Assembly (NCBI GenBank): GCA_002269645.1 | Contig: NIVC01000247.1 | Coordinates: 310,001 to 374,000 of the forward strand | DNA length: 64,000 nt | Direction of reading: 5' to 3' | Source of the DNA: Macrostomum lignano | Taxonomy: Eukaryota | In this document: positions 1 to 64,000 of the stretch, in pieces | Numbering within the stretch: the first letter of the stretch is position 1 | Layout: each line of letters opens with the position of its first letter | Notes under the pieces: generated by a model | The model's database searches: none | What the model was told of the DNA's origin: nothing | Seen by the model: the letters and a program-made list of their open reading frames with translations, nothing else | Translations under genes and position numbers: made by a program

Positions 1-249
1 TGAGTGTGAACAGCTGGCCCTGGACTGTGCTCAGCCGTCTCATGATGTATTTTTCTTGGAAGCTGAAGCTCACTCTGAGCTCGTTGGTCGAGCTCGGTCT
101 GGTCGCCCGCACGAGGTGAACCTTATCATCGGATCTAAGCAGTTTTTCAATTCTGTCCTCACAGAAACTGCTGCAGCACTCGATCGCATGGCACGTGTCC
201 TGTGCAGGCCGCACGCCGCACGCCGTGGCTGTCACTGCAGGTTGGCTGC
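1..249 (-). CDS. ANK-cGLR paralog A, exon 4 (Mab-21 domain; runs off the window edge)
   Basis: Acceptor ctctgcag|GC, phase 1. Reads SQPAVTATACGVRPAQDTCHAIECC...VHLVRATRPSSTNELRVSFSFQEKYIMRRLSTVQGQLFTL, homologous to 14322-14573. Confidence 0.85.
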
Positions 250-804
250 CTGCAGAGCGCAGTGAGGGGAGAGTCGCTTTGTGGCGAGTAAAAAAGATGG
301 GTTGGTTTGAAAGTGCAGATTTTCTCTTCGCTGGTAGGGAATTTCAAGTGATATCCTCAAGAAAAAAGTATTAGAATTATTTAAGTTACTGTTTCATTGA
401 GACCGTGTTTGTCAATATCAGTATCAGTGCCCCGCAGCAAGGCACCAATCAGTCAGTCAGGGCGGCTTCGGTTTATTTTGTTTGAAATTTTCCAAGTGAG
501 AGCAGCAGCACCTCAGCAGAGCCGTTCCGCCTACCGTGGGTCACTCAAGCACCGCTGCACCCACTCTGCTGGAATCGGAGCCTGTGAATTCAAAACCCAA
601 TTGCCCGGCTCAGCCAGTTGGCATCAGAGTTTTCTTTTCAATTTCGCCTGCCGCTTGTTTCAGCACCCAAGCCGACATTCGCAGTCACAGAAGCTGCTGA
701 AGGCTGGGCGCCACTCGGTTGCGAATTTAAAATTGAGCAAAGTTAATGGGCTTCCAGTTGCATGCGGATCTCAGCATTCTAATGATGAACCCAGCCTCAC
801 TCAC

Positions 805-1169
805 CTGCTCCCGCTGTCACCTGTGCGTGGCCCTCCGTGACCTGAAGCCAAGTGGCGTCTCTGCAGGAGTCCTCATTTCTTTTGCAGCCACCTTTCAGAT
901 GGAACTCTTGCCCATCAACCAGCACAGTCCAGTCAATGTCCGAGTCTGCAGCTGTCCTGCCGTTCACTTGCACCAGACTGTTGGCCCAGCCCTCTGCGTA
1001 GCTGCCCGTCATCTGCCTGCGATCCTGTGTGAGGACTCGAGCGACTCCTTGCAGCCAGTCAGCCAGTTCCTGCTGCCACCATGCACTCTGCTCAGTGAAT
1101 CCCGCAACGCCGAGCAGTAGATACAGCTCCTTGCTCAGGCACCAGTCTTGCCTGTAGTCGTCTGAGAGC
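805..1169 (-). CDS. ANK-cGLR paralog A, exon 3: nucleotidyltransferase N-lobe (GS...DSDID)
   Basis: Acceptor cattccag|G, donor CAG|GTGAGT, 365 nt, phase 2-1. Encodes QMTGSYAEGWANSLVQVNGRTAADSDIDW. Confidence 0.85.
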
Positions 1170-1224
1170 CTGGAATGATGCGAGATGGGTGTGGGTGACT
1201 TGCTCAGAGTTGGATGGACAGAAC

Positions 1225-1613
1225 AAGCAGGAGAGCTGAGAGTGCAGCTGCTGCAGCACTCAGACTGGCATCTCAAGCAGGAGAGCTCAGAGTGCAGCTG
1301 CTGCAGCACTCAGACTGGCATCTCAAGCAGGAGAGCTGAGAGTGCAGCTGCTGCAGCACTCAGACTGGCATCTCAAGCAGGATAGCTTAGAGTGCAGCTG
1401 CTGCAGCACTCAGACTGGCATCTCAAGCAGGAGAGCTGAGAGTGCAGCTGCTGCAGCACTCAGACTGGCATCTCAAGCAGGAGAGCTGAGAGTGCAGCTG
1501 CTGCAGCACTCAGACTGGCATCTCAAGCAGGAGAGCTGAGAGTGCAGCTGCTGCAGCACTCAGACTGGCATCTCAAGCAGGAGAGCTGAGAGTGCAGCTG
1601 CTGCAGCACTCAG
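1225..1613. repeat. 50-bp intronic minisatellite, about 7.7 copies
   Basis: Unit gagagctgagagtgcagctgctgcagcactcagactggcatctcaagcag. Confidence 0.95.
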
Positions 1614-1720
1614 TCCAACCCAATCTCAACCCTTCTGAGTTTCGCTGCAATTTCTGCCCCAAGCTGCCAGCCTGTTGGAAGGCGCAATGCGGCAGCGAAA
1701 GCCGAACCAGGCAGACTCAC

Positions 1721-1774
1721 CGATGAGGGTCCGAATCCAGGCGATGAGCGGCTGCCTGCCGGGCCTCTGGGCTT
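1721..1774 (-). CDS. ANK-cGLR paralog A, exon 2 (54-nt linker, GSPEARQAAAHRLDSDPHR)
   Basis: Acceptor ctttcctttccgcattgcag|, donor CG|GTGAGT, phase 2-2, no stops. Conserved in paralog B, with 3 of the 5 changed codons synonymous. Confidence 0.8.
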
Positions 1775-2464
1775 CTGCAATGCGGAAAGGAAAGCCCGGG
1801 TTCTCAGCAGTTGAGTCTGAGATTCTCATGCGGTGAACATCAATTCATTGTGTCCGAAACTCCGATTGTATTTTTACCACGTAGCACTCGGGTCCCTCAT
1901 CTTTATTAAAATACAGCGCTTTTCTGGTAGAAAAATATGAAAAAGCGGAATTACAGGCGGGCAGAAGCAAGTGACCGAGAGAAAGCAGGCATGAGCAAGA
2001 GAAGCCGATCGCCCCTGGCCGGATGAGCGAATTCGGCTCGGCTGCTCCTCCTCTGCAAGCGGGGATTTTGGTGCCCACTGCGTTTCATTTATATCGCTAG
2101 AGCTTCACTTCATTATATTTCGCCGTTTCGCGACGTGGGACTCCGCGATTGTGAACGAATGGCCAATGAAGTAAAAACTAGAAATTGTGATTTCTTCAGC
2201 CAGCAAACCGAAAAAGGCTATTTTCATTGTAAATTTAAGAAAACTTTTGTTTTTTATTCAAGCTTTTATTATTTATCACAGAAGCTCGATTCACTCCTTT
2301 ATCTTTATATTTATCTTATCTTTATATTATCTTTAGTCTTCATTTAGCCTCTTCTTCTAAAACTAAATATGCAAATATGTTTTCTAACTGAAGCATTTAA
2401 ACTAGAGTTTTCAAAGAAATTACAGATTTTTTTGCTAAATCATGAACACGATCGCCTCACTCAC

Positions 2465-5400
2465 CCCGCTCCACTCGGATCCAGCACCCGCAGCACCTGC
2501 CGCTGCTCAAATCGTTCTGCCACCTGCGCACACGTCAGACCCCGACCGTCTCGATGACTCGCATCCGCTCCTCTGTCCATCAGAGCCTTGGCTGCTCGCG
2601 CGTGACCGGCTTCGCACGCTCGTGACAGAGCAGTCCGACCCTGACTGTCTTCAGCACGCACTGACGCACCGAGATCGATGAGTTTCTCAATGAGCTCGTG
2701 ATGACCTGCATCAGCTGCCAGCATGAGAGCAGTGGCTCCAGTGCTGTCTGGCAGATCGACATGCTCTGCGCTGACTCGCTTATCATTGATCAGTGTGACA
2801 GCAAGAGCGACGTGTCTTTGAGAGATGGAGAGACGGAGCAGCTGTGTGATGTGAGCTGGCTGCATTCGAGAGAGGGTGTCGGTGAGAACAGAGTTCCTGC
2901 CTTCGATGGCCATTGCTGCAGTGAAGCTGAGGATGGTGCTGGATTGGAAGAGCCAATCGGGCTCGAGGCCGAAGGAGGCAACGGCATAATCGTGAAGACG
3001 AGAGCAAGCGTTGACTGCGTATTGGAAACGGAGATTCGCTACCTGATCCGGACTTGAGAGACACGAGATGGACTCGACGACTTCTGAGTGACCAAATATT
3101 GTAGCAAATTTGGCAGCGTTGATGCAGCAGCGATCTCTGTCTGCTTGGTCAGCGACTTGTGACACGAAAAACTTGACGACTTCCCACTGACCCTTTCTTG
3201 CAGCAGATTCGGCAGCTTCGATGCAGCAGCGATCTCTGTTTGCTTGGTCAGTGATTTGTGGCACGAGAAACTTGACAACTTCCCACTGACCCTTTCTTGC
3301 AGCAGATTCGGCAGCGTCGATGCAGCAGCGATCTCTGTTTGCTTGGTCAGCGAGTTTTGTCACGAGAAACTTGACGAGTTCCCACTGACCCTTTTCTACA
3401 GCATATTTGGCAGCGTTGATGCAGCAGCGATCTCTGTTTCCTTGGTCAGCGACTTGTGGCACGAGAAACTTAACGACTTCCCACTGATCATTTCTTGCAG
3501 CAGATTCGGCAGCGTTGATGCAGCACTGATCTCTGTTTGCTTGGTCAGCGACTTGTGGCACGAGAAACTTGATGACTTCTAATTGACCCTTTCTTGCAGC
3601 AGATTCGGCAGCGTCAAAGCAGCACTGATCTCTGTTTGCTTGGTTAGCGATTTGTGGCACGAAGAACTTGACGACTTCTAATTGACCCTTTCTTGCAGCA
3701 GATTCGGCAGCGTCGATGCAGCAGCGATCTCTGTTTCCTTGGTCAGCGACTTGTGGCACGAGAAACTTGACGAATTCCCACTGACCCTTTTCTACAGCAT
3801 ATTTGGCAGCGTTGATGCAGCAGCGATCTCTGTTTCCTTGGTCAGCGACTTGTGGCACGAGAAACTTAACGACTTCCCACTGATCATTTATTGCAGCAGA
3901 TTCGGCAGCTTTGATGCAGCACTGATCTCTGTTTGCTTGGTCAGCGACTTGTGGCACGAGAAACTTAACGACTTCCCACTGATCATTTATTGCAGCAGAT
4001 TCGGCAGCTTTGATGCAGCACTGATCTCTGTTTGCTTGGTCAGCGATTTGTGGCACGAGAAACTTGACGACTTCTAATTGACCCTTTCTTGCAGCAGATT
4101 CGGCAGCGTCGATGCAGCAGCGATCTCTGTTTCGTTGGTCAGCGACTTGTGGCACGAGAAATTTAACGACTTCCCACTGACGAAATATTGTAGCAGATTC
4201 AGCAGCTTTGATGCAGCAGCGATCTCTGTTTGCTTGGTCAGCGACTTGTGGCACGAGAAACTTGACGACTTCTAATTGACCCTTTCCTGCAGCAGATTCG
4301 GCAGCTTCGATGCAGCAGCGATCTCTGTTTGCTTGGTCAGTCATTTGTGGCACGAGAAACTTGACGACTTCTAATTGACCCTTTCCTGCAGCAGATTCGG
4401 CACCTTCGATGCAGCAGCGATCTCTGTTTGCTTGGTCAGTCATTTGTGGCACGAGAAACTTGACGACTTCTAATTGACCCTTTCTTGCAGCAGATTCGGC
4501 AGCGTCGATGCAGCAGCGATCTCTGTTTCGTTGGTCAGCGACTTGTGGCACGAGAAATTTAACGACTTCCCACTGACGAAATATTGTAGCAGATTCAGCA
4601 GCTTTGATGCAGCAGCGATCTCTGTTTGCTTGGTCAGCGACTTGTGGCACGAGAAACTTGACGACTTCTAATTGACCCTTTCCTGCAGCAGATTCGGCAG
4701 CTTCGATGCAGCAGCGATCTCTGTTTGCTTGGTCAGTCATTTGTGGCACGAGAAACTTGACGAGTTCCCACTGACCATTTTCTACAGCATATTTGGCAGC
4801 GTTGATGCAGCAGCGATCTCTGTTTGCTTGGTCAGCGATTTGTGGCACGAGAAATTTAACGACTTCCCACTGACGAAATATTGTAGCAGATTCAGCAGCT
4901 TTGATGCAGAACTGATCTCTGTTTGCTTGGTCAGCGATTTGTGGCACGAGAAACTTGATGACTTCTGAGTCACCAAATTTTGCAGCAAATTTGGCAGCGT
5001 CGAAGCAGCAGCGATCTCTGTTTGCTTGGTCAGCGATTTGTGGCACGAGAAACTTGACGACTTCTAAGTGACCATTTGTTGCTGCAGATTCGGCAGCGTC
5101 GATGAAGCAGCGATCTCTGTTTGCTTGGTCAGCGATTTGTGGCACGAGAAACTTGACGACTTCTAATTGACCCTTTCTTGCAGCAGATTCGGCAGCGTCG
5201 ATGCAGCAGCGATCTCTGTCTGCTTGGTCAGCGATTTGTGGCACGAGAAATTTAACGACTTCCCACTGACGAAATATTGTAGCAGATTCAGCAGCTTTGA
5301 TGCAGCAGCGATCTCTGTTTTCTTGGTCAGCGATTTGTGGCACGAGAAACTTGATGACTTCTGAGTCACCAAATTTTGCAGCAAATTTGGCAGCGTGGAA

Positions 5401-5691
5401 GCAGCAGCGATCTCTGTTTCCTTGGTCAGTGATTTGTGGCACGAGAAACTTGACGACTTCTAATTGACCCTTTCTTGCAGCAGATTCGGCAGCGTTGATG
5501 CAGCAATGATCTCTGTTTGCTTGGTCAGAAATTTTCCGCACGAGTGACTCGACGTCTTCAAAGTGGCTATTTGTTGCAGCATCTGCAGTAGCTTGTACGG
5601 CTTGTAATTGTCCGTCTTGTGCAGCCCCTCGATCGTTTTGTGAGATTTCGCTGCTGGTGACGACACGATTCCCGCTTTGGTTTTGGTCCAT
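2465..5691 (-). CDS. ANK-cGLR paralog A, exon 1: 25 x 33-aa ankyrin-like cassettes plus canonical C-terminal ankyrin repeats
   Basis: ATG at 5691 (ataATGG). 25 repeats of consensus DQANRDRCCIDAAESAARKGQLEVVKFLVPQVA, then DSTGATALMLAADAGHHELIEKLIDLGAS / DSQGRTALSRACEAGH. The apparent TGA stop lies inside a GG|GTGAGT donor (phase 2) at 2464. Confidence 0.88.
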
Positions 5692-5742
5692 TATGCCAAA
5701 GAACCGTGTTAAAGTGCGAATAAAGACTGTAAAGAAGGCAAG

Positions 5743-6104
5743 GGCTGCTGTTACAGTGGCAGATGTGAGTCACGGCTGCTGTCAGAGTGGCAGATGTCAG
5801 TCACGGCTGCTGTCAGAGTGGCAGATGTCAGTCACGGCTGCTGTCAGAGTGGCAGATGTCAGTCACGGCTGCTGTCAGAGTGGCAGATGTCAGTCACGGC
5901 TGCTGTCAGAGTGGCAGGTGTCAGTCACGGCTGCTGTCAGAGTGGCAGATGTGAGTCACGGCTGCTGTCAGAGTGGCAGATGTGAGTCACGGCTGCTGTC
6001 AGAGTGGCAGATGTGAGTCACGGCTGCTGTCAGAGTGGCAGATGTCAGTCACGGCTGCTGTCAGAGTGGCAGATGTCAGTCACGGCTGCTGTCAGAGTGG
6101 CAGG
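5743..6104. repeat. 31-bp minisatellite, about 11 copies, just upstream of the paralog A ATG
   Basis: Unit cacggctgctgtcagagtggcagatgtcagt; only about 2 copies at 21617-21678. Confidence 0.95.
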
Positions 6105-6997
6105 TGTTTCAAAGATTTGTGCAGCCGGTTGCCAGAAAGATTTTACCGCCTCATCTCTCAGCTGCCCGCCCTTTTGCAGCCTCTGGCGAGGCCGACCACC
6201 CCTGAGCAGTCGAAACTTCTCTCCCGAGCATGAGCGCTGAGTCCACCGCCTTCGCCTCTGTGCACCCAGCATGGCAACGGAGAGGCTGCGGCTGCAGCGG
6301 CCACCCCAAGCTGTACTTGATGAGGCTGAGCTGACCCATTGTGCCTCAGTGCAGTGTGAGATCTTTAAATGCATTTAATGGCCCACTGAGCGGTGTAAAA
6401 TGCTGCTCAGTACCGCAGTGCATCGGTTTGAGGAGGGGGTCGAATGTACAGAAAATGCATTGTTAAACTGGGCCAGTTTTCTCTCTCACTCTGCCCACTG
6501 GCCTTCTTAACTGCAGCAGCTGCAGAGCATCAGTTGCATAGCAACAGGTCTCTGGCTCTCTCCCGACTCTCCTATGCTTTCACCTGCTTCTCTCGTGCGC
6601 ATCTCAGGCAGTTGAGAGTCTGCTGGGTTGAGTTTGGCGAGTGCATTTAGCAGCAATAATTGAAATTCTTTCGCTTTTCTGCAGAAGCCTCTCATCACTG
6701 CCGCTCCTTCTGTTTCATGTTTTGAACAGGTGGCAACCGGCCTCTGTTGCAGGACTTGGCTTGCAATTGGGCAAGCAGAAAATTGCAGTGACGATTTGAT
6801 TTTTCGAAAATCGAATAAATAATTAATCTATAAATTCTATTCATATTTGCCAGGTAGCGCAGTCGCTATGAACAGCATTCAGTAAACGATCAATGAAGAA
6901 TCAATGAACAGTCTTTGTTGAAGTCTTGGGCCACTAAGCCATTGGGACCCGTCAGTGTAAGGAACTCTATCGTATCTTCCTGGTAATCCGGGTAGGA

Positions 6998-7395
6998 TAC
7001 AGTCACCATCCCTACAGTCACCATCCCTACAGTCACCATCCCTACAGTCACCATCCCTACAGTCCCCATCCCTACAGTCACCATCCCTACAGTCAGCATC
7101 CCTACAGTCACCATCCCTGCAGTCACTATCCCTACAGTCCCCATCCCTACAGTCACCATCCCTACAGTCAGCATCCCTGCAGTCACCATCCCTACAGTCA
7201 CCATCCCTACAGTCACCATCCCTACATTCACCATCCCTACAGTCCCCATCCCTACAGTCACCATCCCTACAGTCAGCATTCCTACAGTCAGAATCCCTAC
7301 AGTCACCATCCCTACAGTCACCATCCCTACAGTCCCCATCTCTACAGTCACCATCCCTACAGTCAGCATTCCTACAGTCAGAATCCCTATAGTCT
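6998..7395. repeat. 18-bp minisatellite (cagtcaccatccctacag family), about 22 copies
   Basis: Direct inspection; same family as 22333-23148. Confidence 0.95.
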
Positions 7396-8257
7396 ACAGT
7401 CTGGTGACTCACTCTGCAGTGACTGTGAGCTGATTCATATCTTCAATGTTTGCGAATTCAAAGCTTCCGTCACCTGTAAATGAAATTGAGCACTATAATG
7501 ACTTTAGAGACAGTATTGATTCTGCCTTGCGAAAATTAATGAGGCCGCACTTTTCCCAATCTTACAATCGGGTTCCCAACTTCTTCTCTATTGCTTTTTA
7601 TTGGCTGGGTAAGGATTTTTCTCCTTTATTTATTCTGGGATTTTCTTTTTTCCATTGTCTGGGTCTTGCTGCATTTCTGTGACATCTGCTTTTGTTGAGT
7701 TGCTTACCTGTCACTTTTGAGATATAATCACCTCCCTGTCCTTTTGAGATATGATCACCTACCTGTCCTTTTGAGATATGATCACCTACCTGTCACCTAA
7801 TGTATGATTACATACCTGTCAATTTGGTGCCAAAGTATGGGGAGGTGATCTTAAGCCAATATGTTTGTCAATATTTGTCAGTTTTGTGATTCACAATCGA
7901 CTGGCTGTTATTCTTTGGCTCCGAAAATTCTAATATTTTGACCTTAGTTCGCTTTTCCAGTTCTATTAAAGATTTTTAGTCAGATCTCATGACCGCCGAC
8001 GTGTCTTGAAGACTCACCTTGTTTGCCAGCTTTCCCTCAGTTTTATGATTTATAACCGCATCTGTCATGTCCCACGGTGTCCGAGAGATTTGAAGGTTTT
8101 GAGCTCAGCCAATCAGAGTCGAGCTGGTCATCCCAATCAGATCAGAAAACCCGACGCTTGACATGACAAACAGGCAGCTGGAAATAACCAAGACGTTAGT
8201 CTTCACCCCTACGTTATCGAGTTGGCGACTGAGTGTCCATGGATCACCTCAGCTTCA

Positions 8258-9168
8258 CGGGCGAGACAGAGCGAGGGCGAGACAGAGCGAGGGCGAGACA
8301 GAGCGAGGGCGAGACAGAGCGAGGGCGAGACAGAGCGAGGGCGAGACAGAGCGAGGGCGAGACAGAGCGAGGGCGAGACAGAGCGAGGGCGAGACAGAGC
8401 GAGGGCGAGACAGAGCGAGGGCGAGACAGAGCGAGGGCGAGACAGAGCGAGGGCGAGACAGAGCGAGGGCGAGACAGAGCGAGGGCGAGACAGAGCGAGG
8501 GCGAGACAGAGCGAGGGCGAGACAGAGCGAGGGCGAGACAGAGCGAGGGCGAGACAGAGCGAGGGCGAGACAGAGCGAGGGCGAGACAGAGCGAGGGCGA
8601 GACAGAGCGAGGGCGAGACAGAGCGAGGGCGAGACAGAGCGAGGGCGAGACAGAGCGAGGGCGAGACAGAGCGAGGGCGAGACAGAGCGAGGGCGAGACA
8701 GAGCGAGGGCGAGACAGAGCGAGGGCGAGACAGAGCGAGGGCGAGACAGAGCGAGGGCGAGACAGAGCGAGGGCGAGACAGAGCGAGGGCGAGACAGAGC
8801 GAGGGCGAGACAGAGCGAGGGCGAGACAGAGCGCCAGAGGCGCCAGCACCAGAGGCGCCAGCACCAGAGGCGCCAGCACCAGAGGCGCCAGCACCAGAGG
8901 CGCCAGCACCAGAGGCGCCAGCACCAGAGGCGCCAGCACCAGAGGCGCCAGCACCAGAGGCGCCAGCACCAGAGGCGCCAGCGCCAGAGGCGCCAGCGCC
9001 AGAGGCGCCAGCACCAGAGGCGCCAGCACCAGAGGCGCCAGCACCAGAGGCGCCAGCACCAGAGGCGCCAGCACCAGAGGCGCCAGCACCAGAGGCGCCA
9101 GCACCAGAGGCGCCAGCACCAGAGGCGCCAGCACCAGAGGCGCCAGCACCAGAGGCGCCAGCACCAGG
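8258..9168. repeat. Abutting 16-bp (ggcgagacagagcgag, about 36x) and 15-bp (agaggcgccagcacc, about 22x) minisatellites
   Basis: Near-perfect arrays with a switch at about 8833. Confidence 0.95.
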
Positions 9169-9282
9169 CGCCTTCCAGTTTCTTCCGAAAATGGAAGAAA
9201 CACGAAAGCTCATAAAGTTTTATGCTGCAGAACTGCAATTGGATTGTTAGCAAAATATAAAATTACCATTTATTCTAACCAG

Positions 9283-9527
9283 ATGAAAACATTTCGAAGA
9301 AGCTGGCAGCCGCATCGATGCCCAACATGAGCAGCGCTCAGAGCTCCATCACTCACAGAAGTTTCCCAGCCAGAGTTGAATTCGAGTGCACCGCCGCCTG
9401 CCACAGCAGCCCGAGCTGCCTGGGCAGCGCCTTCTCGCCGTCAGGCCGCATGTGCCGCCTGCTGAAGTTCCACGCTGTGCCCGAGGAGTTGGCCAACGAG
9501 TTCGAGTACGTCTGGATGAAGCCGTGA
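9283..9527 (+). CDS. Orphan terminal exon with a PAN/apple-like Cys pattern
   Basis: FECTAACHSSPSCLGSAFSPSGRMCRLL fits the C-x3-C-x4-C...F...C-x-L apple motif. GC-rich, with a candidate acceptor ttctaaccag| at about 9282. No upstream exons found. Confidence 0.4.
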
Positions 9528-10084
9528 GGCTGGGAGCAGCCAGCAGCTGCCGGAATGGAATTGATTGCAATAACTAGCCAATCAGAACTCTGGGATTGTT
9601 GAACGAACAACTTTAAACTGACTTTATTGCTGGATTAGAATTCTCTTCTATGACGCAATATTTCTGCTTGGAATGGGTCTGAAGCATTGATTTTTTCAAT
9701 TTCAGTGGAACTCAACGAGGCTGGAATCTATCTGATATCTATATATATATATATGTCTATGGCTGGGCTGCATCCAACTCAACCTCCATCTGCACCTGCA
9801 CCTGTATCTGACTCTATGGTTGTGCTGCATCCAACTCAACCTCCATCTGCACCTGCACCTGTATCTGACTCCATGGCTGGGCTGCATCCAACTCAACCAA
9901 TGCGAAAGCCCCCCCTGAACCCCGCTACTCTTGACAGGGCAGTGCGGACCCCCTAAAAACTGGCTAGTTCAGTGCTTCCCGGTTACACTTCATCAGAGGC
10001 TGCATCATTCCCACTCTAAACTCTAAAGACAAAATAGTGATCCAACAATCAACAAAACTTTGCAACTGCAAAATGAACTCATAG

Positions 10085-11334
10085 TTACTCTACTAATTTG
10101 CCGCCGAGGTCAACGCACTTCTGCCAGCGGTGCACCCACGCCTCAAAGGCAGGGCTGCAACCGCCGATGGCCAGATGCCGGAGAGCTGATGAAGCACTGT
10201 TATTAATCTGTTCCACCGAGGCAAAACGTTTACCACGAAGACTCTCCTTCATCCTTGGGAAAACGTAGAAGTCCGCCGGAGCCAAGTCAGGCGAATAGCG
10301 CGGCTGATGCAGAACTTCCCAGTCCCAGGACTCCAGGAAGCTCTTCCACTCTTCTGGCGTGGTGCACAGGCGCATTGTCGTGATGAAAAATGACGCCTCT
10401 CTCCAGCAAGCCAGGTCGCTTCTTTCTGATCGCCGGTCGCAGTTTCTCCTGCAGAATCCATTTGTAATATTCGGCCTTCACCTTGGTACCGACTGGCACA
10501 GGCCAGTCCACCAGAATGCCATGGACGTCGAAGAAGATGATGTGCATCACCTTTGTTGAACTCTGCTTGCGCTGCACCTACTCCGTGCTTGCTGATTCCC
10601 TTGGAAGCCACTGTGCTGACTGGCGCTTCAGCTCAGGATCCCATTCGTAGACCCAAGTCTCATCTCCTGTCACAATCCTGCTGAGGAAGTCGTTGCCTTC
10701 TCGATGAAATCGACGAAGCTGCTCTCTGGACAGCCTCACCCGCTCCTCCATCTGCTCTTCTGTCAGCAGGTGGGGCACCCATTTGGCGAAGATCTTCTGC
10801 ATGCCCAAGTTCTCAGTTAGAATGCGATGCACCGTGCTGTGGGGAATGTCTAGAATTTCCTCGAGCTCAGCGCAAGTGAGCCTGCTGTACTCTGTCACGG
10901 CATCCTTCACACGCTCGGCATTTGCGTCGGTTGTTGCTGTTCTCGGCCTTCCGGAGCGCTCTTCATCTTCCATGCACAGCCTCCCTCCCTGGACCTCACG
11001 AACCCACTTGCGCGTTGTCTGAATTGATGGAGCTTCCTCTCTCAAAACGTCTCCAAGCTCTTCATGAATTGCAGTTGCCGATTTTCCAGCCAAAACTCCA
11101 AACTTGATGATGTTCCGAACGTCAAACCGAGTGAACGAAGCTGACGCGGCCATCTTTGCAAAGTCTATTTGATTTAAGTGATGCTCTGCAGCTTGTGAGC
11201 TTGACAGCACTCTGAAACTTGTCATTCTTCTTTACCATAGACTATAGGTTAGTAAATGGCTAGTGTCTCCTGTCCAAGATGCTATTAATAAATTTTATAC
11301 AATAGCGAAACTTTCCTATGGGATAGCCCTCGTA
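10085..11334 (-). mobile_element. Defective Tc1/mariner (D,D34D mariner) DNA transposon
   Basis: ATG at 11153. Motifs RSGRP, KWVPHLLT, IVTGDETW, HHDNA, YSPDLAPAD, with 34 aa between the last two Asp after frame repair. In-frame TAG at 10578-10580 and a +1 frameshift near 10340. One TIR-like end, TA-CGAGGGCTATCCC, at 11320-11334; no clear opposite TIR. Confidence 0.93.
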
Positions 11335-11387
11335 GATCGCTTTAACGGACACAGAAAAAAAATAAATAATCAACTTAGGATTAATTA

Positions 11388-11730
11388 GTTGCGACGCGTT
11401 TCTATCAACTCAGATCCTTCTCACGCGATGTGAAGTTAAAGTTTTATTGGAAACACGAACGAAGTGGATTACGTAATGGGTGAATTAAAACAGTTGTACT
11501 AAAAGTTTTCAAGTACATTAGAACAGGATCAATTAAACAAACAAGTGTCAGCAAAGTCAACGATACAAATCGGAATGCGAGAGTGCAGGTGCACCCCCTC
11601 TCTAAAATACTCGGAGTAAATGACGGCCCACAACTATGCACACTTTGAGTGCTGAGCTTTGGATTGAACTTCTTAATGTACATGGCTTCCACAATGCTCA
11701 GTTTGTGCTCAGAACTGCGTTTGTCTTAAG
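11388..11730 (-). mobile_element. Penelope-like retroelement 3' relic (GIY-YIG C-terminus)
   Basis: Minus-strand peptide KLSIVEAMYIKKFNPKLSTQ resembles the L-x-I-x-E-A-x-x-I-x4-P-x-L-N-x-Q tail of PLE endonucleases. AATAAA and a degenerate hammerhead-like GAAACGCGTC lie downstream. Confidence 0.5.
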
Positions 11731-12005
11731 CGTCTTAAATGTCTTACATATCTTAACGTCTTAAATGGTTAAGAGGCATTTAGAGAATCCTATGAAAGAA
11801 GCAGCGGTCTGCTCCGCGTGCTTTTTGACCAAAGCTCAATTTCGATCTACAAATCGAAACCTACAATTGTTTCGTGATCACGGCTCAAATTCACCAGAGA
11901 CCGTTGGGACTGAACACAATAGAGAGAATCAAGATAATCGGTATGCTCGTAGTCAGCGAAACCGCAGTAGACTCGGCCAGGAGAAACGGGGAGAGGACTG
12001 GATAA

Positions 12006-12517
12006 GAGAGGAGAGAAGAGGAGAGGAGAGGAGAGGAGAGGAGAGGAGAGGAGAGGAGAGGAGAGGAGAGGAGAGGAGAGGAGAGGAGAGGAGAGGAGAG
12101 GAGAGAAGAGGAGAGGAGAGGAGAGGAGAGGAGAGGAGAGGAGAGGAGAGGAGAGGAGAGGAGAGGAGAGGAGAGGAGAGGAGAGGAGAGGAGAGAAGAG
12201 GAGAGGAGAGGAGAGGAGAGGAGAGGAGAGGAGAGGAGAGAAGAGGAGAGGAGAGGAGAGGAGAGGAGAGGAGAGGAGAGGAGAGGAGAGAGAGAAGAGG
12301 AGAGGAGAGGAGAGGAGAGGAGAGGAGAGGAGAGGAGAGGAGAGGAGAGGAGAGGAGAGGAGAGGAGAGAAGAGGAGAGGAGAGGAGAGGAGAGGAGAGG
12401 AGAGGAGAGGAGAGGAGAGGAGAGGAGAGGAGAGGAGAGGAGAGGAGAGGAGAGGAGAGGAGAGGAGAGGAGAGGAGAGGAGAGGAGAGGAGAGGAGAGG
12501 AGAGGAGAGGAGAGGAG
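12006..12517. repeat. (AGAGG)n pentamer microsatellite
   Basis: About 100 units. Confidence 0.95.
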
Positions 12518-13134
12518 AATAAATCCGTCCTACCAGTCTCCTAATGATGGAGAGGATTTGTGACGAAATCAGATGGGGCAAAAGGAAAGGAGACGGGAAT
12601 TGGCTTCGTGTCAATGAAATTTGAATAGCAATGGGAGATTTCAGGAGAGAGGAGAGGGAGACACTGGGAGCGTTCAGGCTGTCAGTCACTGATTGTTCAT
12701 GAGGGTTTTCCAGGTTCATGCAGACAACTGCTGCCTGTACATTTGGCTTGAATATTTCATTAAACAACATTGGCAATTGGGTATTGAAGTCCGCAGAACA
12801 AAATCGCGGAGAAAAGCCCGCATCAAAGCCGATACGCAGTTTGAATGGAAAAAGCAACTTAGCATGCAGTGGAAATTGAATCGCAGCACAAATGTACGAA
12901 ACTGCAGTTCATAGCAGGAGGGCTGCTCGCACACGATGGCTCTCGGTGTGCTCATTTCCTAAAAGAGCAACTGAGTCAGCAACAAGGAAAATGTACAAAA
13001 CACAATTCAACAGCATGCACAGACAATAATCGAAGTCATTCATAATCTAAAATATTTACCGGAAATATGTTGAAAAATTTTACTCAAAAAGCTCGCGCAA
13101 AGGCCAGAGAACCTTGAAAAATTACGAGTTCAAC

Positions 13135-14573
13135 TCAAGCTGCTGCATCAAGTCTCTCCAGCTTCTGCCTGACCCAGCCGATCTTCTCCTCGTCCTGCGT
13201 CTCCATGGCGACGCGTCTCTCTTTCTCGATCATCTCCATCTGCTGCAGGCTGAGCTCCACGTGATCGCGGCAGTCGCTGTAGTGAGCCAGAGTGAGCAGC
13301 TCCTCCAAGTCCGGGTCTCCAAGCAGCTGTTCAATCCAATGATCGAATGCGATTGCAGGTGCGCGATTGCGGAGCAGCTCAGCTTGGAGACTCCAGCTCA
13401 GGCAGCGGAAGTTCACGTAAAGGTGGGAGGAGAGAGGCTGCGACAGTCTGGCTGTGAACAGAGTCTGCGTGAACTCGGGAAGGAATGGGAAGCGAGGCGG
13501 AGAGTCGCAGGGGAGGCAGAACCTCCACGCCCAGTCTGACTTATCTGGCAGTTTTATTTTTCTGTTTATTCTTCTTGGAAAGAAATCATCTTCTTGAATA
13601 TCCTGTGACTTCAACCCTGACTCAACCCGATGTCTCTGCAGCTCCATCGCGAGTCTCTCAGCCTCCTCAGATTTTCCGAACTTCAAATGCGCCATGGCGG
13701 TCATGCACAGGGCGGCGCACTTGCACCACTGCAGCTCATGCAAGAGACTGAGCTGCCTCATCAGGGTGTCTCTGTCGCTCGATTCCGACTGCAGCTCGCT
13801 CACACACTGGTGCACCACACTGTACACGTCTGCGAACTTGTAGTACATTTCTGGATAGTCAGTTCCTTTCCTGATCTCCGTGACAGCAGGCGGCGCTGTC
13901 AGAGGCAGCAGAGTGAACGGGTGAAAGTAGAACTTCTCTGACTGCAGAGGTCTCACGAGTCTCCTCAGCTGCTCGACCACTCCGCCGATGTCGCTTCTCA
14001 GTTCACAAAGTCGGTCTCGAACCCTCGCCTTCGTGTTGTGAAAGTCGCCGCCGATTCCAGCGTTCTTGAAGTAGAGCGGAGCGTCGGGCATGAAGAAGTG
14101 CGGCATGCACTCATCGGGCGAGCTGCTTGAGTCGATGAAGCTCAGCATCATATCGAGAGACTCCTTGAGCAGAGCGATTAGATTGTGGAGCTGCCAAGCG
14201 TCAGTTTCAGGATCTGAGCCACGCTTCTCCCGCATTGTGAAGAGCAGAGTCTTTGCATGGTAGGTCTTGAGTCCAGGTGTGTCCAGAGTGAGCGGCAAGT
14301 GTCTCTTGAAGATGAACTTGATGAGTGTAAACAGCTGGCCCTGGACTGTGCTCAGGTTTCTCATGATCCGTTTCTCTTGGAAGCTGAAGCTCACTCTGAG
14401 CTCGTTGGTCGAGCTCGGTCTGGTCGCCCGAACCAGGTGAACTTTGTCAAAGTTGTATGGAAGCAGTTTTTCAATTCTGTCCTTACAGAAACTGCTGCAA
14501 CACTCGATCGCATGGCACGTGTCCTGTGCAGGCCGCACACCGCACGCCGTGGCTGTCACAGCAGGTTGGCTGC
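13135..14573 (-). CDS. ANK-cGLR paralog B, exon 4: Mab-21/cGAS-like C-lobe plus C-terminal helical extension
   Basis: Acceptor ctctgcag|GC, phase 1. Mab-21 hallmarks DTCHAI, ELRVSFSFQEKRIM, LIKFIFK, LKTYHAKTLLF, W..NL..LL, MPHFFMPDAPL. Stop at 13135-13137. Confidence 0.9.
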
Positions 14574-15368
14574 CTGCAGAGCGCAGTGAGTGGAGAGTCG
14601 CTTTGTGGCGAGTGAAAAAGATGGGTTGCTTTGCAACCCATCTGGATAAAATTCAGTAGAGAAAGAGCTGAAATGCTCAACTGTTTGCCACCAATGCGTT
14701 TCATCGCGCATTCGCATCCAAAAGTGCAAGTTGCTTGGGTTGAAAAGTTGGGAAGATGCAAGGAGAATGGAAAGTGCTACGCAAGTCTGGCTACGGGCTT
14801 AAACGACTGACTGAAGTCATTGTGGTACTTACACACTTGCCAAATATACACATGCTCGCTGATGTCATGCCTGTTTATTCAGCCCTCCAATTTTTATTCA
14901 GCAGATTTTTGGGACCCCACCCAAGCTGCTTGATGCACATGTGAGGCTGCAGCTCAGCACAGCTGCTCAAACATCATCAGGACTCAGTGCCCCGCAGCAA
15001 GGCACCAATCAGCCAGCCAGTCAGGGCGGCTTCGGTTTATTTTGTTTGAAATTTTCCAAGTGAGAGCAGCAGCACCTCAGCAGAGCCATGCCGCCTACCG
15101 TGGGTCACCCAAGCACCGCTGCACCCACTCTGCTACCATCGGAGCCTGTGAATTCAAAACTCAATGGCCCGCCTCAGCCAGTCGGCATCAGAGTTTTCTT
15201 TTCAATTTCGCCTGCCGCTTGTTTCAGCACCCAAACCGAAATTCGCAGTCACAGAAGCTGCTGAAGGCCGGGCGCCACTCGGTTGCGAATTTAAAGTTGA
15301 GCAAAGTTAATGGGCTTTCATTTGCATGCGGATCTCAGCATTCTGATGATGAACCCAGCCTCACTCAC

Positions 15369-15730
15369 CTGCTCCCACTGCCACCTGTGCGTGGCCCTCC
15401 TTGACCTGCAGCCGAGTGGCGTCTATGCAGTAACCATTTCTCTCGCAGCCACCTTTCAGATGGAACTCTTGTCCAGCAACCAGCGCAGTCCAATCAATGT
15501 CCGAGTCTGCAGCTGTCCTGCCGTTCACTTGCACCAGACTGTTGGCCCAGCCCTCTGCGTAGCTGCCCGTCATCTGCCTGCCATCCTGTGTGAGGACTTG
15601 AGCGACTTCTTCCAGCCAGTCAGCCAGTCTCTGCTGACACTCTGCTCTCTCCGCGGTGAATCCCGCATTGCTGAGCAGTCGATGCAGCTCCTCGCTCAGG
15701 CAGAAGTCTTGCTGGGAGTCGTCTGAGAGC
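15369..15730 (-). CDS. ANK-cGLR paralog B, exon 3: nucleotidyltransferase N-lobe
   Basis: Acceptor cattctag|G, donor CAG|GTGAGT, 362 nt, phase 2-1. Carries the GS...DSDID motif. Confidence 0.87.
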
Positions 15731-15952
15731 CTAGAATGATGCGAGATGCGTGTGGGTGAGTGAGTTGGATGGACAAAACAAGCAGGAGAGGTGAGAGTGC
15801 AGCTGCTGCTGCACTCAGACTGGCATCTCAAGCAACCCAGTCGAGTCCAACCCAATCTCAACTCTCCTGAGTTTCGCTGCAATTTCTGCCCCAAGCTGCC
15901 AGCCTGTCGGAAGGCGCAATGCGGCAGTAAAAGCTGAACCGGTCAGACTCAC

Positions 15953-16006
15953 CGATGGAGGCCCGAATCCAAGCGGTGAGCGGCTGCCTGCCGGGCCTCC
16001 GGGCTT
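15953..16006 (-). CDS. ANK-cGLR paralog B, exon 2 (54-nt linker, GSPEARQAAAHRLDSGLHR)
   Basis: Acceptor ttgtctttccttcccgcattgcag|, donor CG|GTGAGT, phase 2-2. Confidence 0.8.
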
Positions 16007-16216
16007 CTGCAATGCGGGAAGGAAAGACAAGGTTTTCAGCAGTTGAGTCTGAGATTCTGATGCGGCACAAATCACTTCATTGAGTCGGAAACTCCAATTT
16101 TTTTCACGCGTAGAGCCGAGGAGGCACAGCTTCATCAAAATACCGGCGCTTTTTCAGTTAAGAAATTCAAATAGCGGAGAGAAGGGCGGGCAGAAGCAGA
16201 TGACCGACAGAAAGCA

Positions 16217-16697
16217 GGCAATGAGCCAGAGAGAGCCGTTCGCCCCTGGCAATGAGCCAGAGAGAGCCGTTTGCCCCTGGCAATGAGCCAGAGAGAGCCG
16301 TTTGCCCCTGGCAATGAGCCAGAGAGAGCCGTTTGCCCCTGGCAATGAGCCAGAGAGAGCCGTTCGCCCCTGGCAATGAGCCAGAGAGAGCCGTTCGCCC
16401 CTGGCAATGAGCCAGAGAGAGCCGTTCGCCCCTGGCAATGAGCCAGAGAGAGCCGTTCGCCCCTGGCAATGAGCCAGAGAGAGCCGTTCGCCCCTGGCAA
16501 TGAGCCAGAGAGAGCCGTTCGCCCCTGGCAATGAGCCAGAGAGAACCGATCGCCCCTGGCAATGAGCCAGAGAGAGCCGTTCGCCCCTGGCAATGAGTCA
16601 GAGAGAGCCGTTTGCCCCTGGCAATGAGCCAGAGAGAGCCGTTCGCCCCTCGCAATGAGCCAGAGAGAGCCGTTCGCCCCTGGCAATGAGCCAGAGA
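16217..16697. repeat. 31-bp intronic minisatellite, about 15 copies
   Basis: Unit gcaatgagccagagagagccgttcgcccctg; a single related copy lies in paralog A at about 1988-2018. Confidence 0.95.
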
Positions 16698-17223
16698 AGC
16701 CACAAATTTAGCGCGGAACGGCCGGAGGGAGAAGCAAGAGACGGCAATGCAGACTCGTGAAAAACATCTTACAGCTCTGACTGCCCGGTATAAAAAAGTG
16801 CAAATCGCGAGTATGCTCGCTAATGGAAACGATTGGACAATAAAGTGAAAAACTGGAAACTGTGATTATTTTGTTTTTTACTCAAGCATTACATGCAAAC
16901 AAAATATTTTTTCACATGAGCCCGCTTCACTCCTTCATTTTTTGCCATTCCGCGCTGTGGGTCACTAAAATTATCGCTTGTCTCATCCGAAAATGTAAAA
17001 TTCAAAAAATCTTTCTGTGTCTTTTCTGTCTTCTCTTTCTCTTCCTTTCTTTCTTCCTAACTTTTTCCCTTGTCCCCGTGTTCGCCTCTTCTCCAAAAAC
17101 CAAGCAGGCTTACATTTTATAACTGAAAAATTCTAACAAGATTTTTCTGATAAAGTTGCAGAAATGCTTCACTAAAGCACGATGCAGTACTGAAAGGATT
17201 CGCGCAACTCTCGCCTCACTCAC

Positions 17224-20200
17224 CCCGCTCGACTGGCATCCAGCAGCCGCAGCACCTGCCACTGCTCAAATCGCTCTGCCACTTGCGCACACGTCAGACC
17301 CCGACCGTCTCGATGACTCGCATCCGCTCCTCTGTCCATCAGAGCCTTGGCCGCTCGCACGTGACCGGCTTCGCATGCTCGTGACAGAGCAGTCCGACCC
17401 TGACTGTCTTCAGCACGCACTGACGCACCGAGATCGATGAGTTTCTCAATGAGCTCGTGATGACCTGCATCAGCTGCCAGCATGAGAGCAGTGGCTCCAG
17501 TGCTGTCTGGCAGATCGACATGCTGTGTGCTGACTCGCTCATCATCGATCAGTGTGACAGCAAGAGCGACGTGTCTTTGAGAGATGGAAAGACGGAGCAG
17601 CTGTGTGATGTGAGCTGGCTGCATTCGAGAGAGAGTGCCGGTGAGAACAGAGTTCCTGCCTTCGATGGCCATTGCTGCAGTGAAGCTGAGGATGGTGCTG
17701 GATTGGAAGAGCCAGTCTGGCTCGAGGCCGAGGGAAGCAGCGGCATTTTCGCGAAGACGAGAGCAAGCCGCGACTGCGCATTGGAAATGGAGATTCGCTC
17801 TCTGATCCGGAATTGAGAGACACGAGATGAGAAACTTTACGACATTCCACTGACCATTTTTCACAGCAGATTCGGCAGCTTTGATGCAGCAGCGATCTCT
17901 GTTTTCTTGGTCAGCGACTTGTTGCACGAGAAACTTGACGACTTCTAAGTGATTATTTCGTGCAGCAGATCTGGCTGCCTCAATGCAGCAGCGATCTCTG
18001 TTTGCTTGGTCAGCGACTTGTTGCACGAGAAACTTGACGACTTCCCACTGACCATTTTCTACAGCAGATTCGGCAGCGTCGATGCAGCAGCGATCTCTGT
18101 TTTCTTGGTCAGCGACTTGTTGCACGAGAAACTTGACGACTTCTAAGTGATTATTTCGTGCAGCAGATCTGGCTGCCTCAATGCAGCAGCGATCTCTGTT
18201 TGCTTGGTCAGCGACTTGTTGCACGAGAAACTTGACGACTTCCCACTGACCATTTTCTGCAGCAGATTTGGCAGCGTCGATGCAGCAACGATCTCTGTTT
18301 GCTTGGTCAGCGACTTGTGACAGGAGAAACTTGACGACTTCCCACTGACGATTTCTTGCAGCAGGTTTAGCAGCAACGATGCAGCAGCGATCTCTGTTTG
18401 CTTGGTCAGCGACTTGTGGCACGAGAAACTTGACGACTTTCCACTGACCATTTCTTGCAGCAGATTCGACAGCGTCGATGCAGCAGCGATCTCTGTTTGC
18501 TTGGTCAGCGACTTGTGGCACGAAAAACTTGACGAAATTCCACTGACCATTTCTTGCAGCAGATTCGACGCAGCAGCGATCTCTGGTTGCTTGGTCAGCG
18601 ACTTGTGGCACGAGAAATTTGACGACTTCCCACTGACCGTTCATAGCAGCAGATTTGACGGCGTCAATGCAGCAGCGATCTCTGTTTGCTTGGTCAGCGA
18701 CTAGTAGCACGAGAAACTCGACGACTTCTAAGTGACCGTTTTCTGCAGCAGATTTGGCAGACTCGATGCAGCAGCGATCTCTGTTTTCTTGGTCAGCGAA
18801 TTGTGGCACGAGAAACTTGACGACTTCTAAGTGACCGTAATGTGCAGCAAATACAGCAGCGCCGATGCAGCAGCGATCTCTCTTTGCTTGGTCAGTGACT
18901 TGTGGCACAAGAAATTTGACGACTTCTAACTGACCATTTCTTCCAGCAGATTCGGCAGCGCTGATGCAGCAGCGATCTCTTTTTGCTTGGTCAGCGACTT
19001 GTGGCACGAGAAACTTGACGACTTCCCACTGACCATTTATTGCAGCAGATTTTACGGCGTCAATGCAGCAGCGATCTCTGTTTGCTTGGTCAGCGACTTG
19101 TGACACGAGAAACTTGACGACTTCCCACTGACCATTTTCTGCAGCCGATTCGGCAGCGTCGATGCAGCAGCGATCTCTGTTTGCTTGGTCAGCGACTTGT
19201 GGCACGAGAAACTTGACGACTTCCCACTGACCCTTTCTTGCAGCAGATTCGGCAGCGTCGATGCAGCAGCGATCTCTGTTTGCTTGGTCAGCGACTTGTG
19301 ACACGAGAAACTTGACGACTTCCCACTGACCATTTTCTGCAGCCGATTCGGCAGCGTCGATGCAGCAGCGATCTCTGTTTTCTTGGTCAGCCACTTGTGG
19401 CACGAGAATTTTGACGACTTCCCACTGACCCTTTATTGCAGCATATTCGACAGCGTCGATGCAGCACTGATCTTTGTTTGCTTGGTCAGCGAATTGTGGC
19501 ACGAGAAACTTGACGACTTCTAACTGACCATTTCTTGCAGCAGATTCGACAGCGTCGATGCAGCAGCGATCTCTGGTTGCTTGGTCAGCGACTTGTGGCA
19601 CGAGAAACTTGACGACTTCTAATTGACCCTTTCTTGCAGCAGATTCGGCAGCGTCAAAGCAGCACTGATCTCTGTTTGCTTGGTCAGCGACTAGTAGCAC
19701 GAGAAATTCGACGACTTCTAAGTGACCGTTTTGTGCAGCAAATACAGCAGCGCCGATGCAGCAGCGATCTCTTTTTGCTTGGTCAGTGACTTGTGGCACA
19801 AGAAATTTGACGACTTCTAACTGACCATTTCTTCCAGCAGATTCGGCAGCGCTAATGCAGCAGCGATCTCTTTTTGCTTGGTCAGTGACTTGTGACACGA
19901 GAAACTCGACGACTTTCATCTGACCTTCTCTAGCAGCAGATTCGGCAGCGTTGATGCAGCAGCGATCTCTGTTTGCTTGTTTAGTGACTTGTGGCACGAG
20001 AAACTCGACGACTTCTAACTGACCATTTCTTCCAGCAGATTCGGCAGCGCCGATGCAGCAGCGATCTTTGTTTGCTTGGTCAGCGATTTGTGGCACGAGA
20101 AACTTGACGACTTCTAACTGACCATTTCTTGCAGCAGATTCGACAGCGTCGATGCAGCAGCGATCTCTGTTTGCTTGGTCAGCGACTAGTAGCACGAGAA

Positions 20201-21351
20201 ACTCGACGACTTCTAAGTGACCGTTTTCTGCAGCAGATTTGGCAGCCTCGATGCAGCAGCGATCTTTGTTTTCTTGGTCAGCGACTTGTGGCACGAGAAA
20301 CTTGATGACTTTTAAGTGACCGGTGTCTGCAGCAAACATGGCAGCGTCGATGCCGCACTGATCTCTTTTTTCTTGGTAAGCGACTTGTGGCACGAGAAAC
20401 TCGACGACTTCTAAATGACCATTTCTTGCAGCAAATAAGGCAGCGTTTATGCAGCAGCGATCTCTGTTTGCTTGGTCAGCGACTTGCGACACGAGAAATT
20501 TTACCACTTCTAAGTGACCATTTTTCGCAGCAGATTCGGCAGCTTCGATGCAGCAGCGATCTCTGTTTGCTTGGTCAGCGATTTTTGTCAAGAGAAACTT
20601 GGCGACTTTCCACTGACCCTTTCTTGCAGCAGATTCGGCAGTCTTGATGCAGCAGTAATTTCTGTTTTGCTTGGTCAGCGACTTGCAACACGAGAAACTC
20701 GACAACTTCTAAGTGACCATTTGTCGCAGCAGTTTCGACAGCGTCGATGCAGCACTGTTCTTTGTTTGCTTTGTCAGCGACTTCTGACAAGAGAAACTTG
20801 GCGACTTTCCACTGACCCATTCTTGCAGCAGATTCGGCAGCTTCGATGCAGCAGCGATCTCTGTTTGCTTGGTCAGCGACTTGTGGCACGAGAAACTTGA
20901 CCACTTTTAAGTGGCCATTTGTTGCAGCAGATTCGGCAGTCTTGATGCAGCAGCGATTTCTGTTTGCTTGGTCAGCGACTTGCGACACGAGAAACTCGAC
21001 AACTTCTAAGTGACCATTTGTCGCAGCAGTTTCGACAGCGTCGATGCAGCACTGATCTTTGTTTGCTTTGTCAGCGACTTCTGACAAGAGAAACTCGACG
21101 ACTTCTAAATGACCATTTCTTGCAGCAGATTTGGCAGCGTCGATGCAGCAGCGATCTCTGTTTGCTTGGTCAGCGACTTGTGGCACGAGAAACTTGACGA
21201 CTTCCCACTGGCTATTTCTTGCAGCCAGTTGAGCATTTTCTATGCAAAAGCGGGTCTTCCTTCTTTGTCCCGGTCGAAGCCGCAGATGAGCTCTTACTGC
21301 CGGGATGTTGCCCCTGGTGACGGCCTGACGGCTGCTGAGGTTTTGGCCCAT
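17224..21351 (-). CDS. ANK-cGLR paralog B, exon 1: about 35 x 33-aa ankyrin-like cassettes plus canonical ankyrin repeats; one +1 frameshift at about 20665
   Basis: ORFs 20575..21351 and 17220..20705 are joined by removing one T from TTTT at 20665-20668 (other units have TTT). That gives 4127 nt = 1375 codons + 2, matching the phase-2 GG|GTGAGT donor at 17223. Confidence 0.82.
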
Positions 21352-22332
21352 TGTGCGGCTGCCGTGTTAAACAGCGGTTCGAGACTTCAGAAAGGGAGAA
21401 AGAGTGGATGGAGAAAGAGAGGGCGAGGGAGAGGGAAGGAGAGGAAAGAGCTAATGAGTTGAGTAGGAATAAAGCGGGGAGGGAGGTAGAGATGTGGTCT
21501 GACTGCTCTTTATTTTTTCAATAAAGGGGGGAAAGGGAGGGAGAGGGTGAGAAAAAAGGATGGCTTCGCTGCATTAAAATTTTATTTATGAACCCTACGT
21601 ATGATCCTTGGCATATGTCAGTCACGGCTGCTGTCAGAGTGGCAGATGTCAGTCACGGCTGCTGTCAGAGTGGCAGGTGTTTCAAAGGTTTGTGCAGCCG
21701 GTTGCCAGAAAGATTTTACCGCCTCATCTCTCAGCTGCCCCCCTTTTGCAGCCTCTGGCGAGGCCAACCACCCTCGGCCTTAGCAGCCGAAACTTCTCTC
21801 CCGAGCATGAGCGCTGAGTCCGCCGCCTTCGCCTCTGTGCACCCAGCATGGCAACGGAGAGGCTGCGGCTGCAGCGGCCACCCCAAGCTGTACTTGATGA
21901 GGCTGAGCTGACCCATTGTGCCTCAGTGCAGTGTGAGATCTTTAAATGCATTTAATGGCCCACTGAGCGGTGTAAAATGCTGCTCAGTGCCGCAGTGCAT
22001 CGGTTTGAGGAGGCGGTCAAATGTGCAGAAAATGCATTGCTAAATTTGGTCAGTGTTCTCTCTCACTCTGCACTCTGGCCTTCTTAACTGCAGACTCTCC
22101 TATGCTTTCACTGTCTCTCTCGTGCGCATCTCAGGCAGTTGAGAGTCTGCTGGGTTGAGTTTGGCAAGTACATTTAGCAGCAATAATTGAAATTCTTTCG
22201 CTTTTCTGCAGAAGCCTCTCATCACTGCCGCTCCTTCTGTTTCATGTTTTGAACAGGTGGCAACCGGCCTCTGTTGCAGGACTTGGCTTGCAAGCGCAGG
22301 CAGAAACTTGCAGTGACGATTCGATTAATGAA

Positions 22333-23148
22333 ACCATCCCTACAGTCACCATCCCTACAGTCAGCATCCCTACAGTCACCATCCCTACAGTCACCATCCC
22401 TACAGTCAGCATCCCTACAGTCCCCATCCCTACAGTCACCATCCCTACAGTCAGCATCCCTACAGTCAGCATCCCTACAGTCACCATCCCTACAGTCACC
22501 ATCCCTACAGTCAGCATCCCTACAGTCACCATCCCTACAGTCAGCATCCCTACAGTCAGCATCCCTACAGTCACCATCCCTACAGTCACCATCCATACAG
22601 TCAGCATCCCTACAGTCAGCATCCCTACAGTCACCATCCCTACAGTCACCATCCCTACAGTCACCATCCCTACAGTCAGCATCCCTACAGTCACCATCCC
22701 TACAGTCACCATCCCTACAGTCACCATCCTTACAGTCAGCATCCCTACAGTCACCATCCCTACAGTCAGCATCCCTACAGTCACCATCCCTACAGTCACC
22801 ATCCCTACAGTCACCATCCCTGCAGTCACCATCCCTACAGCCAGCATCCTTACAGCCACCATCCCTACAGTCACCATCCCTACAGTCAGCATCCCTACAG
22901 TCAGCATCCCTACAGTCACCATCCCTACAGTCACCATCCCTACAGTCAGCATCCCTACAGTCACCATCCCTACAGTCACCATCCCTGCAGTCACCATCCC
23001 TGCAGTCACCATCCCTGCAGTCACCATCCCTACAGTCAGCATCCTTACAGCCACCATCCCTACAGTCACCATCCCTGCAGTCACCATCCCTGCAGTCACC
23101 ATCCCTGCAGTCACCATCCCTACAGTCAGCATCCTTACAGCCACCATC
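22333..23148. repeat. 18-bp minisatellite, about 45 copies
   Basis: accatccctacagtc(acc/agc) variants. Confidence 0.95.
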
Positions 23149-23744
23149 TTTGTAATATTCTCAAAGTTTTCAATACACATACACATAAGTATCCGCAGCA
23201 GTGCAGCAATTGGCTGCTTATCATTTAGTGTCAGAACAAAGTCAGCTGTGATTGTTACAGATTGGAGTTAATTCTCGCATAAGACATGAGCAGAGGTCAT
23301 TGGATGGCTTCGAAGTCCCTGTGGGCTGATTCAGCAGGGCCAGCCCCTTGCCAAGCTGACCACAGAAAGCTGGCAGATGGTCAAATGACTCTGACTTGAG
23401 GCAACCACAGATACAGGTGCCACCCTTATGGTGTTGGGTCTCATTGAAAAATAATTTCTTAATAGATTAGGCACCGGAAAGAATCATTTTAAAAACTTAA
23501 GACTGCAATGCCAGAATTTTACATTGCAAAATCATGAAGTCTTATGCTAACGAAGTGGCTGACAAGTCTCTTCGGCACACTGAAGCTTCCTGACTGTTTA
23601 AGTGACTGACGGTTGGTCACCTTTTGCTGTCAAATAACTATCAATGAAGAATAGAGGTAAATCAAGCTAAAATAATGATAGAAACTCAACTTTTGACCTC
23701 TTGGAAATGACATGCACCTGGACAGGGATCGTGGTAGGAGTGCC

Positions 23745-24217
23745 AGGCAAGAGACAGGGGTGCCCGGCAAGAGACAGGGGTTCCCGGCAAGAGACAGGGG
23801 TTCCCGGCAAGAGACAGGGGTGCCCGGCAAGAGACAGGGGTTCCCGGCAAGAGACAGGGGTTCCCGGCAAGAGACAGGGGTGCCCGGCAAGAGACAGGGG
23901 CACCCGGCAAGAGACAGGGGTTCCCGGCAAGAGACAGGGGTGCCCGGCAAGAGACAGGGGTGCCCGGCAAGAGACAGGGGTTCCCGGCAAGAGACAGGGG
24001 TTCCCGGCAAGAGACAGGGGTGCCCGGCAAGAGACAGGGGTTCCCGGCAAGAGACAGGGGTTCCCGGCAAGAGACAGGGGTGCCCGGCAAGAGACAGGGG
24101 TTCCCGGCAAGAGACAGGGGAGCCCGGCAAGAGACAGGGGCACCCGGCAAGAGACAGGGGTTCCCGGCAAGAGACAGGGGAGCCCGACAAGAGACAGGGG
24201 TGCCCGGCAAGAGACAG
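23745..24217. repeat. 20-bp minisatellite (gttcccggcaagagacaggg), about 23 copies
   Basis: Direct inspection. Confidence 0.95.
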
Positions 24218-24282
24218 TGGATGCCCCCAGTCGGATCAGTTTAATTGCAATTGAATTTGAGCAAAGGGTTTGCAAACAGAGG

Positions 24283-24355
24283 CAGAGCAGCTCAGCGCTA
24301 AACGCGTCTGACTCTCCCGCCGCGACCCCGGGTTCGATTCCGTTCGTGGCCGAAA
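24283..24355 (+). mobile_element. tRNA-derived SINE head (degenerate)
   Basis: A-box-like GCAGCTCAGCGCTAAACG and B-box GGTTCGATTCC. No complete cloverleaf. Confidence 0.45.
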
Positions 24356-24987
24356 TCACTCGGGCTTGTGTGAGCAGGAAAAATTGGCCCCGTGAGTTGT
24401 CGTGCAGCTGAAGAAGTGCAGCGCCTGAGGCAAAATGGCAAAAGCAAAGCACTGACAATGCGCTCGCAGTCTCCAACCTTCATCTGGAACGGCCCCGCCC
24501 AGCTCAGCACTCGCAGCTGCAAAGAGACAACTGTTTGAGTTTGTAATCACCCCATACTGGCCTCTCGAACCACCCAACCCCCCGCACCCCCTGCCTCAGA
24601 GGCAATAAACGAGTCTAGCCAGCTCACTACTCAAAACAGACTGAGCACAGCACTGCTGGTTGCCCCCGGCAATCGCAAAGGCTGGACAGAGCTCGCCTTT
24701 AAACCGCAGGGAGGCTGGCAGAGCGGTGTGCTGGCCTGAGAATAGCGAGCGAGCAGAGATAATTGCTGCTTGAGTTTGAGCTGGCCTCTCTAACCACCCT
24801 CTCTCTACGGCTCAAGACTGCGTTATTCTGTCATAAATAACTATTGTTAACAGCCATTGTTAGCAGGAATGCAAAATGCAGTGCATTGCTGCGGCCGAGA
24901 GCTGGACAGAACAGAGATAGGCTGCCAGAGCTGGGCTGCACTTTAATGATAAATACCTGATGAAGCCCGAGACTGCAATTGAGAGGC

Positions 24988-25075
24988 TGAGCAGCTCAGC
25001 CGAAACGCGTCTGCCTCTCGCCAAAAAATGCATGCACTGTGGTTCGAATCCGTGCGATTGGCCTGAGGCAGTTCT
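24988..25075 (+). mobile_element. Second tRNA-derived SINE head related to 24283
   Basis: GCAGCTCAGCCGAAACGCGTCTG followed by B-box GGTTCGAATCC. Confidence 0.45.
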
Positions 25076-25235
25076 CAAGCATGAAGGCCAACTTCTCGGG
25101 CCTTCTAGCGGAATGGGTCAGCGTGCGTTTCCTTTGTGGATGCAACAGATATTAAAGTACACTTGCTTTCGCCAAGTTCAATCAATGAACCATTTGGACA
25201 GAAGCTGCATCATTAACATTAGCAAATAAGAATCA

Positions 25236-25874
<639 letters not shown>

Positions 25875-26544
25875 TCATCAAAAAGGACCAGAAACATGGC
25901 ATATTTAGTAGCCGCACAGACAAAATATAAGCATAGAAAAATATGCATCACCTTGGAACAACAAGAGAAGCGTGAGGGCTCATAATCGGGCTTCAGTGTG
26001 ACAAGATGTCGCACTAGACAGCTACAGGATTCGAAAACAGAAGCAATGAAAATGCACCTAACCCAAGGGTATGTCGCACTGATCGTGCCGTCCCAGAAAG
26101 ACCGCAAACTGAAAAATTTATCATTATCGAGAAATATCATTTGAAAATTGGCTTTGAACTCGCAGCTATAAATTATTTCCAGAAAAATAGAACTCTTAAG
26201 GAAACAAACCAGCACCATAAATCCACAGAAAATTGCAAAAGACCAACTGCAGAAGTGCATGTACTTAAGCTAGCAAAAGAAGAAGTATTTGACCATCTTG
26301 GCAAAGTTGCGCGTTCAGTAAACAATAGAAATTGCAACGTGAGCATTCTCGAAATAAAATTAGCGACATGCTTTGCCTCGCGTCAGGCATCATCCGGGCT
26401 CATAAGGAATCAGAAACGGCTAATAAATTTATTTTTATATAAATTTAGACGAAGCAGAGGGTCGATAAAAGTCGCAATAAAGTACGCTAAGTTAGCAGTC
26501 AATGGGCATCGCGCAGTGTTGCGGAGCGCGCAGTGCAGCAACGA

Positions 26545-27397
26545 AGAGAGAGAGAGAGGGAGAGGGAAAGAGAGGGAGAGAGAGGGAGAGAGGGGGAGAG
26601 AGAGGGGGAGAGAGAGAGGGAGAGAGAGGGAGAGAGAGGGAGAGAGAGGGAGAGAGGGGGAGAGAGGGAGAGAGAGGAAGAGAAGGAAAGAGGGAGGGAG
26701 AGAGAGGGACAGAGAGAGGGAGAGAGAGGGAGAGAGAGGGACAGAGAGAGAGAGAAAGAGAGGGGAGAGAGAGGGAGAGAGGGGGAGAGAGAGGGAGAGA
26801 GGAAGAGAGGGAGAGAGAGGGAGAGAGAGGGAGAGAGAGAGGAGAGAGAGGGAGAGAGAGAGAGAGGGAGAGAGAGAGAGGGAGAGAGGGAGAGAGAGGG
26901 AGAGAGAGGGAGAGAGGGGGAGAGAGAGAGGGAGAGAAAGGGAGAGAGAGGGAGAGAGAGGGAGAGAGAGAGAGGGAGAGAGAGAGGGGGAGAGAGGGAG
27001 GGAGGGAGAGAGGGAGGGAGAGGGAGAGAGAGGGAGAGAGAAGGAGAGAGAGGGAGAGAGAGGGAGAGAGAGGGAGAGAGAGGGAGAGAGAATGAGAGAG
27101 AATGAGAGAGAATGAGAGAGAATGAGAGAGAAGGAGAGAGAGGGAGAGAGGGGAGAGGGAGAGAGAGGGAGAGAGAGGGAGAGAGAAAGAGAGAGAGGGA
27201 GAGAGAGGGAGAGAGAAGGAGAGAGAAGGAGAGAGAGGGAGAGAGAGGGAGAGAGAGGGAGAGAGAGGGAGACTGGGAGAGAGAGGGAGAGAGAGGGAGA
27301 GAGAGGGAGAGAGAATGAGAGAGAATGAGAGAGAATGAGAGAGAAGGAGAGAGAGGGAGAGAGGGGAGAGGGAGAGAGGGGAGAGAGGCAGAGAGAG
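26545..27397. repeat. GA-rich (GAGAGAGG-type) simple repeat
   Basis: Almost pure purine tract. Confidence 0.95.
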
Positions 27398-27634
27398 TCT
27401 GTGCACACCTACATTAGAATGCTCTAAGGAGGGCATTGGCACCATGATTGGCAAGTTGCTTATCTTGGATTGATTTTCGGAATTTTATGTACAGGACTTC
27501 AAGCATTTTAGTCTGTATTCAGTTGAGAACTTGTGAATTGTAAAAAAAATCTTCTTTACTTGCACAAGGGTAGGGTCGTTTCATCTGTGTAGGTCATACT
27601 CCGGTCACCAGAGAATTGATATTGGTACACCTCT

Positions 27635-28420
27635 AATTAGAGACCCCATTATCCAGGTAATAAATCTCTAATAGGAGACCCCATTATCCAGGTAATAATC
27701 CTCTAATTAGAGACCCCATTTTCCAGGTAATAATAAATCTATAATTAGAGACCCCATTATCCAGGTAATAAATCTCTAATAAGAGACCCCATTATCCAGG
27801 TAATAAATCTCTGATTAGAGACCCCATTATCCAGGTAATAAATCTCTAATTAGAGACTCCATTATTCAGGTAATAGATCTCTAATTAGAGACCCCATTAT
27901 CCAGGTAATAAATTTCTAATTAGAGACCCCATTATCCAGGTAATAAATCTCTGATTAGAGACCCCATTATCCAGGTAATAAATCTCTAATTAGAGACCCC
28001 ATTATCCAGGTAATAAATCTCTAATAGGAGACCCCATTATCCAGGTAATAATCCTCTAATTAGAGACCCCATTTTCCAGGTAATAATAAATCTATAATTA
28101 GAGACCCCATTATCCAAGTAATAAATCTCTAATTAGAGACCCCATTATCCAGGTAATAAAACTCTGATTAGAGACCCCATTATCCAGGTAATAAATCTCT
28201 AATAGGAGACCCCATTATCCAGGTAATAAATCTCTAATAGGAGACCCCATTATCCAGGTAATAATCCTCTAATTAGAGACCCCATTTTCCAGGTAATAAT
28301 AAATCTATAATTAGAGACCCCATTATCCAGGTAATAAATCTCTAATAAGAGACCCCATTATCCAGGTAATAAATCTCTAATGGAGACCCCACTATCCAGG
28401 CCATAAACCTCTAATTAGAA
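27635..28420. repeat. About 35-bp minisatellite (agagaccccattatccaggtaataaatctctaatt), about 21 copies
   Basis: Direct inspection. Confidence 0.95.
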
Positions 28421-28834
28421 ATCTCTAATCTTTATCTCGCAAGCAACTCAGCCCTAAGCAAATATGAATATGAACTCCAGTTCAAAAGAAGCAATTATAA
28501 GAACAAATTGAAGTATTTCACAAATCCTTCTTACAACTGATGCAGCCAAGTTTCATGTGTATATTTTGAAATTCTAAAACGCCTCACATTTGATGACCGA
28601 GATAAGCGATCAAATGGAATTTTCATAATTCAATTTTTCCTAAAAAGTTCAAACATCCAAACTAAATAACAAACTTGCATAGCAACAGAAACCCAGGTGC
28701 GACGCGTGAGAACAGGACAGGAAAACATTTGGAAAGTGAAAAGCATTGGCTCTGCGGTACGCATAACTCTTCTTTGCGAATTCAACTGGGTTCGGAGCCG
28801 GCCTTCATCATTCCTTAATCTCTCGGCTTTTCAT

Positions 28835-29295
28835 TCATTTCCATCCCTTCATTCCTTCCCTCCCTTCATTCCTTCCCTCCCTTCATTCCTTCCCATCCCT
28901 TCATTCCTTCCCATCCTTTCATTCCTTCCCATCCTTTCATTCCTTCCCTCCCTTCATTCCTTCCCATCCCTTCATTCCTTCCCATCCCTTCATTCCTTCC
29001 CATCCCTTCATTCCTTCCCATCCTTTCATTCCTTCCCATCCCTTCATTCCTTCCCATCCCTTCATTCCTTCCCATCCTTTCATTCCTTCCCATCCTTTCA
29101 TTCCTTCCCATCCCTTCATTCCTTCCCATCCCTTCATTCCTTCCCATCCCTTCATTCCTTCCCATCCCTTCATTCCTTCCCATCCCTTCATTCCTTCCCA
29201 TCCTTTCATTCCTTCCCATCCTTTCATTCCTTCCCATCCCTTCATTCCTTCCCATCCCTTCATTCCTTCTCATCCTTTCATTCCTTCCCATCCCT
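28835..29295. repeat. 18-bp pyrimidine repeat (cattccttcccatccctt)
   Basis: Direct inspection. Confidence 0.95.
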
Positions 29296-30019
29296 ACATT
29301 TCTTCTTTCTTTTCAAACCTCTCTAACGCGCCAGAAAAAATCATTTTAGCTGCTACGCCAGACAATGGGCAGCGGGATCACAGTGCATGTGAATATAACT
29401 TGTACTAAACGGCTCTGAATCGCCAAAGATACTTTACCAATTACATTTCAGTCAATGTTAAAAAATTATTTAAAAATTGCACAAAAATTTCTGTCATATT
29501 CTAAACTGCCTACTACACCGATACTAAAGTTTTATAGTAGTAGGGATGGAAATATTTCAAAGGCTAAAAGAGATGCAAAAACCAAATTTAGTGCAATCCG
29601 TGCAATGAGCATAGGACTGCGGGAATGCAGATGAACAGTTTGCATTAATTGAATCGATAATATTCCAAAATTTGACACCAATGTGTGCAACTTTTGGATG
29701 TGTGATGTTGTTGGTAAATGTGATGCTAAAAAGTACAGATTAAAATGACTGGAAGGGCATGCACATACTACTAAGTAGAAACAATATTAGTAGTAATAGC
29801 AGGACTTTGAATTCTAAAACCAGTCTATAAAAAGCATTTCGTTTTTTATACAATAGAAACCTTTAAATGGCCGATATCTGGGCAGAATTTAGAGGCAAAA
29901 ATTCACCAACTTTAATTTTGTGTTAAAGTGGAATTCTTAAACTTGCAAAGAAGGAACTGTTGCAGAAATAGAGTGACAGTTGGAACGAGAGTGACAAGTA
30001 GATAGGGTGAAAAGTAGAT

Positions 30020-30505
30020 GGAGAGTGATAAGTAAAGGGAGAGTGACAAGGAGAGGGAGAGTGACAAGTAGTGGAAGAGTGACAAGGAGAGGGAGAGTGA
30101 CAAGTAGTGGAAGAGTGACAAGTAGAGTAAAAGTAACAAGGAGAGGGAGAGTGACAAGTAGAGGGAGAGTGACAAGTAGAGGGAGAGTGGCAAGTAGAGG
30201 GGGAGTGACAAGTAGAGGGGGAGTGACAAGTAGAGGGGGAGTGACAAGTATAGGGGGAGTGACAAGTAGAGGGGGAGTGACAAGTAGAGGGGAAGTGACA
30301 AGTAGAGGGGGAGTGACAAGTAGAGGGGGAGTGACAAGTAGAGGGGGAGTGAAAAGGAGAGGGAGAGTGACAAGGAGGGGGAGAGTGACAAGGAGAGGGA
30401 GAGTGAAAAGGAGAGGGAGGGTGACAAGTAGAGGGAGAGTGACAAGTAGAAGGGTATTGAAAAGTACGAAAGTGAGAGTAGTGCAGGGAGAGTGACAAGT
30501 AGGAG
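30020..30505. repeat. 18-bp purine-rich repeat (gagtgacaagtagaggga)
   Basis: Direct inspection. Confidence 0.93.
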
Positions 30506-30626
30506 TGACAATCAGAGACCGAGAAGCTCTCTAACCAGTAACTCCATGGCAGACAATAAGGCAGAGAATCACAGACTCTGTATTGCCATGTCGCAGAACC
30601 GCAGGCTTACAAAATCTCCTAAAATT

Positions 30627-31178
30627 TCATTTCTTAGAAAGCCGGCTGGAAGAAGCGGCCGGTCGCTGCTGCTGCGGCTGCCTTCGAGCTGTCAGCGGCG
30701 ACGCCGAAGGAGACGAAACTGGCGACGGTGCCCGGCGGGGCTGCAGGGAATTCCGTCGGTGAGCGTCGATCGCTGACATCGGCGACTTCTGCTGGAGGGG
30801 CGGCTGCTGTCGCTTCTGCTGCTGCTGCGCGGAAGAGGCCTTCTTTGGCGCCGGCTGGCTTGGGCGAACAAATTTCTCGTCTTTTTTCTGACCGTCTGCT
30901 TCCGGGGCTTTGCTGGGTATTAAAGCTGGAGCTGCTGTTGATGAAGCTGGAGCTGCTGTTGATGAAGCTGGAGCTGCTGTTGATGAAGCTGGAGCTGCTG
31001 TCTTGTGTTCTGTTTGCTTTTGCTGTTGCTGGCGGCGATGGCGCTCTTCCTGGTGGTTTATGGGGACCCCGGAGCGGCTGCTGTTGCCTGCCGAGCGGCA
31101 GGGGTCATGCTTCATCAGCAGGTGCTCGAGGGAGTCCCAGCCTCCGCCTACTCGAACCATCACGTGATTGCGCAATAC
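30627..31178 (-). CDS. GAS2: GAS2-family protein, GAR-domain exon 2 and low-complexity tail
   Basis: Acceptor catag|, then [28 protein letters not shown] and a Ser/Pro/Gln/Ala-rich tail to TGA. Confidence 0.88.
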
Positions 31179-31194
31179 CTATGGGGTAGATTGA

Positions 31195-31785
<591 letters not shown>

Positions 31786-31793
31786 CAGCTCAC

Positions 31794-31901
31794 CCTAACA
31801 AAGATGAGCATCTGAGCATCTCCAAACAGGTATTTCCCCTCGTCCAGCCGTTTCATCGGGAAGGTCTGCTCGCAGGTGCACTCGTTGATCAGCTCGCGAA
31901 C
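31794..31901 (-). CDS. GAS2: GAS2-family protein, GAR-domain exon 1
   Basis: 108-nt phase 0-0 exon [36 protein letters not shown], with cag| acceptor and |GTGAGC donor. Confidence 0.9.
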
Positions 31902-31974
31902 CTGCCGGTTGTTTGAGGCAGAAAATTGTTAAATAGTGTAGGCCTATTGAAACCTTCTCTAGTCTCTGGGTGAG

Positions 31975-32125
31975 CCCCATAGTATCAAGGTCAGCACCAT
32001 AGTATCTGGGTCAGCACCATAGTATCTGGGTCGGCACCATAGTATCTGGGTCGGCACCATAGTATCTGGGTCGGCACCATAGTATCTGGGTCGGCACCAT
32101 AGTATCTGGGTCAGCACCATAATAG
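31975..32125. repeat. 20-bp repeat (tcagcaccatagtatctggg), about 7 copies
   Basis: Direct inspection. Confidence 0.9.
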
Positions 32126-32559
32126 CCTGGGTCAACAGCAAATTGATAGCTGGATAAGGGAGGGACACAGAATAACTCAAACCCATGTGGTATCCTATAA
32201 AAATACGAAAGCAATGGGTGACTGTCAATTTGACAATTACCGTAGGTGTATTATCAAAGTACACCCTGTACCAAAAATCAAGCGCATAAATATTAGGAAA
32301 AGTTGGCGGTACCTACACCGAAAAAAACACTGCTTGCTACATTGACATAATTTTTTATACTTTTATACTACTCACCATTTTGTGTCTGGCACGCTGTACA
32401 ACAGGGTTATGAGCGATCAAAATATTTAATTTTTTTCTTATATTATAAATTAGGACTTTATAACATTAACTTCATTTTCTGTTTTCGTAAGGGTTGGTGG
32501 GTTAAGATTTTAAATGGTTAAAGAGAGTCAGAGGACGTCTGTCCGAGGATCAGAGGTGT

Positions 32560-33130
32560 CTGAGGGTCAGAGGTGTGCGAGTGTCAGGTGTCTGAGGGTC
32601 AAAGAGGGTCAGAGGGTCATAGGAGGCCAGAGAGTCATAAGAGACCAGAGTTCATAGGAGGCCAGAGTTCATAGAGGGCCAGAGGTCATAGAGGGCCAGA
32701 AATCATAGAGGGCCAGAGGTCAAAAAGGGCCAGAGATCATAGAGGGCCAGAGGTCATAGAGGGCCAGAGGTCATAGAGAACCAGAGATCATAGAGGGCCA
32801 GAGGTCATAGAGGGCCAGAGATCATAGAGGGCCAGAGGTCATAAAGGGCCAGAGATCATAGAGGGCCAGAGGTCATAAAGGGCGAGAGATCATAGAGGGC
32901 CAGAGGTCATAGGAGGCCAGAGGTCATAGAGTGCCAGAGGTCATAGAGAACCAGAGGTCATAGAGGGCCAGAGGTCATAGAGGGCCAGAGGTCATAGAGG
33001 GCCAGAGATCATAGAGGGCCAGAGATCATAGAGGGCCAGAGATCATAGAGGGCCAGAGGTCATAGAGGGCCAGAGATCATAGAGGGCCAGAGATCATAGA
33101 GGGCCAGAGTCCTTGAGGGCCAGATGTCGT
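32560..33130. repeat. 17-bp repeat (gtcatagagggccagag), about 30 copies
   Basis: Direct inspection. Confidence 0.93.
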
Positions 33131-33301
33131 AGAGGGTCATCCAGAGAATTCGAGAGAGTCGCAAAGAACCTATCTAATAGCAAACTGAACCGAATGAAAG
33201 CAAACAAGTAATCTCAAAGTCGGGTCCGACCTCAATCAAAAACCGGAGCCACCCAACAGAATTCAAATCCAGAAAAACAACGGTGACAGACTCGAACCTA
33301 C

Positions 33302-34363
33302 CAGCTCATCCAGCGATTTCAGGTCGCACTGCCATCGGGTGGGTTTTTTACGCTTGAATGCCGGCAGGGCGGTAGCGGCTGCAGGGGCCTCAGTACCGCG
33401 TCTTGAGCTCGATGAGCTCTGCTGCTTGGAAGCTGGCCTTGCCGATGATGAAGCATTCGGCTTAGCAGCAGAGACTGCCGGGCTGGCAGCTGAGGCCAGG
33501 CCAGAGTCGTTGCTGGTGCAGCTGCTGCTGCTGCTGCTGCTGCAGCTCAGCTCCTGCTCATCGATCTCGCGCTCGAATCTCACAAGCTCCGGCACTTCAA
33601 CACCGAACGTGGCGCCAGCTCTCGCCACTTCGAGCAGGCAGAGAATCACGTGACGCGTGTTCTTCCGATTGGCCAGATCCTCGGTCTCGAACAGCAGACA
33701 GTCGGGCAGGCCCAGACTGCGGCACCAGCTGATGAAGTTGGCGATGTTGTCTCTGGCCTGGAAGGTGCCCGCCTTGGCTTCAAGACGGTAGCGAGGCGCT
33801 GATGGTGGCAGCCGCAGGAGTTTCTGGCGTTGCTGCTGCTGGGCCTGCTGGCTGGAGAAGTACTCCTCGGCTGCCAGCTGCAGCTGACCAGCATGGATGC
33901 ACAGCAGAGCTCCGTTGGCCAGTTCGTCAAAGAAAGACTCCACAGTGATGTCGCGATCGTAGAGGAAGTTGAGCCAGTCGGCGAGGTCCTCGGTCATGGC
34001 GTACAGGTAATCGTGACGGCTGCGGTACTGTTGAAGCCCGCCGCCGCCGCCGCGACCGAGGCCGCTGTCACCTGTTGAGGTGGTCGACGAAACTGAAGGC
34101 CGCCTGGCAGAGGCGGCAGACGAGGAGTTCATCTCGCCAAGCTGCAGTTGGCTGGACGCGGTGGCTGCTGCCGCGGTTAGCGTAGCAGTTCGCAGGAGAG
34201 TTGTCGATTGATTGGCTGCGCCGCCTGCCGGTGAGGATGACTGCGACTGACGTTCGCCTCGCTCGCGCAGGGAGAAGCGACGGTGAAGGGACTGCGGGAG
34301 ATTTGTTAATTCGTCAACATGCTGGTTAGTTTGCGGTGACGCGGTGAGTTGATAAACCCCTTT
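33302..34363 (-). CDS. GAS2: GAS2-family protein, calponin-homology exon
   Basis: YLYAMTEDLADWLNFLY...LANGALLC...FQARDNIANFISWCRSLGLPDCLLFETEDL...VILCLLEVAR...PELVRFEREI. Donor CTG|GTAGGT at 33301; candidate acceptor ctacag| at 34364. Confidence 0.88.
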
Positions 34364-35747
34364 CTGTAGACAATGCGACTTCAAAATTAAGTGGAATGTT
34401 TAACGCTGGCAATTTTTATTGAATAATATGACTTTTGGCTACTTATGTAAGTAGCATATATAATAAAAAAGTGTGTCAAAATTCAGGATGGCAAATTGAA
34501 ATTTTATACATGTGAAAGGGACGCTTTCAAAGGGCCTAAATTTTACACCTAAAACCACCACTCTTCACAACGCCTACAACCACCGCACTTCACGCCTAAA
34601 ACTGAATGTGAAGGAGCGTGCAGATATTTTAGCGTTGTGAAATTTAGGTCATATGAAGCACCCCGTGTAAGTCTTGAAATTCCCAATAATCCTAATGATT
34701 TTGTACAACTATTGATACTTCAAATGATATTTGAATTATAGACACTGTGGAACTTAATTTAAAGGGCACCCAGCTTAACATCCGGAATTCTAAATTCAGA
34801 ATGCGAAAAAAGAACTATAGTTGATGTTTCGCGACGCACGCTATGGCACAAATATTCCAGCTAGAGTTCAAGTGAGGTCAGGCAAGTTCTAACAACCACT
34901 CGCTCAGCGATTTGGCCTCCGGCAGTGAAGGGAGCTCAAGTAAAGCAGGACGCTGAGCTGCCGTCGCTCTGTCTAATGATTCTGAAATCATTATAGAAAA
35001 AGAAGGAAAACCACAGAAAAGTGACGAGGCACCTCTCAATCACAATTCTCGTCAATGCTGTGCCTCGGAGAGACCTGAGCCTGGAGCACGAGATGAATGT
35101 CCATCTCAAGTTCCGCTTCGCTCTCCTCTTAGTTCCTCCTAGTAAAGGGATTCCAGGCCAACAAAACAATTTTGCCTCGCTTCGATCTCGACAGCTCGAT
35201 TTTTTCTTGCTTGAGCTTTGTATTTGAGTCGGACTCTCGGAGGGAAAGCAGATATTATTGGAGAGAAGACCCGAGCTCCATTTCGCAAGGCTCGCATACA
35301 ATTTACTCAGTCTCCGAGCCTCTGCTTGCGTGCAGATTCTGGAATTCTGAAATCCGCATGACGACTCTCCGATTCCAATTAGGGCCAGTCGTGTTTGCCG
35401 CTAATTACTCGGGAGTGCCTTTGAGTTCAGGACATTTGTGCCCCGAAGCGCTCGAGGTCACGAGCACGACTCCAAGAGAGGGTGTTAGTTTAGGGACAAG
35501 TGCTCGAAAGATTTCAGGTCACAGAAATTCGAAAAAAAGTTTGGTTTTTCTTTTTCTACTGAACGAATTAAGGATAAATGAGGTTGGTCCACGGTGCTGG
35601 GCAAGTTAACCAGCGTCATGTTGAGTGTCGTGCGGACTTGGAAAGATCCTTCTGAACCGAAATCGAACTTCTAATAGAACTTCTTCAGGAAAGAATTATG
35701 TTGTGCTGTAAACAACCGCTCCCACCATTACACGTTCTTTCAAAGCT

Positions 35748-35962
35748 CGCTGGCAACTTTCTCGGCTGGCAACTTTCTCGGCTGACAACTTTCTCGGCTG
35801 ACAACTTTCTCGGCTGGCAACTTTCTTGGCTGACAACTTTCTCGGCTGGCAACTTCCTTGGCTGACAACTTTCTCGGCTGGCAACTTCCTTGGCTGACAA
35901 CTTTCTCGGCTGGCAACTTCCTTGGCTGACAACTTTCTCGGCTGGCAACTTTCTTGGCTGGC
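35748..35962. repeat. 16-bp repeat (gctgacaactttctcg), about 13 copies
   Basis: Direct inspection. Confidence 0.93.
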
Positions 35963-36872
35963 AAAGTTCATAGACCCAGGTTCAAACCACAACAAAATAT
36001 TCAAACAATTTGAGAGTTTCACAAAACTTTTCATAATGTTTACATGTAATTTGGTGAAGTTTCGGAAAAAACGTACAAACGGTCACACAGTCAGCCAACC
36101 ATGGTTTAACCTAGGTAGTCAAATTATTCTAAGTACGCTACGGAGGAAGTTCAGGGGAGGATCACTAAAAAAGGTCCGTTATTGAGAGCTGCGAAGCTGC
36201 ATCCATAGTATGTGGCGCATAACTTACGCTGGAGGCCGAAGGGATAAAAATCCTGCAACCTGGATGAGTCACCAGCAAGTCTCTGTTGGATTCGTAAATT
36301 TACCGATCAATTGCAACATTTTCAAACCAAACGGTGCTTTTTAATAAAACAAACTGCCTCACGCTGATAGGTGCAAGAAGGTGAAAACAAGCGAGTGGGT
36401 TCTGTTAGCAACTTTATACAGACACAGTCTCAAGTTTGAAAGGAAGTCGGCTAACACTTAAACTGGATCAGACCAGCAATTCGGAATCTTTGATATTGAA
36501 CCAACTACATTAGTGATTGACCAAATTTGACTCAGCGAAAACCAGCTTAACTTCCTGTCTCAACTGGACTTGGCATGACATGGTGTCAAAAAACCTATTT
36601 TCATTCAGGAAAACTGCATGCGTGGGGGAACTTGGACAGGCGCTGATAGATCATGTGACCTCATCGCCAACAAAACGTCACTGTAGCTAATGGACGACAA
36701 TTTCCCTTATCAAGCCCAGGTCATTCATCACACTAAGTGAAAAACGGTCAGTATGTCTTACACTGCACGAAAATTGATATCTTGCCAATACCAATGTCAA
36801 AATTGTATTTCAGCACAGCGCGAATGGAAGAGGCAGCAATAGCTAATTTTAATACGAGTGTTAAAGACGACT

Positions 36873-37542
36873 GCCCTCTCTCTCACTCCCTCTGCCCTCT
36901 CTCAGTTCCTCTGCCCTCTCTCATTTCCTCTGCCCTCTCTCATTCCCTCTGCCCTCTCTCTCACTCCCTCTGCCCTCTCTCATTTCCTCTGCCCTCTCTC
37001 ATTCCCTCTGCCCTCTCGCTCACTCCCTCTGCCCTCCCTCTCACTCCCTCTGCTATCCCTCTCACTCCCTCTGCTATCCCTCTCACTCTCTCTGCTATCC
37101 CTCTCACTCCCTCTGCCCTCCCTCTCACTCCCTCTGCCCTCCCTCTCACTCCCTCTGTTATCCCTCTCACTCCCTCTGCCCTCCTTCTCACTCCCTCTGC
37201 CCTCCTTCTCACTCCCTCTGCCCTCCCTCTCACTCCCTCTGCTATCCCTCTCACTCTCTCTGCTATCCCTCTCACTCCCTCTGCCCTCCCTCTCACTCCC
37301 TCTGCCCTCCCTCTCACTCCCTCTGCCCTCCCTCTCACTCCCTCTGTTATCCCTCTCACTCCCTCTGCCCTCCCTCTCACTCCCTCTGCCCTCCCTCTCA
37401 CTCCCTCTGCCCTCCCTCTCACTCCCTCTCACTCCCTCTGCCCTCACTCTCACTCCCTCTGCACTCCCTCTCACTCCCTCTGCCCTCACTCTCACTCCCT
37501 CTGCACTCCCTCTCACCCCCTCTGCCCTCACTCTCACTCCCT
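36873..37542. repeat. 21-bp pyrimidine repeat (ctctgccctccctctcactcc)
   Basis: Direct inspection. Confidence 0.93.
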
Positions 37543-39039
37543 GCAATGTTCTTAATTAATATAATACTCGTGTAGGCGAGTCACTAAGCGGAAAACAGGC
37601 ACACAGAGCAATAGGGTGCATTGGCAGGCAGTAAAATGGAGATTTTAACCCCAGGGGCTGATAGTATTACGAGCTATACTTCGTATTCTTCTAAAATGTT
37701 CGACTTTGGAGTGCCTGGGGAGGGAATATTGAAGATATGGGGATATATATAGTATATACGAGTATTTTTGCTACGGGGAAATAGGAATCCCGCAATGAAT
37801 CACCTTTCATCATCAACATTATTATCATCGAATGCTATACTATATGACCTGTACGCCCTGGAGCCTGTAGGGTTATAAGCTATAAATATGCCTCGCATGG
37901 TGTAAGTCAGATTCACAAGACCTTGCTGCATGACTACAGAAGGCAGGTAGTGTTTGAGAGTCCAGAGGTTCAGGCCCAGGGTGTATTAGCCTATTAAACT
38001 TTGTTTAAATCAGATCGATATTAAATACCATATTGAATTAATGTACATTAAGTTTGTACAGTTATTTAGGCATAAGCCATGCACACACAGTATTTATATT
38101 AATATCTATTATAGCCTTGCTGGTAAAACAGTGTTTATCCTAGCAAGATAGCAGACCCCAGCTGTAAGCTGTAAACATACACAGCCTGGCAAACATCATC
38201 GGCTATGCATGGTAGATCTGCATTTTTCTGCGCTTCAATTTGGCTATAAACTTACAGCGGTCGCATTTGCACAGTGAGAAACTCGGCTTGGACGGATATA
38301 TGGAGATAGTGATGATTTATGGTGACTGAGATCTAGATCCCAGAGAAAGCCATGGGATAAGAGGGTGAGATAAAGTGTAAGATAACAAAAACTACAAGAT
38401 GGCTTACCTAGAAGTTCTTAGATAGAAGTTACAGAATTTATAATCACTCGAACTTCGAGTGTTATAGACAATTAACTACGAATTATAAGAGACCACTTTG
38501 AAAATTCCGAATTAATTAATTTGCTTAGCTTTCCAGACATTTAATTTTGTACCTTTTATATAGGAAACTTTTTAGTTGGCCAGCACTTGGGGGGGGGGTG
38601 GGTTGAGACGCTCATCAGAAAGTTTTTCAAACCGAGATAAAAATCAATTGATAACGGGCGTCGCGTCAATTTCCATAAGTTTTTTCTAAGTCATGGCTAA
38701 CACCCACCTACGCATGGAGCGGTGAAGCGAGCCCTTCAAAATGACAGCTTTATTGGTGAGATAATGAGATCAGTATAGGCAGTTACAAAATTTTGAAAAA
38801 AAGAACACTCTGGTCTGGGCATAAAAATTTTACCAAGTTTGGACAAGTATGAGAAGTGACACATTGCGATAATTTACTAGTATAAAGCCATCGTCGCCTT
38901 GCCCTTATCACAGAATTCTATAGTTAGACTATAGAACTGCAACACGAATTCCAGTGTGTCACTTTTGGGTAATAAAATTGTTGCAAAACTGCAGGTTAGT
39001 TAAAGCATACTAGTTAAAGCAATTAGTATCGGAGGGAGA

Positions 39040-39945
39040 TGGGGTTGAGGGAGATGAGGGGAAAGAGCGGACAGGGAGATAAGGTAGATGAGGGGAAAGA
39101 GTGGAGAGGGAGATAAGGGAGATGAGGGAGAGAGCGGAGGGAGATAAGGGAGATGAGGGAGAGAGCGGAGGGAAATGAGGGAGAGAGCGGAGAGGGAAAT
39201 GAGAGAGATGAGGGAAAGAGGGCACAAGGAAATGACGGAGATGAAGGAGAGAGCGGAAAGGGAGATGAGGGAGATGAGGGAGAGAGCGGAGAGGGATATG
39301 AGGGAGATGAGGGAGAGAGCGGAGAGGGAGATGAGGGAGAGAGCGGAGAGGGAGATGAGGGAGAGAGCGGAGAGGGAGATGAGGGAGATGAGGGAGAGAG
39401 CGGAGAGGGAGATGAGGGAGATGAGGGAGAGAGCGGAGAGGGAGATGAGGGAGATGAGGGAGAGAGCGGAGAGGGAGATGAGGGAGAGAGCGGAGAGGGA
39501 GATGAGGGAGAGAGCGGAGAGGGAGATGAGGGAGAGAGCGGAGAGGGAGATGAGGGAGAGAGCGGAGAGGGAGATGAGGGAGAGAGCGGAGAGGGAGATG
39601 AGGCAGAGAGCGGAGAGGGAGATGAGGGAGAGAGCGGAGAGGGAGATGAGGGAGAGAGCGGAGAGGGAGATGAGGGAGAGAGCGGAGAGGGAGATGAGGG
39701 AGAGAGCGGAGAGGGAGATGAGGGAGAGAGCGGAGAGGGAGATGAGGGAGAGAGCGGAGAGGGAGATGAGGCAGAGAGCGGAGAGGGAGATGAGATGAGA
39801 GCGGAGAGGGAGATGAGGGAGAGAGCGGAGAGGGAGATGAGGGAGAGAGCGGAGAGGGAGATGAGGGAGAGAGCGGAGAGGGAGATGAGGCAGAGAGCGG
39901 AGAGGGAGATGAGATGAGAGCGGAGAGGGAGATGAGGGGAGAAGG
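39040..39945. repeat. 24-bp purine repeat (gagagcggagagggagatgaggga)
   Basis: Direct inspection. Confidence 0.95.
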
Positions 39946-40894
39946 GGTTGAAAAGAAGCCCAATACGTGCTGTCCTTGCAGCACAACGCTACGTAATTGA
40001 AGCAAAGTTATTTGCAAAAGCCGAGAAGTCGAGAACAGAATGGAAGCGGAGACAGAAACCGGGAAACAACTTAAAAGCCAGTTTCTCTCACAGCAATATT
40101 AGTAGCAACTTTACAATGCGATTGGTAAAGGAGCAGATTTTGCAAAAACCCAAGCCGTTAACTACGAAGTTGCAGCATTAATTGATAATATTGAGCTCCT
40201 CCTCAGGTTCCTGTGCCTACCACAGCTTCTGTTCATAATTTGGCTATATCTTTTTGCAAAGAGATAGTAAGAATAAGAATAGACAAAGAATTAAATAGCG
40301 CATTTTAGACTGCGCGTGACTGCGTGCTAACTAACCGAGTATGTTTTTCTGCTTCTAAAAGAAAGAAAGACTGTATATGGCCCCATGGAGTTTGTTGCTT
40401 GAAGAAAATATTATTTTAGGATTGGAGTTTATTGCAGATTGCGTACCTACCTACCTATGTTGATGAAAAAGCATTATATTTAAACCACCGATATGTAGCG
40501 AAAACAACTATTTTAATGAGGAAAAGTAACGCTTTCTAAGAAACAGATTCGTCTTGTAATTTTAAAGCTTACCATTCTGAAAAGCAAAATTTTGAAAGCT
40601 GAACCAGTTGAATGTCTGTTTAACTATTAGTTAGATGTGGTCAAAGTTGCTAAAATAAACTCAGACAGCATCGAACTCTTATTAAGTCTTATTTAATACA
40701 ATTCGAAATTCTCGTCTCATTTCATTTTTAGCTTGCTGCGTAGATTCTTAACTGGCCAGGAAGTGGAAAAGTAAATTATTTATATGCCTCAAAAAAGTTC
40801 TAATAAGACTAAAATATTGGAAGATATTCATTCGTGCTATTATTAAAATAGAATTGAAAAGAATAACAAAAAATATTGAATTTGTTTTACTCAC

Positions 40895-41323
40895 CTGCGT
40901 CCCAGTTGGTATAGCCGAATTGCGTCGCATTGAAGTCATGGAGTTGAACAGGAAATTGGCGTACAGCCTGTGATAGTAGGATGCAGATGAGGCGCTGGGA
41001 GAAGCTGGAGACTGGGCTAAACAATAGGCTTGAGAGTTTACGGCTTCTGTTCGGTTGTGCATGCTGTAGAAGCGATTGAGTTGCTGCTGCTGGCTGCTTT
41101 CGGCGACTGTTGTTGGTGCAATTGCTGCTGCTGCTGCTGTGCAACAAAGTCTAATCGCTTCTGTAAGAAAGCAACCGGCGATTGCATCTTTAGAATTTCT
41201 GCTGGGCCAGCTGCTTTTTAAAGTGTTGCTTTGCTCTCTTTTGAAGACAGGCACGGGATTTTCTATTCTTTTGATGGAGCCAAAGAAGGATTTCGATTTT
41301 TTTCTGGGCTTCAAAAGCCCCAC
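40895..41323 (-). CDS. Candidate first coding exon of the GAS2-like gene
   Basis: Open frame ending PTGTQ|GTGAGT (phase 0), compatible with the phase-0 acceptor at 34363. The shortest version starts at ATG 40939 (MTSMRRNSAIPTGTQ). Linkage is inferred from phase only. Confidence 0.35.
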
Positions 41324-43254
41324 TTCTTTGTCTGTGACTGCGACTGCGGCACTTTAGTGGGCCACTTCTCAAGCAGCAATCAAGCTCTTTAGGATCAAGA
41401 AATACAAAATCTGACTGAACAGAACGGAACCCAATCAGTGTAAGTGTTCCACGTTTCTCGTGAGGCCGTGAGCCTCCTCTGCGCTTCTTTTTCAATCCAG
41501 AGTGTAGAAAACAGTTACGACAGTTCAATTTGAACAAGTCAATGAGAGAATCTTCTTTGTATTTTAAGTCTGAACTGCAGGGGGTTTGTTGGGGGTGGTG
41601 GTTGTGCTGGCTTGCCTTGTGCTTGTGGCCCGCGGTTGGTTATGAGAGAGGATGGACTGGGGCTAGGGGGGGGAGGGGCTGGACTGGCATATGGCATCGT
41701 ACATTAAGAATTATACTACGACCCATAATATAATAGTATAGTATGGACTATATATAGTAAAACTTTGCGACCATTAAAAAGCGTCGGGGGCAAGAACACC
41801 ACCAATCTCGCGCAACCCCCCCCCCAATTTAGCGGGGGGCCGGGCCTTCCATATAGTTCAGTTTAAACCTTATCACAAACACCCACCCCTCCTTCACCCA
41901 TCCCCCTTCCTTGGGCTTGAGGCCCCACCAATTTAATGATCAAGAGAGGAACAGGGGGGGGGGGGCTGGTCTCAGACAGAACATTATACGGTGAAACTGA
42001 CTTAGTGAAAATTATTCAAATGTACGAAATGGCAATCGAATAACGGGGGGGGGGTTTGGATCCACTGGAGGGAATGGAGAATAAGTACGATTGTCGGTTT
42101 TGTAATTAAAATCAACTTTCCTATTAGACATCCCTTAACATCCCTTATGTACAATACACAGTAAATATGACAATGTCAATAAATACGACTTATGACATAT
42201 AAGTAGTAAATAAGTACGGAACAGGTATAATAAAACAGACAACGCAGTATTAGCAATTTATCGTGAACATTATCATAAGTAATAAATTAGCTTATCAAAC
42301 TATTTGATGCGATTTACTGTCTATGCTACTGCAAGTAGAAAAAGTGGCTGCTGAAAATACTACGTAAATTATATCCAACTGCAATACAATGTTTACAACG
42401 ATGTCAATAGGCACTTTTGATTCCAATTCCATTTAAATTCCGAATTCAAAAACATCTGGATAATCGCAAAAAATGAAGATAAAGAATAATTTCTTCTTCA
42501 AAAGTTGAATAATTTTTTTTCAAGCAAATACAACTTACATTTATAGCAATCAATACGAATCTTCCAACTTGCAAAGCCAATTTAAAAGTTTCGAGCTGCA
42601 GAAATTAAATCGAAATTGAAACACTCGAACTCAAATTCTGTGACTGATTTAAAAAGTCTGCGGTTCCATGCAGTCAGGTCTAACTGTCTCGATTTTGCAT
42701 AATTCAAATAGACATGCCGTCAGCCCACGTGTATAGCAGATTTTTACGCGCGAGTCAAAATCAATGAATGAATTGAATTGGTTTATATACCAAACTGGCC
42801 TCGCCAACGGACTTGGATGAGTCATGCTTGCGCCGTGGGGTCACTTCAAATGCGCTCAAGCAACTGTTCTATTGGGAAAGCAATTTTTTTTTCTTCTCTT
42901 ACTCTTCAGACTGTGCTGGGATCTTCCGGGGTGCAGGAGCCATGGGATCTGCTGCAGTGTCTGCACGCTATTGCATGTTGCCAGTAACCATATTCCCTAG
43001 AGAATAGTTACCTTCCCTGCTCTCCAGCTCTTCATAAGTAATTTCGCTCCACAAAAGCTGTTGCGCAACATGCAGGGGGCAACTGTTGAAAGACTGGGAC
43101 AGTCCCCGCGTGAGCACTGCAACGAATTTAGCCGCCTCGCCTTTCGAGAAATCCTTGCACACACAGAAGAAACAAAGATTTCAGGAGTGATAAATTGGAT
43201 TTCAAATGCCATAAATGCGATGAAGTGAGTTTCAGAGGTTAAAAAAAGAGTTAC

Positions 43255-44300
43255 GAGCGACTTTACGAACGACTTTTTTAAAGTTTTAAAGTTTAAATGA
43301 GCAAAAAAGTTTTATAAAGTTTTTATGAGCAAAAAAGTTGGTTTTATGAGCAACAAGATAAATGGGTTTATGAGCAACAAGATGTGGGTTTTATTAGCAA
43401 CAAGATGTGGGTTTTATGAGTGACAAGATATGGGTTTTTATGAGCAATGAGATATGGGTTTTATGAGCGACAAGATGTGGGTTTTATGAGTGACAAGGTG
43501 GGTTTATGAGCGACAGGATGGTTTTATGAGCAACAAGATGGGTTTTATGAGCAACAAGATGGGTTTTATGAGCAACAATATGGGCTTTATTAGCAACAAG
43601 ATGTGGGTTTTATGAGTGACGAGATATGGGTTTTTATGAGCAATGAGATATGGGTTTTATGAGCGACAAGATGTGGGTTTTATGAGTGACAAGGTGGGTT
43701 TATGAGCGACAGGATGGTTTTATGAGCAACAAGATGGGTTTTATGAGCAACAAGATGGGTTTTATGAGCAACAATATGGGCTTTATTAGCAACAAGATGT
43801 GGGTTTTATGAGTGACAAGATATGGGTTTTTATGAGCAATGAGATATGGGTTTTATGAGCGACAAGATGTGGGTTTTATGAGTGACAAGGTGGGTTTATG
43901 AGCGACAGGATGGTTTTATGAGCAACAAGATGGGTTTTATGAGCAACAAGATGGGTTTTATGAGCAACAATATGGGCTTTATTAGCAACAAGATGTGGGT
44001 TTTATGAGTGACAAGATATGGGTTTTTATGAGCAATGAGATATGGGTTTTATGAGCGACAAGATGTGGGTTTTATGAGTGACAAGATGGGTTTATGAGCA
44101 ACAAGATATAGGTTTTATGAGCAAAAAAGTTGGTTTTATGAGCAACAAGATGGATTTTATGAGCAACAAGATGGGTTTTATGAGCAACAAGATGGGTTTT
44201 ATGAGCAACAAGATGGGTTTATGAGCAACAAGATATGAGTTTTATGAGCGACAAGATGGGTTTTATAAACGACAAGGTGGGTGTCAGGAGCGACAAGGTG
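43255..44300. repeat. About 21-bp repeat (gggttttatgagcaacaagat) with about 197-bp higher-order units
   Basis: The block of variant monomers recurs at about 43386, 43583, 43780 and 43975. Confidence 0.9.
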
Positions 44301-44869
44301 GGTTTCTGGAGAGACATGATGGGTTTCAGGAGCGCTTTTAAATCAAACCTAGAACCTCTACCTGTAACGACAGTGGTTGTGTGACTGCAAAAGAAACTCA
44401 ATGAGTTTCTCCCCTATTGGGAATTTCAATAAACTGACAGAGCTCAAAAGTTGGTTTCTGTTTTGAATGCGCCGTATTCCCCTGCAGAAGCGATGACTCA
44501 TTGAGCAAATGTCCGTACTATTCCAACGTGAAGTCGATAATGGTCTACTGACTATGTCTGCTGCCAGTAGTCTTTGGGGGGTGGTGGTTAACAGGCCCTT
44601 CGGATTTCAAACTGTGTGAGTCATAACCGCTAAGAAAGTTCATTGTCTATACTGAGTTCTGAATAAGTTGCGCCTGCTATAGCCTTTTTTGAGCACTTTC
44701 ACACTCAGAATTCAAGTCTTTCGTCTCCCTTGAATTAGTTGTATTCAATAATATTCGACCATATTCACTAAGTCTTGAACAGTTGGAATTTCTGGAAGCT
44801 AAGAGGGATTAAAATGAAGTTTGCTTTTTTAATTTCAGATCAATTAAATCTCTTAAGGGCCATGAGGGA

Positions 44870-45600
44870 TCGGTTTCGGATTAGGGATCTATTTGGGATT
44901 TGGGATCTATTTTGGATTAGGGATCTACATGTATTTGCTATTATGGATCTATTTGGGATTAGGGATCCACATTTATTTGGGATTAGGAATCTATTTAGGA
45001 TTAGGGATCTACATGTATTTGGGATAATGGATCTATTTGGGATTAGGGATCTATTTAGGATGAGGGATCTACATGTATTTGCTATTATGGATCTATTTGG
45101 GATTAGGGATCCACATTTATTTGGGATTAGGAATCTATTTAGGATTAGGGATCTACATGTATTTGGGATAATGGATCTATTTGGGATTAGGGATCTATTT
45201 AGGATCAGGGATCTACATGTATTTGGGATAATGGATCTATTTGGGATTAGGGATCTATTTAGGATTAGGGATCTACATGTATTTGGGATAATGGATCTAT
45301 TTGGGATTAGGGATCTATTTAGGATCAGGGATCTACATGTATTTGGGATAATGGATCTATTTGGGATTAGGGATCTATTTAGGATTAGTGATCTACATGT
45401 ATTTGGGATTATGGATCTGTTTGGAATTCAGAAACTGGGATCTATTTGGGATAATGGATATGTTTAGAATTTGGGATTATGGGTGTATTTTTTGGGATTT
45501 GGGATCTATTTGGGATTATGGATGTGTGGGATCGGGGATCGATTTGGGATTTGGGATGTGTTGGGATCTGTGATCTATTTGGGATTAGGGATCTATTCAG
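44870..45600. repeat. 18-bp repeat (atctatttgggattaggg) with about 60-bp higher-order units
   Basis: Direct inspection. Confidence 0.9.
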
Positions 45601-48600
45601 ATGGATTAAAAATTAGTCTAGAAATTTTTGGATTTCAAGATTCGGGATCTATTTGGTATTCTGGATGTTATTGGAATTTGGGACTCGTAATTTACTCAAT
45701 ATGATCTGTAATCAGGATGAGAAACCTATTCAAGTGTTTAAAGGTTATTTTTAGAAATAAGCCAACGAAAGGAAGACATATCGGTTTTAATGCAATTCAA
45801 AGCTAAATTACATTATCATAATTTCGGTGATGCTAAACCGCAATAAATAATCGCGAGTGTAATATTTAAGAATTAGAGCAAGCCTATCCGAGTCCGGCCA
45901 TGACGTTGCAACCAGAGTGACTAGATATAGTAATCAGGAGATGATCGCCAAGCTCTAAAAACTGCGGTTTAAGTGTTCAGCAAGAGGGTCCAGATTTACA
46001 ATACAAGGAATCGAAAAAGCTGATAAAATCCTCGGAATAAAGAAAAAAATCAATGCAATATTCGCTATGCTTACTATCTAGTAGTATTTAGCGATTCGGT
46101 GCATTCAAACTGTGTGGGAGAGGAGAAATGACGCAAAAATCGATTTAATGTCAAAATCAGACAAGAGTTTTAGGCTCGAGAAAAAAAATTGGAAATGTCA
46201 CACTGGGTCTTCCAGTGCTGACAACTTGCACAAGTTATTAGTGTTTAAAATTGGCAGTTATCATGATTAACAATAATATGTATAATTTTAGAATCTAAAG
46301 TTCGACAAGAGTGCAATGGGTTAAGATTTGAGAGGGGATTGATCAGTTTGTCATGGATGCAACGCGCTGAGGAGCGGTAAAGTGTGTCGTGTCGACAGTA
46401 GACCACTATAATATGATAAATCAATCATAGTTTAAATGACAAATTTGCTCAAAATTTAATACTGAGATCAATCAATGGGTTGCCCAAGTAACGCAAAAAG
46501 TCTTAGAAATGAATTAAACTTCTTTGAGTAGTTTTGAGTCTGCTACAGTTTAATAACGACAACTAGGCGTGACAACACACACTTTTGGTAGATCTGCTAA
46601 CGCGGTTCTTGACAACAATCAGATTTGAAAAAAATGTTGTATTGAGAAATCATGCTCTTATTGAAAGTTGATTTATAGGAAATATACTTAATTTTGAAAC
46701 CCACCTTAAAGAGACGGACTTGCTCTAGAAGAAGACTTAGAGCAAAGTGATTGGGGCTGGGAAAATTAAGAATGAGGATAAATACGTCCAGAGGTCTCTT
46801 GTAAAAATACCTAAATACAAACGAGGGGGGTAAAAATGTGCTTCGCAAAGCGGCTGCAACCTCGCGTGACTACTGATTAGTAGGATAAATAGAGAGCTAT
46901 GCCGGAAAAGCGGACTTATAACAAAAATACTCGCAAAACAGAAGGAACTTGGAGGTTTGAGTATATGTTAGCAAGCGGTAGCATTTGTATCGTATTGAAG
47001 CAACTTATAATTGCATGAAGTGCTGCAAATTGGTACTTCTCTTTGCCAAGGGCTGATGTGTCTTTGTTTCAGTTTCGTAGTCAAGGCATAACAAGAGGCT
47101 TAAACAGTGGGAAAGAAAATACACAAAAGGTAAAACAAAAAAGCGGGAATCGTAGAGAAAAAATGAGTGATGGTCCGGCAGTTTGAGATTAAAAGGTCAA
47201 CATCTTGAGTTCCGAATATGCAGCGCAAACTATTTTGTTATAAAGAGCAAGCGATACTAAGTAATGTTGGTCCACCTGACAAATGTTCCGCATCATAAAT
47301 AATTCTATTTCTAAAACAATCCAAGTCATTATTGATCATTTTTTGACAGAAAATGGTCAGATTTAAGTGGCGAAGTCAGGTAAAAAACGAGTCAGTTTGC
47401 ATTGGTAAACGCTAGCAAGTCGACCTCGGGGCGACGGTGTTAAAAGAGTTTTCATTCAGTACTTTTTGCAGCGTCTGACTTCGGCTTCAAAATCTGTTGA
47501 TCTGCAATGAAAATCGATGCAAAGTGACAGTAAAAGCTTGCAAGTAATGATTTCAGGTTGCTTTTAGCCTATATTTTAGTTAACTTTCAAAGAACTCTTC
47601 TTTAAATTAGCAACGATCATCACAACGAACAGACCAAGTCAGTGCATAGGTCTGTGTTAAACACGAAATTCTTTCCGCTTTGAGCAACAGCTAAATTAGA
47701 AAGCAAGCAAATAATTAGTCATAACAGACGCGTTCAAGGACACTGCGCTGGATCTAAACTGTACAACAAACTTTATCTTGAAAGTGTGAACAAATTTAAA
47801 CAAAACCTTTCTTTGCTTTAGAATTCCTAATTGGATACAGTCTAGCTTGTGTTCCTACAATTGTTCCTGTTGGGAACTTAACCAGTATTGGCACGAGAAG
47901 TAAATGCAACGACACTTGAAAAGAAAATGTCATATTAAAAATGCTAAAACACTTTTTTGTTCTAAAATACGATTAAGCAGCCTTACAAAAACGTCCCACA
48001 AAACGTGAATAACGAATTCGAACATATGAAAGACGAGAATCTGATGTTAGTTTCAAGTGCTAACAATTAAAATTTGTTCGAAGATATTTTTGCGTTCAAA
48101 GATGAACTGCTGTCTTGTCAATATCTTGAATGAGCTTTTAAGACGTGGTCCGTGAGAAGAGAGCGGGTCCTGGATGTCTTGAGTATCTTAGTCAACGATA
48201 CACCCGTATTATCAATTAGGACAGAGAGTGACTGTCACATTTATTTGGACAAACAACGAGCAGAAAAAAATGATGAAAGATAAGATTTCATATTTTTACC
48301 AGGGGGGTCTGCAGGCTCGCAGTCGCTCACTGCGAGTTTGCTGCTCTCTCCAACAATTGATTGCTCAATGGAAAATAAATAATACTAATTGGTAGCACCG
48401 TGGAGGCTGCAGTGATTGGTGTACTTCTCAGGCCTGCATTAGAGGGTATTGTGCATTTAGGAAACGTTGATCAAGCTTATGTTTGCCAATCTCAACATGA
48501 GCTGGGCAATCTTGTTCAGTTGTTTGGGCCTGCAGAATCGCATAAAAAGTACCCTGCAGCACCATACGAGTCGTAAAACCCTAAAAATCCTCAGCAAAGT

Positions 48601-49057
48601 GAAATCCGAGAAACTAAAAAAGCCGCATTTGTCCTACTGCTAGATGCACAGGGCTAGATGTAGTTTTATGGACCTCATGCTTAAATAATAAATTGGATGG
48701 CAAGGTAGAGTGAAGGTAATAAGATCCGCACTAAACTATAATATTTATAAATTATGAATTAGGAATGGCTGCAAAACAAAAATGATTATTATTGAGCTTT
48801 TGCACTGCAAGCGGGCATTTAAACTTTTTGGAAATGAACGCTTAACTGCTATATAAGTCTGGACAAAACTTACCAACAAGAGAATTTGACTACGAGCTCG
48901 TACATAGATAAAGCAACTATATTTACCTACTTTCCAAACATAGTAACTAGCTACGAGAAAAGCTTTCAAGTCAGATAGAATGCCCTCCAAGGATTTAGCG
49001 TTAACCCGATTCACGTAAATCAACTTACGCGTCGAGAAGTGCAACTGAGTCCGTTCG

Positions 49058-49476
49058 TCAGTAGGGCCGGCCCTCGCCTTTAGGCCGTTTCAGCTGCACT
49101 TTGAGCCGCTTCATGCCAATCTGAAAGCCGTTCATGGCTTGAATGGCAGCCGCCGCGGCTGCCGAGTTGTCGAAGCTCACAAAGCCGAAGCACTTGCTCT
49201 GGTTGGTGGCGCGGTCGACGTACACCTTGGCGGAGATCACCGTGCCGAATGGAGCGAACATCTGGGCGAGCTCGCAGTCGCCGAACTCCTGCGGCAGATG
49301 GTAGATGAACAGGTTGCAGCCATCCGGCCCAGTCAGGATGAACTCCTTGGAGCCATCCTTGTGCTGCACAGGCATCGACATGGCCTGTTGCGTTAGCGAC
49401 ATGAAAGGAGCGGCTGCGTAGGCGGCAGCAGCGGCTGCGGCTGGATAAGTGGCCGTTGGATCGGCTGGATACGCAG
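49058..49476 (-). CDS. CELF4: CELF3-6, terminal RRM3 exon
   Basis: Phase-1 acceptor cctgcag|[57 protein letters not shown]...[22 protein letters not shown], diagnostic of CELF3-6/unc-75/bru-3. Confidence 0.95.
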
Positions 49477-50460
49477 CTGCAGGTTGTTTGGCAGGAGGTG
49501 GGAGACTGAGCATTCATCTGGGACATTTTTTGCTGTATAGAGATTTGTTAAGGTACTTTGCTGATTCTCCCCCCTCCTGACAGATTATCTAGAGGCCAAG
49601 AAATGCGAAATCCGAGATGCAAGTATTCAAACGTACACGTGCGAGCCACTCATAACCCGTCATTGCTGAGTAAAGGACTTATATGAATTCTTATTTAGCT
49701 GGCTACGGGAAAAATCGTCAGCAAGATGAAATAATTTAGCTAAGCGAAAACGAAATTAACGGCATATTGAGTTTAATATGACCGGATTTAATAACAGCAG
49801 CCTCGTGCCAGCTCGGCCAGGAAGGAAGGGGGATCTGGAAATCAATCAGAGCTTCGTCTAAGCGAAGAAGATTAGCAGTTGAGAGACCCTAGCGGAAGCC
49901 GAGCCAGCTGGGACCGCGAGTCCCCAAGGGATCTTTTGGATATGCTCCCCGGGTTTCAATGTCGATAAATTGCATTCGGTTAATGCTTGCCAATCCGAAC
50001 TGTTCATATTGCAGCCGAGTTATGAAATGCATAAACAGTATTACTTTCACCGGGGGGGGGTTAATAAAAGTAGATCCGGGCTCACTTTCCAATACTTTTC
50101 TGTTCGAACTCAAAAATGCTATGTACGGTTAGTCAAGACGTTTGGCCAGAATTACCCCCTTCAGGTAAAAAAGGACCTCTAGAACTTATTCCTAACTGGA
50201 AACGGCTGTAAAACTGCTGAGTATTCTCTAAAATCTTTCTTGCTGGAGTTGCTTTGATTACTTTTGTGGCACTAAAGAAAAATAAACGTCTTCTAGAAGC
50301 TCACCTATTCCAGAGTAAGGATGCACAGTCGAATACATTTGATGTAGCGGATCGGTTCCTGGAGAAAGTTTTTAAGTTTTGGTCGAATGTCCGTTACGGC
50401 TAGTTTTAAAAAATCATGGGCATCAATTCAAACGCAGGCAGAGGACAGCGCAGCGCTTAC

Positions 50461-50857
50461 CGGCTCCATTGATGTACTGAGCCGGCATGCCGCTCGTGGC
50501 CGCGTACAGAGCTGCAGCCGTGTCAGCAGAGGCAGCAGCCGCAGCAGCGGCAGCCGCGGCGGCTCCGTTCACAGCCGCTGCCGCAGCCGCAGCCGAAGAC
50601 AGAGGCTGTTGCTGCTGCAGGCCGCCAGCACCTGAGCTCACCGGACTCAGCACCGTAGCCTGCGCGGCCGAAGTCAGCGAGGTGTGACCTCCGCCGCATC
50701 CGCTGCCCGGATTCGCAACGGTGGAGTTCAGCGCTGGTGTGAGACCCCCCAAGCCGCCCGTCTGGGGGCCGGTGGCGCTTTGAAGTTGGATGGCCAGAGC
50801 GGCGACGGGGTTGATGTAGCCGGAGGACTGCTGGATGATTGGGGTTTGACAACATCG
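50461..50857 (-). CDS. CELF4: CELF3-6, divergent (Ala/Gln-rich) domain exon; acceptor uncertain (50857, 50830 or 50827)
   Basis: SGYINPVAALA motif and poly-Ala. Donor G|GTAAGC at 50460, phase 1. Three in-phase AG acceptors, including a NAGNAG. Confidence 0.75.
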
Positions 50858-51297
50858 CTGCATATGCAGGTGTTTTGGTTACCATAAATGTAGCGGGTTT
50901 CACACTGCTGCCCAGATTTATATTGTCACAAAGCGTGTTCTCTACTCTACCTGCAGCTCGTTACGATTGATCTCAGTTTCGCTATCCTGAGATCAGGTCG
51001 CTTTTCATCCTCTTATATCACTTCAAGGTTTATTTGTTGCGGAGAAGCATAGGGACAAACCGCATATCTTTAGCAGCTTGGGTAATCTTAGAGATCCTTC
51101 TCGTGAGATTTCAGCTCGTGAGAAACTCAATACCATTTTGAGGCCAATTACACACTGCGGAGTTGATGCGGCCACGCGCGGAATCAAACCTGAGACACAG
51201 ACTCATCACAGCCTTGTTCCTCATCACCTTATCCTACCTACGAGAGAGCCTTTCCATTTTTTAATGTGCCTATTTCAATTCATCTAACTGCACGCAC

Positions 51298-51453
51298 CTG
51301 AGGAAAGGGTGTGGCCACCGGGTTGAGCTGCCCGGCCACGCCCGCCAGTCCGGGCGAGATGAGGCCCAGCGGCCCCACCATCTGCTGCAGCTTGCGCAGC
51401 TGACGCTCCTTCTCGTTGTCGGCGAATTTCACCACAATGGAGCTGCTGGCACC
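51298..51453 (-). CDS. CELF4: CELF3-6, end of RRM2 / start of divergent domain
   Basis: [25 protein letters not shown]...TPFPQ|GTGCGT, 156 nt, phase 0-0. Confidence 0.9.
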
Positions 51454-51667
51454 CTGGCGTGAGGGGCGGTGGTGGGTGCGGATTAGCGTGCGAGTATCGC
51501 GGGAGCTTTGTATTAACTACGCTCGTAAAATGCTGTAGGACACACGTAATAATAATATAATAATTAATTACACCTGTCCCAATTTTGCTAGGTGTGCAAC
51601 TTGAAGGCTGCGTACGGCTGTTTAGTCCAGAATGTGGGGGTTCCACACACACCCTCAATTATCCAGC

Positions 51668-51814
51668 TAATGCTGGCACCCATTTTACAGCTGGGTGAAC
51701 TGAAACAATGCAGAGTTAAGTGTCTTGTTTGAGGAAAAAAATTGTTTCAGTGGGATCGGGAATCGAACCCCTGACCTTCAAGTCAAGATTCCAACGCTCT
51801 AATCACTAGGCTAC
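51668..51814 (-). mobile_element. tRNA-derived SINE, copy 1 (CELF intron)
   Basis: Minus strand: TAGCCTAGTGATTAGAG (A box), GGTTCGATTCCC (B box), then CTTAACTCTG...CACCCAGCTGTAAAATGGGTGCC. A homologous copy lies at 56699-56845. Confidence 0.75.
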
Positions 51815-52908
51815 AACTCCCTAGGACGCAAGAGAACCTCTGATCAGACGGATCGTTTAAGAAGAGAAGAATAAAATTTATGAACGCAATGTCTGAGTCA
51901 AAGAAAAATTCTTCTACGATAAGAGGCTTTGAATCTTTTAAAGCAGTTTTGATTTCAAAGAGAATATCATATTACGTATCGATATCGATTTATATGATCA
52001 TGGCTTTTATGAAATTTCAGAAATTGAAACATCGCATACGCAAATGTATCAGATTTTACAGAACGCAGCGATATGACCGCTTCACCCAGCTTCTAAGCCG
52101 CATCTGCCTCAAAATCTGATCACTTTCCCCTTGCCTGGATTGAAACTGAGGGTGAGTGAGTGGAAACAGAGAGCAGAGAGCTCTGATGAGATGCGCCCGA
52201 GATTTATTCCCGATTTTGATTTTCAACTTTGGATCTCCATCAGCGGCCTCTGATCTCCTCTCCTCTCTCTCTCTCTCTCTCTCTCAATCAGTAGCTGAGC
52301 CATCAGCATGAGCAGCTGTGACAGCTGCACAATGGAAGGGTTGGCCGGGACGGCTTCCTGATTCTCTAAAAGCCAACAACGGCTTCTGTCGCAGCTGCGC
52401 CCCCCCCCCTCTACCCCGATCTTCGCTCCCCACTCTCGCCGCTCTTCCCTATCCGATAGCGTGGACGCTTCCTGCTTAAAATATGAGCCTTTTTTCAAAT
52501 TAAAAATACCATATCGTCAAAATCAGCTAGCGAGTATCGTTACTGCTAGGAGGCTATCGAGCTATCGACGCACCCCGCTGAGTGCTTGGGGGCTGGACTC
52601 GTACTCAACGTACTTTGTTATCCATCAGATATTTGCTTGCATATCTAGACCACCGCGCATCCACTGCTACTGCAGCGGAGCGCAAGAAGAGGGGAAGAAA
52701 ACTGAGAAGATCGGGGCAGTTGGGAGCAAAGATGGAAAGAAAGCCGGGTAAACAGAGAGAAGAGAAGAGACTGAGGTTTCAGTTCAGTGAAGGTAGGAGG
52801 CGATACTTCTCGTTTGAGTCCACAGCTGTACTTCGCCTAGTAAAAGGACTCATATCGATCAGCAGATGCTAAAAGAAATGTTTGGAAAGCCGGTTTAAGC
52901 GAACTCAC

Positions 52909-53117
52909 TGGCATGGTCTGGCTGCCGTGCAGATTGTTGATAGCACTCTGCGCCTCCAGGTGGTTGCCGTACTTGACGAACGCGCAGCCCTTGCTGGCCC
53001 CGTTCTGGTCCCGCAGAATGGTGCACTCCTCGATCTGACCGTACGGCTCGAATAGTCGCCGGACATCCTCCTCACTTTGCTGCTTGGACAGCATGCCAAC
53101 GAATAGTTTGCGATCGT
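52909..53117 (-). CDS. CELF4: CELF3-6, RRM2 exon
   Basis: [49 protein letters not shown]...LHGSQTMP|GTGAGT, 209 nt, phase 1-0. Confidence 0.93.
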
Positions 53118-56100
53118 CTGTGCAAGGACAACGGTTTGCGCAGTTTTTTTATAGTATGCGTTTGTAGCTTCCAAGCATATTTGACAGCGGCTTCATATGA
53201 CAGGTAAAAGTTTAAACTTCAAGGTACAGGTCCGAAGGACTTATCACTATTCTATTTTCTTATTGCTATTAATTCTCTGCATAATTTTCAGTAGTTGCAG
53301 TACTGCAGGTGCATTATACAATTTACACAAAAATTCGTGCAATATTAGACGCGTTTTCATAGTTTTCATCAAACATTAATGGGGCCGGGGTATCTGCAGT
53401 TGTGTGGGGCTTTTACTAGCCTAGTGTATTGAGGTGCGGCTGTTGAGATGCGCGCACATATTTTGAAAGCTATTGGAGTTGTTTAAAATTGCCTTGTTCA
53501 ATAACGATCTACTCACTCTAGTTGTCATCTCTGTCCATTTGCCTCAATCTGCTTTTAAAAGGTATAATTTCTTTAAAAGCTACATCCATTATTTTTTCAT
53601 TGAGTCTAAAAACCTTTTTGGCTTCAAAGCCTGTAAAAGGTGGGCTAATTAATTCTCAGCTTGCTCGATTTTCTTCAGCAGAAGTCCCAGAAGACGAAGC
53701 GGTGACAGGTGGTCTCGACAAGAGTCGAGACTCCGTCGCAGCCATATGACTCAGAGCGAATTAGCGAGGAGAAAGCCACTCTGGGGATGCAGAAGCCATG
53801 TGACTCGCAGCTGAGACAGACTCGATAATACCAACTCGAACCCTTGCAGAAGTGGAGCCGAAGAAACGAGTGACTCACAATTCTGTCCAGACGCCTCAAA
53901 AAGAAAATGCGACACGTCAGCGCGTGACACCCCGAGGTCGGACCGGGGCGGGTGGCTCTGCAGAGTCCGCTCTGGTTGCGTAACCCGAGCGGGGATGAAT
54001 GGGAAAAAGGAAGGCCCCCTTCCTCGCTGCAAGGGATATTTAGGTGGGAAGAGCGGAGAGGCAGGAACTACAAGTCCCAGTTGGATAAAATAATAGACTT
54101 CGAGCTGCATAGACAAAGAAATTGAGTCCAGAGAGCATTAATTACTCATTTATCTTTATTCGCATCGGGTTTAATCAGCAGGTAAAGACGGAATAAGCTA
54201 TCACGCGCATTAGGGGCACGGCCTGGGCGCGTTTTGTAGTGAAAATCCGGCTCTTTGCACTCACTGGCTCAACTCATGCGCTTTGATTCCGGGAAGGAAG
54301 ATAGAAGGGGCCGGAGATCAAAGCCCTTTGAAGCAGCTGCTCCGTATAAGAAGAAATGGAAAAAAACAAAGATAATGGAAAGTAGAAAATCACAGGCCTT
54401 TACCTGTGCCTATAAGGTGGGCTTGAATAAAAACTGCACAGACTTTACTCTTCGAACTCACCTTCGTGTCCTGGCAAATTTGCTAGCTGGTACTGGATCA
54501 ATTTCACTTGTCCAAATTGCAGTGCAAGCTCTGCGAGCCATCAAACAGCTTGCCATTGGGCGGATGCTGCTGCTGCTGAGGCTGCTGCTGCTGCTGCGGA
54601 ACCTGCTGAGCCTGGCATAGACCTCCAAAGTCAATCGCCTTGGGCATCACCTGAGCCATGCTCATGGCGTGCTCCGCAATCATCATCTGCTCTCTCTCTT
54701 ACTCTCTCTTACTCTCTCGATTGCAAGAACAAAACTTATTGATAAACGGCCTCTGTTATTGACCTTGTTCGACCTGGCTCTCTTGTTTAGCTCTCTCCTG
54801 TTTTGAGACTGATTGAAACGAGCGTTTTTTCGACAGGCTGGCTCTCTTACTCTGCAGTATATATCTGTTTCAACGCTTCGCTGACTTTTCTCGATTTTGC
54901 TGCTCAAGGTTTTGCGCTGAATTGTTGCCACAGTTCCTGGTTGGCCAGTGTGGGAAATTTTCCTAAAGCTGGGATCAGGAGGCAATCTTTCTCTCTCTCT
55001 TTCTCTCTGCTGCAAACAAAGAGAGAGGTGAGGTGTGACTAAGCCTCACTGCTCTTTCGCTTTTTTTCCTTTTTACGGAAATTTCTCTATTCGAAATTTA
55101 TTAGCCAGCGAAATAGCTGCAGGGCAATCGGTGCTTGACGAATTCGGGGTCAACTGGTGTGAGCGAGTCGAGACGCTCCCGGCCCTGTTCGAGTTTGTGT
55201 CCTTTTGCTGGCCAGCTATCCACCACGCAGCAGGGCAGGCAGTCTTCCTTTGTATCCAAGAAAAAAATGCTGCTCCCGAGTCAGCTAGGCTTTGTCTCGC
55301 TTGCTCGGCTATTTACAGACCGAGTGAGCGGTGGCAACCCCAGTTAAAGGCCGAGGGGGTTGTGGGGTGGGCGAATCCGTGTGGGGAGTCTGCGCTGCTC
55401 AGCATTGCTTATATCTTGGCTGGTGAGCAGAGAGAGGATGTGGAGGCTGCGGGCAGAGATGAGGGGGGCTGTGGGGCAGAGGGGAGACAGGGGAGGCCAG
55501 TGAGCGCGAACGACCTCCCCCGAATCAATAGAAGTTCCCCAGATCCCTTACTATGAATAAGCCTGGGTGCGCCAGCCACTCCATCTTCTATGCCATGGGG
55601 CCGGGGATTGTGGGGACTGGCTGAGCACCTATCGCGAGCTTTTCCCTGCCCCTCTGTCCCCATCTCCCCCTCCTGGCTTGCGTGCGCGAGGGTTTGGGAC
55701 GGATCTGGATGCTGGATTGAGCACTGCTCAAGCCACTCCGTCTCTGCCCGACCCCACCCTCGACAGCGAGAGATTCGCCAGGCTTTCTCGCTAACAGCGG
55801 TAGGGAAGAGAAGAAGAAAGCCAGACTTCGCTTCCATCACTGTCCATTCTCCCTATTTTGAGACGATAATGTCCCCCCCATGCCTGCATCAACCTTTTAC
55901 TTGCACGGCCAACCTCGAACCGGAGCTGCCCCGTGTTGCTTCTCTTCGTTTTTCTGCCTCCCATGCAACTCTCGTCTGCAATTTCTTATCTTGCTGCTCA
56001 TATTCGTCTCGAGTCGCTCAGCCTCCCCGGAGCTCCTTCATCTTAGCTTTTTACTTTTGAGCTCATCTCTGATCACGATGAGTCCACTGTCTCGTGATGC

Positions 56101-56698
56101 AAAGCCAGAAAACTTTTTTGAATAAAACATAGCTTCTAATTAGAGTTTCATTAATTTCAAACAAAGCTTAGCATGAGCTGGTATCACGATCCCCTTTTAA
56201 CCAAGCGAAGCTCAAATTTTGCCCCCCCCCCGGTTTTCTTCGGTTTTTACAGCACCGAGGATTCGAGCTCGCTGCAGATGGAGTTTTTCAAACTTCCCCG
56301 ACCTAGCTCGTAGCTTGCAGCAGTGGCTGAGAGAGTCTATCCAAGCCTGTTCCGCTACTTCTTTGATGCCTTCTGCTTTTTCTCCGAGCAGGCGACACAT
56401 ACGAATTAGGAGCCGAGAGCGACTCATAGGAAGAGAAGAAAATGCGGGCAGGAAACTAGGGAAGACAGCAGATATTCTCTTTGCAGATGGGCACTAATCC
56501 ACTCTTCTGCCCATCCGCCGTCTGTCTCCCCTTCCGACCCTCTCCCCTTCCGGGGTTGGCTCTGATTCATGTGAATCGCACGACAACTTTCCGGCCAATT
56601 ATTTTTGAGCACAAGCTACTGGCTAATGTGCCATGGCTAATCTGCTAACCTGCGCCTCTAACGCCTCCTTAGTCATCGTTAATTACAGCAATTATAAT

Positions 56699-56845
56699 TA
56701 ATGCTGGCACCCATTCTACTGCTGGGGGAACTGAAGCAATTCAGAGTTAAGAGTCTTGCTCAATGACACAAATTGTTCCAGTGGGATCGGGAATCGAACA
56801 CCCGACCTTTCGGTCTTGAGCCCGACGCTCTAACCATTAGTCTAC
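56699..56845 (-). mobile_element. tRNA-derived SINE, copy 2 (CELF intron)
   Basis: Colinear with 51668-51814, with A/B boxes and the same tail. Confidence 0.75.
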
Positions 56846-57463
56846 TCTATAACCAATGACAGTTAATCTTCCACAAGCCCTGATAGTCCTGCAGTTTCGT
56901 TCCCAACCAACTTTCAAAACAAGCAAACATAGAGCAAAAGCCAGAACTTTTGGATGGCCTCGAAGTGCCACTAAGCTGGAGTGCCGACTGCATTTCAGAG
57001 AATTTCGAATCGAAAATTTTGAGTCCTTCAGTTTTTCTCTTGAAATCGAGGATATTTTTTTCTAATTTCAGGACAATGAAACGCTCACAATAGCTAATAT
57101 GAAGCGAGAGAGTGCTATTATACCTAAAATGACTTTTTTGTTTTTTTGCGTCATTAACAAAGCAACGCGGGTGCTTGGTCGATGAGAGACTATTTCTCAT
57201 AATCATTTTCATGATAATTTAAGCATAGCCTAAAACTAGTCACACAGAATCTCCCCTCCAATGTCTTTGTTAAATAAATATCAGTAAGCCGTTACTTGCG
57301 CTTTGAAAGAAGCTACGAGCTATTTTATAACTGTTATAACTGTTAAGAATATACGAGCCATACCGATAATATACCGATAATTTGTCGGTGGGAGGGCCTT
57401 CTACTTGAGTTTCCCATGCTTAGAAGCCGCTATATTACAAACAAAATCGAAGCCAAAACTCAC

Positions 57464-57512
57464 CAGAACGAGGCTCGCTATCGGCCGGCTTCACCTGCAG
57501 GGGGCGGGCCAT
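57464..57512 (-). CDS. CELF4: CELF3-6, 49-nt exon at the end of RRM1 (MARPLQVKPADSEPRS)
   Basis: gatttcag| acceptor, G|GTGAGT donor, phase 0-1. Matches the conserved MNRPIQVKPADSE segment. Confidence 0.88.
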
Positions 57513-59716
57513 CTGAAATCGGGGATTCCAGTTTTTTTTTTACAATTCGTTTAGCATTCTACAACACACTCGTGCACGACAAAGCATCAAAGAAGATTTT
57601 GACAATCGCCACTAGGGTTGAGCACTTTCTTTATCCGTGCAGCAAACTGAAAACTGTCTCTCACACTGGCTAACAACATGCTGCCGTTACCGCCACCGCC
57701 GACGCTGCTGCCTCCAACACCTGCGCTGCCGCCGCCGCCGAGGTAGCAGGAGCCCCTGGCAGCTGGCGAGAGCAGCAGGCTGTAGGCCGACTCCAACTGC
57801 AAGTCCGTCTTGCTGCCGCTCTGCTTTCAATGCTGCTACTAAAAGAGCTTCGATCTCCCGACTCGTCGTCGACAGCAACAACGAAAATCTGGATGCCTCT
57901 CCGAGTTTAGCTTGGCTCTGTTGCTCTTCCCTCAGAAAGTCTGGCGCGCGACTCAAGCAAGCAGACCCTGCCACCCAGAATCCTTTTGTCACCCCGGCTG
58001 ACAGGGTGGGGGCAAAGGGAATGATGGAGAATGACGGGCCGGATTGGCGAGGGGGCTGCTAACAAAGCGAGCTGCTATGAGCTGGGAAAGAGACGCGGAG
58101 CGGATGAACGGTGAGTCTGGATACTGATGGCGGCGCTGCAGGGGGGCGGTTGGCTGTGGGGATTCTGGACAGACGATTGGGTGCTGGGACGAGGATAAGG
58201 GGTTGATGGAATTGAGACGCTGTGAGCAGTGCAACAGGCCTCAGCGGTATCCAAGATGGCAGGGGTTGAGGCGGCTTGTGTGTGCCCTGAGGTAGAATTT
58301 GAGTCGGCAGCTTTGGGGTAGCGACCTGATACGGGGCCGGATCTTTTTAGCTTCTTGTGCGAGAAATAAGAGGGGCATGAGGCAGGGCACGGCAAACTGC
58401 GGGGTGAGGGGCGGGAAGAGGAAGAGCCAGCGACTCAAAATTCTGTGGCGTTGAACAGAGAAAGTAGAGAGAGGCAGTGAGGAGAAGAGAGAGAGCAGCT
58501 GCCGTTGCTTTTTTCCTTTTTACTTTTTTGGTCCACACCCAACCGAGCATCAGGTCTGAGACGTGCTGCATTTATCCCAAAGCTCCCGGGCTGTGGACTG
58601 GCCCGTATCCTTTTCCTCTTAATGCCCCGAGAGCTCCTCCCGGCCCCCAGCCCTCCATCCGTTCATTGCCCCTCGGGTGGCTTCTTCCGCGCACTCAGCA
58701 AGCGAGGCTTTGAGAGCGCGGCTAAGAAGAGGGCCTCCCTGCCAATGCTTTTTGTTCAGGGACAGCTGCTTACTGAGAATATTGTAGCAGCAGCCAGTCG
58801 CTCATTTACCTTCGATATTGCCTCTCCACACAGCCCCCCTCGCTTGTTTTCCCCTCTCCATCATCCATCCTTTTTAATTCTGCAACCCCGTCGCTCAGAT
58901 TGATAGCAGCTGCGCACCTGCTCTCACATCCTGCTCTATCTTGATAGTGCAATATGCAGTTTTCTAATATTTCACAAGCATGTATGAATTTCCAGTGAGA
59001 ATCCCAGTTTCCCTCTATCTAGCCTCTGCCGGAGAACAGACTCTTGCTGGGACGGACGTTCGGACGTTTCCAGCGCGTATTTTGCTGACCTCGGAGCAAA
59101 TCGCAGAAAAAGAAGGCAAACAACCCGTGGCTGTTGCTGGCGATAAGATCTGCCCCCCCCCACACACAGAGAGAGAGAGAGAGGATACAGATATAAAGAT
59201 GAAGGAATAACGGAACTAGTGTGAGAACCGCGTCAGGCCAAGATACGGAGAAACGGCTTGGCCATTGGGGAGTTACATGCATGCTGGCGGGAAATGTGCC
59301 GGTGCGAGATCAGGCTGCCCAAGGCCCAAGCTTAACTCCGACTGGCAGCTGTGGGGATCGCGGAAGGTGGTTCAGCAGCAGCGGCTTATCTCCCCTCTCG
59401 GTCCTGCCCTCCTCATCCTCCTCTCCTCCTCCTCCGTGAGCCGCACCTGTATACACACGAGCCTGTTCTCCTCCATCCCTGTCTCGTGTTCTCAAGCTCT
59501 GAGTCAGCCCTGCATGTCTAGCAAGGTAATATCAAGCACGTGAGGAATAATTTCTTTCATTCCCCCCCTTCTTCCTGTTGCTATGGGGCTTAAGGGGAAT
59601 CGACGGAGTACTGCATCGTAGCTGCGGGCTCGCTGGTAACAGGTTTTCCTGTCACTACTTTTATCACCTGCTTGTCACCTGCTTTAATCACTACTACTGC
59701 TGTCCCTACTACCTAC

Positions 59717-61216
<1,500 letters not shown>

Positions 61217-62079
61217 GAAAGCAGTAGTGTGAAAAGAACAGCGAAATTCCGTCAGCAAAGAAACCATTTTTTCAGCCACAGTCGGCACGGATTTGAAATT
61301 TCACGCCAGCTCGGGACCAGCCGGAGCCCCAGTGCGATCTCCATTTCCATTTTCTCGCTCGGCTCGGCGTGGGCAATCCGATTACCGGCTGAGGGGGGCG
61401 TCCGAGGCCCCCCAGAGGGCCGGCCGCCCGCGCGGGGCTATTCGAGTAATTTCATTTTTTTGTTCAACTTCTCTGCCCCATTCAAGCCGACAACGGCACC
61501 TTCCCTGGTTGCCATCCGAGCTCATTTTGCATATTCTACTTCTTTTTTTGCGCCTCTCAGCCATTCTCCTGGGGAGTTTTCACGGCCTACATGTAATTTT
61601 TTTCATGATACAATGATCTGCCGAATAGTGGCGAACTTTTCTGTTGTATAGTTTTGTTTAAATTAGAACAGAATTTCCCCGCAGTTTTACTGCTAGTAGT
61701 GCAGTTGGATAACAAGTGCTACGATAGATAACCACCCGCTTGCTACAAAGGCGTTTTTACGCTCCTGTATCGTGCTTTTTTGAGTGCCAATTTAAATGCG
61801 AGTGCATCCAGTGCCATTTGTCAATAAGCTGAAGCTTGCAGTCTGCCGTAACGTTCCAGTATCGCTTCGTTCTTTGTAGATAAAATCGCTTTTGAACAAT
61901 TACCCACCTACGCAATTTGATTCAATGCCCAAATATAGAAGTCAAAACCGCAGTCACGAAATCGGCTGCCAATAATTGACTCTTGATTCTGCATCTATAT
62001 ATTTTCCGCCTCATTATCCGCTATAAAATCCGCCAGTAAATACCCCCCTAATTTCGCTCGTAAATCAATCCCTAAATTC

Positions 62080-62450
62080 ACCTGTTAATTCGCCCCTGAA
62101 TCCGCGCCTAAATCAGCCCCTAAATCCACCCTAAATCCACCCCTAAATCCGTTCCTAAATCCATCCCGAAATCCGCCCTTAAATCCATCCTCTGCCCCCC
62201 TAAAGCCGCCCCTAAATCCAACATCTGCCCCCCAAATGCATCTCCCTATATCCGTCCCCTAAATATATCTCTAAATCAGCCCTGAATCAGCCCTGAATCA
62301 GCCCTTAATCTGCCCCTGAATCAGCCCTGAATCAGCCCTTAATCTGCCCCTGAATCAGCCCTGAATCAGCCCTGAATCAGCTCTGAATCAGCCCTTAATC
62401 TGCCCCTAAATCAGCCCTAAATGCAGCCCTGAATCCATCCCTAAAACACG
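62080..62450. repeat. Degenerate 9-11-bp C-rich repeat (ccctgaatcag / ccctaaatc)
   Basis: Direct inspection. Confidence 0.8.
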
Positions 62451-62481
62451 CCCCAAATCGCCACAAGCAGCCGCTGCTCAC

Positions 62482-62564
62482 CCCGGGCAGGGTTCGCTTC
62501 TCATGCAGGCCGCCCTGGCACCTGATGGCCGACTCTCTCTGCAGGTAGGTGAGGAATGCACAGC
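62482..62564 (-). CDS. CELF4: CELF3-6/Bruno-like, RRM1 second-half exon (not in the ORF track)
   Basis: tttttctccattgcag|GC TGT GCA TTC...: [28 protein letters not shown]|GTGAGC. The symbol denotes the CELF3-6 subfamily, not proven orthology. Confidence 0.88.
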
Positions 62565-63084
62565 CTGCAATGGAGAAAAATAAACGAGACTTCAGACACT
62601 TTCAATTGGATCTTCAGCAACTTGCTGAAACAAGGTAAAAAGCAGAAAAATTTCAAAGCAGAAACGCTATTTTGAATTTCCAGAGTCCCCCCGCACCGAT
62701 CAATTGTTTTGCTTTTCCGAGACGTTTTTTTTCCTGAGACTGCAGCTGCATTGTTGCGCTACGGGCCTGGCTTGAAAGCGAAGTAGTTTTTTCATAGAAA
62801 AATACCCGATCCGCTGGGGACTGCAGAGAGGATACACAAAGGGCCAAGGGAAATCGAAGAACAGCCTCTGAGGCTGACAAAGCAAATGAGAGAGGCAAAT
62901 GCTTCGCTTTCATTATTTCTACTAATAGAAACCAATTGAAGCGTTGAAGCTCTAAATGGTGGGAGTGGGGCGAAATTCTGCTACTGACTGCACTGCCGCT
63001 TGCTGCCTCTGCTCCTGGAACAGACGATTTAACAACCGTAATGCAACTCTTGTTTGAACTGCTCACTCTAAATCTCTGTGCCAC

Positions 63085-64000
63085 TCTCTCCCTTATCTCT
63101 TCACTCTCTCCATCTCACCCATCCATCTCACTCTCCCTCTCACTCAATCTCACTCTCCCTCTCACTCCATCTCACTCTCTCTCTCACTCTATCTCATTCT
63201 CCCTCTCACTCCATCTCACTCTCCCTCTCACTCCCTCTCACTCTCCGTCTCGCTCCATCTCACTCTCCCTCTCGCTCCATCTCACTCTCCCTCTCACTCC
63301 CTCTCACTCTTCCTCTCGCTCCATCTCACTCTCCCTCTCGCTCCATCTCAGTCTCCCTCTCACTCTATCTCATTCTCCCTCTCATTCCATCTCACTCTCC
63401 CTCTCACTCCCTCTCACTCTTCCTCTCACTCCATCTCACTCTCCCTCTCACTCCATCTCACTCTTCCTCTCACTCCCTCTCACTCTCCCTCTCGCTCCAT
63501 CTCACTCTCCCTCTCACTCCATCTCACTCTCCCTCTCACTCCATCTCACTCTCTCTCTCACTCTATCTCATTCTCCCTCTCACTCCATCTCACTCTCCCT
63601 CTCACTCCCTCTCACTCTTCCTCTCGCTCCATCTCACTCTCCCTCTCGCTCCATCTCAGTCTCCCTCTCACTCTATCTCATTCTCCCTCTTACTCCATCT
63701 CACTCTCTCTCTCACTCTATCTCATTCTCCCTCTCACTCCATCTCACTCTCCCTCTCACTCCCTCTCACTCTCCCTCTCGCTCCATCTCACTCTCCCTCT
63801 CGCTCCATCTCACTCTCCCTCTCGCTCCATCTCACTCTCCCTCTCACTCCATCTCACTCTCCCTCTCACTCCATCTCACTCTCCATCTCACCCATCCATC
63901 TCACTCTCCCTCTCACTCAATCTCACGCTCCTTCTCGCTCCATCTCACTCTCCCTCTCGCTCCCTCTCATTCTCCCTCTCACTCCATCTCACTCTCCCTC
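63085..64000. repeat. About 22-bp pyrimidine repeat (ctcactctccctctcactccat)
   Basis: Runs to the window end. Confidence 0.95.

What the first reader, a model, noticed from the sequence alone, without database searches (positions are those of the whole stretch)
13135..21351. Hidden splicing fuses a giant ankyrin-cassette array to a cGAS-like (Mab-21) nucleotidyltransferase
Seen in sequence: in both paralogs the apparent stop of the ankyrin ORF (GCG GGG TGA GT) sits inside a consensus GG|GTGAGT donor. A 54-nt phase 2-2 exon, a phase 2-1 exon carrying GS...DSDID and a phase-1 Mab-21 exon then join in frame, with all six splice sites conserved in both copies. B totals 5982 nt (1993 aa) after repairing one homopolymer indel. 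Established: cGLRs are Mab-21-fold nucleotidyltransferases that make cyclic dinucleotide second messengers in animal innate immunity, and I recall ANK- and TPR-fused cGLRs being noted in invertebrate surveys. Inference: this is a sensor-enzyme receptor in which a long, rapidly remodelled repeat solenoid gates second-messenger synthesis. ORF-based annotation would split it into unrelated genes.
Basis: partly seen in the sequence, partly recalled or inferred. Interest (0 to 1): 0.92.

Follow-up and report, generated by a model that had tools for sequence, protein, structure and literature searches.

The report
Spliced ankyrin-array cGAS-like receptor genes
Two tandem flatworm (Macrostomum) genes each join a very long array of near-identical ankyrin cassettes by ordinary splicing to a cGAS-like enzyme domain; the gene model is real, but this receptor type is already annotated and catalogued in this animal, so only the size and turnover of the arrays are new.

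Summary
In both copies the in-frame TGA that ends the ankyrin ORF lies inside a GG|GTGAGT donor. Three further exons then join in frame (54 nt; 362 or 365 nt; the last exon). Applying the same six splice sites to the homeologous locus of the Macrostomum lignano reference genome reproduces exactly a 770-aa GenBank protein whose annotation was built from RNA-seq. The 599-aa tail models well (pLDDT 83). Its best structural matches in the PDB are cGAS and MAB21L1. It keeps the GS, DxD and third-Asp catalytic motif. It is 30% identical to M. lignano ANK-cGLRs that Li et al. 2023 listed and screened.

The splicing is therefore not hidden. RNA-based models already fuse ANK and Mab-21 in this species, and ANK-cGLR fusions are published.

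What is new:
- The arrays hold about 25 and 35 cassettes of 33 aa, against 0 to about 10 in the paralogs I retrieved.
- The arrays show recent duplications within each copy.
- Variation sits on one helix face.
- A Cys-Cys ladder runs along the array.
- A confidently modelled C-terminal domain of about 250 aa has no match in the PDB.

Enzyme activity, ligand and downstream receptor are untested. Copy B carries one homopolymer frameshift. Verdict: new member of a known kind, moderate interest.

The parts
17224..21351 (-). Copy B exon 1. Start codon at 21351-21349 (MGQNLSS...), a 33-aa leader, about 35 ankyrin-like cassettes of 33 aa, a linker, then four canonical ANK repeats. It ends in phase 2 at the donor GG|GTGAGT.
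   Evidence: Pfam Ank_2 E=3e-97.
17829..21225 (-). Copy B cassette array: 99-nt period, 34.4 copies, 84% matches.
   Evidence: Tandem Repeats Finder; unit list; variability by position.
20665..20668 (-). A4 homopolymer in cassette 6 of copy B that carries one extra A and shifts the frame. It splits exon 1 into ORFs 20575-21351 and 17220-20705.
   Evidence: The cassette consensus has A3 here. The data cannot say whether this is a sequencing error or a real mutation.
16007..17223 (-). Copy B intron 1 (1217 nt). It contains a 31-nt minisatellite of 15.7 copies at 16217-16701.
   Evidence: The homeolog L001 has the same intron and repeat.
15953..16006 (-). Copy B exon 2: 54 nt, phase 2 to 2, encoding the linker SPEARQAAAHRLDSGLH.
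   Evidence: The same peptide is present in P0001 and P0042.
15369..15730 (-). Copy B exon 3: 362 nt. It encodes the N-lobe of the nucleotidyltransferase with GS (tail residues 55-56) and DSDID (75-79).
13135..14573 (-). Copy B exon 4. It encodes the third catalytic Asp (tail D138, RPAQDTCHAI), the Mab-21 C-lobe (SFSFQEK...YHAKTLLF...PHFFMP), a C-terminal domain of about 250 aa with no known structural relative, and the stop TGA at 13137-13135.
2465..5691 (-). Copy A exon 1: an intact 1075-aa reading frame (MDQNQS...) with about 25 cassettes (array at 3099-5528), linker and four ANK repeats. It has the same GG|GTGAGT donor.
1721..1774 (-). Copy A exon 2 (54 nt).
805..1169 (-). Copy A exon 3 (365 nt, one codon longer than in B), with GS...DSDID.
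1..249 (-). Copy A exon 4, first 249 nt only. The gene runs off the start of the window.

Best explanation
The window holds two tandem paralogs, A and B, about 15 kb apart on the minus strand, of a gene family specific to Macrostomum. Each gene has four exons.

Gene structure (shown):
- Exon 1 encodes a short leader, a long array of near-identical 33-aa ankyrin-like cassettes (about 25 in A, about 35 in B), a linker and four canonical ANK repeats.
- Ordinary GT-AG splicing removes the apparent stop codon, which is part of the donor.
- It adds a 54-nt linker exon and two exons encoding a cGAS/Mab-21-fold nucleotidyltransferase with an intact GS / DxD / D active-site motif.
- A family-specific C-terminal domain of about 250 aa follows.

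Mechanism (inferred): the protein is a cytosolic, or possibly lipid-anchored, sensor-enzyme of the cGAS-like receptor class. The ANK solenoid binds a ligand, more likely a protein or other non-nucleic-acid molecule than DNA or RNA, because the enzyme core is acidic. Binding relieves an inactive state of the nucleotidyltransferase, which then makes a nucleotide second messenger.

Array dynamics (shown): the arrays grow and shrink by unequal recombination. Paralogs therefore differ greatly in cassette number, and cassettes differ mainly on one face of the inner helix.
For: Gene model:
- Six consensus splice sites with correct phases are present in both copies.
- GGTGAGT is rare in the window, and six of its 15 occurrences are the proposed donors.
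- The same sites in L001 (GCA_002269645.1, NIVC01000085.1) reproduce GenBank protein P0001 exactly. That annotation derives from StringTie/TACO RNA-seq assemblies (PMC5730564).
- The RNA-based models P0042 (PAA62074.1), P0008 and P0012 carry cassettes, ANK and the cGLR domain in one protein.

Fold and active site:
- The AlphaFold2 model has pLDDT 82.9 and pTM 0.86.
- The top 50 Foldseek PDB matches are all cGAS or MAB21L1 (E from 4e-6, TM-score on the target about 0.5).
- GS55-56, D77xD79 and D138 are conserved across paralogs of 37-88% identity and align with the same motifs in PAA86972.1 and PAA45980.1, which Li et al. class as cGLRs (E=2e-37 and 2e-45).
- The family profile matches the cGAS C-lobe motifs.

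Selection for open frames: under random substitution at 4-8% divergence, the frames stay open in fewer than 5% of trials for the tail and fewer than 0.5% for the array ORF.

Array dynamics:
- Nearest-neighbour cassettes lie mostly within the same copy, and several pairs are 100% identical (A8=A12, A9=A13, B18=B20, B29=B31).
- The homeolog L001 has no cassettes.
- Variability peaks at cassette positions 4, 7, 8, 11, 12 and 15. Positions 1-3, 5, 9, 17, 20 and 21 are nearly fixed.

Ligand type: the enzyme core has pI 6.3 against 9.1 for human cGAS. Li et al. link a basic surface to nucleic-acid sensing.
Against: - No transcript data exist for this exact locus. The evidence is from a homeolog of 92-96% identity.
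- Copy B has a frameshift in cassette 6. Copy A is incomplete in the window.
- Pfam Mab-21_C is sub-threshold for this copy (22.5 against 24.1 bits), and the Mab-21 N-terminal model is not hit. phmmer against PDB sequences finds nothing.
- The GS-to-DxD spacing is 20 residues, longer than in cGAS.
- Paralog dN/dS is 0.5-1.0, and exons are no more conserved than introns between A and B.
- Five M. lignano proteins were in the published screen. The three whose rows I read have no entry in the column that marks active enzymes.
- Li et al. state that most flatworms lack cGLRs beyond Mab21-like proteins. Whether M. lignano has a STING gene was not established here.
Confidence: 0.6

Rival explanations
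1. There are two separate genes. The ankyrin ORF really ends at the TGA and is polyadenylated in what I call intron 1. The Mab-21 part is transcribed from its own promoter near 16000.
For: The TGA is in frame. At least one annotated paralog, P0002 (BOX15_Mlig011252g1, 659 aa), is a Mab-21-only model with a different short N-terminus. No transcript data exist for this locus.
Against: The homeolog's RNA-based model uses exactly these junctions. More than 20 annotated paralogs carry ANK and the Mab-21 region in one protein. Splice sites and phases are conserved in A, B and L001. The 54-nt exon is maintained in frame.
Confidence: 0.07
2. These are decaying duplicates. One or both copies are pseudogenes in a highly duplicated neopolyploid genome, and the giant arrays are runaway repeat expansion without function.
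For: Copy B has a frameshift. dN/dS is 0.57-0.99 among paralogs. Exon and intron identities between A and B are similar, 89-92%. Cassette pN/pS is 0.8-1.1. The homeolog L001 lost the whole array and its leader is out of frame.
Against: Apart from one homopolymer base, about 2000 codons in B and about 1300 in A contain no stop. That is very unlikely under neutral drift. Exon length differences between the copies are multiples of three, while introns differ by hundreds of bases. Catalytic residues and framework residues are conserved. An extra A in an A-run is a typical long-read error.
Confidence: 0.15
3. The protein is a non-enzymatic Mab-21 scaffold. It keeps the fold but signals through protein-protein contacts, as proposed for MAB21L1 and for shrimp Mab21 proteins, and makes no nucleotide messenger.
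For: The screened M. lignano relatives whose rows I read have no active-enzyme note. The GS-to-DxD spacing is unusual. The core is acidic. MAB21L1 is among the top structural matches. A recent abstract reports shrimp Mab21 proteins activating IKK-epsilon outside the canonical nucleic-acid sensing paradigm (PMC12928593, abstract only).
Against: GS, DxD and the third Asp are strictly conserved over paralogs down to about 37% identity, whereas the two most distant members have lost them. This pattern is expected if catalysis matters. According to the legend in Li et al., Mab21L1-3 lack a predicted functional active site. Li et al. also say that many cGLRs look inactive in vitro, probably because their ligand is unknown.
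Confidence: 0.2

Closest known systems
Annotated Macrostomum lignano ANK-Mab-21 proteins (for example PAA62074.1 BOX15_Mlig034155g1; the 770-aa protein at NIVC01000085.1:986745-1011690; PAA86972.1 and PAA45980.1 of the Li et al. 2023 cGLR screen)
   Same: They share the architecture: leader, CC-type cassettes, linker, four ANK repeats, the SPEARQAAAH linker exon, the cGLR core and the C-terminal domain. They share the splice junctions. Tail identity is 77-88% to the closest paralogs and 30% to the screened ones.
   Different: The window's copies carry 25 and 35 near-identical cassettes. The retrieved models carry 0 to about 10, and several of them start in the middle of a cassette, so they are truncated. 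No database protein is identical to either copy.
cGAS-like receptors (cGLRs) of animals, including the ANK- and TPR-fused minority (Li et al. 2023, PMC9980059; Slavik et al. 2021, PMC8410604)
   Same: They share the bilobed Mab-21/cGAS fold, the GS / [DE]x[DE] / [DE] motif and the C-lobe motifs WRLSFS-like and SYHxKT. An N-terminal ANK fusion is a listed architecture, and very long ANK-cGLRs occur in other animals (Ank_2 hits up to residue about 2150 in Table S2).
   Different: Sequence similarity to cGAS is weak (14-15% in the structural alignments). There is a 20-residue GS-to-DxD spacer, an acidic core (pI 6.3) and an extra C-terminal domain. No product, ligand or receptor is known.
Highly internally conserved ANK/TPR/WD repeat arrays of fungal NLR-like receptors (from my own knowledge of work by Paoletti, Saupe, Dyrka and colleagues; not checked in papers here)
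   Same: Repeats are near-identical, repeat number is unstable, repeats are shuffled within the array, and variability is confined to a few surface positions.
   Different: There is no NACHT or NB-ARC domain. The output module is a nucleotidyltransferase. Positive selection at the variable positions was not demonstrated (pN/pS 1.08 against 0.82).
MAB21L1 / MB21D2 (Mab-21 proteins with no known product)
   Same: The fold is the same. MAB21L1 (5eom, 5eog) is among the top structural matches.
   Different: The window proteins keep a complete acidic catalytic motif and carry ANK arrays. Li et al. describe Mab21L1-3 as lacking a predicted functional active site.

Membership tests
cGAS-like receptor / Mab-21 nucleotidyltransferase | Bilobed cGAS/Mab-21 fold: a pol-beta-like NTase core plus a helical C-lobe | tested here: met
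   The AlphaFold2 model has pLDDT 82.9. All top-50 Foldseek PDB matches are cGAS or MAB21L1, with E from 4e-6 and 350-400 aligned columns.
cGAS-like receptor / Mab-21 nucleotidyltransferase | Match to the curated Pfam Mab-21 models above the gathering score | tested here: inconclusive
   Mab-21_C (PF20266) scores 22.5 bits against a cut-off of 24.1. The N-terminal Mab-21 model is not hit. Paralogs pass narrowly at 24.3-24.7 bits, and many have PF20266 precomputed.
cGAS-like receptor / Mab-21 nucleotidyltransferase | Catalytic motif G-S ... [D/E]-h-[D/E] ... [D/E] | tested here: met
   GS55-56, D77-I-D79 and D138 are conserved in the family. They align with the same motifs in the published cGLRs PAA86972.1 and PAA45980.1. 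The geometry in the model could not be inspected.
cGAS-like receptor / Mab-21 nucleotidyltransferase | Synthesis of a cyclic or linear nucleotide second messenger on ligand binding | not testable with these tools
   This needs biochemistry. The M. lignano relatives in the published screen whose rows I read carry no active-enzyme note.
cGAS-like receptor / Mab-21 nucleotidyltransferase | A cognate receptor (STING or other) in the same genome | not tested
   M. lignano is not in Table S5 of Li et al.. I had no reliable query sequence and no searchable M. lignano genome.
Ankyrin repeat proteins | Significant match to Ank profile HMMs and a 33-residue period | tested here: met
   Ank_2 E=3e-97 for B and 3e-101 for A. 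The period is 99 nt. The cassette register matches the ANK consensus at GH/GQ 13-14, VV 17-18, FL 20-21 and D 32.
Ankyrin repeat proteins | Canonical G-x-TPLH start of the repeat | tested here: not met
   The cassettes start with C-C-I-x-A-A instead. Only the four terminal repeats look canonical (GATALMLAADAGH). This makes them a divergent ANK subtype; it does not exclude them from the family.
Hypervariable repeat-array immune receptors (fungal NLR type) | High identity between repeats, with variation confined to a few positions, and recombination within the array | tested here: met
   Mean unit identity is 84-85%, and nearest neighbours are mostly 93-100% identical. Entropy peaks at positions 4, 7, 8, 11, 12 and 15.
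Hypervariable repeat-array immune receptors (fungal NLR type) | Positive selection at the variable positions | tested here: inconclusive
   pN/pS is 1.08 at the six variable codons and 0.82 elsewhere. This is a crude pairwise count on units that also recombine.
Hypervariable repeat-array immune receptors (fungal NLR type) | A central NACHT or NB-ARC NTPase | tested here: not met
   Pfam shows no such domain. It is therefore an analogue, not a member.

The most novel reading that the evidence does not exclude
The near-identical cassette arrays are a fast-evolving recognition module. Unequal recombination continually makes new ANK surfaces, and perhaps new array lengths that differ between individuals. 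This would give a flatworm a diversifying repertoire of cGAS-like receptors that sense non-nucleic-acid ligands. The vicinal-cysteine ladder and an N-terminal lipid anchor may contribute, and some family members may be wired directly to caspases.
Probability: 0.2. Interest if true: 0.7.

Novelty: new member of a known kind. Interest (0 to 1): 0.35.

Why it matters
ANK-fused cGLRs are listed in surveys, but none that I found has a known ligand or product. Flatworms are usually described as lacking cGLR immunity. Macrostomum lignano is a laboratory model with RNAi and transgenesis, and the representative search found 136 sequence clusters of this family, all named members from this species. It is therefore a practical place to ask what a repeat-gated cGLR senses. 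The window adds full-length, long-array gene structures that older assemblies appear to truncate or collapse. It also shows that cassette number changes quickly between paralogs. The finding does not overturn anything. It corrects the idea that the fusion is unannotated.

Tried and rejected
- phmmer of the tail against PDB sequences gave no meaningful hit.
- hhalign of the family alignment against human cGAS gave low probability and aligned only the SYHxKT region. A local profile search against six cGLR sequences from Li et al. aligned only the C-lobe, at about 10-21 bits. Correspondence of the N-lobe catalytic residues therefore rests on the flatworm cGLRs and on the fold match.
- I first suspected a cGAS-like zinc ribbon in CHAIECCSSFC. 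I rejected it: the alignment with PAA86972.1 and PAA45980.1 shows this is the strand that follows the third catalytic Asp.
- An exact look-up of the copy A ankyrin ORF in the public collections found no record. The source assembly of the window remains unknown. It is M. lignano or a very close relative, because L001 is 92-96% identical and collinear.
- A separate model of the C-terminal 255 aa had pLDDT 85 but no PDB match better than E of about 1, only vague TPR-like resemblance.
- The cassette pN/pS count gave no clear positive selection.
- My global alignment of intron 1 between A and B failed because of the scoring settings and was not repeated.
- Rfam and tRNA scans of the window were empty.
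- I did not search for STING in Macrostomum, because I had no reliable query and the word-based search would probably miss a divergent flatworm protein. A literature search found nothing useful.
Full report
**What is in the sequence.** On the minus strand there are two paralogous units, B at 21351-13135 and A at 5691-1. A is cut by the window edge.

- In B, the mechanical ORF list shows two ankyrin ORFs in different frames (20575-21351 and 17220-20705), and a 474-aa ORF at 13135-14559.
- The ankyrin ORF's TGA (17222-17220) lies inside GG|GTGAGT. The acceptors are TTGCAG, TCTAG and CTGCAG, and all three donors are GTGAGT.
- The exon phases are 2, 2 and 1. The 618-aa tail has no stop.
- Copy A has the same six sites. 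Its exon 3 is one codon longer.
- GGTGAGT occurs 15 times in the 64-kb window against 6.1 expected, and six of those are the proposed donors.
- B is one base too long (5983 nt). The extra base is an A in GCAAAACAG at 20665-20668, where the cassette consensus has GCAAACAG.
- Tandem Repeats Finder reports 99-nt arrays of 34.4 copies in B and 24.5 copies in A.

**Organism and existing annotation.** A protein search with the tail returned 41 hits. Thirty-eight are named as Macrostomum lignano proteins. Two have no source shown and one is an unnamed JGI protein. Many hits already combine Ank and Mab-21_C domains in one protein.

- One hit, P0001 (770 aa), carries the junction peptide ...LRLLDASRAG/SPEARQAAAHRLDFGLHR/LSDDSQQD....
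- Its locus L001 (GCA_002269645.1, NIVC01000085.1:986745-1011690) is collinear with window 32143-11332 at 92-96% identity. It is a homeolog or close paralog, not the same sequence.
- The GenBank annotation of that assembly was built from genome-guided RNA-seq assemblies, not from ab initio prediction (PMC5730564). The junctions therefore have transcript support in a near-identical locus.
- Other RNA-based models include the cassette region in the same protein: P0042 (PAA62074.1, about 10 cassettes), P0008 and P0012.
- The fusion is real, but it was not hidden from eukaryotic annotation.

**Is the tail a cGAS-like enzyme?**

- Pfam gives only a sub-threshold Mab-21_C hit (22.5 against 24.1 bits). 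phmmer against PDB sequences finds nothing.
- An AlphaFold2 model built on 25 family sequences is confident (pLDDT 82.9, pTM 0.86).
- All of its top 50 Foldseek matches in the PDB are cGAS or MAB21L1 (E from 4e-6, TM-score on the target about 0.5).
- Li et al. 2023 (PMC9980059) report ANK- and TPR-fused cGLRs. They say that most platyhelminths have no cGLRs beyond Mab21-like proteins. They list Ank_2 domains for several M. lignano proteins and put five M. lignano proteins in their 140-enzyme screen.
- The window's tail is 30% identical to two of those proteins (E=2e-37 and 2e-45). GS, DxD and the third Asp align in both.
- In the family alignment GS55-56, D77, D79 and D138 are conserved down to about 37% identity. 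They are lost only in the two most distant members.
- A family profile also matches the cGAS C-lobe motifs.
- The core is acidic (pI 6.3, against 9.1 for human cGAS). By the correlation in Li et al. this argues against direct nucleic-acid sensing.

**The arrays.** Each cassette is 33 aa (CCIDAAESAARNGQLEVVKFLVPQVADQANRDR) and is in register with the ANK consensus. CCIxAA stands where canonical repeats have G-x-TPLH.

- Over 57 cassettes, entropy peaks at positions 4, 11 and 12 (1.8-2.5 bits) and at 7, 8 and 15 (1.2-1.4 bits).
- This is an i, i+3/4 pattern on one face of the first helix. Positions 11-12 are the pair just before GH. From memory, these are the two residues randomised in designed ankyrin binders.
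- Positions 1-3, 5, 9, 17, 20 and 21 are nearly invariant.
- Nearest-neighbour cassettes are mostly within the same gene copy. Several pairs are identical in a 4-unit (A) or 2-unit (B) register, which shows duplications within the array after A and B split.
- L001 has no cassettes at all.
- The retrieved annotated paralogs have 0 to about 10 near-identical cassettes, and several models begin in the middle of a cassette.
- More distant members (P0045, P0047) appear by eye to have 20 or more diverged cassettes. P0054 and P0068 have about 25 canonical ANK repeats.
- A crude pN/pS count gives 1.08 at the variable codons and 0.82 elsewhere. I cannot claim diversifying selection.

**Are the genes alive?**

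- dN/dS for the tail is 0.57 (B against L001, and A against B) and about 1.0 (A against L001).
- Exons are no more conserved than introns between A and B, both at 89-92%.
- Even so, random substitution at 4-8% would leave the tail open in fewer than 5% of trials and the 3.2-kb ankyrin ORF in fewer than 0.5%.
- Exon length differences between the copies are multiples of three, while introns differ by hundreds of bases.
- I read this as fast-evolving but maintained genes. Copy B is either recently frameshifted or carries a homopolymer sequencing error.

**The C-terminal domain.** Tail residues 345-599 model confidently (pLDDT 85). They form helical hairpins plus a small sheet. No PDB match is better than E of about 1. 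The role of this domain is unknown.

**Family size.** An exhaustive profile-free search found 136 representative clusters at E<=1e-3, 64 of them at E<=1e-30. All eight queried members that carry an organism name are M. lignano. Two are unnamed ENA proteins and one is an unnamed JGI protein.

**Verdict.**

- The functional part (a solenoid gating messenger synthesis) is a reasonable inference and is untested.
- The novelty claim is not supported, because this architecture in this species is already annotated and catalogued.
- The new points are the full-length 25- and 35-cassette arrays and their turnover, the concentration of variation on one helix face, the Cys-Cys ladder and the unmatched C-terminal domain.

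Noticed in passing
window 17829-21225 and 3099-5528 (minus strand): Every cassette begins with two adjacent cysteines (RDR-CC-I) where canonical ANK repeats have G-x-TPLH. This puts about 70 cysteines in a regular ladder along the copy B solenoid. Metal binding, redox sensing or palmitoylation are possible. None was tested.
   Followed up: partly
window 21351-21331 (B), 5691-5671 (A); L001 9777: The N-termini MGQNLSS (B), MGQKLSS (L001) and MGQNQS (P0008) fit the MGxxxS N-myristoylation pattern. Copy A and P0012 start MDQ and lack the glycine.
   Followed up: no
L001 9777-10000 (NIVC01000085.1): [quoted passage not shown] The annotated protein therefore starts at a downstream Met. This is either a real array loss or an assembly collapse.
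   Followed up: partly
window 16217-16701; 1224-1613: The introns carry copy-specific minisatellites. A 31-nt unit of 15.7 copies lies in intron 1 of B and also in L001. A 50-nt unit of 7.8 copies lies in intron 2 of A only. One database protein (P0014) is a read-through model that translates the 31-nt repeat.
   Followed up: partly
window 6998-7394, 22333-23148, 8259-9167, 11990-12518, 5743-6107, 23736-24000: There are many short-unit tandem arrays around the genes. They include the same 15-nt unit upstream of both copies, 16-nt and 15-nt arrays that are open in all six frames, and (GGAGA)x106.
   Followed up: no
window 10578-11225 (minus strand): An ORF with HTH_32 and Mos1-type HTH_48 domains lies between the two gene copies. 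It looks like a mariner/Tc1-like transposase remnant.
   Followed up: no
window 33263-34384 (minus strand): This exon has a calponin-homology domain. It matches the CH plus GAS2 neighbour gene seen upstream of the homeolog in L001.
   Followed up: no
P0047 = PAA93319.1 (BOX15_Mlig026614g1), not in the window: A 2111-aa RNA-based model carries diverged cassettes, ANK, the cGLR domain, a second ANK block and a caspase domain (Peptidase_C14) in one protein. ANK-caspases are a known flatworm feature (PMC11463336). A cGLR-caspase fusion would be notable if it is not a merged gene model. P0043 similarly ends in a RING finger.
   Followed up: partly
P0037 (UniProt, M. lignano), not in the window: A B-box/Tudor protein shares the C-lobe and C-terminal domain of this family (33% identity over tail residues 167-595) but not the N-lobe. 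Parts of the module are therefore reused in other architectures.
   Followed up: no
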